Notes: generated from the sequence alone by a model not told the origin. A stretch of DNA of 64,000 nucleotides from Verrucomicrobiales bacterium (GCA_027483345.1 JAIXUV010000208.1:1612-65611), one strand, 5' to 3'. Positions 1 through 64,000 are shown, counted from the stretch's first letter. Translations and numbers: made by a program.

Positions 1-140
1 TGTCGAGCGAGTTGAAGGATTGTAAATTGCGATGAGATTTGCTGCAAGGTGATTGTTGTGAAAAGCGCAGAGCCTATATTTTAAAGAGTTTAGGACTGCG
101 CTTTAAAGCGTGAATAGCTTCTATATTGGGCGAAATCTTA

Positions 141-179
141 AAAAGTTAAACCTCTCTCCCGCGATTGGTGAAAGAGAGG
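141..179 (-). terminator. putative rho-independent terminator after the 207..1319 ORF
   Basis: Inverted repeat cctctct (151-157) / agagagg (173-179) with a 15-nt loop. On the minus strand it is followed by a T-rich run (complement of aaaaagttaaa, 141-150), about 28 nt past the ORF stop. Confidence 0.4.
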
Positions 180-206
180 ATGGGTTGCGGAAAGGCCTGG
201 CTCGGC

Positions 207-1319
207 TTATCTTTGGTATGCCTTATAAAGGACCCTCAAAGTATGGGCGAATATCGATTGACCATCAACATCTCCGGCTCGGCCGGAAATTTTGATCGTG
301 TCTCCTCTATTTACTTTGTAGCGAAACGACACCGAGGTGGCTGTGGCGCGTTCGTATCTCAATCCGTCAACGTAAGTGTCTCCGTCGTTTGGATCTCGAA
401 TGGTAATCGAACCACTGCTCCAAACAACTACTCCGTTTACTAGTAGATTTCCTGTAATGAATCGCGGTTCCCGAACCGCTTTGCGCGCCACAACTCCATA
501 AGTTATTGCGATTTCTTGATCTAATTCGACAATTAGAGGTTCCATATCGTTGTAATAGTAGGTGGCTGGACCGTCTTGTGGTCTTCTTGCGCCTGAATCG
601 TAAGGAGCGTCAGCTGGAAACTGTTTTGTGACAATTCTCATCTCTGGCCCCAATGCCTCGCCGCGAACTAGATATGAAAAATCGGGAGCGTTGTCCGAGG
701 TGATTAGAATGTAAACGTCCCTGTGAATTGAGCCTCTTCGATAAGTTCTCCTAATTACGTGTCCAGTATTTGATATTAAGGTTGGTGTGGAGCCATCAAG
801 TGGCTGCAATACTATGGGGGGGGCATCTTGAGACTCGGCGAGTTGAATGACCTTCCATGAATGAAAACTATTCGTTCTTGCCTGCGGGCCTGGAGATTTG
901 AATGTTGCTTCTACTTTGATAAATGCGCCGTCAGGCTCAACTTTGATGCTTAATCCGTTTAAATCGCTACTTCCTTCAAATTTCAACTTAATGCATCCCA
1001 GCCATCCGTCGATAACATCTTTATTTGCAATTCGCTGAAATGTAGTTATGAAATGTTCCGAGGTGAATTGTCTTGAATCAAGTGTTTCGACTGCTCTTTT
1101 CCATTGATTGAATCTTTCGGTGTTGTCACTTGCTCCAAAAGATACAGGGAATCCGTCTATTGGGAGGCTTAAATTAACTCCGCTTTTTGCAAGGTTTCGC
1201 GCTTGATTCTCATCTAGGCTTTTAAATTTCTTTAACAGTTGCTCGGATACAGACGTGTTGCTATCAAAGTGAAATTCGTCAAAAATCCCGCCTTTTAGTA
1301 GATCTGAACAGTTTTCCAT
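207..1319 (-). CDS. hypothetical protein (370 aa), AT-rich, no recognisable domain
   Basis: Long uninterrupted ORF in an AT-rich segment with ordinary, non-low-complexity amino-acid composition. No motif I can assign. Contains a C8 tract on the coding strand (G8 at 816-823). Confidence 0.6.
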   Translation of the reverse strand: MENCSDLLKGGIFDEFHFDSNTSVSEQLLKKFKSLDENQARNLAKSGVNLSLPIDGFPVSFGASDNTERFNQWKRAVETLDSRQFTSEHFITTFQRIANKDVIDGWLGCIKLKFEGSSDLNGLSIKVEPDGAFIKVEATFKSPGPQARTNSFHSWKVIQLAESQDAPPIVLQPLDGSTPTLISNTGHVIRRTYRRGSIHRDVYILITSDNAPDFSYLVRGEALGPEMRIVTKQFPADAPYDSGARRPQDGPATYYYNDMEPLIVELDQEIAITYGVVARKAVREPRFITGNLLVNGVVVWSSGSITIRDPNDGDTYVDGLRYERATATSVSFRYKVNRGDTIKISGRAGDVDGQSIFAHTLRVLYKAYQR

Positions 1320-1435
1320 ATTGAGTAATTATGATCGTTTCGGCTGCAACGTCTCCTCGCATTAGAATCAAATATCGTCCGTGCGATTCCGGACGAGCGT
1401 AGGAGTCGTGTTTTTTCTGTCAACGATGCAGTTGC

Positions 1436-1558
1436 TTACGCCCGATTATGCAGTCGACCAAACCTTCCGATCAACCGCGCCGCCGCCGGCTTACCAGCCA
1501 AAGCGCCCAACAGCTCCTCATTCGTCGACACTTCCAACGACCGCACAAACAGACTCAT
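1436..1558 (-). pseudogene. possible RadC-like N-terminal fragment (40 aa)
   Basis: Minus-strand translation is MSLFVRSLEVSTNEELLGALAGKPAAARLIGRFGRLHNRA*. It resembles the helix-hairpin-helix N-terminus of RadC/JAB proteins (..ELLAILLg....A..LL.rFGsL..). It stops where the GC-rich block meets the AT-rich block, and no JAB domain follows. Confidence 0.3.
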
Positions 1559-1979
1559 CGGCACTACCTCCCGAATCACGGGAGATTACCACATTCCGAG
1601 GCGTTCTGGAAGGCTTGGCGGGAGCGGACCTGAAGCTGTCCGCTTTCCGCCCTGCCCAGTCCGAATCGCCCCAGGTCCGGCAACATTTCACGGACTCCCA
1701 CTGGACGGGTTTCCCGTGCCCGGAATAGGTTCACTCATTGCCGTGAAGTTCTTGTTCCGGAATCTGTTGGCCTCGCCGGTAGGTGAGCGTTCCCACCAAG
1801 GCCAAGCCCTCCTCTTCAATGCCCCAAGACTCGTCCGCCACGATCGGCTTCGAGGCCAAGGACTGGCTCATCGCTGACATTGCAACGCGCGTGAGCGCGG
1901 GCCCTGGCTGCGCAGCCACTCGACTGGACATGTGCGGAGCGCCAGTCCTACGGAGCCACTTCACGACCCCTCTTTGACT

Positions 1980-2840
1980 ATGGCCCGAATACCCCAAGGA
2001 AATGCCGGCACGGCGAACATCGGCTTTGAACAGAAGCTGTGGTTGGCGGCGGATAAACTGAGTTCGAACATGGACGCGGCGGAGTACAAGCACGTCGTCC
2101 TTGGCCTGATATTCCTCAAGTACATCTCCGACACCTTCCAGGAACACCGCGCCAAGCTCCTCGCCGGACAAGGAGAGTACGCCGGCGCCAAAGCCGAGGA
2201 CCCGGACGAGTACAAGGCAGAGAACATCTTCTGGGTGCCTTCCGAGGCCCGGTGGGCTCACCTCCAGGCGACCGCCCATCTCCCGGCCATCGGTCGGATC
2301 GTGGACGACGCCATGATCGCCATCGAGCGCGACAACCCAAGGCTCAAGGGAGTGCTTCCAAGAGACTACGCTCGCCCGGCACTCGACAAGCACCGCCTCG
2401 GCGAGCTGATCGACCTCATTGCCACCATCAGCCTCACCGTCGCCAGCGAGGGTGAGAAGACCCATCGTTCCGTCGATCTACTGGGCCGTGTGTACGAGTA
2501 CTTCCTCACCCGCTTCGCCAGCGCCGAGGGCAAGAACGGTGGCCAGTTCTACACGCCGTCTTGCGTCGTGCGCTGCCTCGTCGAGATGCTCGCACCTTAC
2601 AAGGGCCGCATCTACGACTCCGCTTGCGGCTCCGGCGGCATGTTCGTTCAGTCGGAGAAGTTCGTGGAATCCCACGGCGGCAAGATCGGCGACATAAGCA
2701 TCTACGGTCAGGAGAGCAACCCCACCACCCGACGGCTGGCGATCTTGAACCTCGCCATCCGGGGCATCGAGGCGGACTTCGGACCGGAACAGGCGGACAC
2801 CTTCCGCTACGACCTCCCTCAGTTGCGGGCAATCTATTGA
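1980..2840 (+). pseudogene. hsdM: truncated type I R-M methyltransferase subunit (HsdM N-terminal two-thirds, lacks NPPF)
   Basis: Has the HsdM N-domain ([36 protein letters not shown]), [11 protein letters not shown] and AdoMet motif [11 protein letters not shown]. The frame ends ...[15 protein letters not shown] before the NPPF catalytic motif. Composition turns AT-rich at about 2822-2845. Confidence 0.85.
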
Positions 2841-2929
2841 ATGGCTTGCCGTTGATTTAAGCCTGATATCCAATCTGGCTTGGCTATTCGTAGCAAAGTC
2901 TAGCTATTTAAAACAAAGTGATAAAAAAT

Positions 2930-5900
2930 ATGCCTAGCAATGATCAGAACAAATTCTTTCAGCAGGCCGAAGGATGGATTAATGAATCTCTGCCCGATGG
3001 ATTGGCGTTATCTAAGACGCTCCTAGACCAAGCGACTATAATCGGACAACTAACATGGTCCCCAGACGGGCGAGTTCTTGCCGCTTCGGGAAACGAAGGT
3101 TTGATTTGCTGGGAGGTTCGTTCTTGGAGGTGCCTCCCTCCGTTTGAAGGTCAAATGCGCCAATTCAATTCTATCGCTTTTGATCCGACAGGAGAAGTAA
3201 TCGCCTGTGGCAATGGTAATTATTCAGTAAACCTGTGGGAAGTGGCGAGTCAGAGGTTGCTAGTTTCTCTGAGTGGCCACAACAATAAAGTTGGTAGCGT
3301 ATCTTGGTCCCCGAATGGTGATCATTTTGCCTCGGCAATGATCGATGGGACCATTAGTATCTGGGACACAAAAACTTGGAATTCCCGAAGAATCGGTCCT
3401 TGGAAAGGTTTGAAACCTCAAAAAAAGCGAAAGGGTGTGATTTGCAGTGTTGCTTGGTCTTGGAACTCAAAACAAATTTCAGGAGCTTCGTACGACCTAG
3501 CAATTTGGGATCCAAACACAGGGAGTCGAATTTTTTTGGTACAAACTGATCATATTCTCTTGGACGTTGCATGGTCGCCAAGAATTCAAACGCATTTGCT
3601 GGCGGCAGGCTACTCGAACAATAGTGTTCAAATCTGGAACGCGAACACCAGAACCAAGTTTAGAGATCTTGAAGGTCATACATCTTCAGTGCAGTATGTA
3701 GCCTTTTCCTCCGACGGAACACTGCTTGCCTCCAGTTGTAGTAATAGTATAAGATTGTGGCGCTGTTCCGATTGGCAAGAAGTTGCTGTGATTAGAAATC
3801 GCCCCTTGGGACTATTTGGTCCTATTGAGTTTCATCCTACTTTGCCTCTCCTTGCTGCAGCTCAATCCAACATCGCGAAGGGCAACTCCCAAAGTGCTAT
3901 CCATATTCTGAAACTGGACCTGGCTCAGCTGCTTGGGCAGCCGCACAAAAGTGCGCACACTTACACTAGTGCAAAGATTGTATTGGTTGGTGAAACTAAT
4001 GTAGGAAAGTCGTATCTGGCACATCGTATGGCGACCGGAGAGCCACCGAAAGAGGGGGCTATCAATAGTACGCATGGCATGAAGTTTTGGCCGTTGGAAC
4101 CCGAACGGCTCAGCCCTAGGGCGAAGGCTCCCGTAGGAGAACGTCGCGATGTGGTGCTGTGGGACATGGGCGGGCAAGATGAATATCGGCTGATCCACCA
4201 ATTGTTCCTGCACGACACGACACTTGCGCTCGTGCTTTTTGATCCTACCCGAGGAGCTCCGGCTTTCAAAGAAGTAGAGACATGGAATAAGGCTCTAGAA
4301 AACCAACTCAGAGGCCGAACTGCGGTAAAGCTGCTTGTTGGTTCCAAACTTGATAAGCTATCAACGACCATTGACCGGCAAGCAGTGCAGCATCTGGTCA
4401 AAGTTTGCGGCTTTAGAGATTACTACGAAACGAGTTCACTCACTGGCCGCGGAGTCGTAGAACTGAGTGAAGCAGCTGCCGAAGCAATTGATTGGGATGG
4501 TCTGGGCAAGACTACTCGTCCGGAGCTGTTTCAAGCTATTCGGGATGAGATTGCGCGCCAGAGAAGTAATGGTGTAGTCGTGGTGCTCTTCGATGATCTT
4601 GATCGAGAACTACAGACCAACGAGGAATCTAGAACCTTCTCCTTGATGAAGCACGTCGTGGCTATGTCGTCCAATCCTGAAGCAGGAACCGAGGCCTTGA
4701 ATGCAGTCTGCAGCCAGCTTGCAAGCCAAGGGATCATCGCCCGTGCCAAAACCAGCAGTGGCAAGAGTGCGCTGATCCTCCGGGTCGAAGAAGTAGAACG
4801 CTACGCCGGCTCGCTCATCATTGCAGCCAAGAACAATCCACGTGGCGTTCCTGGATTGGAGCTTCGAAGTATCGCCCATGAGAACTTTTCTCTTCCAGGA
4901 ATATCGGACCAAGATCGTTTGCCACGCGCGCAAGAAAAACCGGTGCTCGAATGCACCGTGCAACTTCTGCTGGAACACGGCATCTGTTTCAAGCACGAAG
5001 GTTTGCTCATCTTCCCGTCACTCTTCGCGCACGCGTCTGAAGAAGCTGATGGCAAACTGCAGCATTCTGTTTCACTCTACTACGATTTCGCGGGTGCTAT
5101 TGATAACATCTATGCCTCTATGGTTGCATGGCTCGTGTTGTCCAAGGAGTTCGGCAAGGTGCGGCTCTGGTTGGACCGGGCGGAGTTTGAAGTTAAGGGC
5201 GGCGGCCTGTGCGGTCTGCGCAAAGTGGGTCGACTCGGTGGTTTTGCTCATGTGGATGTCTATTTCGAGAAAGCGACAGGCGATCGGCAGCGCATGGAGT
5301 TCATCAGTTTTGTAGAAGACCATCTGGCGCGGAATGGAGTGGAGATTCGCGAACATGTGGCAATTAAGTGCTCCTGTAATAACGAGTTCTCGGAGGACAC
5401 CCTGCGCCAACGTATCGCTCGTGGTGAAAAGAACGTGGTGTGCCCCGTGTGCGAAACCCGGCACAACTTGAGCGAAGGTGCGACTGCGTCTCGCGAACGT
5501 GATATGTCGATCAACCAACATACTTGGGCGCTGCGAACGCGAATCGAAGAGCTCCGACAAATTCTCACGGAGAGTGTGGTTCAAGTGCTAGGTAAAGCTA
5601 AAGCAGCGAATCCAGCCACCGATCCGATTCGAATTCTGCATCTCAGCGATCTCCATTTCACCGCGGCGACGCCAGTAAAGGCGAGGCTGCGTTGGCTGAT
5701 TGATGACATCAAACAGCATGGCGGTTTGGGATTCAATGAGTTGGACTATTTGGTGATCTCTGGCGACTTCACTGACAAGGGAAGTCTTGATGGATTTGAG
5801 AAGGCGTATGAGTTCGTGTCCAGATTGACAGAGGAGTTCGGTTTATCTGCCGAGCGTTGCATTTTTGTACCGGGAAATCACGACGTGAGCGACTTAGAAG

Positions 5901-6652
5901 AGGCATACGATTGGAAGAGAAAGCCGGATGGCCTTGAGGACGGCGAGTGGGTAAAGCAGGGCGAGATTTATCTTGTCAGGAATGCGGCGAAGTATCCGTT
6001 GCGCCTGAAGGCATTTTCGGACGACTTCTTTCACAAGTTTGTCCAGCGGCCCTACCCGTTAGATTTTGCGGCTCAGGGATTTACCGTGCCATTTTGGGAG
6101 ACTGGCCTGCAGTTCCTGATGCTCAACTCTTGCTGGCAGATAGACGGCTTTCACCGGAAGCGGTCAGGCGTGCATGTTGAAGCTGTCGCCAACGCAATCA
6201 AAGAGGCTCAGATACAGGAGAAAGCAGCGCGCGCTGCGGGCCAATTGTCAAGTGGCAAGCCGCTATTACGGATCGCGGTATGGCATCACGCCATCGCTGG
6301 ACCTGAGCAAATGACCAACACTAATTTTCTCGCCAATTTACAAAAGGCAGGCGTGCGATTAGGAATGCATGGCGATATTCATGAGTTACGTCGGGATGTA
6401 GTTGGACACTGGCATGAGCATGGAAAACAGCTCCATATCCTAGGTGCTGGGAGTTTCGGCTCGCCGCCAGAAAATCGGCCCGAGTCGGTGCCACGACTCT
6501 ACAACGTCATTGAGATCGATCGCGATTTGACTTCAATGAAGGTGCACACAAGGCAGCAGCCCAAGGTCGATGGCGCTTGGACTGGGTGGCACGAGTGGCC
6601 AAATCCCAAAGATCCTAGTAGCAAACTCTCGTACTACCGCGTTGACTTCTAA
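2930..6652 (+). CDS. WD40 - Roc-type small GTPase - COR-like - zinc ribbon - calcineurin-like metallophosphoesterase multidomain protein (ROCO-like)
   Basis: WD repeats (GHNNKVGSVSWSPNGDHFASAMIDGTISIWD; EGHTSSVQYVAFSSDGTLLASSCSNSIRLWR). GTPase motifs: G1 GETNVGKS (3989-4012), G3 DMGGQD (4163-4180), G4 SKLD (4343-4354), G5 ETSS. COR-like stretch (HGICFKHEGLLIFPSLF). CxC-x21-CxxC zinc ribbon (5369-5452). MPE motifs LSDLHF, SGDFTDKG, PGNHD, WHH, HGDIHE. The ORF opens at GTG 2918; ATG 2930 is the preferred start. Confidence 0.85.
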   Translation: MPSNDQNKFFQQAEGWINESLPDGLALSKTLLDQATIIGQLTWSPDGRVLAASGNEGLICWEVRSWRCLPPFEGQMRQFNSIAFDPTGEVIACGNGNYSVNLWEVASQRLLVSLSGHNNKVGSVSWSPNGDHFASAMIDGTISIWDTKTWNSRRIGPWKGLKPQKKRKGVICSVAWSWNSKQISGASYDLAIWDPNTGSRIFLVQTDHILLDVAWSPRIQTHLLAAGYSNNSVQIWNANTRTKFRDLEGHTSSVQYVAFSSDGTLLASSCSNSIRLWRCSDWQEVAVIRNRPLGLFGPIEFHPTLPLLAAAQSNIAKGNSQSAIHILKLDLAQLLGQPHKSAHTYTSAKIVLVGETNVGKSYLAHRMATGEPPKEGAINSTHGMKFWPLEPERLSPRAKAPVGERRDVVLWDMGGQDEYRLIHQLFLHDTTLALVLFDPTRGAPAFKEVETWNKALENQLRGRTAVKLLVGSKLDKLSTTIDRQAVQHLVKVCGFRDYYETSSLTGRGVVELSEAAAEAIDWDGLGKTTRPELFQAIRDEIARQRSNGVVVVLFDDLDRELQTNEESRTFSLMKHVVAMSSNPEAGTEALNAVCSQLASQGIIARAKTSSGKSALILRVEEVERYAGSLIIAAKNNPRGVPGLELRSIAHENFSLPGISDQDRLPRAQEKPVLECTVQLLLEHGICFKHEGLLIFPSLFAHASEEADGKLQHSVSLYYDFAGAIDNIYASMVAWLVLSKEFGKVRLWLDRAEFEVKGGGLCGLRKVGRLGGFAHVDVYFEKATGDRQRMEFISFVEDHLARNGVEIREHVAIKCSCNNEFSEDTLRQRIARGEKNVVCPVCETRHNLSEGATASRERDMSINQHTWALRTRIEELRQILTESVVQVLGKAKAANPATDPIRILHLSDLHFTAATPVKARLRWLIDDIKQHGGLGFNELDYLVISGDFTDKGSLDGFEKAYEFVSRLTEEFGLSAERCIFVPGNHDVSDLEEAYDWKRKPDGLEDGEWVKQGEIYLVRNAAKYPLRLKAFSDDFFHKFVQRPYPLDFAAQGFTVPFWETGLQFLMLNSCWQIDGFHRKRSGVHVEAVANAIKEAQIQEKAARAAGQLSSGKPLLRIAVWHHAIAGPEQMTNTNFLANLQKAGVRLGMHGDIHELRRDVVGHWHEHGKQLHILGAGSFGSPPENRPESVPRLYNVIEIDRDLTSMKVHTRQQPKVDGAWTGWHEWPNPKDPSSKLSYYRVDF

Positions 6653-6808
6653 TTGTGCCAGCGGAGTAGCCGTGAACATTGTAGATTCTGTGCAGACGGA
6701 AGCATGAATGATTGGCTGCTCGCGGCAGAGGAGATGCTCCGAGTAACCGGGAATCCAACCGTTCACCTGGCATCGAATTTCCGATAGTCTCTTCCAGTCC
6801 TCTCACCC

Positions 6809-8350
6809 ATGCTCAACGGCGAAATTCGCAGTAAAGTTGATGCCCTTTGGAATGCCTTCTGGTCCGGGGGCATAGCCAATCCGCTCGAGGTCATCGAGCA
6901 GATCACGTATCTGCTCTTCTTGAAGCGCTTGGATGATCTCCACACCCTAGAGGAGAACAAGGCGGCGCGCCTGAAACTTCCCCAGCTCGAACGCCGCGTT
7001 TTTCCCGAGGGCAGGGATCCCCGGGGTAGGGACTATTACGATTTCCGGTGGTCCCGCTTCAAACACCTTGAAGCCAAGGAGATGTTCGATGTGGTGAACG
7101 ACCATGTGTTCCCCTTCCTTCGCACGCTCGGTGGTGACAGCTCCACCTACGCGCACCACATGAAGGACGCACGCTTCACCATCCCGACGCCGGCACTGCT
7201 GGCCAAAGTGGTGGATATGATCGACGGCGTGCCCATGGAGGACCGCGATACCAAGGGCGACCTCTACGAGTACATGCTGGGGAAGATCGCCAGCGCCGGG
7301 CAAAACGGGCAGTTCCGCACTCCCCGGCACATCATCCAGCTCATGGTCGAGCTGACCGCGCCGTCCCCGCGGGACGTTATCTGTGATCCCGCCTGTGGCA
7401 CTGCCGGCTTCCTTGTGGCGGCTGGGGAGTACCTGCGCCAGCACCACCCTGGGATTCTCCGCGGCCCCGAACTCAAGGAACACTTCCACCACCACCTGTT
7501 CCATGGATTCGACTTCGACAACACCATGCTCCGCATCGGCAGCATGAATCTGCTGCTGCACGGCGTGGATAATCCCAATATCCGCTACCGCGATTCGCTG
7601 GGACAGGATCACTCGGGAGAGGAGGAGAAGTACACGCTGATCCTAGCCAATCCGCCTTTCGCCGGATCGCTCGACTACGAGAACTGCGCCAAGGACCTCC
7701 AGCAGATCGTGAAGTCGAAGAAGACCGAACTGCTCTTCCTCGCTCTCTTCCTGCGCCTGCTCAAGTCCGGCGGACGCGCCGCTGTCATCGTGCCCGACGG
7801 CGTGCTCTTCGGCTCGTCCAACGCGCACAAGACCCTGCGCCAGATCCTTGTCGAGGAACAGAAGCTGGACGCCGTCATCTCCCTGCCCGGCGGCGTTTTT
7901 AAGCCCTACGCCGGCGTCTCCACCGCCATTCTCCTCTTCACCAAGACCAACTCCGGTGGCACGGACCACGTCTGGTTCTACGATGTGGACGCCGACGGCA
8001 TGTCGCTCGACGACAAACGCACCGAACTACTCCCGCCGGAGAAGCTCGGCCCAGTGCCCAGGACTGCGCTCTCGGCCGACGACCACGCGAAGAACAATCT
8101 GCCCGACATCCTCGCCCGCTGGACGCAGCGCGACCGGGCCGAGCGCCAAAATCCGCGCACCGCACAGAGCTTCTGTGTGCCCAAGGCCGACTTGGCCGCG
8201 CAGGGCTACGACCTCTCGCTCAACCGCTACAAGGAAGTCTTCCACGCCGAAGTCGCGCACCGCCCGCCCGCTGAAATCCTGAAAGCCCTCGGCCAACTGG
8301 AGGCGGTGATTCAGCAGGGCATGAAGGAACTGGAGGAGATGCTGAAGTGA
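6809..8350 (+). CDS. hsdM: type I restriction-modification system methyltransferase subunit M
   Basis: HsdM_N-like start (KVDALWNAFWSGGIANPLEVIEQITYLLFLKRLDD), GQFRTPRHI, motif I DPACGTAGFL and motif IV LANPPFAGS. Its stop overlaps the hsdS start (GTGA at 8347-8350). Confidence 0.95.
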   Translation: MLNGEIRSKVDALWNAFWSGGIANPLEVIEQITYLLFLKRLDDLHTLEENKAARLKLPQLERRVFPEGRDPRGRDYYDFRWSRFKHLEAKEMFDVVNDHVFPFLRTLGGDSSTYAHHMKDARFTIPTPALLAKVVDMIDGVPMEDRDTKGDLYEYMLGKIASAGQNGQFRTPRHIIQLMVELTAPSPRDVICDPACGTAGFLVAAGEYLRQHHPGILRGPELKEHFHHHLFHGFDFDNTMLRIGSMNLLLHGVDNPNIRYRDSLGQDHSGEEEKYTLILANPPFAGSLDYENCAKDLQQIVKSKKTELLFLALFLRLLKSGGRAAVIVPDGVLFGSSNAHKTLRQILVEEQKLDAVISLPGGVFKPYAGVSTAILLFTKTNSGGTDHVWFYDVDADGMSLDDKRTELLPPEKLGPVPRTALSADDHAKNNLPDILARWTQRDRAERQNPRTAQSFCVPKADLAAQGYDLSLNRYKEVFHAEVAHRPPAEILKALGQLEAVIQQGMKELEEMLK

Positions 8351-9444
8351 AATGGAACACTGTAAGATTCGAAGACGGTGTCTATTCTCGCAGCTCCGGC
8401 GCAACTGGTCTGGCTCAAAGCCTTTGGGAAGAAGGCGGGCGCTATCCTGTGATTGGCCAAGGAGCCAAATTCATCGAAGGTAGAACCAACCGCGCAGATC
8501 TTTTGGTCACACCCAATCCAGCCGTCGTTCTTTTCGGTGGGCATACCCGTCGCACAAAATTCGTAGATATCCCGTTTGTACCAGGTCCAAACGTCAAGAT
8601 CCTCGAACCTAAGGGAATTCTAGACGCGAAGTTCCTGTTCTATTTTCTCGAGCAGCTTCCAATCGAGAGCCGCGGCTACGCCGATCACTTTCCTGAAGTT
8701 CGACGGAGTTCAATCCCTGTGCCGACGCTGCTCCAGCAGCGGCGGATTGCGGAGGTGTTGGACCAAGCGGAGGCGTTGCGGGCCAAGCGTCGCGCTGCCC
8801 TCGCCCAACTCGACTCCCTACCCCAATCCCTCTTCCTCGACCTCTTCGGCGACCCAATAGTTAATCCGAAGATGTGGCCACGGAAACAACTCTCCGAAAT
8901 CGGCACACTTGACCGGGGAGTATCCAAGCATCGCCCACGCAACGATCCGGAGCTCTTAAATGGGCCGTATCCCTTGGTGCAGACTGGCGAAGTCGCAAAC
9001 TGCAACGGATACATCCGCGAATACCACAGCACCTATTCCGAAATTGGCCTGCGGCAGAGCAAACTGTGGCCTTCAGGAACTCTTTGTATTACGATTGCTG
9101 CGAACATCGCAAAGACCGGAATTCTAACATTCGACGCATGCTTTCCAGACAGCATCGTGGGATTCCGTGCTGAAGATCCCGCGATGGTAGAGTTCGTGCG
9201 AGGCTGGCTTTCGTTTCTCCAAAAGTCGCTCGAAGACGCCGCTCCCGAATCGGCTCAAAAGAATATCAACTTGGCTCTGTTACGAAACCTCGCGATTCCA
9301 CTTCCCCCAATCGGATTGCAGCGCGAATTCGCCCGGCGAGTGACAGCGGTGGAGGCGCTGAAGTCGGCGCAGCGCGCGTCGCTGGCGGAGCTGGACGCGC
9401 TCTTCGCCACCCTCCAGCACCGCGCCTTCAAAGGAGAACTCTAA
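8347..9444 (+). CDS. hsdS: type I R-M specificity subunit S (two TRDs, two conserved regions)
   Basis: TRD1, then central conserved helix (QQRRIAEVLDQAEALRAKRRAALAQLDSLPQSLFLDLFGDP), then TRD2, then C-terminal conserved helix (LQREFARRVTAVEALKSAQRASLAELDALFATLQHRAF). Translationally coupled to hsdM. Confidence 0.9.
   Translation: MKWNTVRFEDGVYSRSSGATGLAQSLWEEGGRYPVIGQGAKFIEGRTNRADLLVTPNPAVVLFGGHTRRTKFVDIPFVPGPNVKILEPKGILDAKFLFYFLEQLPIESRGYADHFPEVRRSSIPVPTLLQQRRIAEVLDQAEALRAKRRAALAQLDSLPQSLFLDLFGDPIVNPKMWPRKQLSEIGTLDRGVSKHRPRNDPELLNGPYPLVQTGEVANCNGYIREYHSTYSEIGLRQSKLWPSGTLCITIAANIAKTGILTFDACFPDSIVGFRAEDPAMVEFVRGWLSFLQKSLEDAAPESAQKNINLALLRNLAIPLPPIGLQREFARRVTAVEALKSAQRASLAELDALFATLQHRAFKGEL
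9322..9427 (+). repeat. direct repeat copy A (hsdS 3' conserved region)
   Basis: About 105 nt, cgcgaattcgcccggcgagtgacagcggtggaggcgctgaag...ccagcaccgcgcc. Matches 10566-10670 with about 8 mismatches by hand alignment. Confidence 0.85.
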
Positions 9445-9452
9445 ACCAACAA

Positions 9453-10529
9453 ATGAAGCTGCGTTGTTCAAATAAGGAACATGGTTTTGAACCTCTGCTG
9501 GAGAAAATACCGGCTGCTAAGCGAGTCACCATCTTGAGCTATTCGCTCGACGAGAATCCCAAAAGCTATTTGTGGGAAACGTTACACAAACTACCAGCAG
9601 CAAGTGATTTGACGGTCATCACGAATATTCCGGGCAGGTGGGATTCCTACGGTCGAAATCAGACGTCGAAGATGAAGGATCGATTTGATGCATATTTGGA
9701 TAACCTCGCCGCGGAGAAATTTGAATGTGCGTTTGAAGTTTACTTCTCCTTCAATAACCATGCGAAAGTGCTTGTCGTCGATGACATGGCCTACGTCGGC
9801 TCAGCGAATTTCACAGAAGCGTCAGCGCAGAAATGGGAGGCAGGGGTAATCCTCTCCGATAAAAGTGAAGTTGATGAGCTTCAGGCATTCATAAATAGCA
9901 TTCGCGCTTCGTCAATTCCTATGCTCAAGGCTGCCACTTCCAAGGAGGCGCGCCCTCTTCTAAAGCTGCTGCGGTGGAGTTTTGAAATCATCCGCTCTGT
10001 TCGCGAGGAAAATGGTTTCATCCTGTCGGACGATCAACACTGGATCGACGATCCGGAACGGAGTCAAAGAGAAAGCGTCCAGATCTCAGATGGACTAAGA
10101 GCATTCTTGAGCGAGTGCCGAACCGCAGCTGAGGCGTTACTGAAAAGATGTGATGGAGACCAAGAAGTCCTTAACGTAGATATTTTGCTCGATGTAATTG
10201 GTTTCGTCCGCTACTTCGATGAGCAGGATTACAACGATTCTCTCGCGAAACCATTCGATGAATCAGCTCAATCAAGCCACCTAGTCGAAAAGCTGCTTAT
10301 CGAATGTTCCAATGACGCCAACGTGGACGATGTGATGCGCCACCCGGAATACCATGAGCAACTTGAAGCAGCCAGAAGCGCCAGCGAAAAGGAACTGGAT
10401 GGAGCTGTTGTCAAGGCCGTAGACGATCTCGTAAAATACATAGAAAAGACTATCAGTAAATTGCGGAGTTCATTTGGGCCAGAGGATGTCTCACCTGAAA
10501 TCGACAACACCGGAAGCAAGAATAGATGA
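9453..10529 (+). CDS. PLD-family (single HKD) nuclease-like protein with an uncharacterised C-terminal helical region
   Basis: HKD motif NNHAKVLVVDDMAYVGSANFTEAS (HxK-x4-D-x5-GSxN). AT-rich gene: hand counts of single 60-nt lines give about 37-50% GC. Confidence 0.8.
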   Translation: MKLRCSNKEHGFEPLLEKIPAAKRVTILSYSLDENPKSYLWETLHKLPAASDLTVITNIPGRWDSYGRNQTSKMKDRFDAYLDNLAAEKFECAFEVYFSFNNHAKVLVVDDMAYVGSANFTEASAQKWEAGVILSDKSEVDELQAFINSIRASSIPMLKAATSKEARPLLKLLRWSFEIIRSVREENGFILSDDQHWIDDPERSQRESVQISDGLRAFLSECRTAAEALLKRCDGDQEVLNVDILLDVIGFVRYFDEQDYNDSLAKPFDESAQSSHLVEKLLIECSNDANVDDVMRHPEYHEQLEAARSASEKELDGAVVKAVDDLVKYIEKTISKLRSSFGPEDVSPEIDNTGSKNR

Positions 10530-10679
10530 GCAATCTCCCCTCTTCCTCAATCCCAAGCACTTAGGCGCGAACTTGCCCGGCGAGCGACTGCGGTGGAGGT
10601 GTTGAAGTCGGCGCAGCGCGCGTCGCTGGCCGAGCTGGACGCGCTCTTCGCCAACCTCCAGCACCGCGCCCTTAATTGA
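10530..10679 (+). pseudogene. hsdS: orphan remnant of an hsdS 3' end (about 49 codons)
   Basis: Translates to ISPLPQSQALRRELARRATAVEVLKSAQRASLAELDALFANLQHRALN*, paralleling the hsdS tail IPLPPIGLQREFARRVTAVEALKSAQRASLAELDALFATLQHRAF. No TRD or start codon lies upstream. Confidence 0.75.
10566..10670 (+). repeat. direct repeat copy B (hsdS 3' conserved region)
   Basis: Partner of 9322-9427. GC-rich island between two AT-rich genes. Confidence 0.85.
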
Positions 10680-10684
10680 GAATT

Positions 10685-11836
10685 ATGAACCTGTCATCCT
10701 CATGCTTTAAGGACCAAAAACTCCAAAGGCACATTGAGAAAAATGGTAAGGTGGGGAGTTGCGATGGGACGGGAGATAATTATGTGAAGGTGGTTGCGGC
10801 AAATGCTCTCAGTTCGCTATTCAAACCGCTGCTTGATCTGTACGAGCCATTTCGCGGTTCGACTTGGGATTACTTGCATACTCTTTCGGGTAACACATTG
10901 TTTGATTGCATTCAGGACGACGATGGATGGGAGGTTTTTGCTAAAGCCATTTCTCCCGAAGTCGGGTGTCAAATCTTGGATGCAATTCGCGATGTCACCA
11001 GTCCCGACGGAAGTATTCGAAGTGATGAGGAATGGGTTAACAAAAACCAGTTTTATCAGGCGATGCAGCTCGGTTGGTGGGACGCGTTTTCCAAGCAGTT
11101 GAAGCACGCCCGCCGATTCATTCCTGATGTCGGCAATAAAAGCGTGGGTGACCCGCGCAAAGTTCTTTGTGAACACTTGAGCGAGTTCGAGTACCCGCTT
11201 TTAGTGGGCAAGACGCTTTATCGAGCGCGAATCGGGTGGGATGACAAATCGGCGGTTGGACATTCGCTTCCAATCGCCCCCGGCAAAGAAATGGGTGCCC
11301 CTCCACCGGAGAAGGCTACAGCCGGCCGGGCCAATCCTGCAGGCGTGAGCTACTTGTATGTTGCGGAGCAAGAGGCGACGGCGGTGCAAGAAGTGCGAGC
11401 GTACGTCGGCGCAAAAGTTACTGTGGCTAAACTAGAGGTCACCAAACCGTTGAGGTTGGTAAATGTTGCAAAAACAAGGCGCGTTTTCAGTCCATTCCTG
11501 CATCCCAATTTAAAAAATGTTCTGTTTGCTTACGACATCCTTGCTGTGCTCAACGAAAAGCTGTCACGACCAGTTGATCCGAACACAAGCCACCTCGATT
11601 ACCTGCCGACTCAATATCTCGCCGAGGTTGTGTTAGATTACGGCTACGACGGGATTCGATACAAAAGCGCAGTGTCCGAGGATGGAGTCAATGTCGTGGT
11701 TTTTGACCACGGAAAGACTGCTGTTTTTGAAACGAAGCTGATCGAAGTTACGGCTATGAAGCTGAAGTATCGCGACCTCTCTGGCTACTCACGAGGATCG
11801 CCGAAGTCTCGGATGAAATCGAGAAAATCACTATGA
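10685..11836 (+). CDS. RES-domain protein with a 190-aa N-terminal extension
   Basis: RES signature: R in TAGRANPAGVSYLYV, E in AEQEATAVQEVRAY, S in DGIRYKSAVSEDGVNVVVFD. The N-terminal Cys-containing domain is unassigned. AT-rich. The ORF opens at TTG 10676; ATG 10685 is preferred. Confidence 0.8.
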   Translation: MNLSSSCFKDQKLQRHIEKNGKVGSCDGTGDNYVKVVAANALSSLFKPLLDLYEPFRGSTWDYLHTLSGNTLFDCIQDDDGWEVFAKAISPEVGCQILDAIRDVTSPDGSIRSDEEWVNKNQFYQAMQLGWWDAFSKQLKHARRFIPDVGNKSVGDPRKVLCEHLSEFEYPLLVGKTLYRARIGWDDKSAVGHSLPIAPGKEMGAPPPEKATAGRANPAGVSYLYVAEQEATAVQEVRAYVGAKVTVAKLEVTKPLRLVNVAKTRRVFSPFLHPNLKNVLFAYDILAVLNEKLSRPVDPNTSHLDYLPTQYLAEVVLDYGYDGIRYKSAVSEDGVNVVVFDHGKTAVFETKLIEVTAMKLKYRDLSGYSRGSPKSRMKSRKSL

Positions 11837-12348
11837 GAAGCTATGCGCTCAAGCCAGCACTCCAAGCGCTTGAGTTCGATGGCGCGCTGCTCGCGCGGGG
11901 CTTCTGGCTCTACGTTTGGGAAATCACAGCCGGGGACGGTGGCACGGTTCACTACGTGGGCCGAACGGGAGACAGTTCCTCGTCCAACGCGCAGTCGCCT
12001 TTTGCCCGGCTCAGCCAGCACCTCGGGAAAAACCAGAACTCCAACGCGCTCAGGAGGAATCTGGAAAAAGCAAAGGTGGTTCCCGAGGAATGCCAGAAGT
12101 TCCGGCTCTTCGCCTGTGGTCCGATCTTTCCGGAGTCCAAGAGTCGAGACGAACACATGCGGTCGCGTGACAGCGTTGCAGCTCTAGAGAAGGCGCTGGC
12201 GGACGCAATGCGCGCGGCGGGCTACGACATGATGAATGAGGTGCGGTCCCGCAAGACTCCTGACCGTCAGTTGTGGCAAGTGGTCGTTGGCACCTTTGGG
12301 GCGCGGTTTCCAAAGCTCCAAAATCTGCCCTCGCCCTGCGATTCGTGA
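11833..12348 (+). CDS. GIY-YIG nuclease-like protein
   Basis: FWLYVWEITAGDGGTVHYVGRTGD resembles the UvrC-type GIY...YVG motif. It is followed by a conserved Arg (FARLSQHL) and a Glu helix (VAALEKALADAMRAAGYDMMNE). ATGA overlap with the upstream RES gene; GTGA overlap with the downstream RES gene. Confidence 0.6.
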   Translation: MRSYALKPALQALEFDGALLARGFWLYVWEITAGDGGTVHYVGRTGDSSSSNAQSPFARLSQHLGKNQNSNALRRNLEKAKVVPEECQKFRLFACGPIFPESKSRDEHMRSRDSVAALEKALADAMRAAGYDMMNEVRSRKTPDRQLWQVVVGTFGARFPKLQNLPSPCDS

Positions 12349-12941
12349 CCAAGTTCCACCCCAACCCACGGTTCCGAGAGTTCCGCGACCTCCTTGCGGC
12401 AAACACGGACCTGTTCCAGCCGTGGTCCGGCACTCTGTTCCGGTTCCAAGCGGTGGATTTTCCCGCCCCGGAGGACGTGCTGAGCGGTGCGGGCGCGAAA
12501 TGGCGTGGCGGACACTGGAACCCGCCCGGAGTGCCGACACTCTACGGCAGCACCACGGACACGGCGGCCCTAGAGGAGGGCAAGGCGAACGACCGCTATG
12601 CCGGGATCGTTACCCGTTGTCCCCGCCTGTTGGTGGCGGTGGAAGCCCGTTTGGAACGAGTTCTGGACCTCGGCGCCGCTCTGGTGCGACGTCGGCTCGG
12701 CCTGAAACTGGTGGAGTTGCTGGCAGGGGACTGGCGGAAGCTGACGGATGCGGGCCAGGAGAGCCTGACCCAAGGCATGGGCCGGGCAGTCTACGTGGCG
12801 GGCGGAAGCGGCCTCCTCGCGCGATCCGCGGCCTGCAATGGCGGGGTCAATGTCGTGGTGTTCCCCGGCAATCTCCGACCGGGAGAAAGCCTGGCGGTGG
12901 TGGAGGAGGGGAAGCTGCGCAGGCTGACCCGTGGAAAATGA
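12345..12941 (+). CDS. RES-family toxin (RES-Xre type)
   Basis: SGAGAKWRGGHWNPPGVPTLYGSTTDTAALEE and GLLARSAACNGGVNVVVF match the RES-domain layout. GTG 12345 overlaps the preceding stop. The track ORF opens at ATG 12273, which would overlap the previous gene by 76 nt. Confidence 0.75.
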   Translation: MTKFHPNPRFREFRDLLAANTDLFQPWSGTLFRFQAVDFPAPEDVLSGAGAKWRGGHWNPPGVPTLYGSTTDTAALEEGKANDRYAGIVTRCPRLLVAVEARLERVLDLGAALVRRRLGLKLVELLAGDWRKLTDAGQESLTQGMGRAVYVAGGSGLLARSAACNGGVNVVVFPGNLRPGESLAVVEEGKLRRLTRGK

Positions 12942-13386
12942 AATTGTTACCTGCAAAAGTGCAGGTTATGTTGCGAGCAGTGTTATGCGTACCGTTGCCA
13001 AGCCAAAGAACGTCGCCGGAAGCCTGACCCAATTCCGGTTCAGCCATCGTGGAGCCGGGGACTTCTCCCAGCTCATGCGGGTCTATCGGGAGAAGTTCCA
13101 TCTCGCCCAGCCGGTGGTGGTGCGGTTGACCGGTTTTTCGCCGCGTTCGGTGGCCAAATGGGCGCAGGGCGAGACGCCGTCGCAGAAGCAGGAGAAGGCC
13201 CTGGTGGAGATGGACCGGTTGCTGGACGGCTTGGCGCGGGTGATGGAAGCCCAGGAGATCGGTCGCTGGATGACCACGGCCAACCCCGCGTTCGATGGTT
13301 CGACCCCGGCGCAGGTGGTCGAGCGGGGTGAAGCCGACCGCATCTGGCGCATGCTTTATGACGTGGAGTCAGGTCAGCCGGGCTGA
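12931..13386 (+). CDS. Xre/MbcA/ParS-like antitoxin (DUF2384 C-terminal domain)
   Basis: The C-terminus IGRWMTTANPAFDGSTPAQVVERGEADRIWRMLYDVESG is typical of the DUF2384 toxin-binding domain. The N-terminal part (LTGFSPRSVAKWAQGE) is HTH-like. The start is GTG 12931 (overlapping the RES stop) or ATG 12985. Confidence 0.8.
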   Translation: MENEIVTCKSAGYVASSVMRTVAKPKNVAGSLTQFRFSHRGAGDFSQLMRVYREKFHLAQPVVVRLTGFSPRSVAKWAQGETPSQKQEKALVEMDRLLDGLARVMEAQEIGRWMTTANPAFDGSTPAQVVERGEADRIWRMLYDVESGQPG

Positions 13387-13491
13387 ACGCCTGCCGATGG
13401 CCACAGCCTCCATTTCGGTTTGCCGACGAAGCTGTTCACCCTCTTCGCAGCCCGCGAGCACGGAGCCGTCCTATAAGAACGTTGAGCCCTC

Positions 13492-14445
13492 GTGCAACGG
13501 ATTCTAAGTCATCACCTCTGGCGGGAAATCTCTGCCAGGTCGACAAAAGCCAAGCGACGCCAGGCTGCCATCGCATACGTCACCGAGGACCTTCTTCGCT
13601 TCAAGCGGGGTGACCTGTTGGTGACCGATGCCTCCAGGGCGGCAATCCGTTCGGGCGAGACCAGCGCTAAGCTCCTGGCGACTTTGTTGCGGCGGGGTGT
13701 GCGGGTGCATTCCTGCGCAGGCCTGCATGCCAAGGCCATCCTGCTCGACGAGGTGGCTGTGATCGGTTCGGGCAACATGTCGCGGGCTTCACGTTCCACC
13801 CTGATTGAAGCGGCTGTGATGACCGACGCCCCTTCGACCGTCAGCGGGGTTGCTTCGCTGATTGCCCAGCTCGCTCAACAGTCACCCGAACTGGACCGTG
13901 ACGCCGTGGCTGGTCTTTGCGCGATCAAGGTGGTTCGCCGTGGCGGGCCGAACGTCGTGGCAAAACGCAACCTTCAGCCAAAGATAAAGCCTCTTGGACA
14001 CAATGCGTGGCTGGTGGCGGTGCATGAATTCGACGAGGATTTGGTTCGAAAGGAACAGAGGTTGGTGGAAGCGACGATGGCGGAGTTGGTTCAACGGCAT
14101 GGCTGTCGGGCGGATTCCATCGGATGGATCCGATGGGACGGCGCTGGCCCCTTTCTGAAGGCGGGTAAACCCGGTGATCGCATCATTCAGGTCTACAGCC
14201 GGAAGGACGGCTCAAGGCCGGTGTCAGTCCTTAAGTCAGTTGCCGTCCTGGATCGCAAGCGCCGGGCTGGAACAACGTTTGTCTTCGTGGCGCAACCGTC
14301 TGGACGAAGGCCAGAGATGTCCTTCGCGAACTTCAATCGGTTCTTGAAAAAACTCGGTGTGGGGCGACCGCCAGGGGCAACCACGGAACGCCTGCTTGAT
14401 CCCAGCCTTGCCGATTCCATTTCAAGTGGATGGAACTCGGCCTAA
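13492..14445 (+). CDS. PLD-family (single HKD) nuclease-like protein
   Basis: HKD motif GLHAKAILLDEVAVIGSGNMS in the N-terminal 130 aa. The C-terminal 180 aa are unassigned. GTG start. Confidence 0.8.
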   Translation: MQRILSHHLWREISARSTKAKRRQAAIAYVTEDLLRFKRGDLLVTDASRAAIRSGETSAKLLATLLRRGVRVHSCAGLHAKAILLDEVAVIGSGNMSRASRSTLIEAAVMTDAPSTVSGVASLIAQLAQQSPELDRDAVAGLCAIKVVRRGGPNVVAKRNLQPKIKPLGHNAWLVAVHEFDEDLVRKEQRLVEATMAELVQRHGCRADSIGWIRWDGAGPFLKAGKPGDRIIQVYSRKDGSRPVSVLKSVAVLDRKRRAGTTFVFVAQPSGRRPEMSFANFNRFLKKLGVGRPPGATTERLLDPSLADSISSGWNSA

Positions 14446-14475
14446 TCCGCAACCTCCGGCTTCTGCCGAGTCGCA

Positions 14476-16206
14476 ATGCAACAACAGAACATCCCGATCA
14501 GCTCGCTGGTGGACATGTATAAATCCGGTGGACTGCGGCTGCCCGAGATTCAGCGGCATTACGTGTGGCGTTCGACCCGCGTGCGCGACTTGCTGGATTC
14601 TCTGTATCGGGGTTATCCCAGTGGCTCGATCCTGATGTGGGAGACGGACGAGCCGGTGCCCACACGTGACGGGGCCATCGCCCAGGACACTACGGCGTTC
14701 GCCGGCCGGAAGCTGCTGCTCGACGGCCAGCAGCGTATCACCTCGCTCACTGCCGTGCTGAACGGGGAACCGGTAAGAGTTCGAGGCAGGCAGCGCCCCA
14801 TAGACATTCTCTTCAACCTGGAGCATCGCGAAGGACCTCCCACCGAGGTGACGGACGTGGAAGGTGACCAAGACTTTCCCATGACGCCCGGCGATGAGGA
14901 GAGCGATGAGTCCGAGGAGGTCGGGGTCGGCGAGGCGGCTGTCGCAGAGCGCTTCAAGGACTCCACGTTTGTCGTGGCGAGTCGCGCCTTGCAGTCCCAA
15001 CCCCAATGGGTTTCGGTTAGTGAGGTCTTCCGGACCGCGAGTGACTCAACAATTCTCAAGAAGTCCGGCGTGGTCTCCTTCGACGATCCGCGATTCCAGA
15101 AGTATTCCGAGCGCCTGAATCGCCTCCGACAGATCGCCCGTTATCAGTACGTGGTCCACGTGCTGGAGCGTTCGATGAATTACCAGGAAGTGACCGAGAT
15201 TTTCGTCCGGGTGAACTCCCTTGGAGCCAAGCTTCGGTCGTCAGATCTGGCTCTTGCCCAGATGACCTCCCGCTGGCCAAACCTGCTCAAGGAATTGGAA
15301 GCCTTCCAAGAGGAATGCGAGCAGAGCTGGTTCACCATCGACCAGGGGCAACTGGTGCGGGCCGTTGTGGTCTTCGCCACCCACCAGTGCCTTTTCCACA
15401 CGGTGGGGAAGACCCCGATTTCAGACCTGAAGCAGGGATGGGCGGAAGCCAAGGAGGGCCTCCGATTCGCCATCAACTTCCTGCGTAGCAACGCCGGGAT
15501 CGAGGACGAAACGCTGCTATCATCGCCCATGTTCATCCATGTGTTGGCTGCGATCAGCCGCAAGAAGGACAACCGGTTGAGCCAGGCCGAGCAGAATTCG
15601 CTGCTTCACTGGCTGCTGGTGGCCAATGCGCGGGGACACTTCTCCCGCGGCTCGTCAGAGACCGTGCTGAACGAGGATCTGGCCATCGTTTTCCGCAGCG
15701 GCCAAGTGAGCGCCTTGTTGGACCCATTGAAGCGCCAGTTCGGGCGACTGCATATCGAGCCAGATGACCTCGCGAACCGGGGAGCCAACAGCCCGTTGTT
15801 CTCCCTAGCCTATCTGGCTCTGAAGGCGGGTGGGGCGAAGGACTGGTTCAGCGGGCTGGGGCTGTCGCTCACCCACCAGGGAAAGCTCCACTTCATCCAG
15901 TGGCACCACATCTTTCCCAAGTCCTTGCTCAAAGAGCGTCGATACGAAACAGGCGAGATCAACGAGATCGCCAACATGGCCTTCATCTCCGGCCAGACCA
16001 ATCGTCGAATCAGCAACAAGGAACCATCGGAATATCTCGCGGGCATCGTCGCCGATCAAGGGCAGCAGGCCCTCGACAGCCAGTTGGTTCCAACAGATCC
16101 AGCTTTGCTCCAAATGGACAAGTACCGCGAGTTCCTTCGGGTTCGCCGAGTATTGCTCGCCCAGAGGATGAACGAGTTCATCCAGGAGAATTCCGGAATG
16201 GCATGA
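14476..16206 (+). CDS. GmrSD/BrxU-like type IV restriction enzyme (DUF262 + DUF1524)
   Basis: N-terminal DUF262 motifs (LPEIQRHYVW, DGQQRITSL). C-terminal His-Me finger (IQWHHIFPKSLL ... NMAFISGQTNRRISNK). Confidence 0.9.
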   Translation: MQQQNIPISSLVDMYKSGGLRLPEIQRHYVWRSTRVRDLLDSLYRGYPSGSILMWETDEPVPTRDGAIAQDTTAFAGRKLLLDGQQRITSLTAVLNGEPVRVRGRQRPIDILFNLEHREGPPTEVTDVEGDQDFPMTPGDEESDESEEVGVGEAAVAERFKDSTFVVASRALQSQPQWVSVSEVFRTASDSTILKKSGVVSFDDPRFQKYSERLNRLRQIARYQYVVHVLERSMNYQEVTEIFVRVNSLGAKLRSSDLALAQMTSRWPNLLKELEAFQEECEQSWFTIDQGQLVRAVVVFATHQCLFHTVGKTPISDLKQGWAEAKEGLRFAINFLRSNAGIEDETLLSSPMFIHVLAAISRKKDNRLSQAEQNSLLHWLLVANARGHFSRGSSETVLNEDLAIVFRSGQVSALLDPLKRQFGRLHIEPDDLANRGANSPLFSLAYLALKAGGAKDWFSGLGLSLTHQGKLHFIQWHHIFPKSLLKERRYETGEINEIANMAFISGQTNRRISNKEPSEYLAGIVADQGQQALDSQLVPTDPALLQMDKYREFLRVRRVLLAQRMNEFIQENSGMA

Positions 16207-16415
16207 AGCGGATGAGTCCACCGACTCTCAACTCTTGACCGGGAATCCGCGAGGGGACACTGCGTGATCTTCCCGCCATCCTTGCCGGCTGAGGAAAGAA
16301 GACGTCGCTGGATCAGGCTTCAAAACGATTACTCGACCGGCAAAATCATTATTTTGAGGGGGCATTCGATCAATTCTGTTACAAGCCCGTCCGGCCGTTT
16401 CGCCGGCCCAGACTC

Positions 16416-19400
16416 ATGAGCCAGTTCGCCTTCCTGAAATCTGAATGGCCCGAGCTGTACGAGGCTGCGTCGAAGGCCGAGTCCTTGGCCTTTCCCGATG
16501 CGCGGACGGCCTGCTTCCACGCGCGGAGGGCGTTGGAGCTGTTGGTGCATTGGCTCTATCGACACGATGCCGGGTTGAAGCTCCCGTATCAGGACAACCT
16601 CAGCGCGTTGCTCCACGAGCCGACCTTCAAGGCCACTGCGGGAGAGGCGGTTTTTGCCAAGACAGTGCTGATCAATCGGCTAGGCAATGGCGCGGTGCAT
16701 GGGCATCGCCCGGTGCCCGAGATCGATTCGCTGACGGCGGTCCGCGAGCTGTTCCATGTCGCCTATTGGCTGGCACACACGTACGGGCGCGGAACGAAGC
16801 CACCGCCGGGACTGTTCTTCGATCCGAAGGGGCTCCCGAAGTCCACGACCCTTCCAAATCAGAGTCTCGAGCAGCTTCAACGGCTGGAGACGGAACTGCG
16901 CGACCGGGACCAGAAGCTGTCGGAGTTGTTTGCGGACAAGACCGAGCTGGATGCCGAACTGACGCGCCTTCGGGGTGAAATTGCCGCGGCAAAAAAGGCC
17001 AACACGGCGCAGGCCGACACCCACAACTATTCCGAGGCCGAGACGCGGGACTGCTTCATCGACCTGCTGCTCCGGGAGGCTGGGTGGCCGCTCAACCAGG
17101 AACGCGACCGGGAGTTTCCGGTCGACGGGATGCCGAACAACGAGGGCAGGGGATTCGTGGACTACGTGCTCTGGGGAGACGACGGGCTCCCTTTGGCGCT
17201 GGTGGAAGCCAAGCGCACCCAGCGCGACCCGCGCATAGGCCAGCAGCAGGCCAAGCTCTATGCGGACTGCCTGGAGAAGCAGTTCCGTCGTCGTCCGGTC
17301 CTCTTCTATACGAACGGCTACGAGCATTGGATGTGGGACAGCGCCAACCATCCGCCCCGGGCCGTGCAGGGATTCTTCAAGAAGTCGGAGCTGGAGCTGA
17401 TGATCCAGAGGCGAACGACCCGCAAGAGCTTGGCGACTGCGAAGATCAACGAAACGATTGTCGGTCGCTATTACCAGACCCGGGCCATCCGGCGAATCGG
17501 GGAGGCCTTCGAGAAGGACCACGACCGAAAAGCATTGGTCGTGATGGCGACCGGCGCGGGCAAAACGCGGACGGTCATCGCCTTGGCCGATCTGCTTATG
17601 CGCTGCAATTGGGCCAAGCGCGTGCTGTTCCTCGCCGACCGGGTGGCGCTGGTGAACCAGGCGGTTAACGCCTTCAAAAAGCACCTAACCGAATCGTCGC
17701 CGGTGAACCTGGTCACCGAGAAAGACATCGAGGGCCGGGTGTATGTCTCGACCTATCCGACGATGATGGGCCTGATCGATGAGACCCGGGACGGCCAGCG
17801 GCGTTTTGGAGTCGGTCACTTCGACCTGATCATCATCGACGAGGCGCACCGCTCGGTCTTCCAGAAGTACCGGGCCATCTTCGCCTACTTCGATTCGCTG
17901 CTCGTGGGATTGACTGCGACACCCAAGGACGAGGTCGACCGCAACACGTACGGCCTGTTCGATCTGGAAGACGGTGTGCCGACGGATGCCTATCCGTTGG
18001 AGGACGCGGTGGCCGACCATTTCCTCGTGCCGCCCAAGGCGGTTTCCGTGTCCCTGAAGTTCCCCCGCGACGGCATCCGATACGACGAGCTGTCTGAAGA
18101 GGAGAAGGAGGAATGGGACGCCAAGGAGTGGGATGATGACGGGGCGGTTCCCAGCCAGGTCGAAGCCGAGGCGGTCAACAAGTGGCTCTTCAACCAGGAT
18201 ACGGTGGACAAGGTGCTGGAGCACCTGATGACCCATGGCTTGAAGGTTGCGGGCGGGGATCGGCTCGGGAAAACCATCGTCTTCGCCAAGAACAACGCCC
18301 ATGCGGAGTTCATCGCCCAGCGGTTCAACGCCAACTATCCGCACTACAAGGGGGAGTTCGCGCGGGTCATCACTTTCAAAACGGAGTACGCACAGACCCT
18401 GATCGATCAGTTTTCGATCCGGGACAGGTCACCTCACATCGCCATTTCCGTGGACATGCTCGACACGGGCATCGACGTGCCGGAAGTGGTGAACCTGGTG
18501 TTCTTCAAGCTCGTGCGGTCGAAAACCAAGTTTTGGCAGATGCTGGGGCGGGGGACGCGGCTTTGTCCGGACCTCTTCGGACCGGACCAGCACAAGGAGT
18601 TCTTCTTCGTCTTCGACTACTGCCAGAACCTGGAGTTCTTTAGCCAGAACCCGGATTCGACCGAGGGAGCCTTGGGAGAGTCGTTGGGCAAGCGGCTGTT
18701 CAAGGCGCGGCTGGAGGTCATTGGCGAACTGGACCGCAAGCTGGCCGGGGTTGCTGGAGAAAGGAAGGAACCTGAACAGTACCTGCGTAGTGATGTCGCG
18801 GCGTTGCTGCAGGTTGAAGTCGCCGCGATGAATCTAGACAACTTCGTCGTGCGTCCCAAGCGGCGGCTGGTCGAACGCTACTCCAAGCCGGAATCCTGGC
18901 GGGACCTGAGCGTGGAATCCTTTCACGAGTTGGCCCAGGAAGTCGCCGGTCTGCCGACGGAGCTGGAGCCGGAAGACGAGGAAGCGAAACGGTTCGACCT
19001 GCTTCTGCTACACCTTCAACTCGCTGTACTACGGGCCGAGCCCGCCTTCGCGAGATTGCGGGATCAGGTCCGGGCCGTCGCCGGTTTGCTGGAAGAGAAG
19101 TCCGGTATTCCGATGGTTCACGAGCAGTTGCCGCTGATCCAGGACATCCAAACCGACGAGTGGTGGGAAGACGTCACCACACCGATGTTGGAAAACGTCC
19201 GGAGGCGGCTGCGTTCCCTGGTGAAGTTCATCGATAAGCGGCACCGCAAGCCCATTTACACGAACTTCGAGGATGTGATGGGCCCGGCGACCACGGTGGG
19301 ATTGCCGGGATTCGCGCCCCACGACACGTTTGAGAAGTTCCGGGACAAGGCGCGTGTTTTCTTGAGGGAGCATCAGGAACACCTGGCCATCCATCGGCTG

Positions 19401-19796
19401 CGGACGAATCAGCCATTGACCGCGTTGGACCTGTCGGAACTGGAGCGGATGTTCCGGGAGAGCGGGGTGGCGAGTCCGAAGCAGTTGCAGCGGGCGAAGG
19501 ACGAATCCGAAGGGCTGGGTTTGTTCGTCCGGTCTTTGATTGGGATGGACCGTGAAGCGGCGAAGCTGGCTTTCAGCGAGTTCACCGCCGGGAGGACCTT
19601 GAGCGCGAACCAGATCGAGTTCGTGAACCTGATGGTGGACCACCTGACCGAGCACGGCGCCATGAAGCCCGAGTTGCTCTACGAGTCCCCGTTCACCGAT
19701 CTCAATCCGCAGGGACCCGAAGGCGTCTTCAGTTCCTCGCAGGTGGACCAGTTGTTGGAGCTGCTCTCCCGGGTCCGGACGCGGGCGGTGGCCTGA
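16416..19796 (+). CDS. hsdR: type I restriction endonuclease subunit R
   Basis: N-terminal DUF4145-like region. PD-(D/E)xK (GFVDYVLWGDDGLPLALVEAKR). Helicase motifs VMATGAGKTRT, IIIDEAHRS, GLTATP, QMLGRGTR. C-terminal EcoEI_R_C-like tail (LSANQIEFVNLMVDHLTEHG). Confidence 0.95.
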   Translation: MSQFAFLKSEWPELYEAASKAESLAFPDARTACFHARRALELLVHWLYRHDAGLKLPYQDNLSALLHEPTFKATAGEAVFAKTVLINRLGNGAVHGHRPVPEIDSLTAVRELFHVAYWLAHTYGRGTKPPPGLFFDPKGLPKSTTLPNQSLEQLQRLETELRDRDQKLSELFADKTELDAELTRLRGEIAAAKKANTAQADTHNYSEAETRDCFIDLLLREAGWPLNQERDREFPVDGMPNNEGRGFVDYVLWGDDGLPLALVEAKRTQRDPRIGQQQAKLYADCLEKQFRRRPVLFYTNGYEHWMWDSANHPPRAVQGFFKKSELELMIQRRTTRKSLATAKINETIVGRYYQTRAIRRIGEAFEKDHDRKALVVMATGAGKTRTVIALADLLMRCNWAKRVLFLADRVALVNQAVNAFKKHLTESSPVNLVTEKDIEGRVYVSTYPTMMGLIDETRDGQRRFGVGHFDLIIIDEAHRSVFQKYRAIFAYFDSLLVGLTATPKDEVDRNTYGLFDLEDGVPTDAYPLEDAVADHFLVPPKAVSVSLKFPRDGIRYDELSEEEKEEWDAKEWDDDGAVPSQVEAEAVNKWLFNQDTVDKVLEHLMTHGLKVAGGDRLGKTIVFAKNNAHAEFIAQRFNANYPHYKGEFARVITFKTEYAQTLIDQFSIRDRSPHIAISVDMLDTGIDVPEVVNLVFFKLVRSKTKFWQMLGRGTRLCPDLFGPDQHKEFFFVFDYCQNLEFFSQNPDSTEGALGESLGKRLFKARLEVIGELDRKLAGVAGERKEPEQYLRSDVAALLQVEVAAMNLDNFVVRPKRRLVERYSKPESWRDLSVESFHELAQEVAGLPTELEPEDEEAKRFDLLLLHLQLAVLRAEPAFARLRDQVRAVAGLLEEKSGIPMVHEQLPLIQDIQTDEWWEDVTTPMLENVRRRLRSLVKFIDKRHRKPIYTNFEDVMGPATTVGLPGFAPHDTFEKFRDKARVFLREHQEHLAIHRLRTNQPLTALDLSELERMFRESGVASPKQLQRAKDESEGLGLFVRSLIGMDREAAKLAFSEFTAGRTLSANQIEFVNLMVDHLTEHGAMKPELLYESPFTDLNPQGPEGVFSSSQVDQLLELLSRVRTRAVA

Positions 19797-20033
19797 GATC
19801 CGGTCTGGCTGGAGTCCAACATAGCTCGAACTCTTTGGGAACGCCTGTCCGGATGGCCTACTTTTGGAGCGGAGGGCTTAAGAGTTCCGACACATTCCGA
19901 CAGTCGGCAGGGGCCTCTGTGCGCGATCTGAGCGACTGGGGAGTTTTCGTGTGTAGACTGATAAAATGCTTTTGTTCAGCTGGATACGTGCTGATTTGGG
20001 TTGTTTTCGCGCACGGTTGTCGCACTGAAAGTC

Positions 20034-20083
20034 TCGGTTTTGTAAACCGTTGGTCGTCGGTTCAATCCCGACAGCTGGCTCCA
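20034..20083 (+). pseudogene. tRNA-Thr(UGU)-like 3' fragment (anticodon arm to CCA), putative att remnant
   Basis: Folds as anticodon stem tcggt/accgt, loop tttgtaa (anticodon TGT), variable tggtc, T-arm gtcgg-ttcaatc-ccgac, then acceptor 3' strand agctggc, discriminator t and CCA. No complementary 5' acceptor strand or D-arm is found upstream. Confidence 0.5.
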
Positions 20084-20131
20084 ACTCCGACCCATTCCCT
20101 CCGGGAACGCCACGGCCGGGGCCGGGGCGTC

Positions 20132-20854
20132 CTATTCGGACTCCGACATCGTCTTGCCCCAGTGCTGCATGAAGAAGCGCTTCTCCGTCGGCAGGAGTGT
20201 CTCGGCGGTACCCACGAGCGGACGCAGCGTGGTCATCATCTGGAGGGAGACGAGCAGGAACAGGGCGCACCAGACATGCAGTGCGGGATTGTTGCGTCCG
20301 GGCGCGCCGGGAAGTGCCCGTGTCAACAGGCGGAATCCGAAGCCGCTCGCCACGAACCACAGCACCAGATGGATGAAGCCCATCGCCGCGACCGATGAGG
20401 TCGACTGGGAGAAGATCCAGGCGATCGGCGCGAGGCTGGCGAGGAGGACGACGTCGAGTGCCAGCATTCCGGCCACCACGCTGGAGAGGTCGCGTATGCG
20501 TATCTCCTGTCCTGTGAGGCAGGAGAACACGTAGAGGCTCGGCAGGCACAGGATCGCGGAGAGGGACAGGCCGGCGGCGATCTTCAACGGGGCCGCCCAC
20601 CACTGGACGCCGCCCGAGAAGCTTCCGACCACCAGTCCATAGAGGACCGCTCCGAGGAGGGCTGTCGCCAGAAGCGCAGTCATCAGCGATGAGCTTCCTG
20701 AGTTCTCCAGGCTGCGTCCGAACCGCTCGGGCTGGCCGAGAAGCAGACGGAACCGTTCACCGATTCCCTCGGGACCGTTGTGGGTACCGGCGCCGGTAGG
20801 CGGCGGGTTGGGAGTGGCGTTCTGACCGCTCGGAGGCACGGGTGGCGGGGTCAT
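20132..20854 (-). CDS. polytopic membrane protein with Pro-rich N-terminus
   Basis: Multiple hydrophobic helices (LMTALLATALLGAVLYGLVVG etc.). ATGA overlap with the upstream paralogue. Start chosen at MTPPPVPPSG. Confidence 0.6.
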   Translation of the reverse strand: MTPPPVPPSGQNATPNPPPTGAGTHNGPEGIGERFRLLLGQPERFGRSLENSGSSSLMTALLATALLGAVLYGLVVGSFSGGVQWWAAPLKIAAGLSLSAILCLPSLYVFSCLTGQEIRIRDLSSVVAGMLALDVVLLASLAPIAWIFSQSTSSVAAMGFIHLVLWFVASGFGFRLLTRALPGAPGRNNPALHVWCALFLLVSLQMMTTLRPLVGTAETLLPTEKRFFMQHWGKTMSESE

Positions 20855-21600
20855 GGCGAATGGGGCGTTGTTTTGTCGTCGGATCGGAAGAGTCGCGAGG
20901 TGCTCAGGAAGAACGCCTCGAAGAAGTTCCCGCGGAGGGCGTCGTCGCGCAGGAATTGGACGGCCTGGTTGGGGCGGCCGAAGAACGGGCGCGCGATCCA
21001 GCTCAGTTGGGTGCCCATCACGAGGTTGGCGGCGAGCCACGCGATGAGCAGGCGCCTCGCAGGGGCCGTGGACCCGGCAAGGGAGGCCAGAACCCGCAGC
21101 AGGTGCAGGTTGGCGACGATCCCGGCGAAGGCGATCAGCACCGACTGCGAGACCAGGATGGTGGCGTAGGCGTCCTGCGTCGCGTTCCAGCCCGAGTCCG
21201 GTCCCGGCAGGTTCCAGACGAGGAACAGCGTCAGCGGACTGAACGCGGCCAGGATGGCGGAGAGCAGGTTGAAGCTCAGGAGCACCGAGGCGAGGGATTC
21301 ACGCCAACCGATCTGGATCCCCAGCAACGGCGCGAGCAGGGCGTTGAAAAACGAATTGCCGACCGCTGTGAGCAGGAGGATCAGGGGGAATTTGATCCCG
21401 TTGAAGACGGCCTGCATCGGCGCCCGCCACGTTCCCAATGCGGCTCCGTAGAGCCCGGCTCCAAAGCCGATCCAAAGCAGACTGGTCAGGAGCCAGACGC
21501 GTGGTCCCGCAGCCATCCATAGCCTTGCCGCGGCCGGATCCCCGCCCAAGAGCCGGGGAAGCCGCCCGAGATGCTCGGCAAGGCTGGTTGGCGGGTTCAT
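20851..21600 (-). CDS. polytopic membrane protein (paralogue-like of 20132..20854)
   Basis: MNPPTSLAEHLGRLP... followed by 5-6 predicted TM helices. The longer track ORF (to 22104) runs antisense into ispH and is rejected. Confidence 0.6.
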   Translation of the reverse strand: MNPPTSLAEHLGRLPRLLGGDPAAARLWMAAGPRVWLLTSLLWIGFGAGLYGAALGTWRAPMQAVFNGIKFPLILLLTAVGNSFFNALLAPLLGIQIGWRESLASVLLSFNLLSAILAAFSPLTLFLVWNLPGPDSGWNATQDAYATILVSQSVLIAFAGIVANLHLLRVLASLAGSTAPARRLLIAWLAANLVMGTQLSWIARPFFGRPNQAVQFLRDDALRGNFFEAFFLSTSRLFRSDDKTTPHSP

Positions 21601-21628
21601 GGAGCCGACGTCCGGTGTGTGGCTGGCT

Positions 21629-22507
21629 TCAGGCCGCCTTCCGATGCATTCCCGCCGGAGCGGAAATCGCGCGTTCGGGCAGTTCTCGGACCGCGTCCTC
21701 GACCGCCAGGATGGCGGAGTCCGGAGTCGATGTGCCGGCGGTGATGCCGACCGTGTCGGTTTCGAAGAACCAAGCTGGGTCGATTTCGGAGGCGTCCAAC
21801 ACGACGTGAACCCGGGAACACGTCTTTCGGCAGGTGTCGGCGAGACGACGGGTGTTGTTGCTGTGCGGACCGCCGACCACGACCACCACATCGCATCGTT
21901 GAGCGAGGTCTTCCGCGGCCTTCTGGCGGTCCTTGGTCGGTTGGCAGACCGTGTCGGTGAAGCGGACCTCGCTGTCCGGGAAGCGTCGGCGGATCCGTTC
22001 CACCAGGAGACTGACCCAGGCGATGGGCTGGGTGGTCTGCGCCACCACCCCGAAACGATCCCGGAGGGGCAGGGCGTCGACGTCTTCCTCTGAGAGCACG
22101 ACATCGCAGCCCGGGTGGTCCTCGGTCAGGCCTCGGACCTCGACGTGGTTGGCCTGGCCGACGACGACCGGGTGGAATCCGGCCGCGACCAGGCGGTCCA
22201 GGGCCTGGTGGGCACGATGGACCAGCGGGCAGGTGGCCTCGGTGACTTGGAAGCCCTGATCCCGGAGCGATTGGATCCGGCGTCCGGAGGCGCCATGGGC
22301 GGTGATGATGACCTCGGGGGTGGTGACGTCGCCCGGGTCGTGTCGGGTGAGGACTCCCTGTTCCTTCAGCCGTTCCAACACGGTTTCGTTGTGCACCAGT
22401 TCGCCCAGGACCGTCACCGGTCCGTCACCGGCCCTCCGGGCAGCCAGGTTGATGGCATCCCTCACGCCGAAACACATCCCCATCGATTCCGCCTTCAGGA
22501 TTCTCAT
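21629..22507 (-). CDS. ispH: 4-hydroxy-3-methylbut-2-enyl diphosphate reductase
   Basis: MGMCFGVRDAI, VHNETV, ITAHGAS, ATCPLVHRAH, TVCQPTKDRQ, VVGGPHSNNTRRL, ITAGTSTP. The start could also be at 22558. Confidence 0.9.
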   Translation of the reverse strand: MRILKAESMGMCFGVRDAINLAARRAGDGPVTVLGELVHNETVLERLKEQGVLTRHDPGDVTTPEVIITAHGASGRRIQSLRDQGFQVTEATCPLVHRAHQALDRLVAAGFHPVVVGQANHVEVRGLTEDHPGCDVVLSEEDVDALPLRDRFGVVAQTTQPIAWVSLLVERIRRRFPDSEVRFTDTVCQPTKDRQKAAEDLAQRCDVVVVVGGPHSNNTRRLADTCRKTCSRVHVVLDASEIDPAWFFETDTVGITAGTSTPDSAILAVEDAVRELPERAISAPAGMHRKAA

Positions 22508-22566
22508 AAGCACTTTGTGATACAAAGCACAGATGTCGGCAAGCCGGATCCTGTTCAAAGAACGGA

Positions 22567-22875
22567 TCAGGATTTTCGGGCTTCGCGGACGATGCGTTCG
22601 AGGAGGTCGATGTATTCGACGAAGGCCTTCCTGCCGGCCGGGGTGAGGGAGCAGGTGGTGAGGGGGCGGTTGTCCTTCTGGGACTTCGCCACGGCGAGGA
22701 ACCCGGCCTCCTGGAGGGTGCGGAGGTGGGTGGTGAGGTTGCCGTCGGTCATGCCGAGCAGGCCCCGCAGCTCGGTGAAGGAAAGCTCCGGGGAGGCGGA
22801 GAGGGCGGAGACGATGGCCAGGCGTCCGCGTTCGTGGATGACCCGGTCGAGTTGGAGGAACGGCTCCGGGTTCAC
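22567..22875 (-). CDS. winged-helix (ArsR/MarR-like) transcriptional regulator
   Basis: 102 aa. HERGRLAIVSALSASPELSFTELRGLLGMTDGNLTTHLRTLQEAGFLAV is a typical wHTH. Confidence 0.7.
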   Translation of the reverse strand: MNPEPFLQLDRVIHERGRLAIVSALSASPELSFTELRGLLGMTDGNLTTHLRTLQEAGFLAVAKSQKDNRPLTTCSLTPAGRKAFVEYIDLLERIVREARKS

Positions 22876-23534
22876 GGACTCGGCTTCTTTTCGGTGATGT
22901 GGAGGTAGGCCCCGTAGGCGAGGTGGCCCAGGCCGAAGGTGAACGTCATCAGCAGGTGGGCCGCCCGGATCGACGGTTCAAGGAACTGGGGATTGGTGGC
23001 GGTGAGGGCGCTGAGAAGTCCGGCGACCACGAAGGCCCAGCCGAAGAGACGGATGCCCCGGACCATGAAGAAGCCCGCCGAATGGAGGGCGCAGCCATAG
23101 AGCACGAGCCACAGCGGGGGAAGGGACACGGCGATCATGGAGCCTTCCGAGTGGATGTTGACCAAGGGGCCGACGACGGCGGCACCGGCGAACACCGGGG
23201 GAAGCAGCGCCGAGGTGATCCTCCGGGTGGGAGGCGACCAGAACGGCTCCTGGGAGGCGAACGCCTGTCGCCGGACCAAGGCGAACGCGGTCGCCACGCA
23301 CAGGATGGCGACGGAGAGCCAATAGAAGGCGAAGGCACGGGCGTTCTCGGGCACCCAGAAGAGGGCCGCGACGCCGCCGGCGGTCCCGAGGACGCCCACG
23401 GAAGTCATCACCGGCGCCAAGGCCCGGCGGTAGACCGCCGCCCGTTCCATGAGGGTCCGGATCGTGTTCAACTGCGCTTGTGCCGCGTTCTCGTCCACGG
23501 GGGATGACAGTCCGTCTCCCGGACACGCCGTCAA
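22872..23534 (-). CDS. membrane protein co-transcribed with the wHTH regulator
   Basis: 220 aa with several TM helices. 4-nt overlap with the downstream regulator gene. Confidence 0.55.
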   Translation of the reverse strand: MTACPGDGLSSPVDENAAQAQLNTIRTLMERAAVYRRALAPVMTSVGVLGTAGGVAALFWVPENARAFAFYWLSVAILCVATAFALVRRQAFASQEPFWSPPTRRITSALLPPVFAGAAVVGPLVNIHSEGSMIAVSLPPLWLVLYGCALHSAGFFMVRGIRLFGWAFVVAGLLSALTATNPQFLEPSIRAAHLLMTFTFGLGHLAYGAYLHITEKKPSP

Positions 23535-23718
23535 TCACCGACTGGAAAACCCCTAGTGGCACCGGGTTTCCGCGGGATTCGGACCTTGACGGGTTGGGCA
23601 GGCGATCCCTACCGTCCGCGACCGTAAGGATTTTTCCCGCCGGCAACTGGCCGGTACGCGAGAGTCGGTGAACAACCGGCTTTTTTGTTACCCCGGTTTT
23701 CGGAGGCGAGTGACGACT

Positions 23719-25002
23719 ATGAATGCGGAAATCTTGGCTGTCGTGGAGTATTGGGAGCGGGAGAAGGGCATCGCAAAGGATGTCCTGCTCGGTGCCATCC
23801 AGGAGGCGTTGATGCAGGCCGCGAAGAAGGCGGTTGGCCCGGCGCGCGAACTCCGCGTGTCGATCGACGCCAAATCCGGCGACATCAAGGCCTGGGCCAA
23901 GCTCATGGTCGCCGACCGCGTCATCTCGAAGCACGACCAGATCAGCGTCTTCGACGCCCGCCGCGCCGGCTTCCCGGAGGCCAAGATGGGCGACGAGATC
24001 GAGGTCGAGGTCACGCCGACCGGTTTCGGGCGCATCGCCGCCCAGTACGCCAAGCAGGCGTTGGCCGCCCAGCTTCGCAAGGCGGAGAAGGCCATGGTCT
24101 ACGAGGAGTTCAAGGACCGCGTCGGCGACATCGTCAACGGCACCGTCCGGCGGTTCGAACGCTCCGACGTGATCATGGACCTCGGCAAGTTCGAGGCGAT
24201 CATGCCCAACCGGGAGCGTGTCCCGACCGAGGAGTACCAGATCGGCGAGCGGATCCGCTGCTTCGTCAAGGCGGTCGAACAGACTCCGCGCGGTCCTGAG
24301 ATCATCCTTTCCCGCGCCGATCCCAATTTCGTCATCAAGCTGTTCAAGGTCGAGGTCTCCGAAATCGGGGACGGGACGATCGAGATCAAGGGCATCGCCC
24401 GCGAGCCCGGTTTCCGGACCAAGCTGGCGGTCTATTCCCGCGATTCGAAGGTGGACCCCGTCGGCGCGTGCGTCGGTCTTCGCGGCCAACGCGTGAAGAA
24501 CATCGTCCGCGAGCTGAACAACGAGAAGGTGGACATCATCCCGTGGTCGCCGGACATCCGGCGCTACGTGGAGAACGCCCTCGCCCCGGCCAAGCTGAAG
24601 ACCTTCGAGGTCGACGAGGCCCGGAAACGCGTCTTGGTCCACACCTCCACGGACCAGTTGTCCTTGGCCATCGGAAAGCGGGGGCAGAACGCGAGGCTGA
24701 CCTCGCGCCTGACCGGCTGGAGCATCGACATCGAGGCCGAGCAGTCCGTGCTGCCGGGTTTCGACCAGAAGGTGGCCGTGGCGGTGCGCGATTTCGCGTC
24801 GGTCCCGGGAATCACCGAGGCGCAGGCCTTGATCCTGGTCACGACGGGATTCCACAGCCTCGAGGACGTGATCCAGCAGGCTTCGGCCGAGGATCTGCAG
24901 GGAATGGACGGGATCGGCGAAGCCGCCGGGACCATTCTGGAGGCGATCCGCGGCGAGCTGGCGCGGAGGGCGGCCACCGGCGAGGTGCCGGCGGGGGCCT
25001 GA
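23719..25002 (+). CDS. nusA: transcription termination/antitermination factor NusA
   Basis: MNAEILAVVEYWEREKGI..., S1 domain (GDIVNGTVRRFERSDVIMDLG), KH domains (DPVGACVGLRGQRVKNIVREL; LSLAIGKRGQNARLTSRLTGW). Confidence 0.95.
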   Translation: MNAEILAVVEYWEREKGIAKDVLLGAIQEALMQAAKKAVGPARELRVSIDAKSGDIKAWAKLMVADRVISKHDQISVFDARRAGFPEAKMGDEIEVEVTPTGFGRIAAQYAKQALAAQLRKAEKAMVYEEFKDRVGDIVNGTVRRFERSDVIMDLGKFEAIMPNRERVPTEEYQIGERIRCFVKAVEQTPRGPEIILSRADPNFVIKLFKVEVSEIGDGTIEIKGIAREPGFRTKLAVYSRDSKVDPVGACVGLRGQRVKNIVRELNNEKVDIIPWSPDIRRYVENALAPAKLKTFEVDEARKRVLVHTSTDQLSLAIGKRGQNARLTSRLTGWSIDIEAEQSVLPGFDQKVAVAVRDFASVPGITEAQALILVTTGFHSLEDVIQQASAEDLQGMDGIGEAAGTILEAIRGELARRAATGEVPAGA

Positions 25003-25090
25003 TCGGGAACGGACCGCGGATGTTCCGCGGTCCAATGCGGTGCCGGCGACGCCCTGCGCGCCGGAAGTCGGGTTTGAATCATCCATCAGT

Positions 25091-27937
25091 ATGCCGGTTC
25101 GCATTTACGAGATCGCCAAGAAGCTGAACCTCGAGAGCAAGTTCGTGCTCACGAAGGCCAAGGAGCTCGGCATCGCCGCCGCGAAGGTCCCGTCGAGCAC
25201 GCTCGACAAGATCACCGCCGAATTCCTTGAGGAGCAGCTGGCGCCGCTGGCAAAGCCCGCCGAAGCGCCAAAGCCGGCCGTGGAGCCGACGCCGGTCCTG
25301 ATCATCAGCACCCCGGAGCCGCCCCCTCCAGCGCCCGCACCGGCTCCGGCTCCGGTGGCCGTGGCCCCGGTGCCCGTGGAGCCGACCAAGCCCGCGCCGG
25401 TTCAGCCCCCGGCTCCGAAGCCGGCCGCTCCGGCGCCCTTGGAATCGCCTGCGACCGCCTCCGCTCCGCCCGCACCAGAGCGCGAATCTTCTTCCGAGCC
25501 TTCCCACGCTGAAGTCATCGAGTCTCCGGTCCGGGCCGAGGTGTCCGCGCCGGTTCCGCCCGAGCCGGTGGCCGTGGCCACTGTCCGCCCGCCGGCGCCG
25601 GAGCCCGCGGCGAAGCCTCCTGCCGAGGAACCCGCTCCGCCGGCCGCGACCGTTGTCCCGCCCGCTCCGCCGGCACCCGTGGCCGTGGCACCTAGTGCGC
25701 CCACTGCGCCCACTGCGCCCACTGCGTCGGTGCCCCCTGTCGCTGCGGCCCAGGCCGCGCCGGCAGCCCCTGCGGCCCCGCCGCCTTCGCCGCCTCCGCC
25801 TCCGACACAGACCGGCCAGCTGGTCGGTCGCATCGATCTCACCCAGTTCGGCTATGGTGGCCGGACCACCCGTGGCGTCTCGGGGAATCTTCCCAGCTCG
25901 CGGACTCCGCCTCCGGCCAGTCCGCCTCCGCCGCGCAACTCCCCGCCTTCGCCGGTCCGTCCCCTGGACGCGCGGGACCCCCGCAACCGCCCGGGTCAGA
26001 TCCCCGGCTACCAGCGTCCTCCGTACCGTCCCGGTGGCCAGCGCCCCGGACAGTTCCAGGGCATCCGTCAGGCCGCCGGCCAGCCGCCTTCCACGCGGCC
26101 GTCGCAACCCGCGCGTCCCCAGGTCGCCGCGGATGCGCCGACGATCATCATGCGCCCGCCGATCCTCGTCCGCGAACTCGCGGAGAAGATGGGCAAGAAG
26201 CCCTTCCAAATCATCGGCGACCTGATGCAGATGGGGGTTTTCGCCACGGTCACCCAGACCATCGAGACCGAGGCGGCGATCAAGATCTGCGCGAAGCACG
26301 GCATCCGGTTCGAGACCGAGAAGCGCGACAAGGCGGCCCACGTCGTCAACGTCCCCAAGGAGGACAAGATCGAGCTGGACACGGAGGACACCGAGGAAAG
26401 CCTCAAGTCCCGTCCGCCCGTGGTCACCATCATGGGCCACGTCGACCACGGAAAGACCTCGCTCCTCGACGTCATCCGCAAGGCCAATGTCGTCAGCGGC
26501 GAGGCGGGTGGCATCACCCAGCACATCGGCGCCTACACCATCACCTACCCGCACCCGAACACCGGGAAGCTGGAGAGCCTCACGTTCCTCGACACCCCCG
26601 GCCACGCGGCCTTCGCCGCCATGCGCGCCCGCGGTGCCAACGTGACCGACATCGTGGTCCTCGTGGTCGCGGCCAACGACGGTGTGATGCCGCAGACGCT
26701 GGAGGCGCTTTCCCACGCCCGCGCCGCCAAGGTCCCCATCATCGTCGCAGTCAACAAGTGCGACCACCCGGCCTCCAATCCGATGAAGGTCCGTCAGCAG
26801 CTCCAGGACAAGGGATTGGTTCCCGACGACTGGGGTGGTGACACGCTCTTCGTGGAGTGTTCCGCCCACACCAAGCAGGGGATCGACACGCTCATCGATT
26901 CCATCCTGCTCCAGGCGGAGCTGCTCGAGCTCAAGGCCAACCCGGACCGCAACGCCAAGGGCAACGTCATCGAGTCCGGCGTCGAGGCCGGCGGTTCCGT
27001 CGCCACCGTGCTGGTCCGCAAGGGCACGTTGCGCATCGGCGACGTCATCATCTGCGGAGAGTATTACGGCAAGGTCCGCGCCATGATGAACGAGGAGGGG
27101 CAGCGCCTGAAGGAGGCCTCCCCGTCCGTCGCCGTCCGTGTGCTCGGTCTCAACGGCGTTCCCGAGGCCGGCTCGGAGTTCAGCGCCGTCGAGAACGAAC
27201 GCGCCGCCCGCGATCTCGCCGAGGAACGGGCCGACAGCCGGAAGAAGTCGGAGCTCGACGGCGACCGCGCCAAGGGCCGGACGTCCCTCTCCGACCTGTT
27301 TGGCCGCATCGGCGACCTCACCGCCAAGGTGCTCAAGGTCATCGTCAAGGCCGACACCCAGGGTTCCGTCGAGGCCATCGTCGGCGCCCTGCGCGAGATC
27401 AAGTCCGCCAAGGTCTCCCTCGAGGTCGTCCACAGCGCGGTCGGCGCGGTGAACGTCTCGGACATCAACCTCGCCCGCGGCTCCAAGGCCGTGGTGCTCG
27501 CCTTCCACACCCGCGTCGACAACAACGCCGCCGAGGAGGCCAAGCGCCATGCCGTCGAGATCCGCCTCTACGCGATCATCTACGAACTGGTCGACCAGGT
27601 CCGTGACGCGATGGCGGGTCTGCTCGACCCGCTGCTCAAGGACACCGTCATCGGCCAGGCCGAGATCCGGAAGGTGTTCGACCTCTCCAAGGGTGGCCGT
27701 GTCGCCGGATGTTCCGTCACCACCGGCCGTCTGGTCCGTGGCAAGATGCGCCTGCGGCGCCGTGGCAACCTCGTCTACGAGGGAGTCTCGCTCACGCTCA
27801 AGCGCTTCCAGGACGAGGTCAACGAGGTCCGCTCGGGCATGGAGTGCGGTGTCCGCCTGGACGGCTTCGACGAGTACGAGGAAGGCGACATCATCGAGTG
27901 CTACGTGGTCGAGAAGGTCGCCGCGAAGCTCGAATGA
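25091..27937 (+). CDS. infB: translation initiation factor IF-2 with a long Pro/Ala-rich N-terminal region
   Basis: [13 protein letters not shown] start. G-domain ([26 protein letters not shown]). Conserved C-terminus. Gene order nusA-infB-rbfA. Confidence 0.95.
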
Positions 27938-27950
27938 TCCGCGGCCAGCC

Positions 27951-28331
27951 GTGAACAACCAGGAACCACGTCCGCCCAGCCGGAGACTCCAGCGGGTCTC
28001 CGAGCTGCTCCGCCGGGAGCTCAGCGAGCTACTCCGCCGCGAGTTCTCCGTGGAGCAGGTGGGCCTGCTCACCGTCAACGAGGTCAAGGTCGCGCCGGAC
28101 ATCAAGACCGCCACGGTCTACGTCAGCTTCGTCGGCACCCGGGGCCAACGCTCGGCCGCCGAGGAAAAGCTCTCCGCCAACGGCAAGCGGATCCAGGCCC
28201 TGCTCGGACCGCACCTGAGCATGAAGTGGACGCCCGTGCTGACCTTCCTCCTCGACGACTCGATCGAGAAGGGCAATCGCGTGCTCGCCATCCTCGACGA
28301 ACTGGAGCAGGGGCAGACACCCCGCACCTGA
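27951..28331 (+). CDS. rbfA: ribosome-binding factor A
   Basis: RLQRVSELLRRELSELLRREF...LTVNEVKVAPDIKTATVYVS... Located directly after infB. GTG start. Confidence 0.85.
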   Translation: MNNQEPRPPSRRLQRVSELLRRELSELLRREFSVEQVGLLTVNEVKVAPDIKTATVYVSFVGTRGQRSAAEEKLSANGKRIQALLGPHLSMKWTPVLTFLLDDSIEKGNRVLAILDELEQGQTPRT

Positions 28332-28335
28332 CGCC

Positions 28336-29331
28336 ATGGCGCAGAAGGAAGCTCCCAAGGCGGTCGAGAACATCCTGGAGGCCATCCGCCAGGCCAATTC
28401 CATCCTCGTCGTCGGCCATATCCGGCCGGATGGCGACTGCATCGGCAGCCAGGTCGGCTTGGCCTTGGCCCTGGAGTCCGCGGGCAAGGAGGTCACGGTC
28501 TGGAACCAGGATCCCGTTCCCGACAAGCTGCGCTTCATGGACCCCGAGAAGCGGGTCCGCAAGCCCTCCTCCGGGCACAGCTTCGACCTGGTCATTGCCA
28601 CCGACTGCGCCGCCTTGGACCGCCTCGGCAAGGTCGCCAGCTACCTCCCGGAGGGCGTGCCCCTGGTCAACATCGACCACCACGCCTCGAACACGCGCTA
28701 CGGCAAGTTGAACTGGGTTTCCCCCAGGGAGCCGAGCACCGGCGAGCTGATCTTCGACCTCTGCAAGTGGGCCGGCTGGAAGATCACCCAGCCGATCGCC
28801 GACTGCCTCTTCACCGCAGTCAGCACGGACACGGGAAGTTTCCAGTATCCGAGCACGACGCCGGACACCCTCCAGACCGCGGCGGAACTCGTCGAACGCG
28901 GAGCCAACCTCGGGCAGATCTGCCAGGAGGTCTACCAGAGCTACCCGCTCACCCGCATCCGGCTGCTGCGCCACGTCTACTCGAACTTCCGTCTCTCGGA
29001 CGACGGCCGTACCGCCTACTTCTGGCTGCGCAAGCGCGACTATGCCCGCGCCGGGGCCAGCACCGAGGAGGCCGAGGGCCTCATCGACCACATCCGCGCC
29101 ATCGAGGGCGTCGTCGTGGCGATGGTCTTCGAGGAGGCCGAGCCCGACGTCACCCGGGTCAGTTGGAGATCCAAGACCCCGAACGTGGACGTCGCAGCCA
29201 TCGCCCAGCAGTTCGGGGGCGGCGGACACAAGGCGGCCGCCGGCGCCCGCATCCCGGGCAGTCCCCTCGGGGTCCAGAGAAGGGTCCTCACGGCCGTGCG
29301 GAAGGCCTTCAAGGCCGCCAAAGCCGCCTGA
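28336..29331 (+). CDS. nrnA: DHH/DHHA1 phosphoesterase (NrnA-like oligoribonuclease / pAp phosphatase)
   Basis: VVGHIRPDGDCIGS, NIDHHASN, DTGSFQY, GGGGHKAAAGA. Confidence 0.85.
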   Translation: MAQKEAPKAVENILEAIRQANSILVVGHIRPDGDCIGSQVGLALALESAGKEVTVWNQDPVPDKLRFMDPEKRVRKPSSGHSFDLVIATDCAALDRLGKVASYLPEGVPLVNIDHHASNTRYGKLNWVSPREPSTGELIFDLCKWAGWKITQPIADCLFTAVSTDTGSFQYPSTTPDTLQTAAELVERGANLGQICQEVYQSYPLTRIRLLRHVYSNFRLSDDGRTAYFWLRKRDYARAGASTEEAEGLIDHIRAIEGVVVAMVFEEAEPDVTRVSWRSKTPNVDVAAIAQQFGGGGHKAAAGARIPGSPLGVQRRVLTAVRKAFKAAKAA

Positions 29332-29383
29332 TCCGGATCCCGGATCCCGGTTTTCCCCTCATCCGTCAGCGACAGACGACACG

Positions 29384-30106
29384 ATGGCCATCCCCTCCAT
29401 AACGCCCCTCGACGGCGCCCTGCTGGTCGACAAGCCCTCCACCTGGACCTCGCACGACGTCGTGGCGAAGCTCCGCAACCATTTCCGCCTCGAGAAGGTG
29501 GGCCATTGCGGGACGCTCGACCCCATGGCCACAGGACTGCTGATCCTCGTCCTCGGCAAGGCCACCCGCTACTCCGAGCGGTTCATGTCCTCGGACAAGG
29601 TCTATGAGGGAGTGATGCGCCTGGGTGAGACCACCGATTCCTACGACGCCGACGGCGAATTGACCGGTTCCCTTCCGGTGCCGCCGTTGTCCCTCGCCGA
29701 CCTCAACGAGGCGGCGGTCCAGTTCACCGGGGACCAGTTGCAGACCCCGCCGATGGTGAGCGCGATCAAGATCGGCGGCACCCCGCTGTACAAGCTGGCG
29801 CGCAAGGGACAGGAGGTGCATCGCGAGCCGCGGCTGGTCCACGTCTACACGTACCAGTTCGACGAATACGAGGAGCCGTTCGCCTACTTCCGCGTCAGCT
29901 GCACGAAGGGCACCTACGTCCGCAGCCTGGCCCACGACCTGGGACAGAAGCTCGGCTGCGGCGCGCACCTGACGCGCCTCCGCCGGGTGACCAGCGGGAG
30001 GTTCGACATCGCGGATGCGGCTCCCCTGGCCGAGATCCTCAAGTGGGACGCCGCGGAGCTGGAGAAGCACGTCATCCCATTCCTCAAGCTGAAGTCCTTC
30101 GAGTAA
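29384..30106 (+). CDS. truB: tRNA pseudouridine(55) synthase
   Basis: GALLVDKPSTWTSHDVV, KVGHCGTLDPMATGLLIL, QTPPMVSAIK. Confidence 0.9.
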   Translation: MAIPSITPLDGALLVDKPSTWTSHDVVAKLRNHFRLEKVGHCGTLDPMATGLLILVLGKATRYSERFMSSDKVYEGVMRLGETTDSYDADGELTGSLPVPPLSLADLNEAAVQFTGDQLQTPPMVSAIKIGGTPLYKLARKGQEVHREPRLVHVYTYQFDEYEEPFAYFRVSCTKGTYVRSLAHDLGQKLGCGAHLTRLRRVTSGRFDIADAAPLAEILKWDAAELEKHVIPFLKLKSFE

Positions 30107-30197
30107 CCCCGAAGGTTCGTCGCCTCGGCTTCCAGCAAGGCTTCGTCTGCGCCGATTCCCATGGCGAGGGCGCCGTCATGGCGACGGTGGCCCCGCG

Positions 30198-31346
30198 CTA
30201 TTCGTCCTCGTCGCTGACGCCCTGGATCCGCTTCATCGGGCAGCCGGCGCGGAGCCAGCCGTTCACGAACGGGTCGAGCGAGCCGTCCATGACGCCCTGC
30301 ACGTCGCTGGTCTGCACGCCGGTCCGCAGGTCCTTCACCATGCGGTAGGGCTGGAAGACGTAGCTCCGGATCTGGTTGCCCCAGCTGACGCTGCCCTTGT
30401 CGCCGTAGAACTTGTCCATGTCGGACTTCGCCTGGTCCAGCTTCAGCGCGAAGATCTTCGAGATCAGCATGGTCATGGCGGTCGCCTCGTTCTGGGCCTG
30501 GCTGCGCTGGGCCTGCGAGGCGGCGACGATGCCGGTCGGGATGTGTGTCAGGCGTACCGCCGTCTCGACCTTGTTCACGTTCTGGCCGCCCTTGCCGCCG
30601 GAGCGGAAGGTGTCGCGTTGGATCTCGCTCTTCGGGATGACGATGTCGCTTTCGGAGATGTCGTCGATCTCCGCGATCACGTCGATGCTGGCGAAGCTGG
30701 TGTGCCGCCGCTTGTTGGAGTCGAAGGGGGAGATGCGGACGAGTCGGTGGACGCCGCGCTCGGCCTTGCAGAAGCCGTAGGCGTTCTCGCCCTCGACCCG
30801 GAAGGTGACGCTCTTGATGCCGGCCTGTTCGCCGGGCAGCGCATCGGTGGCCTCGTACTTCCATCCGCGCGACTCGAACCAGCGTTCGTACATCCGGGAC
30901 AGCATCTGGGCCCAGTCCTGGGCCTCGGTGCCGCCGGCGCCGGCCTGGATCGAGAAGATCGCCGTCCGGTGGTCGTGGGGACCGGTCAGAAGGATCTCGA
31001 GTTCGTACCGCTCCAGTTCCCGGCCCAGGCGCGTGATCTCCGCATCCGCCTCGGCCTGCACGGCGTCCTGGCCGGCCTGGGGCTCGGCCTCGCCCAGCTC
31101 CAGGAGCACGCCGATGTCGTCGCAACGGCGGCCGAATCCGATCAAGGGCTCGGCCTTCTTCTTCAGCGTGTTGGTCTCCTCGATGACCTTCTTCGCCAGA
31201 TCCTGGTTGTTCCAGAAGCTGTCGGAAGCCATCTGCGCCTCCAACTCCGCCAGGCGCTTCTGGGCGGCGGGCAGGTCGATGAACCGGCGCATCTGCCCGA
31301 TCTTGGACGAGATGCCGTCCAGATTGGACCGTGTGACTTCGAACAT
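30198..31346 (-). CDS. prfB: peptide chain release factor 2 (single continuous frame)
   Basis: SPF motif (RISPFDS) and GGQ motif (SGGKGGQNVNK). The N-terminus is contiguous, with no in-frame stop at the usual frameshift site. Confidence 0.9.
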   Translation of the reverse strand: MFEVTRSNLDGISSKIGQMRRFIDLPAAQKRLAELEAQMASDSFWNNQDLAKKVIEETNTLKKKAEPLIGFGRRCDDIGVLLELGEAEPQAGQDAVQAEADAEITRLGRELERYELEILLTGPHDHRTAIFSIQAGAGGTEAQDWAQMLSRMYERWFESRGWKYEATDALPGEQAGIKSVTFRVEGENAYGFCKAERGVHRLVRISPFDSNKRRHTSFASIDVIAEIDDISESDIVIPKSEIQRDTFRSGGKGGQNVNKVETAVRLTHIPTGIVAASQAQRSQAQNEATAMTMLISKIFALKLDQAKSDMDKFYGDKGSVSWGNQIRSYVFQPYRMVKDLRTGVQTSDVQGVMDGSLDPFVNGWLRAGCPMKRIQGVSDEDE

Positions 31347-31502
31347 AGAGCGGTCATCGTAGCGGGAATCCGCGCAGGGTGTCGAATCGCGAATCCCGTT
31401 CCGTGTCGGGCGCCGAGCGGGGACGTTGGTCGCCTCCGCCCTCCGGACATACGGGCTCCGGTCCGATGGTGATCAGACCGGATGGGCAAACGGTTCCCGG
31501 GT

Positions 31503-32345
31503 TCAGCGGGAAGCCGATCGGCGTCGGGCCACTAGGCGCCACACCGCGAGCATTCCGCCTCCGATCAGTGCGTAGTCGGAGGGTTCTGGAACCACCGTCA
31601 GGGTGCCGATCGGCAGGCGCTGGGTGCCCCCGGTCTGGGTCCTCCAGTTCGAGGTGTCCGTGATCGCGGTCAGCCATTGATCCCGGGTGGCCCCGTCCGG
31701 ATGAAGCGCCTGGAGCGCCGCCAGGTCGACACCCAGCGTGGTGGCCGAGGTCGGGAACAAACCAAGGCTGATGGCGGTGCTTCCCACGGTCAGCCCGGGT
31801 GGCAGGCGCGAATGCGACTGAAGCGAAGTGCTACCGGTCTCGAACGCCCCGGAGTCGTCGAGGGTGAAGAGGGGGGTGAGATTCGAGGAATTGAAGAGCG
31901 TGGTCAGGCTGCTGTCGTCGGACGAGGTGAACACGGTGATCTGGTCGCCATCCGTGGTCTGGAAGGCGATGTCGGTCAGCCCGGCGGCGGAACCCGCGGA
32001 CCAGGTCCAGGGCAGCGATTCTCCGGTCGGCAACGTCCCACCGGCCTCGAAGTTGTTGATGATCGTTCCCGCCGTGATGGTGCCGGTGGCGGTGAACCGG
32101 GCGTAGGAGGTGCCGGGCTCCGTGGCTGGAATCGCCTGCCATGCGGAGCCGGTCCACCCGCGGTCGGTGAAGTAGATCGTCGTTCCTGCGGCGAGGTCGA
32201 CGAGCGGGACGAAGGACCACCCGTCGGTGCCGGCGCCGTTGTAGCGGCCAACGACGGCGACGTCGCCCGCGAAGAGGGCCGCCGAGACCTCGGGCGCGGC
32301 CAACAGTGCCACGACGACGGCTGCACGGAGTTGATGCTGGAACAT
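31503..32345 (-). CDS. secreted PEP-CTERM-anchored protein
   Basis: Signal-like N-terminus (MFQHQLRAAVVVALLAAPEVSAA). C-terminal VPEPS + TM + RRRSASR is a PEP-CTERM sorting signal. Confidence 0.7.
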   Translation of the reverse strand: MFQHQLRAAVVVALLAAPEVSAALFAGDVAVVGRYNGAGTDGWSFVPLVDLAAGTTIYFTDRGWTGSAWQAIPATEPGTSYARFTATGTITAGTIINNFEAGGTLPTGESLPWTWSAGSAAGLTDIAFQTTDGDQITVFTSSDDSSLTTLFNSSNLTPLFTLDDSGAFETGSTSLQSHSRLPPGLTVGSTAISLGLFPTSATTLGVDLAALQALHPDGATRDQWLTAITDTSNWRTQTGGTQRLPIGTLTVVPEPSDYALIGGGMLAVWRLVARRRSASR

Positions 32346-32602
32346 GGGAATGGATGCGGGACCGAATCTGCGCGCTCGAACCATGTCCACCTTGTAGGGG
32401 GCCGCCCGGCTTCGACGCCACTCCGTCCCGGTCCGTAGATTTGCGGGTTCCCGGTCGGAATCCTTCGGAGTCCCGTCGGACTCCGAAGGTAGAGGGTGCG
32501 GAGGCGGTTCAGCGCCCCGATTTCCCATGAATCGGCATCCGCCACTCCTCCGAAGTGGCGCCGCGGCCCTCCCGCCGCTGCGGTGGACGGGGTGGGGTCC
32601 GC

Positions 32603-33532
32603 TCAGGCGGCTTCGCGGTCGCCGGAGGCGAAGAGGGCCTCGGCGAACTGCTTGGCGTTGAACGGCTGCAGGTCCTCCGGCTGTTCACCCACGCCGATGA
32701 ACTTCACCGGGATGCCGAGTTCGCGCTGGATGGCGACGACGGCGCCGCCCTTGCTGGTGCCGTCGAGCTTGGTGATGACGAGGCCGGTGAGGCGGACGGC
32801 CTTGTGGAATTCACGCGCCTGGACCATGGCGTTCATGCCGGTGGAGCCGTCCAGCACGAGCAGGACCTCATGGGGTGCGCCGGGAAGCTTCTTGTCCACC
32901 ACGCGGTGCAACTTCTGCAGCTCCTGCATGAGGTTGTGCTTGGTGTGGAGTCGGCCGGCGGTGTCGATGAAGAGCCAGCGCGCGCCGCGGGCCTGGGCGG
33001 CGCCGACGGCGTCATGGGCGACCGAGGCGGGATCGGCTTGGTAGGCTCCGGCGACGACCGGGACGTTGAGCCGCGTGCCCCAAAGCTGGAGCTGCTCGAT
33101 CGCGGCGGCGCGGAAGGTGTCGCAGGCGGCGAGGATCGCAGGTTGACCCCGTTGGGCCATGAGGTGCGCGAGCTTGGCGGTCGTGGTCGTCTTGCCGGTG
33201 CCGTTGACCCCGACAATGGAGACCACGGTCACGCCCTCGGGACGGGGATCGAGGGCGGGGTTGAAGCCCGAGAGGCTCCGTTCCACCTCGCGGGCGGCGA
33301 TGTCGACCAGGTCGAGTCCGGAGCGGCCTTGCGTCTCGAACGCATGCCGGACCGCGGCGAGGATCTGCTGCGTCATCGGCATGCCCAGGTCCGCGCCGAG
33401 CAGGGCGGCTTCCAGTTCCTCGGTGCTGGAGGCGGTCAGGCGCGGGGACCGGGTGACGATGCGCTTGAACTCGTGAGCGAGGGAAGTGGTGGCCTTGGTG
33501 AAGGCGGACTTGAGCTTGTCGAAGAACCCCAT
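32603..33532 (-). CDS. ftsY: signal recognition particle receptor FtsY
   Basis: NG domain: GVNGTGKTTTTAKLA, DTAGRLH, TKLDGTSKGG. Confidence 0.9.
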   Translation of the reverse strand: MGFFDKLKSAFTKATTSLAHEFKRIVTRSPRLTASSTEELEAALLGADLGMPMTQQILAAVRHAFETQGRSGLDLVDIAAREVERSLSGFNPALDPRPEGVTVVSIVGVNGTGKTTTTAKLAHLMAQRGQPAILAACDTFRAAAIEQLQLWGTRLNVPVVAGAYQADPASVAHDAVGAAQARGARWLFIDTAGRLHTKHNLMQELQKLHRVVDKKLPGAPHEVLLVLDGSTGMNAMVQAREFHKAVRLTGLVITKLDGTSKGGAVVAIQRELGIPVKFIGVGEQPEDLQPFNAKQFAEALFASGDREAA

Positions 33533-33574
33533 GGGTGGACGTGCGGTGTGCGAGGTGGAAGCGGGGATCCGAGG

Positions 33575-34396
33575 TCAGGCGGCGGGACGACGTGCGCGGA
33601 GGGCCTCGACCTGGGCGTACGGAAGGCGGACCTTGCCGATCAGGGGACGGCCCTTCGCCATGCCATGGCAGTCGGATCCACCGGTGGCGACGAGGTCCAG
33701 TTCCGCGGCGCGTCGGGCATAGCCGGCGCCATCCTCCTCGGAATGCTTGGTGTGCCAGCATTCCAGTCCGTCGATGCCGGCCTCCTTGAGCCGCGGGATC
33801 AGTCCGTCGTTCCGGTAGAGACCCGGGTGGGCGAGGACGGCGACGCCGCCTGCGGCATGGATCAGGGCGACGGAATCGTTGGCGGACATCCGGGCCTTGG
33901 GGACGAACCCGGGGCGGCCGCGGCGGAGGAAGCGTTCGAAGGCGTGGTCGTAGTCCTTCGCATAACCCTGCTGGACCAAGGCCCGCGCGACGTGCAGTCG
34001 GCCGGGCGCCTCGCAGTTGGCAATGGAGCGGACAAGCTCCGCGCTGAGGCCCACGCCGTTCTCGTTCAGGCGGGTCACCATCTCGTGGATCCGACGCTGG
34101 CGCACCGCCTGGAAACGGTGCAGTTCCCCAATCAGCGGCTCCGAGCCGAGGTCCAGCCAGTAGCCGAGGATGTGGACCTCCTGACCATCCACCTCCGCCG
34201 TAAGCTCGGCGCCGGGGATGAACTCGATGCCCCGCGCCCCACAGGCGGCGGCCATGCGGGGACAGCCCTCGACGCTGTCGTGGTCGGTCAACGCCACGGC
34301 GTCGAGGCCCTGCTCGGCGGCGTGGCCGGCCAATTCCTCGGGGGACCAGGTCCCGTCCGAGAAGTGGGTGTGGAGGTGGAGATCGGCGTTCTTCAC
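33575..34396 (-). CDS. PHP-domain metal-dependent phosphoesterase
   Basis: MKNADLHLHTHFSDG, ALTDHDS, HPG, GGSDCHG. Confidence 0.8.
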   Translation of the reverse strand: MKNADLHLHTHFSDGTWSPEELAGHAAEQGLDAVALTDHDSVEGCPRMAAACGARGIEFIPGAELTAEVDGQEVHILGYWLDLGSEPLIGELHRFQAVRQRRIHEMVTRLNENGVGLSAELVRSIANCEAPGRLHVARALVQQGYAKDYDHAFERFLRRGRPGFVPKARMSANDSVALIHAAGGVAVLAHPGLYRNDGLIPRLKEAGIDGLECWHTKHSEEDGAGYARRAAELDLVATGGSDCHGMAKGRPLIGKVRLPYAQVEALRARRPAA

Positions 34397-34403
34397 TCCG
34401 GGA

Positions 34404-34916
34404 TCAGGCGGCCGGGGTGTCCTTGGCGGTGCGCGCCGGACGCAGGATCTCGTCCTTCACCTTGTCGAGGATCCCGTTCACGAACTTGCCGCTGTCCGCG
34501 GTGGAGAACTTCTTCGCCACGTCGACCGCCTCGTTGATGCTGACCACCGGGGGGATGTCGTCGCGGTGGAGGATCTCGTAGACGCCCAGGCGCATGACGT
34601 TGCGGTCGACGATCGCCATGCGGTGCAGGTCCCAGTTCTTGGCATGGCGCCGGATCACGTCGTCGATGGAGGTCAGGTTCTCCAGGACGCCGCGGATCAG
34701 GGCGTCCGCGAAGATCCGCGTGGCCGCCTCCTCGGCGCTGGGAGGCGGGACGGTGACCCGTTCGCCCCAGGTCGGCCCCTGGCCTTCCGAGAACGCACTG
34801 GCCCGCTGGGTTTCCCAGAACTGGTTCAGGGCCGTCTCGATGTTCTCGGGCGGATTGAGGTCGTGCTGGAACAGGAACTGGATGGCCCGTTCGCGGGCCT
34901 CGCGACGCTTGCGCAT
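34404..34916 (-). CDS. nusB: transcription antitermination factor NusB
   Basis: RREARERAIQFLFQ, RMAIVDRNVMRLGVYEIL, VVSINEAVDVAKKF. Confidence 0.85.
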   Translation of the reverse strand: MRKRREARERAIQFLFQHDLNPPENIETALNQFWETQRASAFSEGQGPTWGERVTVPPPSAEEAATRIFADALIRGVLENLTSIDDVIRRHAKNWDLHRMAIVDRNVMRLGVYEILHRDDIPPVVSINEAVDVAKKFSTADSGKFVNGILDKVKDEILRPARTAKDTPAA

Positions 34917-35006
34917 GAGGTCACCCTAGCGGGAATCGGGCGTGTGAAGAACCATTTCTTGGCGCGGTCCGCCACGGGAGCCGTTCCGTGCACGGTTTCC
35001 AATCCC

Positions 35007-36227
35007 TCACACCTTCAGGAACATCCGGCGTCGGTAGAGCCAAAGGCACATCCACCAGAAGATCCCGAGGACCACCGCTCCTTCCAACGTGGGGGCGTAC
35101 ACCCCGCCCAGGCGGGTCCAGATGTCCTGGCCCAGGTGGATCCGGAGGTTTTGCCGCACGAAACCTTCCCAGAGGTGGACGGTGACGTAGGTGAAGATGG
35201 AGTTCATGCCCACCACCTGCAGCGGGAAGGACCAAGCCCGGAGGTTCCAGGTGTCGATCAGCAGGTGGAATCCGGCGAGGAACAGGCACGCCCAACCGCC
35301 GCTGAACAGCACCCAGGAAGGCGTCCAGATGCGTTTGACCACCGGGGCGATGCCGGAGACGTCCAGCAGCCATCCGGCGCCGAGTCCGGCCAGCCCGGCG
35401 ACGGCGAGGATCCCGAGCCGACGCCCGATCGGGGTCTCCTCGCGCCGCAGCCAACCGCCGGCGATGAGCCCGCAGATCATCGTTCCCAATGTGGGAATGA
35501 AGCTCAGGGTCAGATATCCGCCGCCGTTGTAGAGGAACGTCTTCGACCGCGGGAAGAGGTTGAGGAACCACACGTCGAAGTGGTGTGCCGGATTGGTGTT
35601 CTTGTTCCAGTGGGCGGCGAATCCGTCGAGCCCGTGTTGCTTCATCCAATCCGCGGAGACCCCCACTGTGGCCGGGTCGAATCCGGCGGCTGGAAGCGGT
35701 GCCGCCGCGAACCAGGCCCAGTAGCCGATCAGGATCGCCGCCAGCGCCAGCGCCTGGGTGCGGAAGCCGCGCCAGGCCAGCAGCCACAGGAAGGTGTAGC
35801 CCAATCCGATCTGGGTGAGGGTGTCCTCGAAGGTGAAGTTGGTCTGCGAGGCATGCGTGGAGCGCAGGAAAATGCCGAGGGCGGCAAGGGCGAAGCCGCG
35901 CCAGACGGTGTGGAGGAACATCCGCAGGAACGATTCACCGCGGCCTTGGCGGCTGGCGATCGACCATGGCAGGGCGACGCCGACGAGGAACGAGAACGAC
36001 GGCTGGATGAGGTCGTGCAGCGTGCAGCCCCGCCATTCGACATGGTCCTGGTTCCGCGCCAGGAGGCTCCAGAATCCGTTGCCCGGCAGCTTCTCCGCTA
36101 CGGCTCCGAAACGGAGCACCTCGCCGGCCATCAGGAGCATCACCAGTCCGCGGTAGGCGTCCATCGAGGCCAATCGCTGCGGCTTCGTCTCGGTCTTCTC
36201 GTGGGAGGCCGGGGCAGGGGAGGACAT
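35007..36227 (-). CDS. polytopic membrane acyltransferase-like protein (DUF5009/HGSNAT-like)
   Basis: RLASMDAYRGLVMLLMAGE near the N-terminus and about 10 TM helices. Confidence 0.55.
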   Translation of the reverse strand: MSSPAPASHEKTETKPQRLASMDAYRGLVMLLMAGEVLRFGAVAEKLPGNGFWSLLARNQDHVEWRGCTLHDLIQPSFSFLVGVALPWSIASRQGRGESFLRMFLHTVWRGFALAALGIFLRSTHASQTNFTFEDTLTQIGLGYTFLWLLAWRGFRTQALALAAILIGYWAWFAAAPLPAAGFDPATVGVSADWMKQHGLDGFAAHWNKNTNPAHHFDVWFLNLFPRSKTFLYNGGGYLTLSFIPTLGTMICGLIAGGWLRREETPIGRRLGILAVAGLAGLGAGWLLDVSGIAPVVKRIWTPSWVLFSGGWACLFLAGFHLLIDTWNLRAWSFPLQVVGMNSIFTYVTVHLWEGFVRQNLRIHLGQDIWTRLGGVYAPTLEGAVVLGIFWWMCLWLYRRRMFLKV

Positions 36228-36343
36228 GCCGCCGTTGTCGCAGCCGACGGCGGCGGGTGCAATGGCGTTGGTGGGGAAACAGGGCCGGAAGCCCGCGCCA
36301 TTCCCGGATTGGCCCGCGGTGCCCCTGCGGACAGGATGCCCGG

Positions 36344-37174
36344 GTGAAACCGGTCGAGCTTCCCCCGTTGCTGGAGCGTCTCTTCGGCGCCGACCGCTAC
36401 GCCTTCCAGTTCGGCATGCACCGCGCGGGCGGGGACTGGTTCGATCCGGCCGGAAGCGATCCCGCGGCGCTGGAGGAGCGGGCGCGTCTGCTGCGCGAGT
36501 CCCCGGAGACCTGCCGGGTCTGGGCTCCCGGCACGGAGGAGGTCTTCGCCGAGGCGGCCTCGCTGTTCACCGGCTTCGAAGCCGGGGCGTCCGATCCCGA
36601 GTCCCTTTCCCGGTTGTCGTCCATCTGGGAACCGGACTTCGTGCTCCTGCGCCGTGCCGACGACGGAGATTTCCGCCTCGTGGGCGGGGCGGTGTGCTTC
36701 CCGTCCTCGTGGGACGTCCGGGAGAAGGTCGGCCTGGACGTCACCGCGATCCACGGGGTGGTGCCCGGGCTCAACGCGGCGTTGGGTGCCCGGATCCGGA
36801 CTTTCCTGGGGCGGTTGCCGTCGGAAGGGGTGTTCGAACGGGAGAACTGGGGCCTTGCCGCGCACGGCGAGAGGAACGCCCATCCGGAACTGGGCCGACC
36901 CCGTCTCGGCCCGCACAGCCGCGTCGACAACACCTGGCTGCGCCTCGAGCACCAGGCCTTCCGCGCATTGCCCGCCAGCGAGGGCATCCTCTTCGTCATC
37001 CGCCTGACGGTGCATCCGTTGTCCGAGGTGCTGGCGATCCCGGGCGTGCGCGGAAACCTCCGGCGGCACTTGGAGACGATGCCCGATGAGGTGGCCGTGT
37101 ACAAAGGCATCGAACCCGGACGGGCGTCCTTGGTTGAGGCCCTCCGCCATTGGAACGACGGGTCCGGGTCCTGA
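36344..37174 (+). CDS. DUF3445-family protein (heme-dependent oxidative N-demethylase-like)
   Basis: GGAVCFPSSWDVREKVG and WLRLEHQAFRALPASEGILFVIR resemble DUF3445. The start is uncertain: GTG 36344 in the frame of the 36257 ORF. Confidence 0.5.
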   Translation: MKPVELPPLLERLFGADRYAFQFGMHRAGGDWFDPAGSDPAALEERARLLRESPETCRVWAPGTEEVFAEAASLFTGFEAGASDPESLSRLSSIWEPDFVLLRRADDGDFRLVGGAVCFPSSWDVREKVGLDVTAIHGVVPGLNAALGARIRTFLGRLPSEGVFERENWGLAAHGERNAHPELGRPRLGPHSRVDNTWLRLEHQAFRALPASEGILFVIRLTVHPLSEVLAIPGVRGNLRRHLETMPDEVAVYKGIEPGRASLVEALRHWNDGSGS

Positions 37175-37273
37175 GCCGCGCGTGCATTCCGTTTCGATTG
37201 GCCTTGGAATGGAGATGCCGTCTCCCGTCCGGCGTGCTTGATCGCCGGGGTGTCGAGGCTAGCTTCGCCGCCC

Positions 37274-38476
37274 ATGAGTTTCGTCGAGGCGTTCAACAAC
37301 CTGCCGTTCGAGGCGCTGCTTTCGCGGGCGGCCACCACCGACGGCGCCGCGCCGCGGGCGGTGCTGGACCGTGGCGTCTCGTCCTTGGCCGACTTCGCGA
37401 CGCTCCTATCGCCCGCCGCCTCGGGTCATCTGGAGGAACTGTGTCGCCGCTCCCAGACGCTGACGCGTCAGCGCTTCGGCCGCACCATCCGCCTCTTCGC
37501 GCCGCTCTACCTCAGCAACGAGTGCATCAACAACTGCGCCTACTGCGGCTTCTCCAGGGACAACCCGATCCTGCGGGTGACGCTCTCCGTGGAGGAGGTC
37601 GAACGGGAGGCCCGCGCACTCGCGGAGCAGGGGTTCCGCAACATCCTGCTCGTGGCCGGAGAACATCCGAAGTTCGTCTCGTCGGGCTACATGGCGGACT
37701 GCATCCGTCGCCTGCATCCGTTCGTGCCCTCGATCTCGCTCGAGGTCGGGCCGATGGAAACCCCGGAGTATGTGCCCTTGGTGGCGGCCGGCGCGGAGGG
37801 CCTGGTGGTGTACCAGGAGACCTACGACCGCACGGTGTACTCGAAGATGCACACCCTTGGGCCCAAGCGGGACTTCGACTGGCGCCTGGCCACGCCCGAG
37901 CGGGCCTACGAGGCGGGCTTCCGCCGATTGGGCATCGCGGCCCTCTATGGTCTGTCGGACTGGCGTCGCGAGGCGCTGTCGGTGGCCGCGCATGCGTCGT
38001 GGCTGCTGAAGCATTGCTGGAAGGCCCAGGTGACGGTCTCGCTCCCGCGGTTGCGTCCCTGCGCGGGGGAGTTCCAGCCGCTCACGTCGTTCGCGGACCG
38101 GGACCTCGTGCAGGTTATCGCGGCGATGCGCCTGTTCCTTCCCGACGTCGGCATCGTCCTTTCCACTCGGGAGAACGCGGCTCTCCGGGACCGCTTGCTG
38201 CCCCTGGGGATCACTCACGCGAGCGCGGGCAGCCACACCGAGCCCGGAGGCTACACGGGCGCCGGCAAGGACTCGCTCCACCACACGGTGCGGGGACGCA
38301 TCGTGGAATTGGCATCCGGGGCCGCTGGGATGACGCCGGCCGCGGGCCGGGCGACCGGGGCGACCGGGCAGTTCGACATCGCCGACGACCGTCCTCCCGA
38401 GGTCGTCGCGGAACAGATCCGTCGGCTCGGCTACGAACCGGTCTGGAAGGACTGGGACGCGGCGTTGAGCGCCTGA
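37274..38476 (+). CDS. thiH: 2-iminoacetate synthase ThiH (radical SAM)
   Basis: DFATLLSPAA, FGRTIRLFAPLYLSNECINNCAYCGFS (CxxxCxxC), ILLVAGEHP. Confidence 0.85.
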   Translation: MSFVEAFNNLPFEALLSRAATTDGAAPRAVLDRGVSSLADFATLLSPAASGHLEELCRRSQTLTRQRFGRTIRLFAPLYLSNECINNCAYCGFSRDNPILRVTLSVEEVEREARALAEQGFRNILLVAGEHPKFVSSGYMADCIRRLHPFVPSISLEVGPMETPEYVPLVAAGAEGLVVYQETYDRTVYSKMHTLGPKRDFDWRLATPERAYEAGFRRLGIAALYGLSDWRREALSVAAHASWLLKHCWKAQVTVSLPRLRPCAGEFQPLTSFADRDLVQVIAAMRLFLPDVGIVLSTRENAALRDRLLPLGITHASAGSHTEPGGYTGAGKDSLHHTVRGRIVELASGAAGMTPAAGRATGATGQFDIADDRPPEVVAEQIRRLGYEPVWKDWDAALSA

Positions 38477-38656
38477 GCGGAGGGACCGTCACGCTGCGGA
38501 ACGGTGCAGAAGGGATCGGCACGCGAAGCCGCAAAGCCGATGGATTCCCGTCGATGAACCGTACGCCGGGTGGTGACTGCGGTTTCGAACCGGAATCCCT
38601 GACCCATTGGCGGCTTGGCGATTTTGCGTGAGTCCCTTCCTCGGTTCCCGCGCCTT

Positions 38657-40624
38657 TCAGCGGCGCGGGAGCGAGCCCACCCAGCGGTCCAGCTTCTCGG
38701 GCGAGGCCGCCGCCTCGCGCAGGACCGGCTTGGGACCCGCCGCGACGAGCGCGCCCTCGGCATCTCCGAGCAGGTGGATGCCGGGCACGAAGTCCTCGGG
38801 CCGGATCCACTCGGCGTCGGTCCGGCCGAGCCCCGCGGGATCCACGACCAGCGCGTCGGCCATCGGGGCTGCGAGGGCGGCCCAGAGCGCGGCGCGGCCG
38901 GCACCGAGCAGGACCACCGGGGCGTCCGGCTTCGCCAACCGCGCGAAGGTGGCGGCGCTCGCCACGTCCCGAACCCGCTGCTGCATCACCGTCCGGTTGT
39001 AGCCGGCGAAGAAGTCCTGGAACGGCGACCGGCCCACGACCGAGCCGTCCGTCCCGGGACCGCATTGGAAGGGCGTGATGGCGAGCACCGCGTGGCCGAG
39101 GGCGACCAGGCCTTCCATCCGGGCCCGTTCCGCGCCGCCCTTCTCGGCGGCCTGCGCGCCGTCCGGGTGCACCAACACCACCACGCTCCGGGTGTCGCCG
39201 GCCTTCGCGGGGATCCAGAGCACACCCGAGACACGGTCCCCTTTGCCAGGTCGTCCGAAGGCCACCTCGGAGCGGACGATTCCGTCGTCGCGGGTCGATT
39301 CCGCGGATTCGCCGACCACCGGTTCCGAAGGATCGATGAGCAGGGTGTGGCGCCACACCCGCAGCGATTCCGCGGAGGCGTCCTTCGAACGCAGGCGCTT
39401 CTCGACGACACCCCGGCGTTCGGCGATCCAGGCGCTGGTGAACTCGGCCTCACCGATCGCGTCGGCCGGCATGCGCCCGTCGGGAAACGCCTTCAGGTCC
39501 TCCGGCTTCTCCGCGGTGTAGGGAATCTCCGGGATCCGATCGGCGGCCGGCTTGCCGAGGAGGTACTGTGCGAAGAACGCGTAGACCGCCTCGCGTGTGG
39601 TCTGGTTGTAGTTGTGCGGGAAGTCGAACCGCGTGTAGCGGAGCCGGTCCTTGGCCCCGAACAGCGTGTACACGCCCTCGATGGCCGGGCCTTCGACGGT
39701 CATCGTCTCCTTGGTCCAATCGCCGCTGGCCGCGACGAGGATCTGGGGCTTCGGCGCGAAGGCCGCGGCGTATTCCATGTTCGAGTGGTCCACGCGGAGC
39801 GCCGGGGCGTTCTCACACCAGCAGCCTCCCTGCATCGAGCAGGACACCATCACGATCGGCGCGCTCACGGCGATGCGGTCGTCCACCGCGGCGAGCAGGA
39901 ACGTCTGCGAACCTCCCCCGGACGCCCCGGTGCAGCCGATGCGCTTCGGGTCCACGTCGGGCAGCGAGGCCACGAAGTCGAGGGCGCGCACCGAGTTCCA
40001 CGTCTGGACGCCCAGCAGCGTGAAGTTCCACAGCTGGTTCGTCTCCGCGCGGAAGAGCTTCTGCTGGAGCGTGTGGTAGTTCGCCACCCGGATGGCGCCG
40101 TCGGCGTCCTTCGGTCCGAACTGGATCGTGTCCACGTAGCCGGTCATGTCGTAGGCGAAGGCCACGATGCCCATGCGCGCGAACTGGATGCATCGGGCGA
40201 CGACCGATCCCGTGGGAGTGTCGGCGAGACGGCCGGCGTCCCAGTGTCCGTGGGGATTCAGGATCGCGGGGAAGGGGCCGGCGCCCTGGCCGAGTGGGCG
40301 GTAGAGGTTGCCCCCGAGATAGAATCCGGGGCGTGGCTGGATGAGGACCTTCTCCACCGAGTAGCCGTCGCGTTCGATGCGCCCGAAGACGCGCGGGCGG
40401 AGGTCGTTCTTCTCCGGCAACGGAAGGATCCCGGACGAAGCGAGCGTCTGGTGGCGGAGATCCTCGGCGCGGTCGCGCCAGGCACCCGCGTTCGGTATTC
40501 CGGGGAAGGTCCGCCGCGTGTTCAGGGTCACGGCGGGTCCGGACCGCTGGTCGGATCCGGGCAGGTTCGCCGCGTGGAGGACCGGTGCCAGGAGGCCCAC
40601 GAGAAGCCAGCGGGGGAGGAACAT
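38657..40624 (-). CDS. secreted alpha/beta hydrolase (acetyl-xylan-esterase/dienelactone-hydrolase-like)
   Basis: Signal peptide MFLPRWLLVGLLAPVLHA. Nucleophile elbow GCTGASGGGSQTF. Confidence 0.65.
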   Translation of the reverse strand: MFLPRWLLVGLLAPVLHAANLPGSDQRSGPAVTLNTRRTFPGIPNAGAWRDRAEDLRHQTLASSGILPLPEKNDLRPRVFGRIERDGYSVEKVLIQPRPGFYLGGNLYRPLGQGAGPFPAILNPHGHWDAGRLADTPTGSVVARCIQFARMGIVAFAYDMTGYVDTIQFGPKDADGAIRVANYHTLQQKLFRAETNQLWNFTLLGVQTWNSVRALDFVASLPDVDPKRIGCTGASGGGSQTFLLAAVDDRIAVSAPIVMVSCSMQGGCWCENAPALRVDHSNMEYAAAFAPKPQILVAASGDWTKETMTVEGPAIEGVYTLFGAKDRLRYTRFDFPHNYNQTTREAVYAFFAQYLLGKPAADRIPEIPYTAEKPEDLKAFPDGRMPADAIGEAEFTSAWIAERRGVVEKRLRSKDASAESLRVWRHTLLIDPSEPVVGESAESTRDDGIVRSEVAFGRPGKGDRVSGVLWIPAKAGDTRSVVVLVHPDGAQAAEKGGAERARMEGLVALGHAVLAITPFQCGPGTDGSVVGRSPFQDFFAGYNRTVMQQRVRDVASAATFARLAKPDAPVVLLGAGRAALWAALAAPMADALVVDPAGLGRTDAEWIRPEDFVPGIHLLGDAEGALVAAGPKPVLREAAASPEKLDRWVGSLPRR

Positions 40625-40704
40625 GGCCTCAGCCTACCGGCGATGGCGCGACGACGGAAGCGTGTTGGAGAATGCCGAAGACGCGGTCGCGGTCGGCCGG
40701 AGGT

Positions 40705-41502
40705 TCAGAGGATCTCCCCGGTCCAGACGGTCACCGCGGAACCCGACAGGACGACCCGGTCGCCGAGCAGTTCCACGCCGACCGTGCCGCCGCGTCGACT
40801 TTCCTGGCGGCCGGTCATGCGGGTCCGGCCGAGTCGGGATGCCCAGTATGGGGCGAGCGTGCAATGGGCGGAGCCGGTGACCGGATCCTCGGGAACGCCC
40901 GCGGCCGGCGCGAAGAAGCGGCTGACGAAGTCGTGGTCCGCGATGTCCGAGGCCGCGGTCACGATGACGCCACGGACCGGCAGTTGTGCCAGTGCGGCGA
41001 GGTCGGGCCGGAGTGTGCGCACCCTGGTGGCGTCGGCGACCTCCACAAGCAGGTCGTCTTCGCCGCGTCCGCACCAGGCCAACGCGGTTCCCAATGCTTC
41101 CGCAAGGCCTGCGGGAGCGGTCACCTCGGGTGCGGGGCGCGCGGGGAAATCCATCTCGACGCGCTGCGTCCCAGGGTTGCGTCGGCAGACGAGCCGGCCG
41201 CTGCGGGTGTGGAAGCGGAGGGCTTCCCCGGATGGCGCCAAGCCGCATTCCCAGAGGCGATGGGCGGTGGCCAGGGTGGCATGACCGCACAGCCGGACCT
41301 CCGTCGTGGGAGTGAACCATCGGAGGTCCCAGTCGCCGTCGGAGCGGCGGACGGGGAAGGCCGTCTCCGAAAGGTTCATCTCGGCGGCCACGGAAGCCAT
41401 CCAGGATTCCGTGGAACCGGACGGGGCGAGACAGACCGCCGCCGGATTGCCCTCGAACGGGCGGGAGGCGAAGGCGTCGACGACGCTGATCGGTATCGGC
41501 AT
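40705..41502 (-). CDS. PhzF-family isomerase
   Basis: VVDAFASRPFEGNPAAVCL, LCGHATLA, EDPVTGSAHCTLAPYW. Confidence 0.85.
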   Translation of the reverse strand: MPIPISVVDAFASRPFEGNPAAVCLAPSGSTESWMASVAAEMNLSETAFPVRRSDGDWDLRWFTPTTEVRLCGHATLATAHRLWECGLAPSGEALRFHTRSGRLVCRRNPGTQRVEMDFPARPAPEVTAPAGLAEALGTALAWCGRGEDDLLVEVADATRVRTLRPDLAALAQLPVRGVIVTAASDIADHDFVSRFFAPAAGVPEDPVTGSAHCTLAPYWASRLGRTRMTGRQESRRGGTVGVELLGDRVVLSGSAVTVWTGEIL

Positions 41503-41513
41503 GGCCGGCGGGA

Positions 41514-42500
41514 TCAGGGTACGGGCAATTCGTCGAAGATCCGCTTCACGACGTCCTCGGAGGTCTTCTCCTCGGCCTCGGCCTCGTAGGTGACGGTGAC
41601 GCGGTGGCGGAGGACGTCCATGCCGACGCTCTTCACGTCCTGGGGCGTCACGTAGCCGCGGCCGCGGAGGAAGGCGTGGGCCTTGGAGGCGAGGGCGAGG
41701 GCGATGGTGGCGCGCGGGCTGGCGCCCATCTGGATGAGGTCCTTGACCTGGATCTTGTAGGTCGCGGGCTCCCGGGTGGCGCAGATCACGTCGACGATGT
41801 AGTCCTTCACCTTATCGTCGACGTAGATGTCGTTGATGACCTCGCGGGCGCGGAGGATCGCGGCGGCCTCGACGACGGGGTTGGCGACCGGGTGGCCGTT
41901 GGTGCGGGCCATGAGGTCGAGGATCATGCGTTCCTCGTCGCGGGTGGGGTAGCCCACCTTGAGCTTGAGCATGAAGCGGTCGACCTGGGCCTCGGGCAGG
42001 GCGTAGGTGCCTTCCTGCTCGATCGGGTTCTGGGTGGCCAAGACGAGGAACGGCTCGGGCAGCTTGTAGGTCTGGTCGCCGATGGTGACCTGCCGTTCCT
42101 GCATCGCCTCGAGCAGCGCCGACTGGACCTTGGCCGGGGCGCGGTTGATCTCGTCGGCGAGCACGAGGTTGGCGAACACGGGACCCTTCCGGGTCGTGAA
42201 GCCGCCGGCGGGGTTGTAGATCTGGGTGCCGACGACGTCGGCCGGGAGCATGTCCGGCGTGAACTGGAGACGTGAGAACTTCACGTGGAGCGCGGTCGCC
42301 AGGGTCTTGACGGAAAGCGTCTTGGCGAGGCCGGGGACGCCTTCGAGCAGGACGTGGCCGTTGGCGAGCAGGCCGATGATCAGGCGTTCGACGAGGTATT
42401 TCTGTCCCACGACGCAGCGGTTGATCTCCCCCATCAGGGGATTGAGGAAGGCGCTCGACTCCTGGACCGCGGCGTTCAGGGCGCTGACTCCGGAATTCAT
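41514..42500 (-). CDS. MoxR-family AAA+ ATPase
   Basis: VVGQKYLVERLIIGLLANGHVLLEGVPGLAKT, VLADEINRAPAKVQSALLEAMQE, ATQNPIEQEGTYALPEAQVDRF. Confidence 0.9.
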   Translation of the reverse strand: MNSGVSALNAAVQESSAFLNPLMGEINRCVVGQKYLVERLIIGLLANGHVLLEGVPGLAKTLSVKTLATALHVKFSRLQFTPDMLPADVVGTQIYNPAGGFTTRKGPVFANLVLADEINRAPAKVQSALLEAMQERQVTIGDQTYKLPEPFLVLATQNPIEQEGTYALPEAQVDRFMLKLKVGYPTRDEERMILDLMARTNGHPVANPVVEAAAILRAREVINDIYVDDKVKDYIVDVICATREPATYKIQVKDLIQMGASPRATIALALASKAHAFLRGRGYVTPQDVKSVGMDVLRHRVTVTYEAEAEEKTSEDVVKRIFDELPVP

Positions 42501-42618
42501 GTCCGGGATGGATGGCACAACCGCCCCCGGGGTAGCAAGGGGCGCCCTGTGGAATGAGTCGAAAGGGGACGGCCCCACCCCGAGGCGGGAGTGGGGCCGT
42601 GGAATTCGGGATACGGCG

Positions 42619-44196
42619 TCAGGCCCTGTGGCCGGCAAGGAGGACCAGGTCGCCGACCGCGGAGCGCAGGCCGGCGGACCGTTCCTTGAGAAGGCCCGAG
42701 TCGCGGGCGCTGAGGTCCGCCTCGCCGGCGGTGGTCTGGGTGGCGCGGTCGATCTCGCCCATCGAGCCGTTGATCACCTCGATGCCCCGGGCCTGTTCGC
42801 CCGAGGCCACGGCGATCTGGGCGACGAGGTTGTCCACCTCGCGGGCCTTGCCGACGATGTTGCCGAGGCTTTCCACGACTCGTCCGGAGATGGCCACGCC
42901 GGCCATCGCGCGCTGGAGGGATTTGGAGATGCTGGCCTCCGATTCGCGGGAGGCGACGGCGCAGCGTTGGGCGAGGTTGCGTACCTCGTCCGCGACCACG
43001 GCGAATCCGAGCCCGGCCTCGCCGGCGCGGGCGGCCTCGACCGCGGCGTTCAAGGCGAGGATGTTCGTCTGGAAGGCGATCTCGTTGATGCTCTGGAGCA
43101 CCTTCGAGATCTCGTCCGACGACTGCTTGATCTCCTGGATCGCGGTGGAGAGCTCGGACATGTCCTTTGAGCCGTTCTCGGCCGCGGCGCGCGCCTCGTT
43201 GGCGAGGCCCTTCGCCGAGGAGGCGTGTTCGGAGTTTCGGAGGATCATGCTGCGGATCTCCTCCATCGAGGCGCTGGTCTCCTCGACCGATGCGGCCTGC
43301 TTGGAGCTGGACCGGGCCAGGCTCTCGCTGACGGAGGAGAGGCGTCCGGCGGCCGCGGTGACGTCGTTGGCGTCGGTCTCGAGGCGGGAAACGATCCCGG
43401 ACATGGCGCGACCGGTCCGGAGCGCGACGAGCGTCACGAGCAGCATCGCCGCCAGGGAGACGGCGACCGATGCGACGCCGAAGCCGACGGCGCTTTGCCG
43501 GATCTGGCCGAAGCCGGTGACGGTGCGGTCGACGCGCTCGTTGGCGGAAGCGAGGCACTGTTCCTTGAGTCGGGCGGTCGCCTCGGAGAGCGTGGCGACC
43601 CGCGCCGGAACCTCGCCGTCGAGCAGCTTCATGGCCCCGGCGAAGTCGGCCTCGACCATGCCCTTCACCTGGGCGAAGGAGGCCACCAGCTGGTTGAAGG
43701 CCGTCTCGACCTCCTGCACCTGGGCGGGAATCGGACCGTCCTTGAAGACCTCCCGGAGCCGGGCGATCCGCTGCTGGCCCTGCAGGCGGTACTCCTCCGA
43801 CCGCTTCGCCTTGACCGGCTTGTCCGCGTCCTGGGCGAAGAGCCATTCGTAGGAATGCAGTCGGAACAGCGCCAGGTCCTCCTGCAGTGCGGTGACCTCC
43901 TTCAGGCCGGGCAGCCCCTCCTGCTGCAGGGTGTTCAGGGCCGCCGTCCCGCGTTCGCAGACCTGTCGCAGGACGAGACCCTGGACCAGGGCCATCACGA
44001 GCAGGAAGGCGACGGCGAACCGGATGTTGCGGAAGCTGGCGCGGATCGATGCCGGGCGGGAGATCCTGGCGGGTTCCGGCCCGGAGCCGGAGGTGGACGA
44101 GGGGGGGCGGACGTCGGTCGGAACTTCGGCCGTCGGGATCATCTGGCCCGCTTCCCGGCCCACGCGGTTCGAGCCCGCCTGAAGGGTCAAGGTCAT
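42619..44196 (-). CDS. methyl-accepting chemotaxis protein
   Basis: Two TM segments flank a helical periplasmic domain. Signalling hairpin [42 protein letters not shown] overlap with the upstream gene. Confidence 0.85.
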
Positions 44197-44606
44197 TGGA
44201 TTGTGAGGGACTTGGCCCCCTTGGTGTCGGATCCCGCCGGAAGGATGGCGATGGCGCCCTTGGTGGAGGCCACGAGGGCCAGCGCCTTGGCGGCGTCGTC
44301 CGCCTTCTTCGGCGGCTGGCCGCGTCCGGAGAACGCCAGCCGCTGCCAGTGGGTCTTGAAGGCGCTGGGGGTCATGCCCGAGGCCTGTTCCAGCGCGGCG
44401 TCGGCCTTCTCGCCGGCGGTGACGATGTTGATGGCGGCGCCGCCGTCCCAATACATGGTCTTTCCGGTGAGGATGTCCTTGAGGGCCCCGGCGGTGAGCT
44501 GGGTCGCGGGAACCCCCTCGTTCACCACCACGACGCCGTCGAGCGCGACGCAGGTGAGGACCGAAAGCAGGGAGAAGAGCCCGGGGAAGAGGATGTGCCG
44601 TTTCAT
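44193..44606 (-). CDS. small periplasmic PBP-like (phosphate/anion-binding-like) protein
   Basis: Signal peptide [33 protein letters not shown]...IAILP resembles the PstS-like half-domain family. Confidence 0.5.
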
Positions 44607-44628
44607 GGTCTCGCGGGTTGGGGGCCGT

Positions 44629-45843
44629 TCAGAACGAAAGGGTCGTCTTGGCCGCGAACAGCCACCAGCCGTCGTCGTTGCGCACCGGGTTGAGGGTGCT
44701 GCTGTGCAGGAGGCCAGTGCCCCGGATGTAGTGGCCTTCGAGCTTGAAGATCCACCAGTCGGTGATGTCGAAGCGGGCCGAAAGCGCGGCGTCCTTCTGG
44801 AAGGCGTCCGATGGGACCGCGGTTCCGACGCCGCCACGGTTGTCCACGTCGGTGAAGTACTCGGTGTAGTAGCTGCCGAGCTCGAGCCAGGGCGTCAGGC
44901 GCTTCGAGAGACCCACATACCAGACGTCGGGCTGGCTGCTGGTGGGGGCGATGATCATGCCGTTCTCGAGCATGTCGAACCCGGTGGTCTTGTAGGAGTA
45001 GTACTCGGTCTGGAAGGTCCAGCCGTCCTTCTGGTACTCGAGCGAGACCTGTCCGAACGGGATGTCGACCTCGGTCTTCATTCCGCCGGGGCCGAAAGGC
45101 GGGGCGACGGAGATGTGCCAGGTGAAGTCGAAGACCTGTCCGCCGGAAACCCCGAATCGAAGTCCGTCGACGGGGGTGTTCCACCAGAGTTGGGCGCCGG
45201 CGATGAGGCTCTTGTCGATGCCGCTGAATCCGCCGATCGGCGCCGGAGGCAGCCCGTTCTCGAGGATCCTGGCCACGCCGCCTTCCTTGGAGAGGTTCAT
45301 GTAGCCGGCGTAGGCCTCGTAGGAGAGCGCCCCGCCGCTTCCGAGGGAGAAGCTCCCGAAGACCAGTCCGCCGTCGATCGAGGTGGAGAAGTCCCGCCAA
45401 CGGGCGTCGTACATCCCCTGGGGAAGCAGGATCGCGGTGCGCGCGAGGTCGACGTCCTGGATGTGGTTGTAGATGCCGCCGGGGCGGCGGACTCGGCCGC
45501 CGCGGAAACCGACGTGGTCGTTGACCGTGTACTCGATCGAGGCGTAGTCGAGGATCAGCTCGTAGTTGCCGACGTTGCCGACGTCGAAGGTGAACGCCTG
45601 TGCGGTGATCCGGGTGCGGTTGAAGGGGGAGATCGAGGTGTTCAGGCCGAATTCGTTGAACTCGAACGAACCGTCACGGCTGCGACCGAGGTAGTCGTAG
45701 TCGGTGGAGGCGAGGAAACCCTGGCTGGCGAAGCCGTGGAACGAGGCGGTCTTCTCGCCCAGCTTCAGGTCCCACGCGGTCGCGGTGGAACCGGTCAGGA
45801 GGGCGAGGCAAACGGCGGAGATCCGAGGAGTTTGGGGCGTCAT
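44629..45843 (-). CDS. outer-membrane beta-barrel (porin-like) protein
   Basis: Signal peptide, alternating beta-strand pattern, aromatic-rich, C-terminal ...KTTLSF. Confidence 0.6.
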   Translation of the reverse strand: MTPQTPRISAVCLALLTGSTATAWDLKLGEKTASFHGFASQGFLASTDYDYLGRSRDGSFEFNEFGLNTSISPFNRTRITAQAFTFDVGNVGNYELILDYASIEYTVNDHVGFRGGRVRRPGGIYNHIQDVDLARTAILLPQGMYDARWRDFSTSIDGGLVFGSFSLGSGGALSYEAYAGYMNLSKEGGVARILENGLPPAPIGGFSGIDKSLIAGAQLWWNTPVDGLRFGVSGGQVFDFTWHISVAPPFGPGGMKTEVDIPFGQVSLEYQKDGWTFQTEYYSYKTTGFDMLENGMIIAPTSSQPDVWYVGLSKRLTPWLELGSYYTEYFTDVDNRGGVGTAVPSDAFQKDAALSARFDITDWWIFKLEGHYIRGTGLLHSSTLNPVRNDDGWWLFAAKTTLSF

Positions 45844-46030
45844 CTGGAAATGGATGGTTGTCGAAGGTTCCGGTTTCGCCGGTCGGTCACCGGCTGGGAC
45901 TGTAAAAAGTGCAGTGTCCGCTCCCGAGATGATCGGCTCCCGTTGGAGACGCCTTGAGTCGGTTTTCCCGAACCGAAACCGCGGGAATCCATTTGCTCTG
46001 GAGTCGCCGTCCCAAGGACTCTTTGGGCGG

Positions 46031-47029
46031 ATGCATCAGGAACGCGCATTGGTCACCGGCGCAGCCGGTTTCATCGGTTCGCATGTCGCGCGCCATTGCC
46101 GAGACCTCGGGATGCAGGTGGTCGGTGCCGACAACCTCAGCGGAGGCGACGCCGCGAACGTCCCGGAGGGCGTTCCCCTCGAGGTCGGGGACCTGACCGA
46201 CCCCGCTTTCGTCGACGGACTCTGGCAGCGCCACGGAAGCTTTGACTACGTGTATCACCTCGCCGCCTATGCTGCGGAGGGCCTCTCCCACTTCGTGCGG
46301 CGGTTCAACTACCAGACGAACCTCGTCGCCTCGGTGAACCTCATCAACGCCTCGGTGCGTGGCCGGGTCCGCCGGTTCGTCTTCACCAGTTCCATCGCCG
46401 TGTACGGGACCGGCCAGCTCCCGTTGAGCGAATCCACGATCCCGCATCCGGAGGATCCGTACGGCATCTCCAAGTACGCCGTGGAACTCGATCTCAGGGC
46501 CGCCGAGGCGATGTTCGGACTGCCCTTCACCGTCTTCCGGCCCCACAACGTCTACGGCGAGGCGCAGAACATCGCCGACCGCTACCGGAACGTGGTGGGC
46601 ATCTTCATGAACCGGCTGCTCCAGGGACAATCCATGCCGGTGTTCGGCGACGGTCTCCAGAGCCGCGCCTTCAGCCATGTCGACGACGTCGCCCCGTACA
46701 TCGCCGCCGCGCCCCGGGTCCCGGCGAGCGTGAACGCGACCTACAACATCGGTTCGGACACCGTGACCACCGTGCGGGACCTCGCGCACCTCATCGCCGC
46801 GGCGTTCGGGCGTCCTCCGGTGCTGGAGCATCTCGAGGCCCGCAACGAGGTGGTCCATGCCCACGCGGACCACTCCCGGTTCCGCGCCGACTTCCATCCC
46901 CGGGCGGAGGTGCCCTTGGAGGTGGGACTCCGCCGCATGGCGGACTGGGTCCGTTCGCGCGGTCCCGCGGTCCCGACCGTCTTCAAGGGGATCGAGATCC
47001 ACGACAAGCTGCCCGCCTCCTGGCGTTGA
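46031..47029 (+). CDS. NAD-dependent sugar epimerase/dehydratase
   Basis: VTGAAGFIGSH Rossmann motif; YGISKYAVE (YxxxK). Confidence 0.85.
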   Translation: MHQERALVTGAAGFIGSHVARHCRDLGMQVVGADNLSGGDAANVPEGVPLEVGDLTDPAFVDGLWQRHGSFDYVYHLAAYAAEGLSHFVRRFNYQTNLVASVNLINASVRGRVRRFVFTSSIAVYGTGQLPLSESTIPHPEDPYGISKYAVELDLRAAEAMFGLPFTVFRPHNVYGEAQNIADRYRNVVGIFMNRLLQGQSMPVFGDGLQSRAFSHVDDVAPYIAAAPRVPASVNATYNIGSDTVTTVRDLAHLIAAAFGRPPVLEHLEARNEVVHAHADHSRFRADFHPRAEVPLEVGLRRMADWVRSRGPAVPTVFKGIEIHDKLPASWR

Positions 47030-47032
47030 ACG

Positions 47033-48043
47033 ATGCGGGTCACGGCGATCATCTCGAACTTCAACGGCGCCCGCTTCCTGCCCAGGCTGATCGCCTCGCT
47101 CCAGGCGCAGGAGGGGGTCGAACTGGAGATCGTGGTCGTGGACCGCCAGAGCACCGACGGTTCGGCGGAGATCCTGGCGCGGCATCCGGGGATCCGGGTT
47201 CTTTCCGAGCCGCCGGAGACGGGACTCGTGGCCGGCTACCACCGTGGTGTCGCGTCGGCCGGTTCGGATCTCCTCTTCTTCAGCAACGAGGACATGTGGT
47301 TCGAACCGGGGTGCCTGGTGCGTTTGGCCGAAGCCATCGACCTGCCCGGCCGCGTCGCCGCCTCGGATGGCTGGCATTTCGGTTACGACCACGACGCCTT
47401 CCTCCATGGCGCCACGCGTTTCCAGAGGGTGCCGTGGGCGATCAATTCGCCCTATCCGCGCCGTTCCGCGGACTTCGAGGTTCCGCTGCCGGCCGGCTCC
47501 GAGGTTCCGTTTCCCTGCGCGGGCGCCTTCATGATCCACCGCAGCGTCTACGAGGAGCTCGGGGGTTGGGACACCGGCTTCTTCCTCGACCACGAGGACA
47601 TCGACCTCTTCATCCGGGCCTGGCAACGCGGCTGGATGACGGTCTCCGTCCCGGAGGCCCGGATCCACCACGCGATCAACGCGTCGAACAACCATTCGCT
47701 TTCGAAGCTCAACGTGTCGGTCAGCGAGCGCCGGTACATCTCGCAGCGGTCCAACCTGTCCGTCATCGCGTTGAAGTACTTCTCAATCCGGGCGCTGCCC
47801 CTCGCGGCCTTCGTCTGGCCCGTGGTGTTCCTCAACAACCTCAAGTCGGGTCGGTGGTCGGTGTTGCGCCGCGACTTCCAGGCCCTTGCCGAGATCTTCC
47901 GAAGGGCACCGGCGGCGATGCGCTTCCGCCGTTCCAACATGGCTTGGAACCGCAGCCATCCCGGCGAGGACTTCTTCCGGGAGGCGCGCTTCCAGCGGAT
48001 CGTGCCGGTGGATCCCTCCGCGACCGCCCGTCCCGCCGCTTGA
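47033..48043 (+). CDS. family 2 glycosyltransferase
   Basis: VTAIISNFNG, VVDRQSTDGS, NEDMWFE (DxD-like), GAFMIHRSVYEELGGWD. Confidence 0.8.
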   Translation: MRVTAIISNFNGARFLPRLIASLQAQEGVELEIVVVDRQSTDGSAEILARHPGIRVLSEPPETGLVAGYHRGVASAGSDLLFFSNEDMWFEPGCLVRLAEAIDLPGRVAASDGWHFGYDHDAFLHGATRFQRVPWAINSPYPRRSADFEVPLPAGSEVPFPCAGAFMIHRSVYEELGGWDTGFFLDHEDIDLFIRAWQRGWMTVSVPEARIHHAINASNNHSLSKLNVSVSERRYISQRSNLSVIALKYFSIRALPLAAFVWPVVFLNNLKSGRWSVLRRDFQALAEIFRRAPAAMRFRRSNMAWNRSHPGEDFFREARFQRIVPVDPSATARPAA

Positions 48044-48076
48044 CCGCCCGGGGCTTCCCGCCGATAGATCTTCGCG

Positions 48077-48535
48077 TTGTCGCTCCCGGTTCCATCTGGT
48101 TCCCTCAGGTTCGGTCTCCGTTTCTTCGCGGGGATGCTCGCCTTGCTGTGGGTGCTTTCAGGATCCCTGTGCGCCTACCATTGCAGTCACTCCGAACGCG
48201 GCTCCCAGATCGACAACGGGTCGGTCCAGACGGCCCACGGATGCTGTCACAAGGGCGGGGATCCAAGGGATCCGTCTCCCGGCAAAGGCGGTGATTCCGA
48301 TGTCTCCTGCGTGATCCTGGCGCTGGCCGCGGGTTCACCGAACGGTCCAGCCGAAGGAGTCGCCTGGATTCCGTCCTCCGCGGTTCCCTTCGAGCTGATC
48401 TCCTCCATCAGCCTGGCCTCTCCGAGTTCGGTCGACGCGGCCATCTCCCCGGCACGCGCATCGGACAGGCCTTCTCTCCCGGCGGAGTTCCTGGGCCCGG
48501 CATTCCGTTCGCTGGCTCCCCCTTCGGTTTCCTGA
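48077..48535 (+). CDS. possible small membrane-anchored Cys/His-rich protein upstream of the efflux operon
   Basis: TM segment FFAGMLALLWVLSG followed by CAYHCSHS...HGCCHKGGD. Non-ATG start (TTG 48077, or ATG about 48134). Weak coding evidence. Confidence 0.3.
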   Translation: MSLPVPSGSLRFGLRFFAGMLALLWVLSGSLCAYHCSHSERGSQIDNGSVQTAHGCCHKGGDPRDPSPGKGGDSDVSCVILALAAGSPNGPAEGVAWIPSSAVPFELISSISLASPSSVDAAISPARASDRPSLPAEFLGPAFRSLAPPSVS

Positions 48536-48694
48536 CCGTCCCGGGTGCCTCTTGCCCCGGATCGGTTCGCGTCGACTTCGCCCTCCCGTGGCGCGCGTCC
48601 ACGGATTCCACGGCTACCGCTCCCGGCGGGCCGCCTTCCTCCCCATCCCGTTCCGTTTTCATCGGGTCCCCCGAAGGACCCATCCGTTCGTGTC

Positions 48695-50008
48695 ATGAAG
48701 AATTCCTTACCGAGAGTTGCGGTAGTGGTTGCCGTCGTCGTGGTCCTGTCGGCGGGTTCCATCCCTGCGGACGCCGAGCCGTTGTCCCCGGCCTTGGTGA
48801 CCCGCCTGGCCGAGCCGCTGCGGACCGGGCATCCCGGCCTCCGCGCCCTGGCCCGGCACAGCGATGCCGCACAGTCCGCCGCCGCGTCCGTCCGCATCTG
48901 GGCGGATCCCACCCTCAAGGCCGGGGGCGCCGCGATGGGATCGCGCGGGCCCATGGCCACCCAGGACGGCGACATCGTGTTGGGCCTGAGCCAGGACCTC
49001 CCTTGGATGGGGAAAGAGACCGCGCGGAGATCCGTCGCCCGGGAGGAAGCCCGTTCCGCCCAGGTCATGGAGGAGGCCCGGTGGATCGAATTGCGACGGG
49101 ACCTCTCAGCGGCGCTGGCGAATGCCGCCCTCTCGGATCGCCTGTTGGGGTTGGCGAAGGACGAGGCCGCGTGGCTGCGCCGCATGGAGGAGGAGGCCGC
49201 GTCCCAGCACGCCTCCGGGACCGGGGAGGCGGTGGCGCTGCTCCGGATCGCCAACGAACGTTCCCGGGCTGCGCTCTCGGTCACCAACGGAGAGGGGTTC
49301 CGGCTCGATGCGCGCGCGACGTTGGAGCGATTGCTCGGACGTCCCGCGGTCGATGGCCTTCTGACCCTGGAGCTGCCCCCGCCGCTGTCCGAGATCCGGT
49401 TCGCGCCGGAACTGGTCGCGGTCGCGATGAACGCCGAGCCGCGTCTCCGGAGGGCACGACGCCGGACCAAGGAGGCCGCGGTCCGGATCGAGTCGGCACG
49501 CCGCGCTGGGCGCCCGGACCTCGCGCTGGGTGTCGACTCCCGCCAGTACTCCGGGGACGCCGGGCTGCGCGAGGCGATGGTCACCCTCAGCATGAGCCTT
49601 CCCTGGTTCAACCGTTCCCGGTACCGCGGCGAACTCGATCGGGAACGCTTCTCCGCCGAGGCGGCGCGGCTCGAACAGGTGGACCTGGAAACCGAGGTCG
49701 CCGCCGAGGTCCACCACCTGGTCACCGCCATCAACTCCGCCGGACGCGAACAGCGTCTCCATCGCGAAACGCTCCTGCCTCGGATCCGCGCCGCGCTCGA
49801 GATCGAGCTGGGTCGCTGGTCCACGGGCCGGGGTGAATTCCGCGACCTCCTCGACCTCCACCGCATGCAGGTCGACGCCGAGGTCCGGCTCGCCCGCGCC
49901 GCCGCCGAACAGTGGAACGCGATCGGTGAACTGCTGCTCTGCTGTGGCCTCGACGATCTCGAAGCCTTTGTCGTCCCCGCTCCCCTGGCCGCTTCCGCCA
50001 AGCCATGA
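48695..50008 (+). CDS. cusC: TolC/CusC-like outer-membrane efflux protein
   Basis: Signal peptide MKNSLPRVAVVVAVVVVLSAGS. Helical repeat pattern. Position upstream of the adaptor and RND pump, with an ATGA overlap. Confidence 0.7.
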   Translation: MKNSLPRVAVVVAVVVVLSAGSIPADAEPLSPALVTRLAEPLRTGHPGLRALARHSDAAQSAAASVRIWADPTLKAGGAAMGSRGPMATQDGDIVLGLSQDLPWMGKETARRSVAREEARSAQVMEEARWIELRRDLSAALANAALSDRLLGLAKDEAAWLRRMEEEAASQHASGTGEAVALLRIANERSRAALSVTNGEGFRLDARATLERLLGRPAVDGLLTLELPPPLSEIRFAPELVAVAMNAEPRLRRARRRTKEAAVRIESARRAGRPDLALGVDSRQYSGDAGLREAMVTLSMSLPWFNRSRYRGELDRERFSAEAARLEQVDLETEVAAEVHHLVTAINSAGREQRLHRETLLPRIRAALEIELGRWSTGRGEFRDLLDLHRMQVDAEVRLARAAAEQWNAIGELLLCCGLDDLEAFVVPAPLAASAKP

Positions 50009-51765
50009 AACCGCTCCCCCTTTCCATCCTCTGCCTCCTCCTCGGCGCCGCCGCCGGCGCGTTCCTTCACGACCGGCTCGGGCACTCCGCGTCCAAGGCC
50101 GCCGCACCCGACCCAGGCGCGCCGGGAGGACGCCGGATTCGGTTCTACCAGTCCCCGATGCACCCGTGGATCAAGTCCGACAAACCCGGACGCTGCACGA
50201 TCTGCGGAATGGACCTCGCCCCCGTCTACGAGGGGGATGCGGGCATCGCCGACCTCCCGGGACGGGTGACGCTCGGCACCAATGCGATCCAGGTCCTGCA
50301 CGTCGCCTCGGTTCCGGCGGCCACCAACCCGGTGGCCCTACGTCTCGCGCTTTCCGGCACGGTGGACGACGACGAGTCCGCCCATCGGGTCGTCTCCGCC
50401 CCCTTCGATGCGCGGATCGAGCGCCTGGACGTCCAGGCCGTGGGCGAGGAGTTGGAGGCGGGCCGGAGGATCGCCGTGGTCTATTCGCCGACGCTGCTCG
50501 CCGCCGAACGCGAGTACCTGTCGCTGTTGCGGGCCGGTTCCACCGGTGCTTCCGGCAGCCCCGGAACCGGCGTGGACCGGCTTCTTCCCGCGGCACGCCG
50601 CAGGTTGCTCCAGATGGGACTGCTTCCGGCCCAGATCGACGCCCTTCCTTCCAAGGATCCCGGCTTGGACACCTCCGAGCTTCTGGCTGCCGTCGGCGGG
50701 ACGGTCGTGATGAAGACGGCCTTCGCGGGTCAGTACGTGAAGGAAGGGGATCCGCTTTTCGAGACGGCCGACCTCGGCACGATGTGGGTCCAGCTCGTGG
50801 CCTATGAATCCGACCTCCCGTGGATCCGGCCCGGACAGTCCGTCTCGCTGCGCGTGGATTCGGTCCCGGCCCGCGTCTTCGAAGGCCGCGTCGACTTCAT
50901 CGATCCCAACCTGGATCCCGCCAACCGCAGCACCCGTGTCCGGGTCGTGGTGGCGAATCCCGTGGTTCCCACCGGAGAAGGGCCGCGCCGGCTCCTGCGT
51001 CACCGCGTCACCGCGACCGCGCAGATCGAGGCGGGTTTCGAAGCCCTGTCCGTGCCCCGTTCCGCGGTGTTGCGCGGTGGCGGCCCTGCGGTGGTGTACG
51101 TCGACCATGGAGGCGGATCGTTCGAGCGCCGTGAGGTCCGGGTGGGACGGATCGGCGACCAACGCCTTGAGGTCCTCGCAGGGCTCGAGGAAGGGGAACG
51201 GGTGGTCGTCGAGGGCGCCTTGATGATCGACGCCCAGACGCAGCTGAACCGGCCCGCGGATTCCGCTGCCGATTCGCCGGCCACGTCGAAAGCGGGTTCC
51301 GGATCCTCCGAGGCGATGCCGCCCGGACTGCTCGCCTGGCTCGGATTCTCGGACCGGATCGCGGCCACGCTCGCCGGCTCGGACATGTCCGCCTTCCGGA
51401 AGGAGGTCGCACATTATGACCCTATCCGGGCTGATGCCGTGGCTTCGCTGGCAGGGCGGTCGGACGCCCTGAAGGAAGCGGTGGATTCGCTTCCCGCCCC
51501 GCCCGATGCGCAGGCGCTGTCGGGGATCGAGGAGGCGCGGCGATGGTTCGTCGGATTCGGCCGCGCTTCCGCGGTGGTGGTCGGCGCGGCCCGTTCCCTC
51601 GGGATCGAGGTGCCGTTCCGCATCTACCAGTGCCCGATGGTTTCGACGGCCTTCCCGGGGGCTCCCAAGCGGGCCGTGTGGATCCAGTCGGGTGCCGAGG
51701 TCCGCAATCCCTACTTCGGTGCGGCGATGCCCGACTGCGGCACCGAACTCCGGGAGGTCCGGTGA
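50005..51765 (+). CDS. cusB: RND periplasmic adaptor (CusB-like) with N-terminal heavy-metal-binding domain and C-terminal DUF3347-like domain
   Basis: YQSPMHPWIKSDKPGRCTICGMDL (HMBD). Barrel-sandwich/beta-barrel core. C-terminal YQCPM...GAAMPDCG. Confidence 0.8.
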   Translation: MKPLPLSILCLLLGAAAGAFLHDRLGHSASKAAAPDPGAPGGRRIRFYQSPMHPWIKSDKPGRCTICGMDLAPVYEGDAGIADLPGRVTLGTNAIQVLHVASVPAATNPVALRLALSGTVDDDESAHRVVSAPFDARIERLDVQAVGEELEAGRRIAVVYSPTLLAAEREYLSLLRAGSTGASGSPGTGVDRLLPAARRRLLQMGLLPAQIDALPSKDPGLDTSELLAAVGGTVVMKTAFAGQYVKEGDPLFETADLGTMWVQLVAYESDLPWIRPGQSVSLRVDSVPARVFEGRVDFIDPNLDPANRSTRVRVVVANPVVPTGEGPRRLLRHRVTATAQIEAGFEALSVPRSAVLRGGGPAVVYVDHGGGSFERREVRVGRIGDQRLEVLAGLEEGERVVVEGALMIDAQTQLNRPADSAADSPATSKAGSGSSEAMPPGLLAWLGFSDRIAATLAGSDMSAFRKEVAHYDPIRADAVASLAGRSDALKEAVDSLPAPPDAQALSGIEEARRWFVGFGRASAVVVGAARSLGIEVPFRIYQCPMVSTAFPGAPKRAVWIQSGAEVRNPYFGAAMPDCGTELREVR

Positions 51766-54700
51766 TCTCCGCCCTCATCCGTTGGTCGCTCGCGAACCGC
51801 TTCCTGGTGCTGTGCGCCGCGTTGGCCGTCGCCGGCTTTGGCATACGCGCAGTCCGGGACACGCCGGTCGACGCCATTCCCGACCTGAGCGAAAACCAGG
51901 TGATCGTGTACGCCGACTGGGCCGGTCGCAGCCCGAGGGAGGTGGAGGACCAGATCACGTTCCCGCTGTCTTCGGGGCTCCGCGGCCTCGCCGGCGTCCG
52001 CGGCGTCCGGGCCACCAGCATGTTCGGGTTCTCGGTGATCACGGCGATCTTCGAGGACTCCATGGACAACTACTTCGCCCGGACCCGTGTGCTCGAGCGC
52101 CTCAGCCAGCTGACGGGGCAGCTGCCGGCGGGCGTGGTGCCCCAGATGGGGCCGGACGCCACGGGTCTTGGATGGGTGTTCCAATACCATCTCACCGTGG
52201 ACCCGACGAAGGCTCCCGATGGCGGATACGACCTGGGACGCCTCCGGGCGATCCAGGACTGGTTCGTGCGATTCGAGCTCGGTTCCGTTCCCGGAGTGGC
52301 CGAGGTCGGTTCCATCGGCGGTTTCGTCCGGCAATACCAGGTCGAGGCCTCCTCGACCCGGCTCCGCGAACGGGGACTCGCCCTCGGCGACGTGCTCGCG
52401 GCGGTCGGTCGGGCGAACCTGAACGTGGGCGGCAAGGTGATCGAGGAGAACGGCCTCGAGCTGGTCGTCCGCGGCGCGGGACTGGTGCGTTCGGTCGACG
52501 ACCTGGAGCGGATCGTGGTCGGTTCCGGGACGTCCGCGCCGGTCTACCTCCGCGACGTGGCCACGGTCCGGATCGGAGGGGAGTTCCGGCGGGGGACCCT
52601 GGACGTGGACGGACAGGAGGCGGTGGGTGGTGTCGTCGTGATGCGCAACGGCGAGAACGCGCGCGAGGTCATCCGACGTGTCCAGGAGCGGATCGCTAAG
52701 ATCCGCCCCAGCCTGCCGGAAGGTGTCGGCATCGAACCGTTCTACGACCGTTCCGACCTCATCGACCGCACGCTCGACACCCTCAGGCACGCGCTTTGGG
52801 AGGAGGTGCTCCTGGTCACCCTGGCCCACATCCTCTTCCTCTGGCATTTCCGCAGCATCCTGATCGTCACCCTGCCGCTGCCTCTCTCGATCCTCGTGGC
52901 GTTCGTGCTGATGCAGGTCTTCGGCATCTCCTCAAACATCATGTCGCTGACCGGCATCGCCATCGCGATCGGCGTGCTGGTGGACGCCGCGATCGTCATG
53001 ACCGAGAACGTGCTCCGGCACTGTGAACGCGCGGAGGCGGAATCCCTCGCCCGCGGCGGCGGGCCCCTGGACGCGGCGACGCGCCTGCGGCTCACCCTGG
53101 AGGCTTCGGTCCAGGTGGGACGGCCGGTGTTCTTCGCGATGGCGATCATCCTCCTCGCGTTCGTGCCGGTCTTCTCGCTGTCGGGTCGAGAGGGAAAGCT
53201 CTTCCACCCGCTGGCCTTCACCAAGACCTTCGCGATGCTGGGTTCGACGGTGTTCGCCGTGACGTTGGTCCCGGTGCTGTGCTCGTTCCTGGTCCGGGGC
53301 CCGTTCCACCGCGAGGAGGACAACCTGGTGATGCGGTTCCTGCTGCGGCTCTACGACCCGGTCCTGGATGCGGCACTCCGCTGGCGCAAGACCGTCCTTG
53401 GCCTTGCCGGCCTGATGCTCGCGGCGGCGTTGGTCGTGGCCTTCGGCTTGCCGAGGTCGCTGCAGCAACGCGTGGAATCCGGCATGCCCCGTGGACTGGC
53501 TTCGCTGACCCGCGGCATGGGAAGCGAGTTCATGCCGCCGTTGGACGAGGGTTCGCTGCTCTTCATGCCGGTGCTGGCGCCGGGCACTTCGCTCACCCAG
53601 GTGAAGGAGATCCTCGCCTGGCAGGACCGCGAGATCCGGCAGCTGCCCGAGGTCGCGAAGGTCGGCGGCAAGCTGGGACGCTTCGAGACCGCGACCGACC
53701 CGGCCCCGGTGGAGATGATCGAGACGACCATCCTGCTGAAGCCCGAATGGATCGCCACGAACCGTCTGTGGCTGGGCTTCATCCCGGTCCCGTCGACGGT
53801 CCGCAACCCGGAGTGGCGGCCCGGGATCACCCGCAGGGAGATCGTCGACGAGTTGAGTCGCCGGCTTTCGGCGGTGCCGGGCTACGTCCCGGGATTCCTC
53901 CAGCCGATCGAGAACCGGCTGCTCATGCTCAGCACCGGCATCCGCGCACAGCTCGGGGTCAAGGTGCTCGGCGACGACCTCGACGCCCTGCAGCGCATGG
54001 CCTTCGAGGTCGAGCGGGTGGTGCGGACGGTGCCCGGAGCCGTCGGCGTCGCGCCCAGCCGCGTCCAAGGCAAACCGTATCTCGAGATCGAGGTCGACCG
54101 AGTCCGCGCCGGCCGCTTCGGTCTCGATGTCCAGGACGTGTTGGAGGTGGTGGAGACCGGCATCGGTGGCACCACCGTGGGAAACACCATCGAAGGCCGT
54201 GAACGGTATCCCATCCAGGTCCGGCTCGAGGCGTCCGAACGCGGCGACATCGACCGTCTCGGCGAACTGCTCATCCCGACCCGTGAAGGGGCCGCGATCC
54301 CGCTGGCCCTAGTGGCGGACATCCGCCGTGTGCCGGGGCCGGGCGAGATCGCCAGCGAGAACGGCCGGCTGCGGGTCTTCGTTCAGGCCAACGTCCAGGA
54401 CCGCGACCTCGCCGGCTTCGTCGAGGAGGTCCAGGAACGGCTCGAACGGGAGATCGTTCCGCGGCTGGGGAAGGGGATGACGCTCGAATACTCCGGGGAA
54501 CACGAGAACCAGATCCGCGCCGCCCGAACGCTGCGCTGGATGGTGCCGGTCGTGATCGGGGTGATCTTCGTGCTGCTCCAGATGGTCTACCGCTCCACAC
54601 GAGAGGCCGCCCATGTGCTGCTCGCCGTCCCCTTCGCCCTCTCCGGAGGGGTCTTCCTCCAATGGTGGCTCGGCTGGAACTTCAGCGTCGCGGTCTGGGT

Positions 54701-55061
54701 CGGCTACATCGCCCTTTTCGGGACCGCGATCCAGACCGGCGTCGTGATGGTGGTCTACCTCGACGAACAGGTCGAAGCCGCCCGCGCACGGCTCGGTTCG
54801 GCGTTCACCCGCGAGGACCTGCGGCAGGCGGTCAAGGACGGAGCCCGGCTGCGTCTGCGTCCGAAGGTGATGACCGTGGCCACCATCGTGGCCTCGCTCC
54901 TGCCGATCTTCTGGAGCCACCGCACCGGGGCCGAGGTCATGCAACCGATCGCCACCCCGGTCGTCGGCGGCATGGTCAGCAGCCTCCTGCACATCCTCGT
55001 GGTCACGCCGGTGATCTTCCTCTGGCTCCGCGAGCGCGACCTCGGCAAGGCCCGTCACTGA
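51762..55061 (+). CDS. cusA: heavy-metal RND efflux pump (CusA/CzcA family)
   Basis: VISALIRWSLANRFLV start (GTG overlapping the cusB stop). 12-TM RND architecture. SGRSPREVEDQITFPL. About 1,100 aa. Confidence 0.9.
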   Translation: MISALIRWSLANRFLVLCAALAVAGFGIRAVRDTPVDAIPDLSENQVIVYADWAGRSPREVEDQITFPLSSGLRGLAGVRGVRATSMFGFSVITAIFEDSMDNYFARTRVLERLSQLTGQLPAGVVPQMGPDATGLGWVFQYHLTVDPTKAPDGGYDLGRLRAIQDWFVRFELGSVPGVAEVGSIGGFVRQYQVEASSTRLRERGLALGDVLAAVGRANLNVGGKVIEENGLELVVRGAGLVRSVDDLERIVVGSGTSAPVYLRDVATVRIGGEFRRGTLDVDGQEAVGGVVVMRNGENAREVIRRVQERIAKIRPSLPEGVGIEPFYDRSDLIDRTLDTLRHALWEEVLLVTLAHILFLWHFRSILIVTLPLPLSILVAFVLMQVFGISSNIMSLTGIAIAIGVLVDAAIVMTENVLRHCERAEAESLARGGGPLDAATRLRLTLEASVQVGRPVFFAMAIILLAFVPVFSLSGREGKLFHPLAFTKTFAMLGSTVFAVTLVPVLCSFLVRGPFHREEDNLVMRFLLRLYDPVLDAALRWRKTVLGLAGLMLAAALVVAFGLPRSLQQRVESGMPRGLASLTRGMGSEFMPPLDEGSLLFMPVLAPGTSLTQVKEILAWQDREIRQLPEVAKVGGKLGRFETATDPAPVEMIETTILLKPEWIATNRLWLGFIPVPSTVRNPEWRPGITRREIVDELSRRLSAVPGYVPGFLQPIENRLLMLSTGIRAQLGVKVLGDDLDALQRMAFEVERVVRTVPGAVGVAPSRVQGKPYLEIEVDRVRAGRFGLDVQDVLEVVETGIGGTTVGNTIEGRERYPIQVRLEASERGDIDRLGELLIPTREGAAIPLALVADIRRVPGPGEIASENGRLRVFVQANVQDRDLAGFVEEVQERLEREIVPRLGKGMTLEYSGEHENQIRAARTLRWMVPVVIGVIFVLLQMVYRSTREAAHVLLAVPFALSGGVFLQWWLGWNFSVAVWVGYIALFGTAIQTGVVMVVYLDEQVEAARARLGSAFTREDLRQAVKDGARLRLRPKVMTVATIVASLLPIFWSHRTGAEVMQPIATPVVGGMVSSLLHILVVTPVIFLWLRERDLGKARH

Positions 55062-55379
55062 GGAGACGGGTGCGTTTCGAGGGTCCGAGGCGGTATTCGC
55101 GCAGGCCGGTGGGGCGGGCCGTGAGGAGGTGTCGGAGGGAGCAGGAACCGGAATTCTCAGCGGTCCGCCCTCCGGAGCTGGCAGAAGGGTGGATGCCGGT
55201 GGCAGAACTTCCGGGTGCGCCGGAATGGTGGTGCTCCGTGGTGTTGGTCGTTGAGCCCAGCACGTCGGTGCGCAGACTCGCGGGGTTCCAGTGGCAAATC
55301 AGAGTCCGCTCCGGTTGGAGACGGCGATGGGACTCTCGGCGATGGTCGGAATCAGCCCTGGTGCAGAAGGCCGAAACAG

Positions 55380-56720
55380 ATGCAGACACGGATCCAAACC
55401 TTGAAGAACTCGCTCCTTGCCTTCGTGTCCGGCGTCCTCGTCGTCGCCTCGTCGTCGGCCGTGGTTTCTGCAATGACGACGGAGGGCCTCGCCGAAGGCG
55501 CCACCGCCGGCGACACGGCCTCCGCTTCGAATCCGCGGTCGCTCGGTGACTCGACGGTTTCGTTGGAGAACCCGGCGAGGTCGGTCACTTCGCCCCGGCA
55601 AGGCACGGCGCCGACTCGGGCGGAGCTGCGTGCCGCCATCGAGCGGGGGTTGGTGTTCCTGCAAAAGGCGCAGAACACCAACGGCTGGTGGTCCACGCCG
55701 GACCAGCCCGCGATCACGGCCCTGGTCCTGACCGCCATGAACCTGGAACCGACCCAGAGATTCCAGCGAAGCCGGACCTCCGAGATGAGCCGGGGGTTCG
55801 ACTACATCCTCTCCTGCGTGAAGGAGGATGGTTCCATCCACCGGATCGGCTTGGCGAACTACAACACCTCGCTCTCGCTGATGGCGCTGATCTCGGCTGC
55901 CGACACCAACTTCCTGCCGGTCATCCTGAAGGCCCGCGGGTTCATCGCCGCCAGCCAGATCGACATGGGGGTCAAGGGGACGAACGACACGCCGTTCGAC
56001 GGTGGTGTGGGCTACGGCAGCAAGTACCAGCACTCCGACATGAACAACACGCTCGTGGCGATCGAGGCGATGCGTGCTTCCGAGGCGCTTCTACCGAGGG
56101 AGTACCCATCGGCCGTTCAGCCATCGCCGGACTCCGATCTGAGGAACGTGCCGTTGCCCGACTTGGACTGGAAGGCGGTGGCCCGCTTCCTGGCGAACTG
56201 CCAGAACCTTTCCGGAACCAACGCTTCCGACCGGGTTTCGAACGACCCAAAGGACCGGGGCGGCTTCTTCTACTACCCTGGTCACAGCATGGCCGGCGCG
56301 GTCACCAACCCGGTCACGGGGAAGGTGGCCCTGCGCAGCTACGGCAGCATGAGCTACGGCGGTCTGTTGAGCTTCATCCACGCCCGGATGAGCCAGGACG
56401 ATCCGAGGGTGGTCGCCGTCCGGGACTGGCTTCGGTCGAACTACACGATCGAGGAGAACCCGGGCATGGGGCAGCAGGGCTACTTCTACTACCTGCACCT
56501 GATGACCAAGGCGCTGGCGATCGCGGAGGAGGGTCGCCTCCGGTTGTCCGATGGCACGGAGGTTCCCTGGCAGTCCCAGGTCGCCGGGCGACTCCTGCGG
56601 CTTCAGGGGGCGGATGGCTCGTGGGTGAATCCCGAGCCGCGCTGGTGGGAGGCCGATCGCGTCCTCGCCACTTGCTACGCCGTGATGACGTTGGAAACGC
56701 TGGACCGAAGGATGCCTTAG
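55380..56720 (+). CDS. secreted prenyltransferase/squalene-cyclase-repeat protein
   Basis: Signal peptide. Repeated (alpha/alpha) barrel motifs: QNTNGWW, EDGSIH, GGVGYG, DRGGFFYYPG, ADGSWVN. Confidence 0.65.
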   Translation: MQTRIQTLKNSLLAFVSGVLVVASSSAVVSAMTTEGLAEGATAGDTASASNPRSLGDSTVSLENPARSVTSPRQGTAPTRAELRAAIERGLVFLQKAQNTNGWWSTPDQPAITALVLTAMNLEPTQRFQRSRTSEMSRGFDYILSCVKEDGSIHRIGLANYNTSLSLMALISAADTNFLPVILKARGFIAASQIDMGVKGTNDTPFDGGVGYGSKYQHSDMNNTLVAIEAMRASEALLPREYPSAVQPSPDSDLRNVPLPDLDWKAVARFLANCQNLSGTNASDRVSNDPKDRGGFFYYPGHSMAGAVTNPVTGKVALRSYGSMSYGGLLSFIHARMSQDDPRVVAVRDWLRSNYTIEENPGMGQQGYFYYLHLMTKALAIAEEGRLRLSDGTEVPWQSQVAGRLLRLQGADGSWVNPEPRWWEADRVLATCYAVMTLETLDRRMP

Positions 56721-56722
56721 TC

Positions 56723-57640
56723 GTGCCCACTACCCCGCCAGATTCACGGTGGCTGCAACCGGCTGAGATCCGGCCTTTGCCGGCCGGATTCGTCAGGCGT
56801 GTGTTGGCGCTGCTGGTGACCTGCGTCGGGTTGAACGCGGCCGGGTTACGCGCGGACGGCCTCCCGGCCAAAACACCCCAAGCCGCCTCGGGTGCGACGA
56901 ACCCAGCCGCTCCGGCACCCCTCGAGAAGCTCCGGTTTCCCGGGGTGAACATCAACGTCGAGGAGCGGTGCGTGGATCTGGAGGGGGCGGTCTGCCTTCA
57001 TCGGGGCGCGCTGGAGTTGGTGGCGTGCAGCAAGGGAACTAAGGAGCACGAGTCCATCGTCGCGATTGCGGCCAAGCCCATGCATGTGCACGCCGCGCTC
57101 CTGCTGCTGGGGGCCAAGCCGGGTAGCCCGGCCACCCGCGAGCCGCTGGGTGATCCGCCCATACGGTGGTTGGATGTTCCACCCAAGGGGGGGGCGGTGG
57201 ATGTCTTTCTGGTGCTCCAGGGCGATGGAGGGAAGTGGATCGAGCATCCCATCAGTGCCTTCCTCGTCCCGGCCCGCAGGAGGTCCGGAGCTGCCGTCGA
57301 GGGGAATGCCCAGCAGCGGTTCCCGACGCACACGTTCGTCTTCGCCGGATCGGTGTTGCAGGACAACGGGTCGGGTCCGCGCCGATACCTCTGCGACGAA
57401 AGCGGGAACCTGATTTCCCTCTCCACCTTCGGCGACGAGGTGCTTTGCCTGCCTGCGATCCACAGCCAGGAGAACGAGGCGCTGCCGTGGCAGGTCGACC
57501 CGACTCTCCTGCCTCCCGTCGGCTCGAAGGTCACCCTGCGTCTACGCCCACAGCCGGTTCCCGCCGCGAAGCCCCCGAAAGCCAACCCTTCAACCCCGAC
57601 TCCCGGCCCGGAGGGAGTGCAGCGCAGACCGATCCCATGA
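56723..57640 (+). CDS. secreted YdjY-like domain protein
   Basis: GALELVACSKGTKEHESIVA resembles the YdjY-domain family common in PVC bacteria. Start uncertain (GTG 56723 or about 56799). Confidence 0.45.
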   Translation: MPTTPPDSRWLQPAEIRPLPAGFVRRVLALLVTCVGLNAAGLRADGLPAKTPQAASGATNPAAPAPLEKLRFPGVNINVEERCVDLEGAVCLHRGALELVACSKGTKEHESIVAIAAKPMHVHAALLLLGAKPGSPATREPLGDPPIRWLDVPPKGGAVDVFLVLQGDGGKWIEHPISAFLVPARRRSGAAVEGNAQQRFPTHTFVFAGSVLQDNGSGPRRYLCDESGNLISLSTFGDEVLCLPAIHSQENEALPWQVDPTLLPPVGSKVTLRLRPQPVPAAKPPKANPSTPTPGPEGVQRRPIP

Positions 57641-60087
57641 AGCTGACCCTCCCGTTCCATTCCCTGACCTCGTTCGTCGCCGCCGCGCTGTTGGCGGTTC
57701 CCCACGGCGTCTTCGCCGCGGCGCCGAGAGGGCGTCCGGCCATCCCCGATTTCATCCGGAACGAGCCCATTCCCGCCGGCGCAAAGCATGACTGGAACCT
57801 CGGGCCTACCGGGCTGAGGGGCTGGATGTATTGCGACCGGATGGTGACCACCGAGGCGCGGCAGATCTCCGTCACCCGGGTGGAGAAGGGGTCCCCCGCC
57901 GAGGGCTCCTTCGTTGTCGGCGACGTCCTCCTCGGGGTCGGGGGCAAATCGTTCTCCCGCGACCCGCGCACCGAGTTCGGCAAGGCGATCACCGCCGCCG
58001 AAACGGAGGCGGGTGGTGGCCATCTGACAGTGACCCGCTGGCGGGCGGGCAAGACGGAAGAGGTCGTCGTGAAGCTGCCGGTTCTCGGAAGCTACGGGGC
58101 CACGGCGCCCTTCGACTGCCCGAAGTCGAGACGCATCCTGGATCAGGGGTACAAGGCGTTGGCGGCAAAGGTGGCGAAGCCTCGATCGCAGGACGATCCC
58201 ATCGTCCGTTCCATCAATGCGCTGGCCCTTCTCGCCAGCGGCGACCCCACCTTTCTCCCGCTGGTCCGGAAGGAGGCGCAGTGGGCGGCCTCCTTTTCCG
58301 AGACCTCGATGCAGACCTGGTATTACGGCTACGTCATGCTGCTGCTCTCCGAGTATGTCCAGGTCACCGGAGACGTGTCGGTGATGCCGGGCCTGAGGCG
58401 TCTCGCGTTGGAAGCCGCCAACGGTCAGAGCGCCGTGGGTTCCTGGGGACACGGCTTCGCGAAACCCGACGGCCGCCTGGGCGGCTACGGGATGATGAAT
58501 TCCCCGGGCCTGCCGCTGACCATTTCCCTGGTCTTGGCGCGCGAGGCCGGCGTGAAGGATCCCGAGCTGCCCCGCGCCATCGAACTCAGCGCCCGCCTGC
58601 TGCGGTTCTACATCGGCAAGGGTGCGATCCCCTACGGCGATCACCACCCTTGGATCGAGAACCACGAGGACAACGGCAAGTGCGGCATGGCCGCCGTCCT
58701 CTTCAACCTGCTTGGCGAAGCCGAAGGAGCGGAGTTCTTCTCCCGTATGGGCGTCGCCTCCCACGGACCCGAGCGCGACACGGGTCACACCGGCAACTTC
58801 TTCAACATCCTCTGGGCGATGCCGGGAGTCGCCCAGTCCGGGCCGAACGCGACGGGGGCCTGGATGCAGGAGTTCGGCTCCTGGTACTTCGACCTCGCCC
58901 GCCGCTGGGATGGAACGTTCTCCCATCAGGGTCCTCCGGAACCGGACAATGACAGCTACGAAGGCTGGGACGCGACGGGCGCCTACCTGCTGGCGTACTC
59001 GATGCCCTTGAAGAAGATCAACCTGACCGGCAAACGCCCGGGAATCGTCCCGCGGCTCGACGCCGCGGGGGCCGAGGCGCTCATCCTCGACGGCCGCGGT
59101 TGGGACAACAAGGACCGCTACAGCGCCTACGACAAACTGGGCGAGGCTCAACTTGTGGAGCGACTCGGCAGCTGGTCGCCGGTGGTCCGCGAGCGGGCTG
59201 CGATGGCGTTGGGACGGCGCAAGGACGTTTCCATCGAACCCCTTGTGAAGATGCTCGGGTCTCCGTCGTTGGAGTCCCGCTATGGCGCCTGCCAGGCCCT
59301 GATCGCGCTGCAGGGACGAGGAGCACCGGCCATCGAAGCCCTGGGTGGGTGTCTGACCGAGAAGGACCTCTGGCTGCGCATCAAGGCCGCAGAGGCGCTC
59401 GCGGCGATGGGGCGTCCGGCCATGAAGACGGTTCCCAGGCTGCTGGAACTGCTGGCCGAGGTGGATCCGAAGGGGGACCCGCGCGGCATGCAGCAGCGGT
59501 ACCTTTCCTTCGCCCTCTTCGACAGTGGCGGGATGCTGGGACGATCGCTGGATGGCGTGGACCGCAAGGCGCTATACGAGGCCGTGCGGGCCGGGCTCAA
59601 GAACCAGGACGGACGCGCCCGTGGCAGCATTGGATCGGTCTATCGGATCCTTTCGGCCGAGGAGATCCAGCCGCTGCTGCCGGCCATCTACCAGGCGATC
59701 ATCGAGCCGGCCCCGAGCGGTGAGATGTTCGCCGACACCATCCGCGTGGAGGGGCTACGCCTCTTGGCCAAACATCGGATCGAGGAGGGGATCAACGCCT
59801 GCGTGCGATACACGCGCGACCAGAATCCCTGGGCGAGCGAGCATCGGACGCCGGAATTGATGGAGATCCTCCTCAGCTACGGCACCCACGCCCAAGCGGT
59901 CATCCCGGAGCTGACGCGGATCGGCAACTACTTCGAGAAGGAGGAGAAAGACTTCCCCAGGAACCTGATGCTCAAGAAGGCGAAGAGCGTCCGTGAAACG
60001 ATTCGGGCGATCGAGGCTTCCACGAACACACCGGTCCTCAGTCGTATTCAGAAGGAGGCCGACCGCGACAAGGAAGTGGTCAGGTGA
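57637..60087 (+). CDS. secreted multidomain protein: PDZ-like region, alpha/alpha-barrel-like middle, C-terminal HEAT repeats
   Basis: Signal peptide MKLTLPFHSLTSFVAAALLAVPHGVFA. HEAT/PBS-lyase repeats (SPVVRERAAMALGRR, LESRYGACQALIAL, LWLRIKAAEALAAMG). ATGA overlap with the upstream gene. Confidence 0.65.
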   Translation: MKLTLPFHSLTSFVAAALLAVPHGVFAAAPRGRPAIPDFIRNEPIPAGAKHDWNLGPTGLRGWMYCDRMVTTEARQISVTRVEKGSPAEGSFVVGDVLLGVGGKSFSRDPRTEFGKAITAAETEAGGGHLTVTRWRAGKTEEVVVKLPVLGSYGATAPFDCPKSRRILDQGYKALAAKVAKPRSQDDPIVRSINALALLASGDPTFLPLVRKEAQWAASFSETSMQTWYYGYVMLLLSEYVQVTGDVSVMPGLRRLALEAANGQSAVGSWGHGFAKPDGRLGGYGMMNSPGLPLTISLVLAREAGVKDPELPRAIELSARLLRFYIGKGAIPYGDHHPWIENHEDNGKCGMAAVLFNLLGEAEGAEFFSRMGVASHGPERDTGHTGNFFNILWAMPGVAQSGPNATGAWMQEFGSWYFDLARRWDGTFSHQGPPEPDNDSYEGWDATGAYLLAYSMPLKKINLTGKRPGIVPRLDAAGAEALILDGRGWDNKDRYSAYDKLGEAQLVERLGSWSPVVRERAAMALGRRKDVSIEPLVKMLGSPSLESRYGACQALIALQGRGAPAIEALGGCLTEKDLWLRIKAAEALAAMGRPAMKTVPRLLELLAEVDPKGDPRGMQQRYLSFALFDSGGMLGRSLDGVDRKALYEAVRAGLKNQDGRARGSIGSVYRILSAEEIQPLLPAIYQAIIEPAPSGEMFADTIRVEGLRLLAKHRIEEGINACVRYTRDQNPWASEHRTPELMEILLSYGTHAQAVIPELTRIGNYFEKEEKDFPRNLMLKKAKSVRETIRAIEASTNTPVLSRIQKEADRDKEVVR

Positions 60088-60131
60088 ACACGGTCAGTTG
60101 AACAGACAGGGGATGCTCGGGAGGGGGGAAT

Positions 60132-60223
<92 letters not shown>

Positions 60224-60306
60224 GCGGCCCGCGGAGAGTGGAGGAACCGCCGGGCAGACCGCAACGGGTTTTTGTGACGGGCCTTCCAGCGGTCTGCCCG
60301 CGGGGC

Positions 60307-60573
60307 TCAGTTCGGCGGCGTCCAGGCGCCAACAGCGCCCTTGCCCGGGGCCTTGGCGATGGGTTCGTCGGTCGGATCGCTCAAGGACCGGAGCACGGCT
60401 TCCGCACGGGTCGATTGGCCTTCGCCGAGATGCCGGAGCGCCGACCGGAAGGCGTCCAGGCGGAAATCCGCGTCGCCCTCCGCCCGGTCGACGCGGTCGA
60501 GGAACGCGGCGATCTCGATCAGCTTGCAACGGGCGTCCATGAAATAGAGGTCGAGCACCTGCTGGCGTGTCAT
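60307..60573 (-). CDS. small conserved hypothetical protein (88 aa)
   Basis: MTRQQVLDLYFMDARCKLIEIAAFLDRVDRAEGDADFRLDAFRSALRHL has a normal helical composition. Function unknown. Confidence 0.45.
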   Translation of the reverse strand: MTRQQVLDLYFMDARCKLIEIAAFLDRVDRAEGDADFRLDAFRSALRHLGEGQSTRAEAVLRSLSDPTDEPIAKAPGKGAVGAWTPPN

Positions 60574-60710
60574 GGGGACAGGATAGGCCGGGACGGACCG
60601 GTTTGGAAGGGGACGCCTTCGCCGTGGGTGTCGCGGATGGGTCGGCGTGGAATGGCGGTGGGGATTTTCCGGTGTCGCCGACGCGGTGCCGCTGCTAGAC
60701 ACCCCGTGCT

Positions 60711-61520
60711 ATGTCCGGACTCTCCATTGGATTCCTCGGTGCAGGGAAGATGGCCACCGCCTTGGGCAAGGGTTTCGTGTCCGCCGGCCTGGTCGGTCCG
60801 GACCGCCTGCTCGCCAGCGACCCGATCAAGGCCGCCCGGGATGCGTTCGCCCGAGACACCGGCGGCAAGGTCAGCAATTCCAACTTCGACATCGTCGCCG
60901 CCGCGGACGTCCTTTTCCTCGCGGTGAAGCCGGATCAGGTCGCCGGGCTTCTCAACGAACTGCGCCCGAACATCGACGTGAAGAAGCACCTGGTGGTCTC
61001 GATCGCGGCGGGTGTGACCCTCGCCCGCATGGAGGCGGCGGCGGCTCCCGGAACGCGGATCGTCCGCGTGATGCCCAACACGCCGGCGCTGGTCGGCGCG
61101 AGCGCCTCGGCCTTCGCCACCGGTTCCGCCGCCACGCGGGCCGACGCCGAGACCGCCCAGAGGCTGCTGGGATCCGTCGGTCTCGCCATGGAGGTGAAGG
61201 AGAAGCTGCTCGACGCCGTGACCGGTGTCAGCGGCAGCGGACCGGCCTACGCCTTCATGATGATCGAGGCGTTGGCGGATGGTGGCGTCGCGGCGGGGCT
61301 TCCCCGGGACATCGCGCAGCGGTTGGCCGCCCAGACCTTGCTCGGAGCGGCCAAGATGGTGCTCGAGACCGGTCAGCATCCCGGTGCGCTGAAGGACGCG
61401 GTCTGCAGCCCCGGAGGAACCACCATCGAGGCGGTGCATGAGCTGGAGAAGGGGGGGCTGCGGGCCACCTTGATCTCCGCCGTCCGGGTCGCCTCGGACA
61501 AGGCCGCCCGGCTCGCCTGA
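60711..61520 (+). CDS. proC: pyrroline-5-carboxylate reductase
   Basis: IGFLGAGKMATAL, RVMPNTPALVG, AVTGVSGSGPAYAFMMIEALADGGV, SPGGTTIEAV. Confidence 0.95.
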   Translation: MSGLSIGFLGAGKMATALGKGFVSAGLVGPDRLLASDPIKAARDAFARDTGGKVSNSNFDIVAAADVLFLAVKPDQVAGLLNELRPNIDVKKHLVVSIAAGVTLARMEAAAAPGTRIVRVMPNTPALVGASASAFATGSAATRADAETAQRLLGSVGLAMEVKEKLLDAVTGVSGSGPAYAFMMIEALADGGVAAGLPRDIAQRLAAQTLLGAAKMVLETGQHPGALKDAVCSPGGTTIEAVHELEKGGLRATLISAVRVASDKAARLA

Positions 61521-61553
61521 GTCCGGTCCACGAACTGCATTCCGATTCCTCCC

Positions 61554-62849
61554 ATGCTCCCTCCACCGACCGAGACCCAGTCCAGGATCCTCTGGTTCGC
61601 GTTCACGTCGGTCGCCGTCGCCGCGATCTTGGCGCTGCTCGGCGGGGTGGTGTGGAGCCTCGGGGTGTTGCTGCGCCTGCTCTCCCCGGTGCTCTGGCCC
61701 CTGGCGGTGGCCGGTGTGCTGGCCTACCTGCTCGATCCCCTGGTCGACCTGCTCGGCCGACGCGGCATCCCCAGGGCCCGGGCCATCCTGCTCGTCTTCG
61801 TCACCGCGCTCGCATTGATGGTGGGCGCCTTGGCCAGCGTCGTTCCCCAGATCTACCGGGAGACCCAGCAGTTCGCGGTACGGGTTCCCGGCTACAGCCA
61901 GAAGGTGCAACAGCAGGTCAACTCCTGGGCCACCAACCCGCCTGTGCTGGTTCGGAAGGCGCTCGACCTCCGCTCGCGCTTCCTTCCCGGCGCCTTGAAG
62001 GACACCAACGCCGCGGCCGCGAACGCCCTCGACGCGGCGCCAAGGGATTCCTCACCGCACAATTCCGAAGGCGGCCCGGCCATCGATCCGGGAACCCTGA
62101 AGTCCGCCACCACGTGGCTGGCGAACCTCCTGCCCGAGGCCGGCGCCTGGGCCTTCGGCCAGGTCAGCAAGGTGTCCGGCTGGTTCGGCATCCTCGCCGG
62201 CCTCGCGCTGATCCCGGTCTACGCGTTCTACTTCCTCCTGGAGAAGGACGGCATCGAACGCCGCTGGACCGACTACCTCCCGGTCCGCCACTCGGAGTTC
62301 AAGGACGAGCTGGTGTTCGTGCTCCGGTCCATCAACGACTACCTCATCGTCTACTTCCGGAGCCAGGTGCTCGTGGCCCTCTGCGACGGCGTCCTCTACA
62401 CCATCGGGTTCCTCATCATCGGGCTGCCCTACGCGTTCCTCATCGGGCTCGTGGCCACGGTGATGACCATGATCCCGTTCCTCGGCGCGATCGTCACCTG
62501 CGGCGCCGCGGTGGTCATCGGCTTCGCCACCTCCGGCAGCTGGCAGCTGCCCGCGGGGGCCGTGGTCGTGTTCGCGGTCGTCCAGGTGATCGAAGGACTC
62601 GTCATCTCCCCCAAGATCATGGGCGAACGGGTCGGCCTCCATCCGCTCACCATCATCATCGCCGTCATGGTCGGAACGAACGTCATGGGCGGCGTCCTCG
62701 GAGGCGTGCTCGCCATCCCGCTCACCGCCGCCCTGAGGGTGCTGATGTTCCGCTATGTCTGGCGCGTGCCGGCAACCGCGGAGAAGGTGGGCGCGAAGGC
62801 CGGGACCAAGCCGGCCAAGGGCTCCGCGAAGCCCGCGGCCGCGCGCTGA
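61554..62849 (+). CDS. AI-2E family transporter (PerM-like permease)
   Basis: 7-8 TM helices. IPFLGAIV and VIEGLVISPKIMGERVGLHPL motifs. Confidence 0.8.
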   Translation: MLPPPTETQSRILWFAFTSVAVAAILALLGGVVWSLGVLLRLLSPVLWPLAVAGVLAYLLDPLVDLLGRRGIPRARAILLVFVTALALMVGALASVVPQIYRETQQFAVRVPGYSQKVQQQVNSWATNPPVLVRKALDLRSRFLPGALKDTNAAAANALDAAPRDSSPHNSEGGPAIDPGTLKSATTWLANLLPEAGAWAFGQVSKVSGWFGILAGLALIPVYAFYFLLEKDGIERRWTDYLPVRHSEFKDELVFVLRSINDYLIVYFRSQVLVALCDGVLYTIGFLIIGLPYAFLIGLVATVMTMIPFLGAIVTCGAAVVIGFATSGSWQLPAGAVVVFAVVQVIEGLVISPKIMGERVGLHPLTIIIAVMVGTNVMGGVLGGVLAIPLTAALRVLMFRYVWRVPATAEKVGAKAGTKPAKGSAKPAAAR

Positions 62850-62978
62850 GGTTGAACATCCGTGGGTGTCCGCGAGTCGTTGACCCGGGGAACCCGGCCC
62901 GGAATCCGTGATCGTCCAGGAAGGACGATTCCGTTCGGAACTTCCGTTTGGCTTCCCACCCACCCCATTCCATAGTCC

Positions 62979-64000
62979 ATGTCCATGAAAGTCCGGATGT
63001 CGCGCTGGTCCGCCCTGCTGGCCTCGCTGCTGTCCCTGGCCGTCCTCGCGGACCAGCCCGGGGCCGCAACCAACCCTCCCGTCCACCTGGGGACATCGGA
63101 CAGCGGGGTCCTGCCCTCGAAGTTCACGGCGCCCAAGACGCTGGCGCCCGAGGATTCCAACGGCGAGATCGCCAAGCTGGCCGCCCGGATGATCGAGCGC
63201 TCCCACTTCCTGCGGCGCGAGTTCGACGACGGCGTCTCCGAGCAGTTCTTCGAACGCTTCTTCGAGGCGCTCGACCCGCAGAAGCTCTATTTCCTCCAGT
63301 CCGACTACGAGGAGTTCCTCCCGCTGAAGAAGCAGCTGGACGAACTGACGGTCCGCCGCGGCGACACGCGTCCGGCCTATGACGTCTTCAACCGCTACCT
63401 GCAGCGCATCGACCAGCAGTACGCCCTGGTGATGGAACAGCTTAAGGAGGAACGGTTCGAGTTTGACCGCGACGTCCGGATCCTGCTGAACCGGAAGGAC
63501 GCGCCGCGTCCGAAGTCGGTCGAGGAGGCCCGTGGTCTTTGGAAGGAGCGTCTGCGGTTCGAATACCTCTCCGAGAAGCTCAGCCGCGACTTCGACAGCC
63601 TTTCCACGAACCTGTGGACGAAGCTGACGACCGAACCCGATCCGGAGCCCGAGGTGGAAATCCCGGCGATCCCCGCGGCGGGCGACGCCCCGTCGACGGC
63701 CGCGACCAACAAGGTCGCCACCGCCAAGCCTGCGGCCGCCCCGGCGCCGAAGCCGTTGATGGTGGGTGGCAAGAAGGTGGCCGACCTGCATCTCGCCGGC
63801 CTGGAGAAGCGCCTCGGCGAACTGCTCAACACCAACCGCGCCGCCGAGTTCGCGCGCCTCGCCGAGCAGGGCCGGTTCACCTCCGTCTCCGACGTCCGGG
63901 CCTTCGTGGAGAAGAACCTCCCCGAGGACCGGCACCAGGACATCGTGAAGACCCTCACCCGCCGTTACAACCGGGTGATGCGGAACCTCAAGCAGTTCGA
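62979..64000 (+). CDS. prc: tail-specific (C-terminal processing) protease, N-terminal part; continues beyond the window
   Basis: Not in the ORF track because there is no stop in the window. The translation MSMKVRMSRWSALLASLLSLAVLA...IAKLAARMIERSHFLRREFDDGVSEQFFERFFEALDPQKLYFLQSDYEEF matches the Prc N-terminal helical domain. Confidence 0.75.
   Translation, partial: MSMKVRMSRWSALLASLLSLAVLADQPGAATNPPVHLGTSDSGVLPSKFTAPKTLAPEDSNGEIAKLAARMIERSHFLRREFDDGVSEQFFERFFEALDPQKLYFLQSDYEEFLPLKKQLDELTVRRGDTRPAYDVFNRYLQRIDQQYALVMEQLKEERFEFDRDVRILLNRKDAPRPKSVEEARGLWKERLRFEYLSEKLSRDFDSLSTNLWTKLTTEPDPEPEVEIPAIPAAGDAPSTAATNKVATAKPAAAPAPKPLMVGGKKVADLHLAGLEKRLGELLNTNRAAEFARLAEQGRFTSVSDVRAFVEKNLPEDRHQDIVKTLTRRYNRVMRNLKQF

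What the first reader, a model, noticed from the sequence alone, without database searches (positions are those of the whole stretch)
10685..13386. Four overlapping genes: long RES protein / GIY-YIG nuclease / short RES toxin / DUF2384 antitoxin
All junctions are start-stop overlaps: ATGA at 11833-11836, GTGA at 12345-12348, and GTG 12931 eleven nt before the RES stop. This implies one translationally coupled unit with two different RES-domain proteins.

Three things are unusual:
- The antitoxin follows the short RES toxin. In the characterised RES-Xre/MbcTA/ParST-type operons as I recall them, the antitoxin comes first.
- A GIY-YIG nuclease-like ORF sits between the two RES genes and has no obvious cognate partner.
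- The long RES protein carries a 190-aa N-terminal domain (starting CFKDQKLQRHIEKNGKVGSC) of unknown role, and no adjacent antitoxin-like gene is recognisable.

A sharp GC step also falls exactly at the ATGA junction at 11833, so the coupling of the long RES gene to the GIY-YIG gene may be a recent fusion of two modules.
Basis: partly seen in the sequence, partly recalled or inferred. Interest (0 to 1): 0.65.

Follow-up and report, generated by a model that had tools for sequence, protein, structure and literature searches.

The report
Stacked defence genes inside a restriction operon
The four genes are not one system but three separate cargo modules (a stand-alone NAD-destroying defence protein, an uncharacterised small nuclease-like protein, and a toxin-first toxin/antitoxin pair) stacked in the known cargo slot between the specificity and nuclease genes of a type I restriction-modification operon.

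Summary
The genes and two of the three start-stop overlaps are real: ATGA at 11833 and GTGA at 12345. The third is not supported. Relatives put the antitoxin start at ATG 12985, after a 43-nt spacer holding a conserved palindrome. The block lies in a type I R-M operon, between hsdS (8347-9444) and hsdR (16416-19796), beside two PLD genes and a GmrSD gene.

- **Long RES (10685-11836):** fits the aRES family described in 2026, a stand-alone HEPN/RES-NTD1 + RES antiphage NAD+ phosphorylase. That explains the missing antitoxin.
- **171-aa ORF (11833-12348):** belongs to a large unannotated family. In 32 of 80 genomes it sits between hsdM/S and hsdR, and never with a short RES or Xre gene. GIY-YIG fails Pfam thresholds, but three weak independent signals support it.
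- **Short RES + Xre:** a subfamily with conserved toxin-first order. Here the toxin has a private R57H change at the catalytic-triad arginine.

Related operons with the same backbone carry these modules in other combinations. hsdS 3' remnants mark several of the cassette junctions. The GC step at 11833 is real and marks a recombination joint.

Verdict: a mosaic of known kinds, with one uncharacterised R-M-linked family worth testing.

The parts
6809..9444 (+). hsdM (6809-8350) and hsdS (8347-9444) of the host type I R-M operon, with a 4-nt overlap
   Evidence: ORFs. Identical contigs carry Pfam Methylase_S. hsdM is 88% identical to the L178 hsdM, which has N6_Mtase/HsdM_N.
9453..10529 (+). PLD-family (DrmC-like) cargo gene, low GC (0.48). 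It is context, not part of the four genes.
   Evidence: Pfam PLDc_2 2.4e-9, with weak PADLOC DrmC hits. GC.
10560..10677 (+). hsdS 3' remnant: about 39 codons, 81% identical to the hsdS C-terminus, closed by a premature stop. It marks the left boundary of the long-RES cassette.
   Evidence: Direct repeat 9321-9447 / 10565-10691 at 88%. tblastn E 1.4e-15. DNA alignment with the L178 hsdS end shows the same hsdS-end/ATGAACCTG junction.
10685..11836 (+). Long RES protein (383 aa): HEPN/RES-NTD1 + RES, aRES-type stand-alone NAD+ phosphorylase. Low GC (0.50).
   Evidence: Pfam RES 2.4e-17. Homologues carry PF08808+PF18870. The NTD scores 106 bits, E 9e-35, against an HMM of PF18870-positive NTDs. 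R180/R182, R215, E236 and S328 are invariant in 35 sequences. aRES definition.
11833..12348 (+). ORF171: a member of a large unannotated family linked to type I R-M operons, probably with a GIY-YIG-like fold
   Evidence: 1710 homologues, no Pfam. 696 clusters at 50% identity. 32 of 80 genome loci lie between hsdM/S and hsdR. AF2 pLDDT 90. GIY-YIG evidence.
12345..12941 (+). Short RES toxin (198 aa, GTG start overlapping the ORF171 stop) with a private R57H substitution at the R of the R-E-S triad
   Evidence: Pfam RES 2.6e-15. Profile hit to MbcT 6fkg at E 7e-12, aligning GG[R/H]WN with MbcT R47. All 23 compared homologues have R.
12944..12979 (+). Conserved intercistronic element: TTGTTA (12944-49), palindrome CCTGCA-AAAG-TGCAGG (12950-65), TATGTT (12967-72), and a third TGC..GCA box (12971-79). 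Candidate promoter/operator for the antitoxin gene.
   Evidence: Alignment of 7 loci with 22 invariant columns and symmetric CCCGCA..TGCGGG changes in L173/L174. Unique in the window, 0.01 expected by chance. Found only in the RES-Xre spacer of each locus.
12985..13386 (+). Xre-family antitoxin (133 aa): HTH plus MbcA/ParS C-terminal toxin-binding domain
   Evidence: Pfam PF09722 E 2e-5, 24.9 bits (cut-off 24.5). NCBIfam Xre_ParS_antitoxin E 3.3e-6, below cut-off. Start inferred from relatives.
13492..19796 (+). Rest of the operon: PLD-like gene (13492-14445), GmrSD/HEC-05-like type IV restriction gene (14476-16206), hsdR (16416-19796)
   Evidence: Pfam and PADLOC. Pfam HSDR_N/ResIII/EcoEI_R_C on the identical contig.

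Best explanation
The four genes are three independent cargo modules. Recombination has stacked them in the hsdS-hsdR slot of a type I restriction-modification operon, and they are probably expressed by read-through from that operon.

1. **Long RES = aRES-type protein.** It is a single-gene abortive-infection effector. By analogy with tested aRES proteins it stays inactive until phage infection. It then phosphorolyses NAD+ to nicotinamide and ADPR-1''-phosphate and arrests growth. This is why it has no antitoxin.

2. **ORF171.** It belongs to a widespread family whose usual home is directly after hsdS and/or directly before hsdR. This is the position PrrC occupies. It probably has a divergent GIY-YIG-like nuclease fold. 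I infer it is a single-gene effector or accessory of type I R-M, not a partner of either RES protein.

3. **Short RES + Xre = toxin-first RES/Xre toxin-antitoxin pair.**
   - The promoterless toxin gene is translated from a weak GTG start that overlaps the upstream stop.
   - The antitoxin gene follows a conserved 38-84 nt spacer. Its palindrome sits between -35-like and -10-like hexamers. I infer this is an Xre-bound operator and internal promoter that keeps antitoxin in excess.
   - In this genome the toxin carries R57H at the triad arginine, so it is probably attenuated.

What is shown: domain identities, independent distribution of the modules, conserved gene order, the conserved spacer element, the private substitution, the hsdS remnants and the GC step.

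What is inferred: all activities, the promoter/operator role and the role of ORF171.
For: **Context**
- hsdM-hsdS-PLD-hsdS'-longRES-ORF171-RES-Xre-PLD-GmrSD-hsdR all lie on one strand.
- Defence systems embedded between hsdS and hsdR are established: TgvAB, DarTG2, and the guilt-by-embedding survey with PrrC.

**Modularity**
- Operons with the same backbone (hsdM 88%, hsdR 76% identical) carry hsdS-aRES-hsdS'-GmrSD-Fic (L178) and DUF3800-hsdS'-ORF171-RES-Xre-hsdR (L179).
- Of 80 ORF171 loci, 39 have hsd genes, 32 lie between hsdM/S and hsdR, 0 have a short RES or Xre, and 1 has a long RES.
- RES-Xre pairs occur after a type IIG R-M gene, after RhuM, and next to AbiEi and an integrase, without ORF171.

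**Cassette joints**
- hsdS 3' remnants occur in the window, L074, L178 and L179 and in L171.
- The hsdS-end/long-RES junction is the same in the window and L178.
- GC is 0.50 for the long RES and 0.60-0.67 for its neighbours.

**aRES**
- and the paper.

**ORF171 fold**
- PF01541 is the commonest weak hit: 8 of 40 members, best E 0.06.
- hhalign against a verified GIY-YIG alignment gives P 6.8e-4, versus 0.095-0.54 for four unrelated alignments. It aligns W29/Y41/G43/R59/H63 with I-TevI Y6/Y17/G19/R27/H31.
- The top Foldseek BFVD hits are Seg-type GIY-YIG homing endonucleases, prob 0.92-0.94.
- Some family members are fused to HEPN_AbiV.

**TA pair**
- Toxin-first order in 6 distinct loci.
- Conserved spacer element.
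- MbcT alignment. MbcT R47A is non-toxic.
Against: - ORF171-RES-Xre recurs as a block in L179, so a functional link among these three is not excluded.
- The GIY-YIG assignment is below every significance threshold: hhalign probability is only 27%, Foldseek against PDB found nothing, and BFVD TM-scores are 0.35-0.39 with high rmsd.
- PF18870 scores only 16.6 bits directly on the window protein, against a cut-off of 27.4. The window protein has also lost 2 of the 4 N-terminal cysteines conserved in the family.
- Of distant long-RES relatives with enough flank, 44 of 51 are not stand-alone. They sit in sce7726-sce7725-RES operons.
- The spacer hexamers match only 8 of 12 consensus positions, and the consensus scan did not call them.
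- The same palindrome can form an RNA hairpin followed by a T-rich tract, but its folding z-score is only -1.4.
- No expression or activity data exist for any gene.
Confidence: 0.75

Rival explanations
1. One reading: the four genes form one integrated, translationally coupled system. Two RES effectors and a nuclease would be controlled together, with the single Xre protein as their common antitoxin or regulator.
For: There are two 4-nt overlaps and all genes lie on one strand with no convincing internal promoter or terminator. The identical four-gene block occurs on four independent assemblies.
Against: Those four assemblies are 100% identical, so they are probably the same organism. Every module is found without the others in other genomes. 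The long RES/ORF171 joint coincides with a GC step and is absent from the closest long-RES relative, L178. aRES proteins defend as single genes. Overlaps of the same kind join unrelated genes throughout these operons.
Confidence: 0.06
2. ORF171 + short RES + Xre form a three-gene unit. The GIY-YIG-like protein would be a second effector or a sensor of the TA pair. Only the long RES is an independent neighbour.
For: The same three genes, in the same order, occur in L179 at 67%, 73% and 82% identity, preceded by an hsdS remnant. In the window the RES start overlaps the ORF171 stop. The RES gene has no conserved upstream region of its own.
Against: L179 shares the R-M backbone (hsdR 76%), so the adjacency may simply be inherited. 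None of 80 other ORF171 loci has this RES or Xre. Five other RES-Xre contexts lack ORF171. The ORF171/RES junction is not conserved: an 8-nt gap in L179 and an overlap here.
Confidence: 0.1
3. The array is largely a decaying remnant. The short RES would be inactivated by R57H, the long RES would have a degraded zinc-binding motif, and fragments of hsdS and hsdM nearby would indicate a locus in erosion with no current function for the block.
For: R57H is private to this genome, and the equivalent MbcT R47A is non-toxic. Two of four conserved cysteines are lost. There is an hsdS remnant at 10560-10677 and an hsdM 5' fragment at 1932-2840.
Against: All four reading frames are intact and of family-typical length. 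The long RES keeps every invariant RES residue. The cysteine loss is shared by a whole subclade, P0122-P0127, so it is not a recent defect. The Xre protein and the spacer element are strongly conserved.
Confidence: 0.08

Closest known systems
aRES (antiphage RES-domain protein; Osterman et al., bioRxiv 10.64898/2026.01.28.702374)
   Same: The long RES has the defining two-domain architecture, PF18870 NTD + PF08808 RES. At 383 aa it falls in the 300-600 aa range. It lies in a defence island next to R-M genes, has no antitoxin gene, and keeps all RES triad residues.
   Different: It is embedded inside a type I R-M operon, directly after an hsdS 3' end. Its subclade has lost 2 of the 4 N-terminal cysteines. 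PF18870 is detectable only through homologues. The tested aRES proteins are enterobacterial, and identity to them could not be measured here.
RES-Xre type II toxin-antitoxin systems (MbcTA, ParST, P. putida Xre-RES, NatRT)
   Same: The RES toxin aligns with MbcT and ParT over the NAD+ pocket. The antitoxin has an HTH plus the MbcA/ParS C-terminal toxin-binding domain. A palindrome lies next to the antitoxin gene, as in the Xre-RES operator of P. putida.
   Different: The toxin gene comes first. No conserved promoter lies upstream of the pair, and the conserved palindrome lies between the two genes. Both proteins score far below the NCBIfam ParT/ParS subfamily cut-offs. This copy has R57H.
Defence genes embedded between hsdS and hsdR of type I R-M operons (PrrC, TgvAB, DarTG2; 'guilt by embedding')
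   Same: The slot and orientation are the same, and the genes are tightly packed or overlapping. A GmrSD-type gene is present as in TgvAB, and a TA pair as in DarTG2.
   Different: Six cargo genes are stacked here. hsdS 3' remnants between cassettes give a visible trace of how the stacking occurred. I did not find this described.
GIY-YIG nucleases (I-TevI and Seg homing endonucleases, UvrC N-domain, SLX1)
   Same: ORF171 has the order strand-strand-helix-helix-strand-helix. Its conserved residues have I-TevI-like spacing: R-x3-H, and E-x15-N against E-x14-N in I-TevI (I-TevI positions are from my own knowledge). It also gives weak profile and fold hits.
   Different: There is no significant sequence or PDB fold match. 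A 15-residue conserved insert (TGDSSSxNAQSPF) lies between the YVG motif and the Arg. Trp aligns with the GIY tyrosine. No DNA-binding domain is present, and conservation across phyla is unusually high (50-70%).

Membership tests
aRES | RES domain (PF08808; the paper prints it as PF00808) | tested here: met
   hmmscan E 2.4e-17, 63.8 bits against a cut-off of 23.2, residues 210-347.
aRES | HEPN/RES N-terminal domain 1 (PF18870), which the authors detected by hhsearch at >80% probability | tested here: inconclusive
   The direct hmmscan gives only 16.6 bits against a cut-off of 27.4. However, the NTD scores 106 bits, E 9e-35, against an HMM of the NTDs of 12 homologues that carry PF18870. BLASTP of the NTD against P0151 gives E 7e-22. 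The authors' exact hhsearch test could not be run.
aRES | Length 300-600 aa, stand-alone gene in a defence island | tested here: met
   383 aa. No antitoxin-like neighbour here or in L178. Flanked by R-M, PLD and GmrSD genes.
aRES | Phage-triggered NAD+ depletion producing ADPR-1''-phosphate, and protection from phage | not testable with these tools
   Experimental property.
RES-Xre type II TA | RES toxin with an intact R-E-S triad | tested here: not met
   The RES domain is present (E 2.6e-15), and E77/E78 and S161 are present. The triad Arg is His in this copy: GGHWN versus GGRWN in all 23 compared homologues. It aligns with MbcT R47.
RES-Xre type II TA | Adjacent Xre antitoxin with an HTH and the MbcA/ParS C-terminal toxin-binding domain | tested here: met
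   PF09722 at 24.9 bits against a cut-off of 24.5. HTH_31 and MqsA-type HTH give weak hits. The partner is conserved in all 6 distinct loci.
RES-Xre type II TA | Antitoxin gene upstream of toxin gene, as in the characterised members | tested here: not met
   Toxin comes first in the window and in all 6 distinct relatives. The order in MbcTA, ParST and Xre-RES is from my own knowledge of those systems.
RES-Xre type II TA | NCBIfam ParT/ParS subfamily membership | tested here: not met
   Res_ParT_toxin scores 25.9 bits against a cut-off of 110. Xre_ParS_antitoxin scores 27.2 against 90.
GIY-YIG nuclease superfamily (ORF171) | Significant match to a GIY-YIG profile | tested here: not met
   No Pfam, NCBIfam or PADLOC hit for the window protein. 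PF01541 appears only weakly, in 8 of 40 members with best E 0.06. hhalign gives P 6.8e-4 but probability 27%.
GIY-YIG nuclease superfamily (ORF171) | Conserved catalytic set: Tyr (GIY), Tyr-x-Gly (YIG), Arg, His/Lys, Glu, Asn, in order | tested here: inconclusive
   Y27/W29, Y41, G43, R59, H63 and E119 are invariant, and N135 is present in >=90% of 40 sequences. The N-terminal five align with the I-TevI residues. The Glu/Asn half was not aligned by any tool.
GIY-YIG nuclease superfamily (ORF171) | GIY-YIG fold | tested here: inconclusive
   The model has pLDDT 90 with b-b-a-a-b-a order. PDB Foldseek found nothing at E<1. The BFVD top three hits are homing endonucleases, prob 0.92-0.94, E 0.008-0.023, TM 0.35-0.39.
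Type I R-M-embedded defence cargo | Located between hsdS and hsdR, same strand | tested here: met
   Window gene map. For the ORF171 family, 32 of 80 genomes.

The most novel reading that the evidence does not exclude
ORF171 would define a new, widespread single-gene partner of type I restriction-modification systems. It would be a GIY-YIG-like nuclease made together with the Hsd subunits. Like PrrC, it would be held silent by the intact R-M complex and released when a phage anti-restriction protein disables that complex. A more speculative alternative is that it nicks near the conserved hsdS 3' end and so drives the cassette exchange that makes the hsdS-hsdR gap a cargo hotspot. The hsdS 3' remnants at cassette joints would then be the scars of that process.
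Probability: 0.15. Interest if true: 0.75.

Novelty: new variant of a known kind. Interest (0 to 1): 0.45.

Why it matters
- **The main oddity is explained.** A long RES protein without an antitoxin is the recently described aRES defence. This places an aRES member inside a type I R-M operon in an environmental, probably verrucomicrobial, genome.
- **The block is a clear example of how defence cargo accumulates between hsdS and hsdR.** The same backbone carries different cassette sets. Leftover hsdS 3' ends at several joints point to recombination at the conserved hsdS end as the stacking mechanism.
- **Two items are testable and not described in the literature I could search:**
  - A large unannotated protein family (at least 1,700 sequences, in 243 species-representative genomes across many phyla) whose preferred home is the PrrC position of type I R-M operons.
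  - A RES-Xre subfamily with fixed toxin-first order and a conserved palindrome between the genes. This suggests a different regulatory logic from the characterised antitoxin-first systems.

Tried and rejected
- **Pfam, NCBIfam and PADLOC on ORF171:** no hits.
- **Profile search of ORF171 against PDB sequences:** only chance hits.
- **Foldseek of the ORF171 model against PDB:** nothing below E 1.
- **Representative-library search with the ORF171 profile**, meant to reach annotated distant relatives. Only the best 150 hits (all E < 1e-30) are listed, so the distant tail could not be inspected. It did give a family size and some fusion proteins.
- **A conserved partner of ORF171.** Downstream neighbours are heterogeneous (PLD x10, Fic x3, GmrSD x3 and others). 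Upstream non-Hsd neighbours have no common family.
- **Conserved promoter or operator upstream of the short RES gene.** Nothing is conserved beyond about 10 nt before the start codon.
- **Consensus promoter/terminator scan of 6-20.5 kb.** It found fewer sites than in shuffles and none at the module borders.
- **RNA hairpin reading of the spacer palindrome.** The z-score is only -1.4, so it is kept as an alternative but not favoured.
- **tblastn of the short RES against PLSDB plasmids:** no match. The gene order could therefore not be checked on annotated plasmids.
- **Literature search for a GIY-YIG gene linked to hsdS/hsdR:** nothing relevant.
- **Homing-endonuclease idea for ORF171.** The hsdS remnants precede different cargo genes (aRES, GmrSD, ORF171, RES), not ORF171 specifically. 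There is no specific support.


Full report
**1. Observation**

The region holds four same-strand ORFs.

- The long RES gene runs 10685-11836. Its 70%-identical relative in L178 begins MNLSKFCF at the equivalent ATG, so ATG 10685 is preferred over TTG 10676.
- ORF171 runs 11833-12348, and its ATG overlaps the long-RES stop as ATGA.
- The short RES gene runs 12345-12941, and its GTG overlaps the ORF171 stop as GTGA. This start gives 198 aa. Homologues are 197-201 aa, and the closest one (85%) also starts with V.
- The Xre gene ends at 13386.

- Gene calls on identical contigs and on all relatives give a 133-136 aa protein starting at the ATG equivalent to 12985.
- Two relatives have in-frame stops 5 and 13 codons upstream of that ATG.
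- The intervening 43 nt are conserved as non-coding sequence.

The GC step is real. GC is 0.50 (GC3 0.53) for the long RES, 0.60 for ORF171 and 0.67 for the short RES. The window average is 0.64.

**2. Context**

The block lies inside a type I R-M operon:

| Coordinates | Feature |
|---|---|
| 6809-8350 | hsdM |
| 8347-9444 | hsdS |
| 9453-10529 | PLD/DrmC-like gene |
| 10560-10677 | hsdS 3' remnant |
| 10685-13386 | the four genes |
| 13492-14445 | second PLD-like gene |
| 14476-16206 | GmrSD/HEC-05-like gene |
| 16416-19796 | hsdR |

Embedding of defence systems between hsdS and hsdR is established. Examples are TgvAB in V. cholerae, DarTG2 in EPEC, and PrrC together with the 'guilt-by-embedding' survey.

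**3. The long RES protein**

- Pfam RES scores E 2.4e-17. HEPN_RES_NTD1 scores only 16.6 bits directly.
- Full-length homologues of about 360 aa carry PF08808 plus PF18870.
- The window's N-terminal 177 residues score 106 bits (E 9e-35) against an HMM built from the N-terminal domains of 12 PF18870-positive homologues. BLASTP against one of them gives E 7e-22.
- In a 35-sequence alignment, R180, R182, R215 (GRANP), E236 and S328 are invariant.

This is the architecture that defines aRES. aRES is a stand-alone antiphage protein that depletes NAD+ on infection by phosphorolysis to nicotinamide and ADPR-1''-phosphate (Osterman et al. 2026). That accounts for the missing antitoxin and for the 'unknown' N-terminal domain.

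Two caveats apply.

- The window protein and its nearest relatives have lost two of the four N-terminal cysteines (CCxxC...CxxC) conserved in the rest of the family.
- Among more distant relatives (28-33% identity), 44 of 51 loci with enough flank place the RES gene third in a conserved sce7726-sce7725-RES operon.

The closest relative, L178, sits directly after hsdS with an ATGA overlap.

**4. ORF171**

It is a real, strongly conserved gene. There are 1710 homologues at E <= 1e-3, typically 50-70% identical across Verrucomicrobiota, Acidobacteriota, Chloroflexota, Actinomycetota and Proteobacteria. They form 696 clusters at 50% identity. No Pfam, NCBIfam or PADLOC family matches.

Neighbourhoods in 80 species-representative genomes:

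- 39 have hsd genes within 8 kb.
- 32 place ORF171 between hsdM/S and hsdR.
- The gene often overlaps hsdS and/or hsdR by 4 nt. In several loci it is the only embedded gene (L017, L027, L037).
- None has the short RES or Xre. One has a long RES elsewhere in the locus.
- Other contexts are large helicases, GmrSD genes and SMC-like ATPases.
- Downstream neighbours vary: PLD, Fic, GmrSD, AbiEi and others.
- A few family members are fused to HEPN_AbiV.

On GIY-YIG, the call fails at significance, but three independent weak signals agree.

- PF01541 is the most frequent sub-threshold Pfam hit: 8 of 40 members, best E 0.06.
- hhalign against a small GIY-YIG alignment gives P 6.8e-4. I verified that alignment against I-TevI, UvrC and SLX1 structures. 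Four unrelated alignments give P 0.095-0.54. The GIY-YIG comparison aligns W29/Y41/G43/R59/H63 with I-TevI Y6/Y17/G19/R27/H31.
- The AF2 model (pLDDT 90, order b-b-a-a-b-a) finds nothing in PDB. In BFVD its best hits are Seg-type homing endonucleases, with prob 0.92-0.94, E 0.008-0.023 and TM 0.35-0.39.

I rate a GIY-YIG-like fold at about 0.65.

**5. Short RES and Xre**

- The RES domain scores E 2.6e-15. A family profile hits MbcT (6fkg, E 7e-12) and ParT.
- The Xre protein has an HTH plus the MbcA/ParS C-terminal domain, just above the Pfam cut-off.
- Both proteins are far below the NCBIfam ParT/ParS subfamily cut-offs.
- In six distinct loci with 59-74% identical toxins, the order is always RES, then a 38-84 nt spacer, then Xre.

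The spacer holds a conserved element:

- The consensus is TTG-N3-CCTGCA-N4-TGCAGG-TTA-N2-TTGCAGGCA-N5-ATG.
- In the window it reads TTGTTA, then 17 nt containing the palindrome, then TATGTT.
- L173 and L174 carry symmetric changes (CCCGCA...TGCGGG).
- The element is unique in the window, with 0.01 matches expected by chance. In each locus it occurs only in this spacer.
- Nothing is conserved upstream of the toxin gene beyond about 10 nt.

I infer an internal, Xre-regulated promoter for the antitoxin. This is in the manner of other toxin-first pairs and of the palindromic Xre-RES operator of P. putida. A weak hairpin/attenuator reading is not excluded.

The window toxin reads GGHWN where all 23 compared homologues read GGRWN. 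This arginine aligns with MbcT R47, the R of R-E-S, and MbcT R47A is non-toxic. The toxin here is therefore probably attenuated. The same sequence occurs in three independent assemblies, so it is unlikely to be an assembly error.

**6. Are the genes one unit?**

Related operons with the same backbone (hsdM 88%, hsdR 76% identical) carry the modules in different combinations:

- L178: hsdM-hsdS-aRES-hsdS'-GmrSD-Fic-hsdR
- L179: DUF3800-hsdS'-ORF171-RES-Xre-hsdR

So the long RES/ORF171 joint is specific to the window lineage. This fits the GC step. It also fits a 5-residue N-terminal extension (MRSYA) that ORF171 has here relative to its family.

hsdS 3' remnants ('...LAELDALFATLQHRxFxGEL') sit at cassette joints in the window, L074, L178 and L179. 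A fused hsdM'/hsdS' relic lies upstream of RES in L171. The last ~130 nt of hsdS align at DNA level between the intact genes and the remnants, with a nearly identical core of about 40 nt.

The simplest reading is that cassettes are exchanged and stacked by recombination at the conserved hsdS end. ORF171-RES-Xre does recur as a block in L179, but on an orthologous backbone, so it is not independent evidence for a functional link.

**7. Verdict**

The interpretation as a single coupled system is not supported. The block is a mosaic of three things:

- an aRES-type protein (a known kind, new member and context);
- an uncharacterised type I R-M-linked family that is probably GIY-YIG-like;
- a toxin-first RES-Xre variant with a mutated toxin.

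All activities are inferred. Nothing was measured.

Noticed in passing
window 10560-10677; L178 4620-4769; L179 2180-2314; L074 135-263; L171 3717-4004: Remnants of the hsdS 3' end sit between embedded cargo genes in several type I R-M operons. Each remnant lies immediately upstream of a different cargo gene: aRES, GmrSD, ORF171 or RES. The last ~130 nt of hsdS align at DNA level between the intact genes and the remnants, with a nearly identical core of about 40 nt. This suggests the cassettes are stacked by recombination at the hsdS end.
   Followed up: partly
L097-L167 (e.g. L113 4120-7023, L127 4181-7074): Distant relatives of the long RES (28-33% identity) are not stand-alone. In 44 of 51 metagenome loci with enough flank, they are the third gene of a conserved operon: sce7726-family (~300 aa), sce7725-family (~313 aa), then HEPN/RES-NTD1-RES-like. 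Some of these operons are themselves embedded after hsdS (L113, L121).
   Followed up: partly
window 1932-2840 and 2918-6652: Immediately upstream of the intact hsdM lies a 5' fragment of a different hsdM (HsdM_N plus the first third of N6_Mtase). After it comes a low-GC (0.51) 1244-aa gene encoding WD40 repeats, a Roc/Ras-like GTPase and a calcineurin-like phosphoesterase. The aRES paper mentions calcineurin-domain NAD+ cleavage in the Metis system. Whether this gene is related was not tested.
   Followed up: no
window 10685-10780 (long RES residues 1-30): The N-terminal CCxxC...CxxC motif conserved in most of the long-RES family is reduced to two cysteines in the window protein. It is also reduced in its nearest relatives (P0122, P0124-P0127). 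This subclade has probably lost metal binding in the N-terminal domain.
   Followed up: partly
proteins P0283 and P0294: Some members of the ORF171 family are fused at their C-terminus to a HEPN_AbiV domain. This links the family to abortive-infection-type effectors.
   Followed up: no
window 9453-10529, 13492-14445, 14476-16206: The same hsdS-hsdR gap also holds two different PLD-family genes (weak DrmC-like hits) and a GmrSD/HEC-05-like type IV restriction gene. That makes six cargo genes in one type I R-M operon.
   Followed up: partly
L088/L090 (e.g. L090 4467-10291): The 36%-identical long-RES relative lies after hsdS with a different gene set. Upstream is a PDC-M68A-like endonuclease/receiver-domain protein. 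Downstream are a 341-aa unknown, an MBL-fold protein (LmuA/ComEC-like hits) and a 299-aa unknown.
   Followed up: no
window 13340-13386 (Xre C-terminus): The last residues of the antitoxin (…DRIWRMLYDVESGQPG) are nearly identical in all relatives examined. They are more conserved than the toxin. This fits a C-terminal plug of the toxin active site, as described for MbcA.
   Followed up: no
window 25040-27937 and 60132-60220: infB (IF-2) lies about 5 kb downstream of hsdR, and a tRNA-Ser(GGA) lies at 60.1 kb. No integrase or tRNA was seen at the borders of the R-M island.
   Followed up: no
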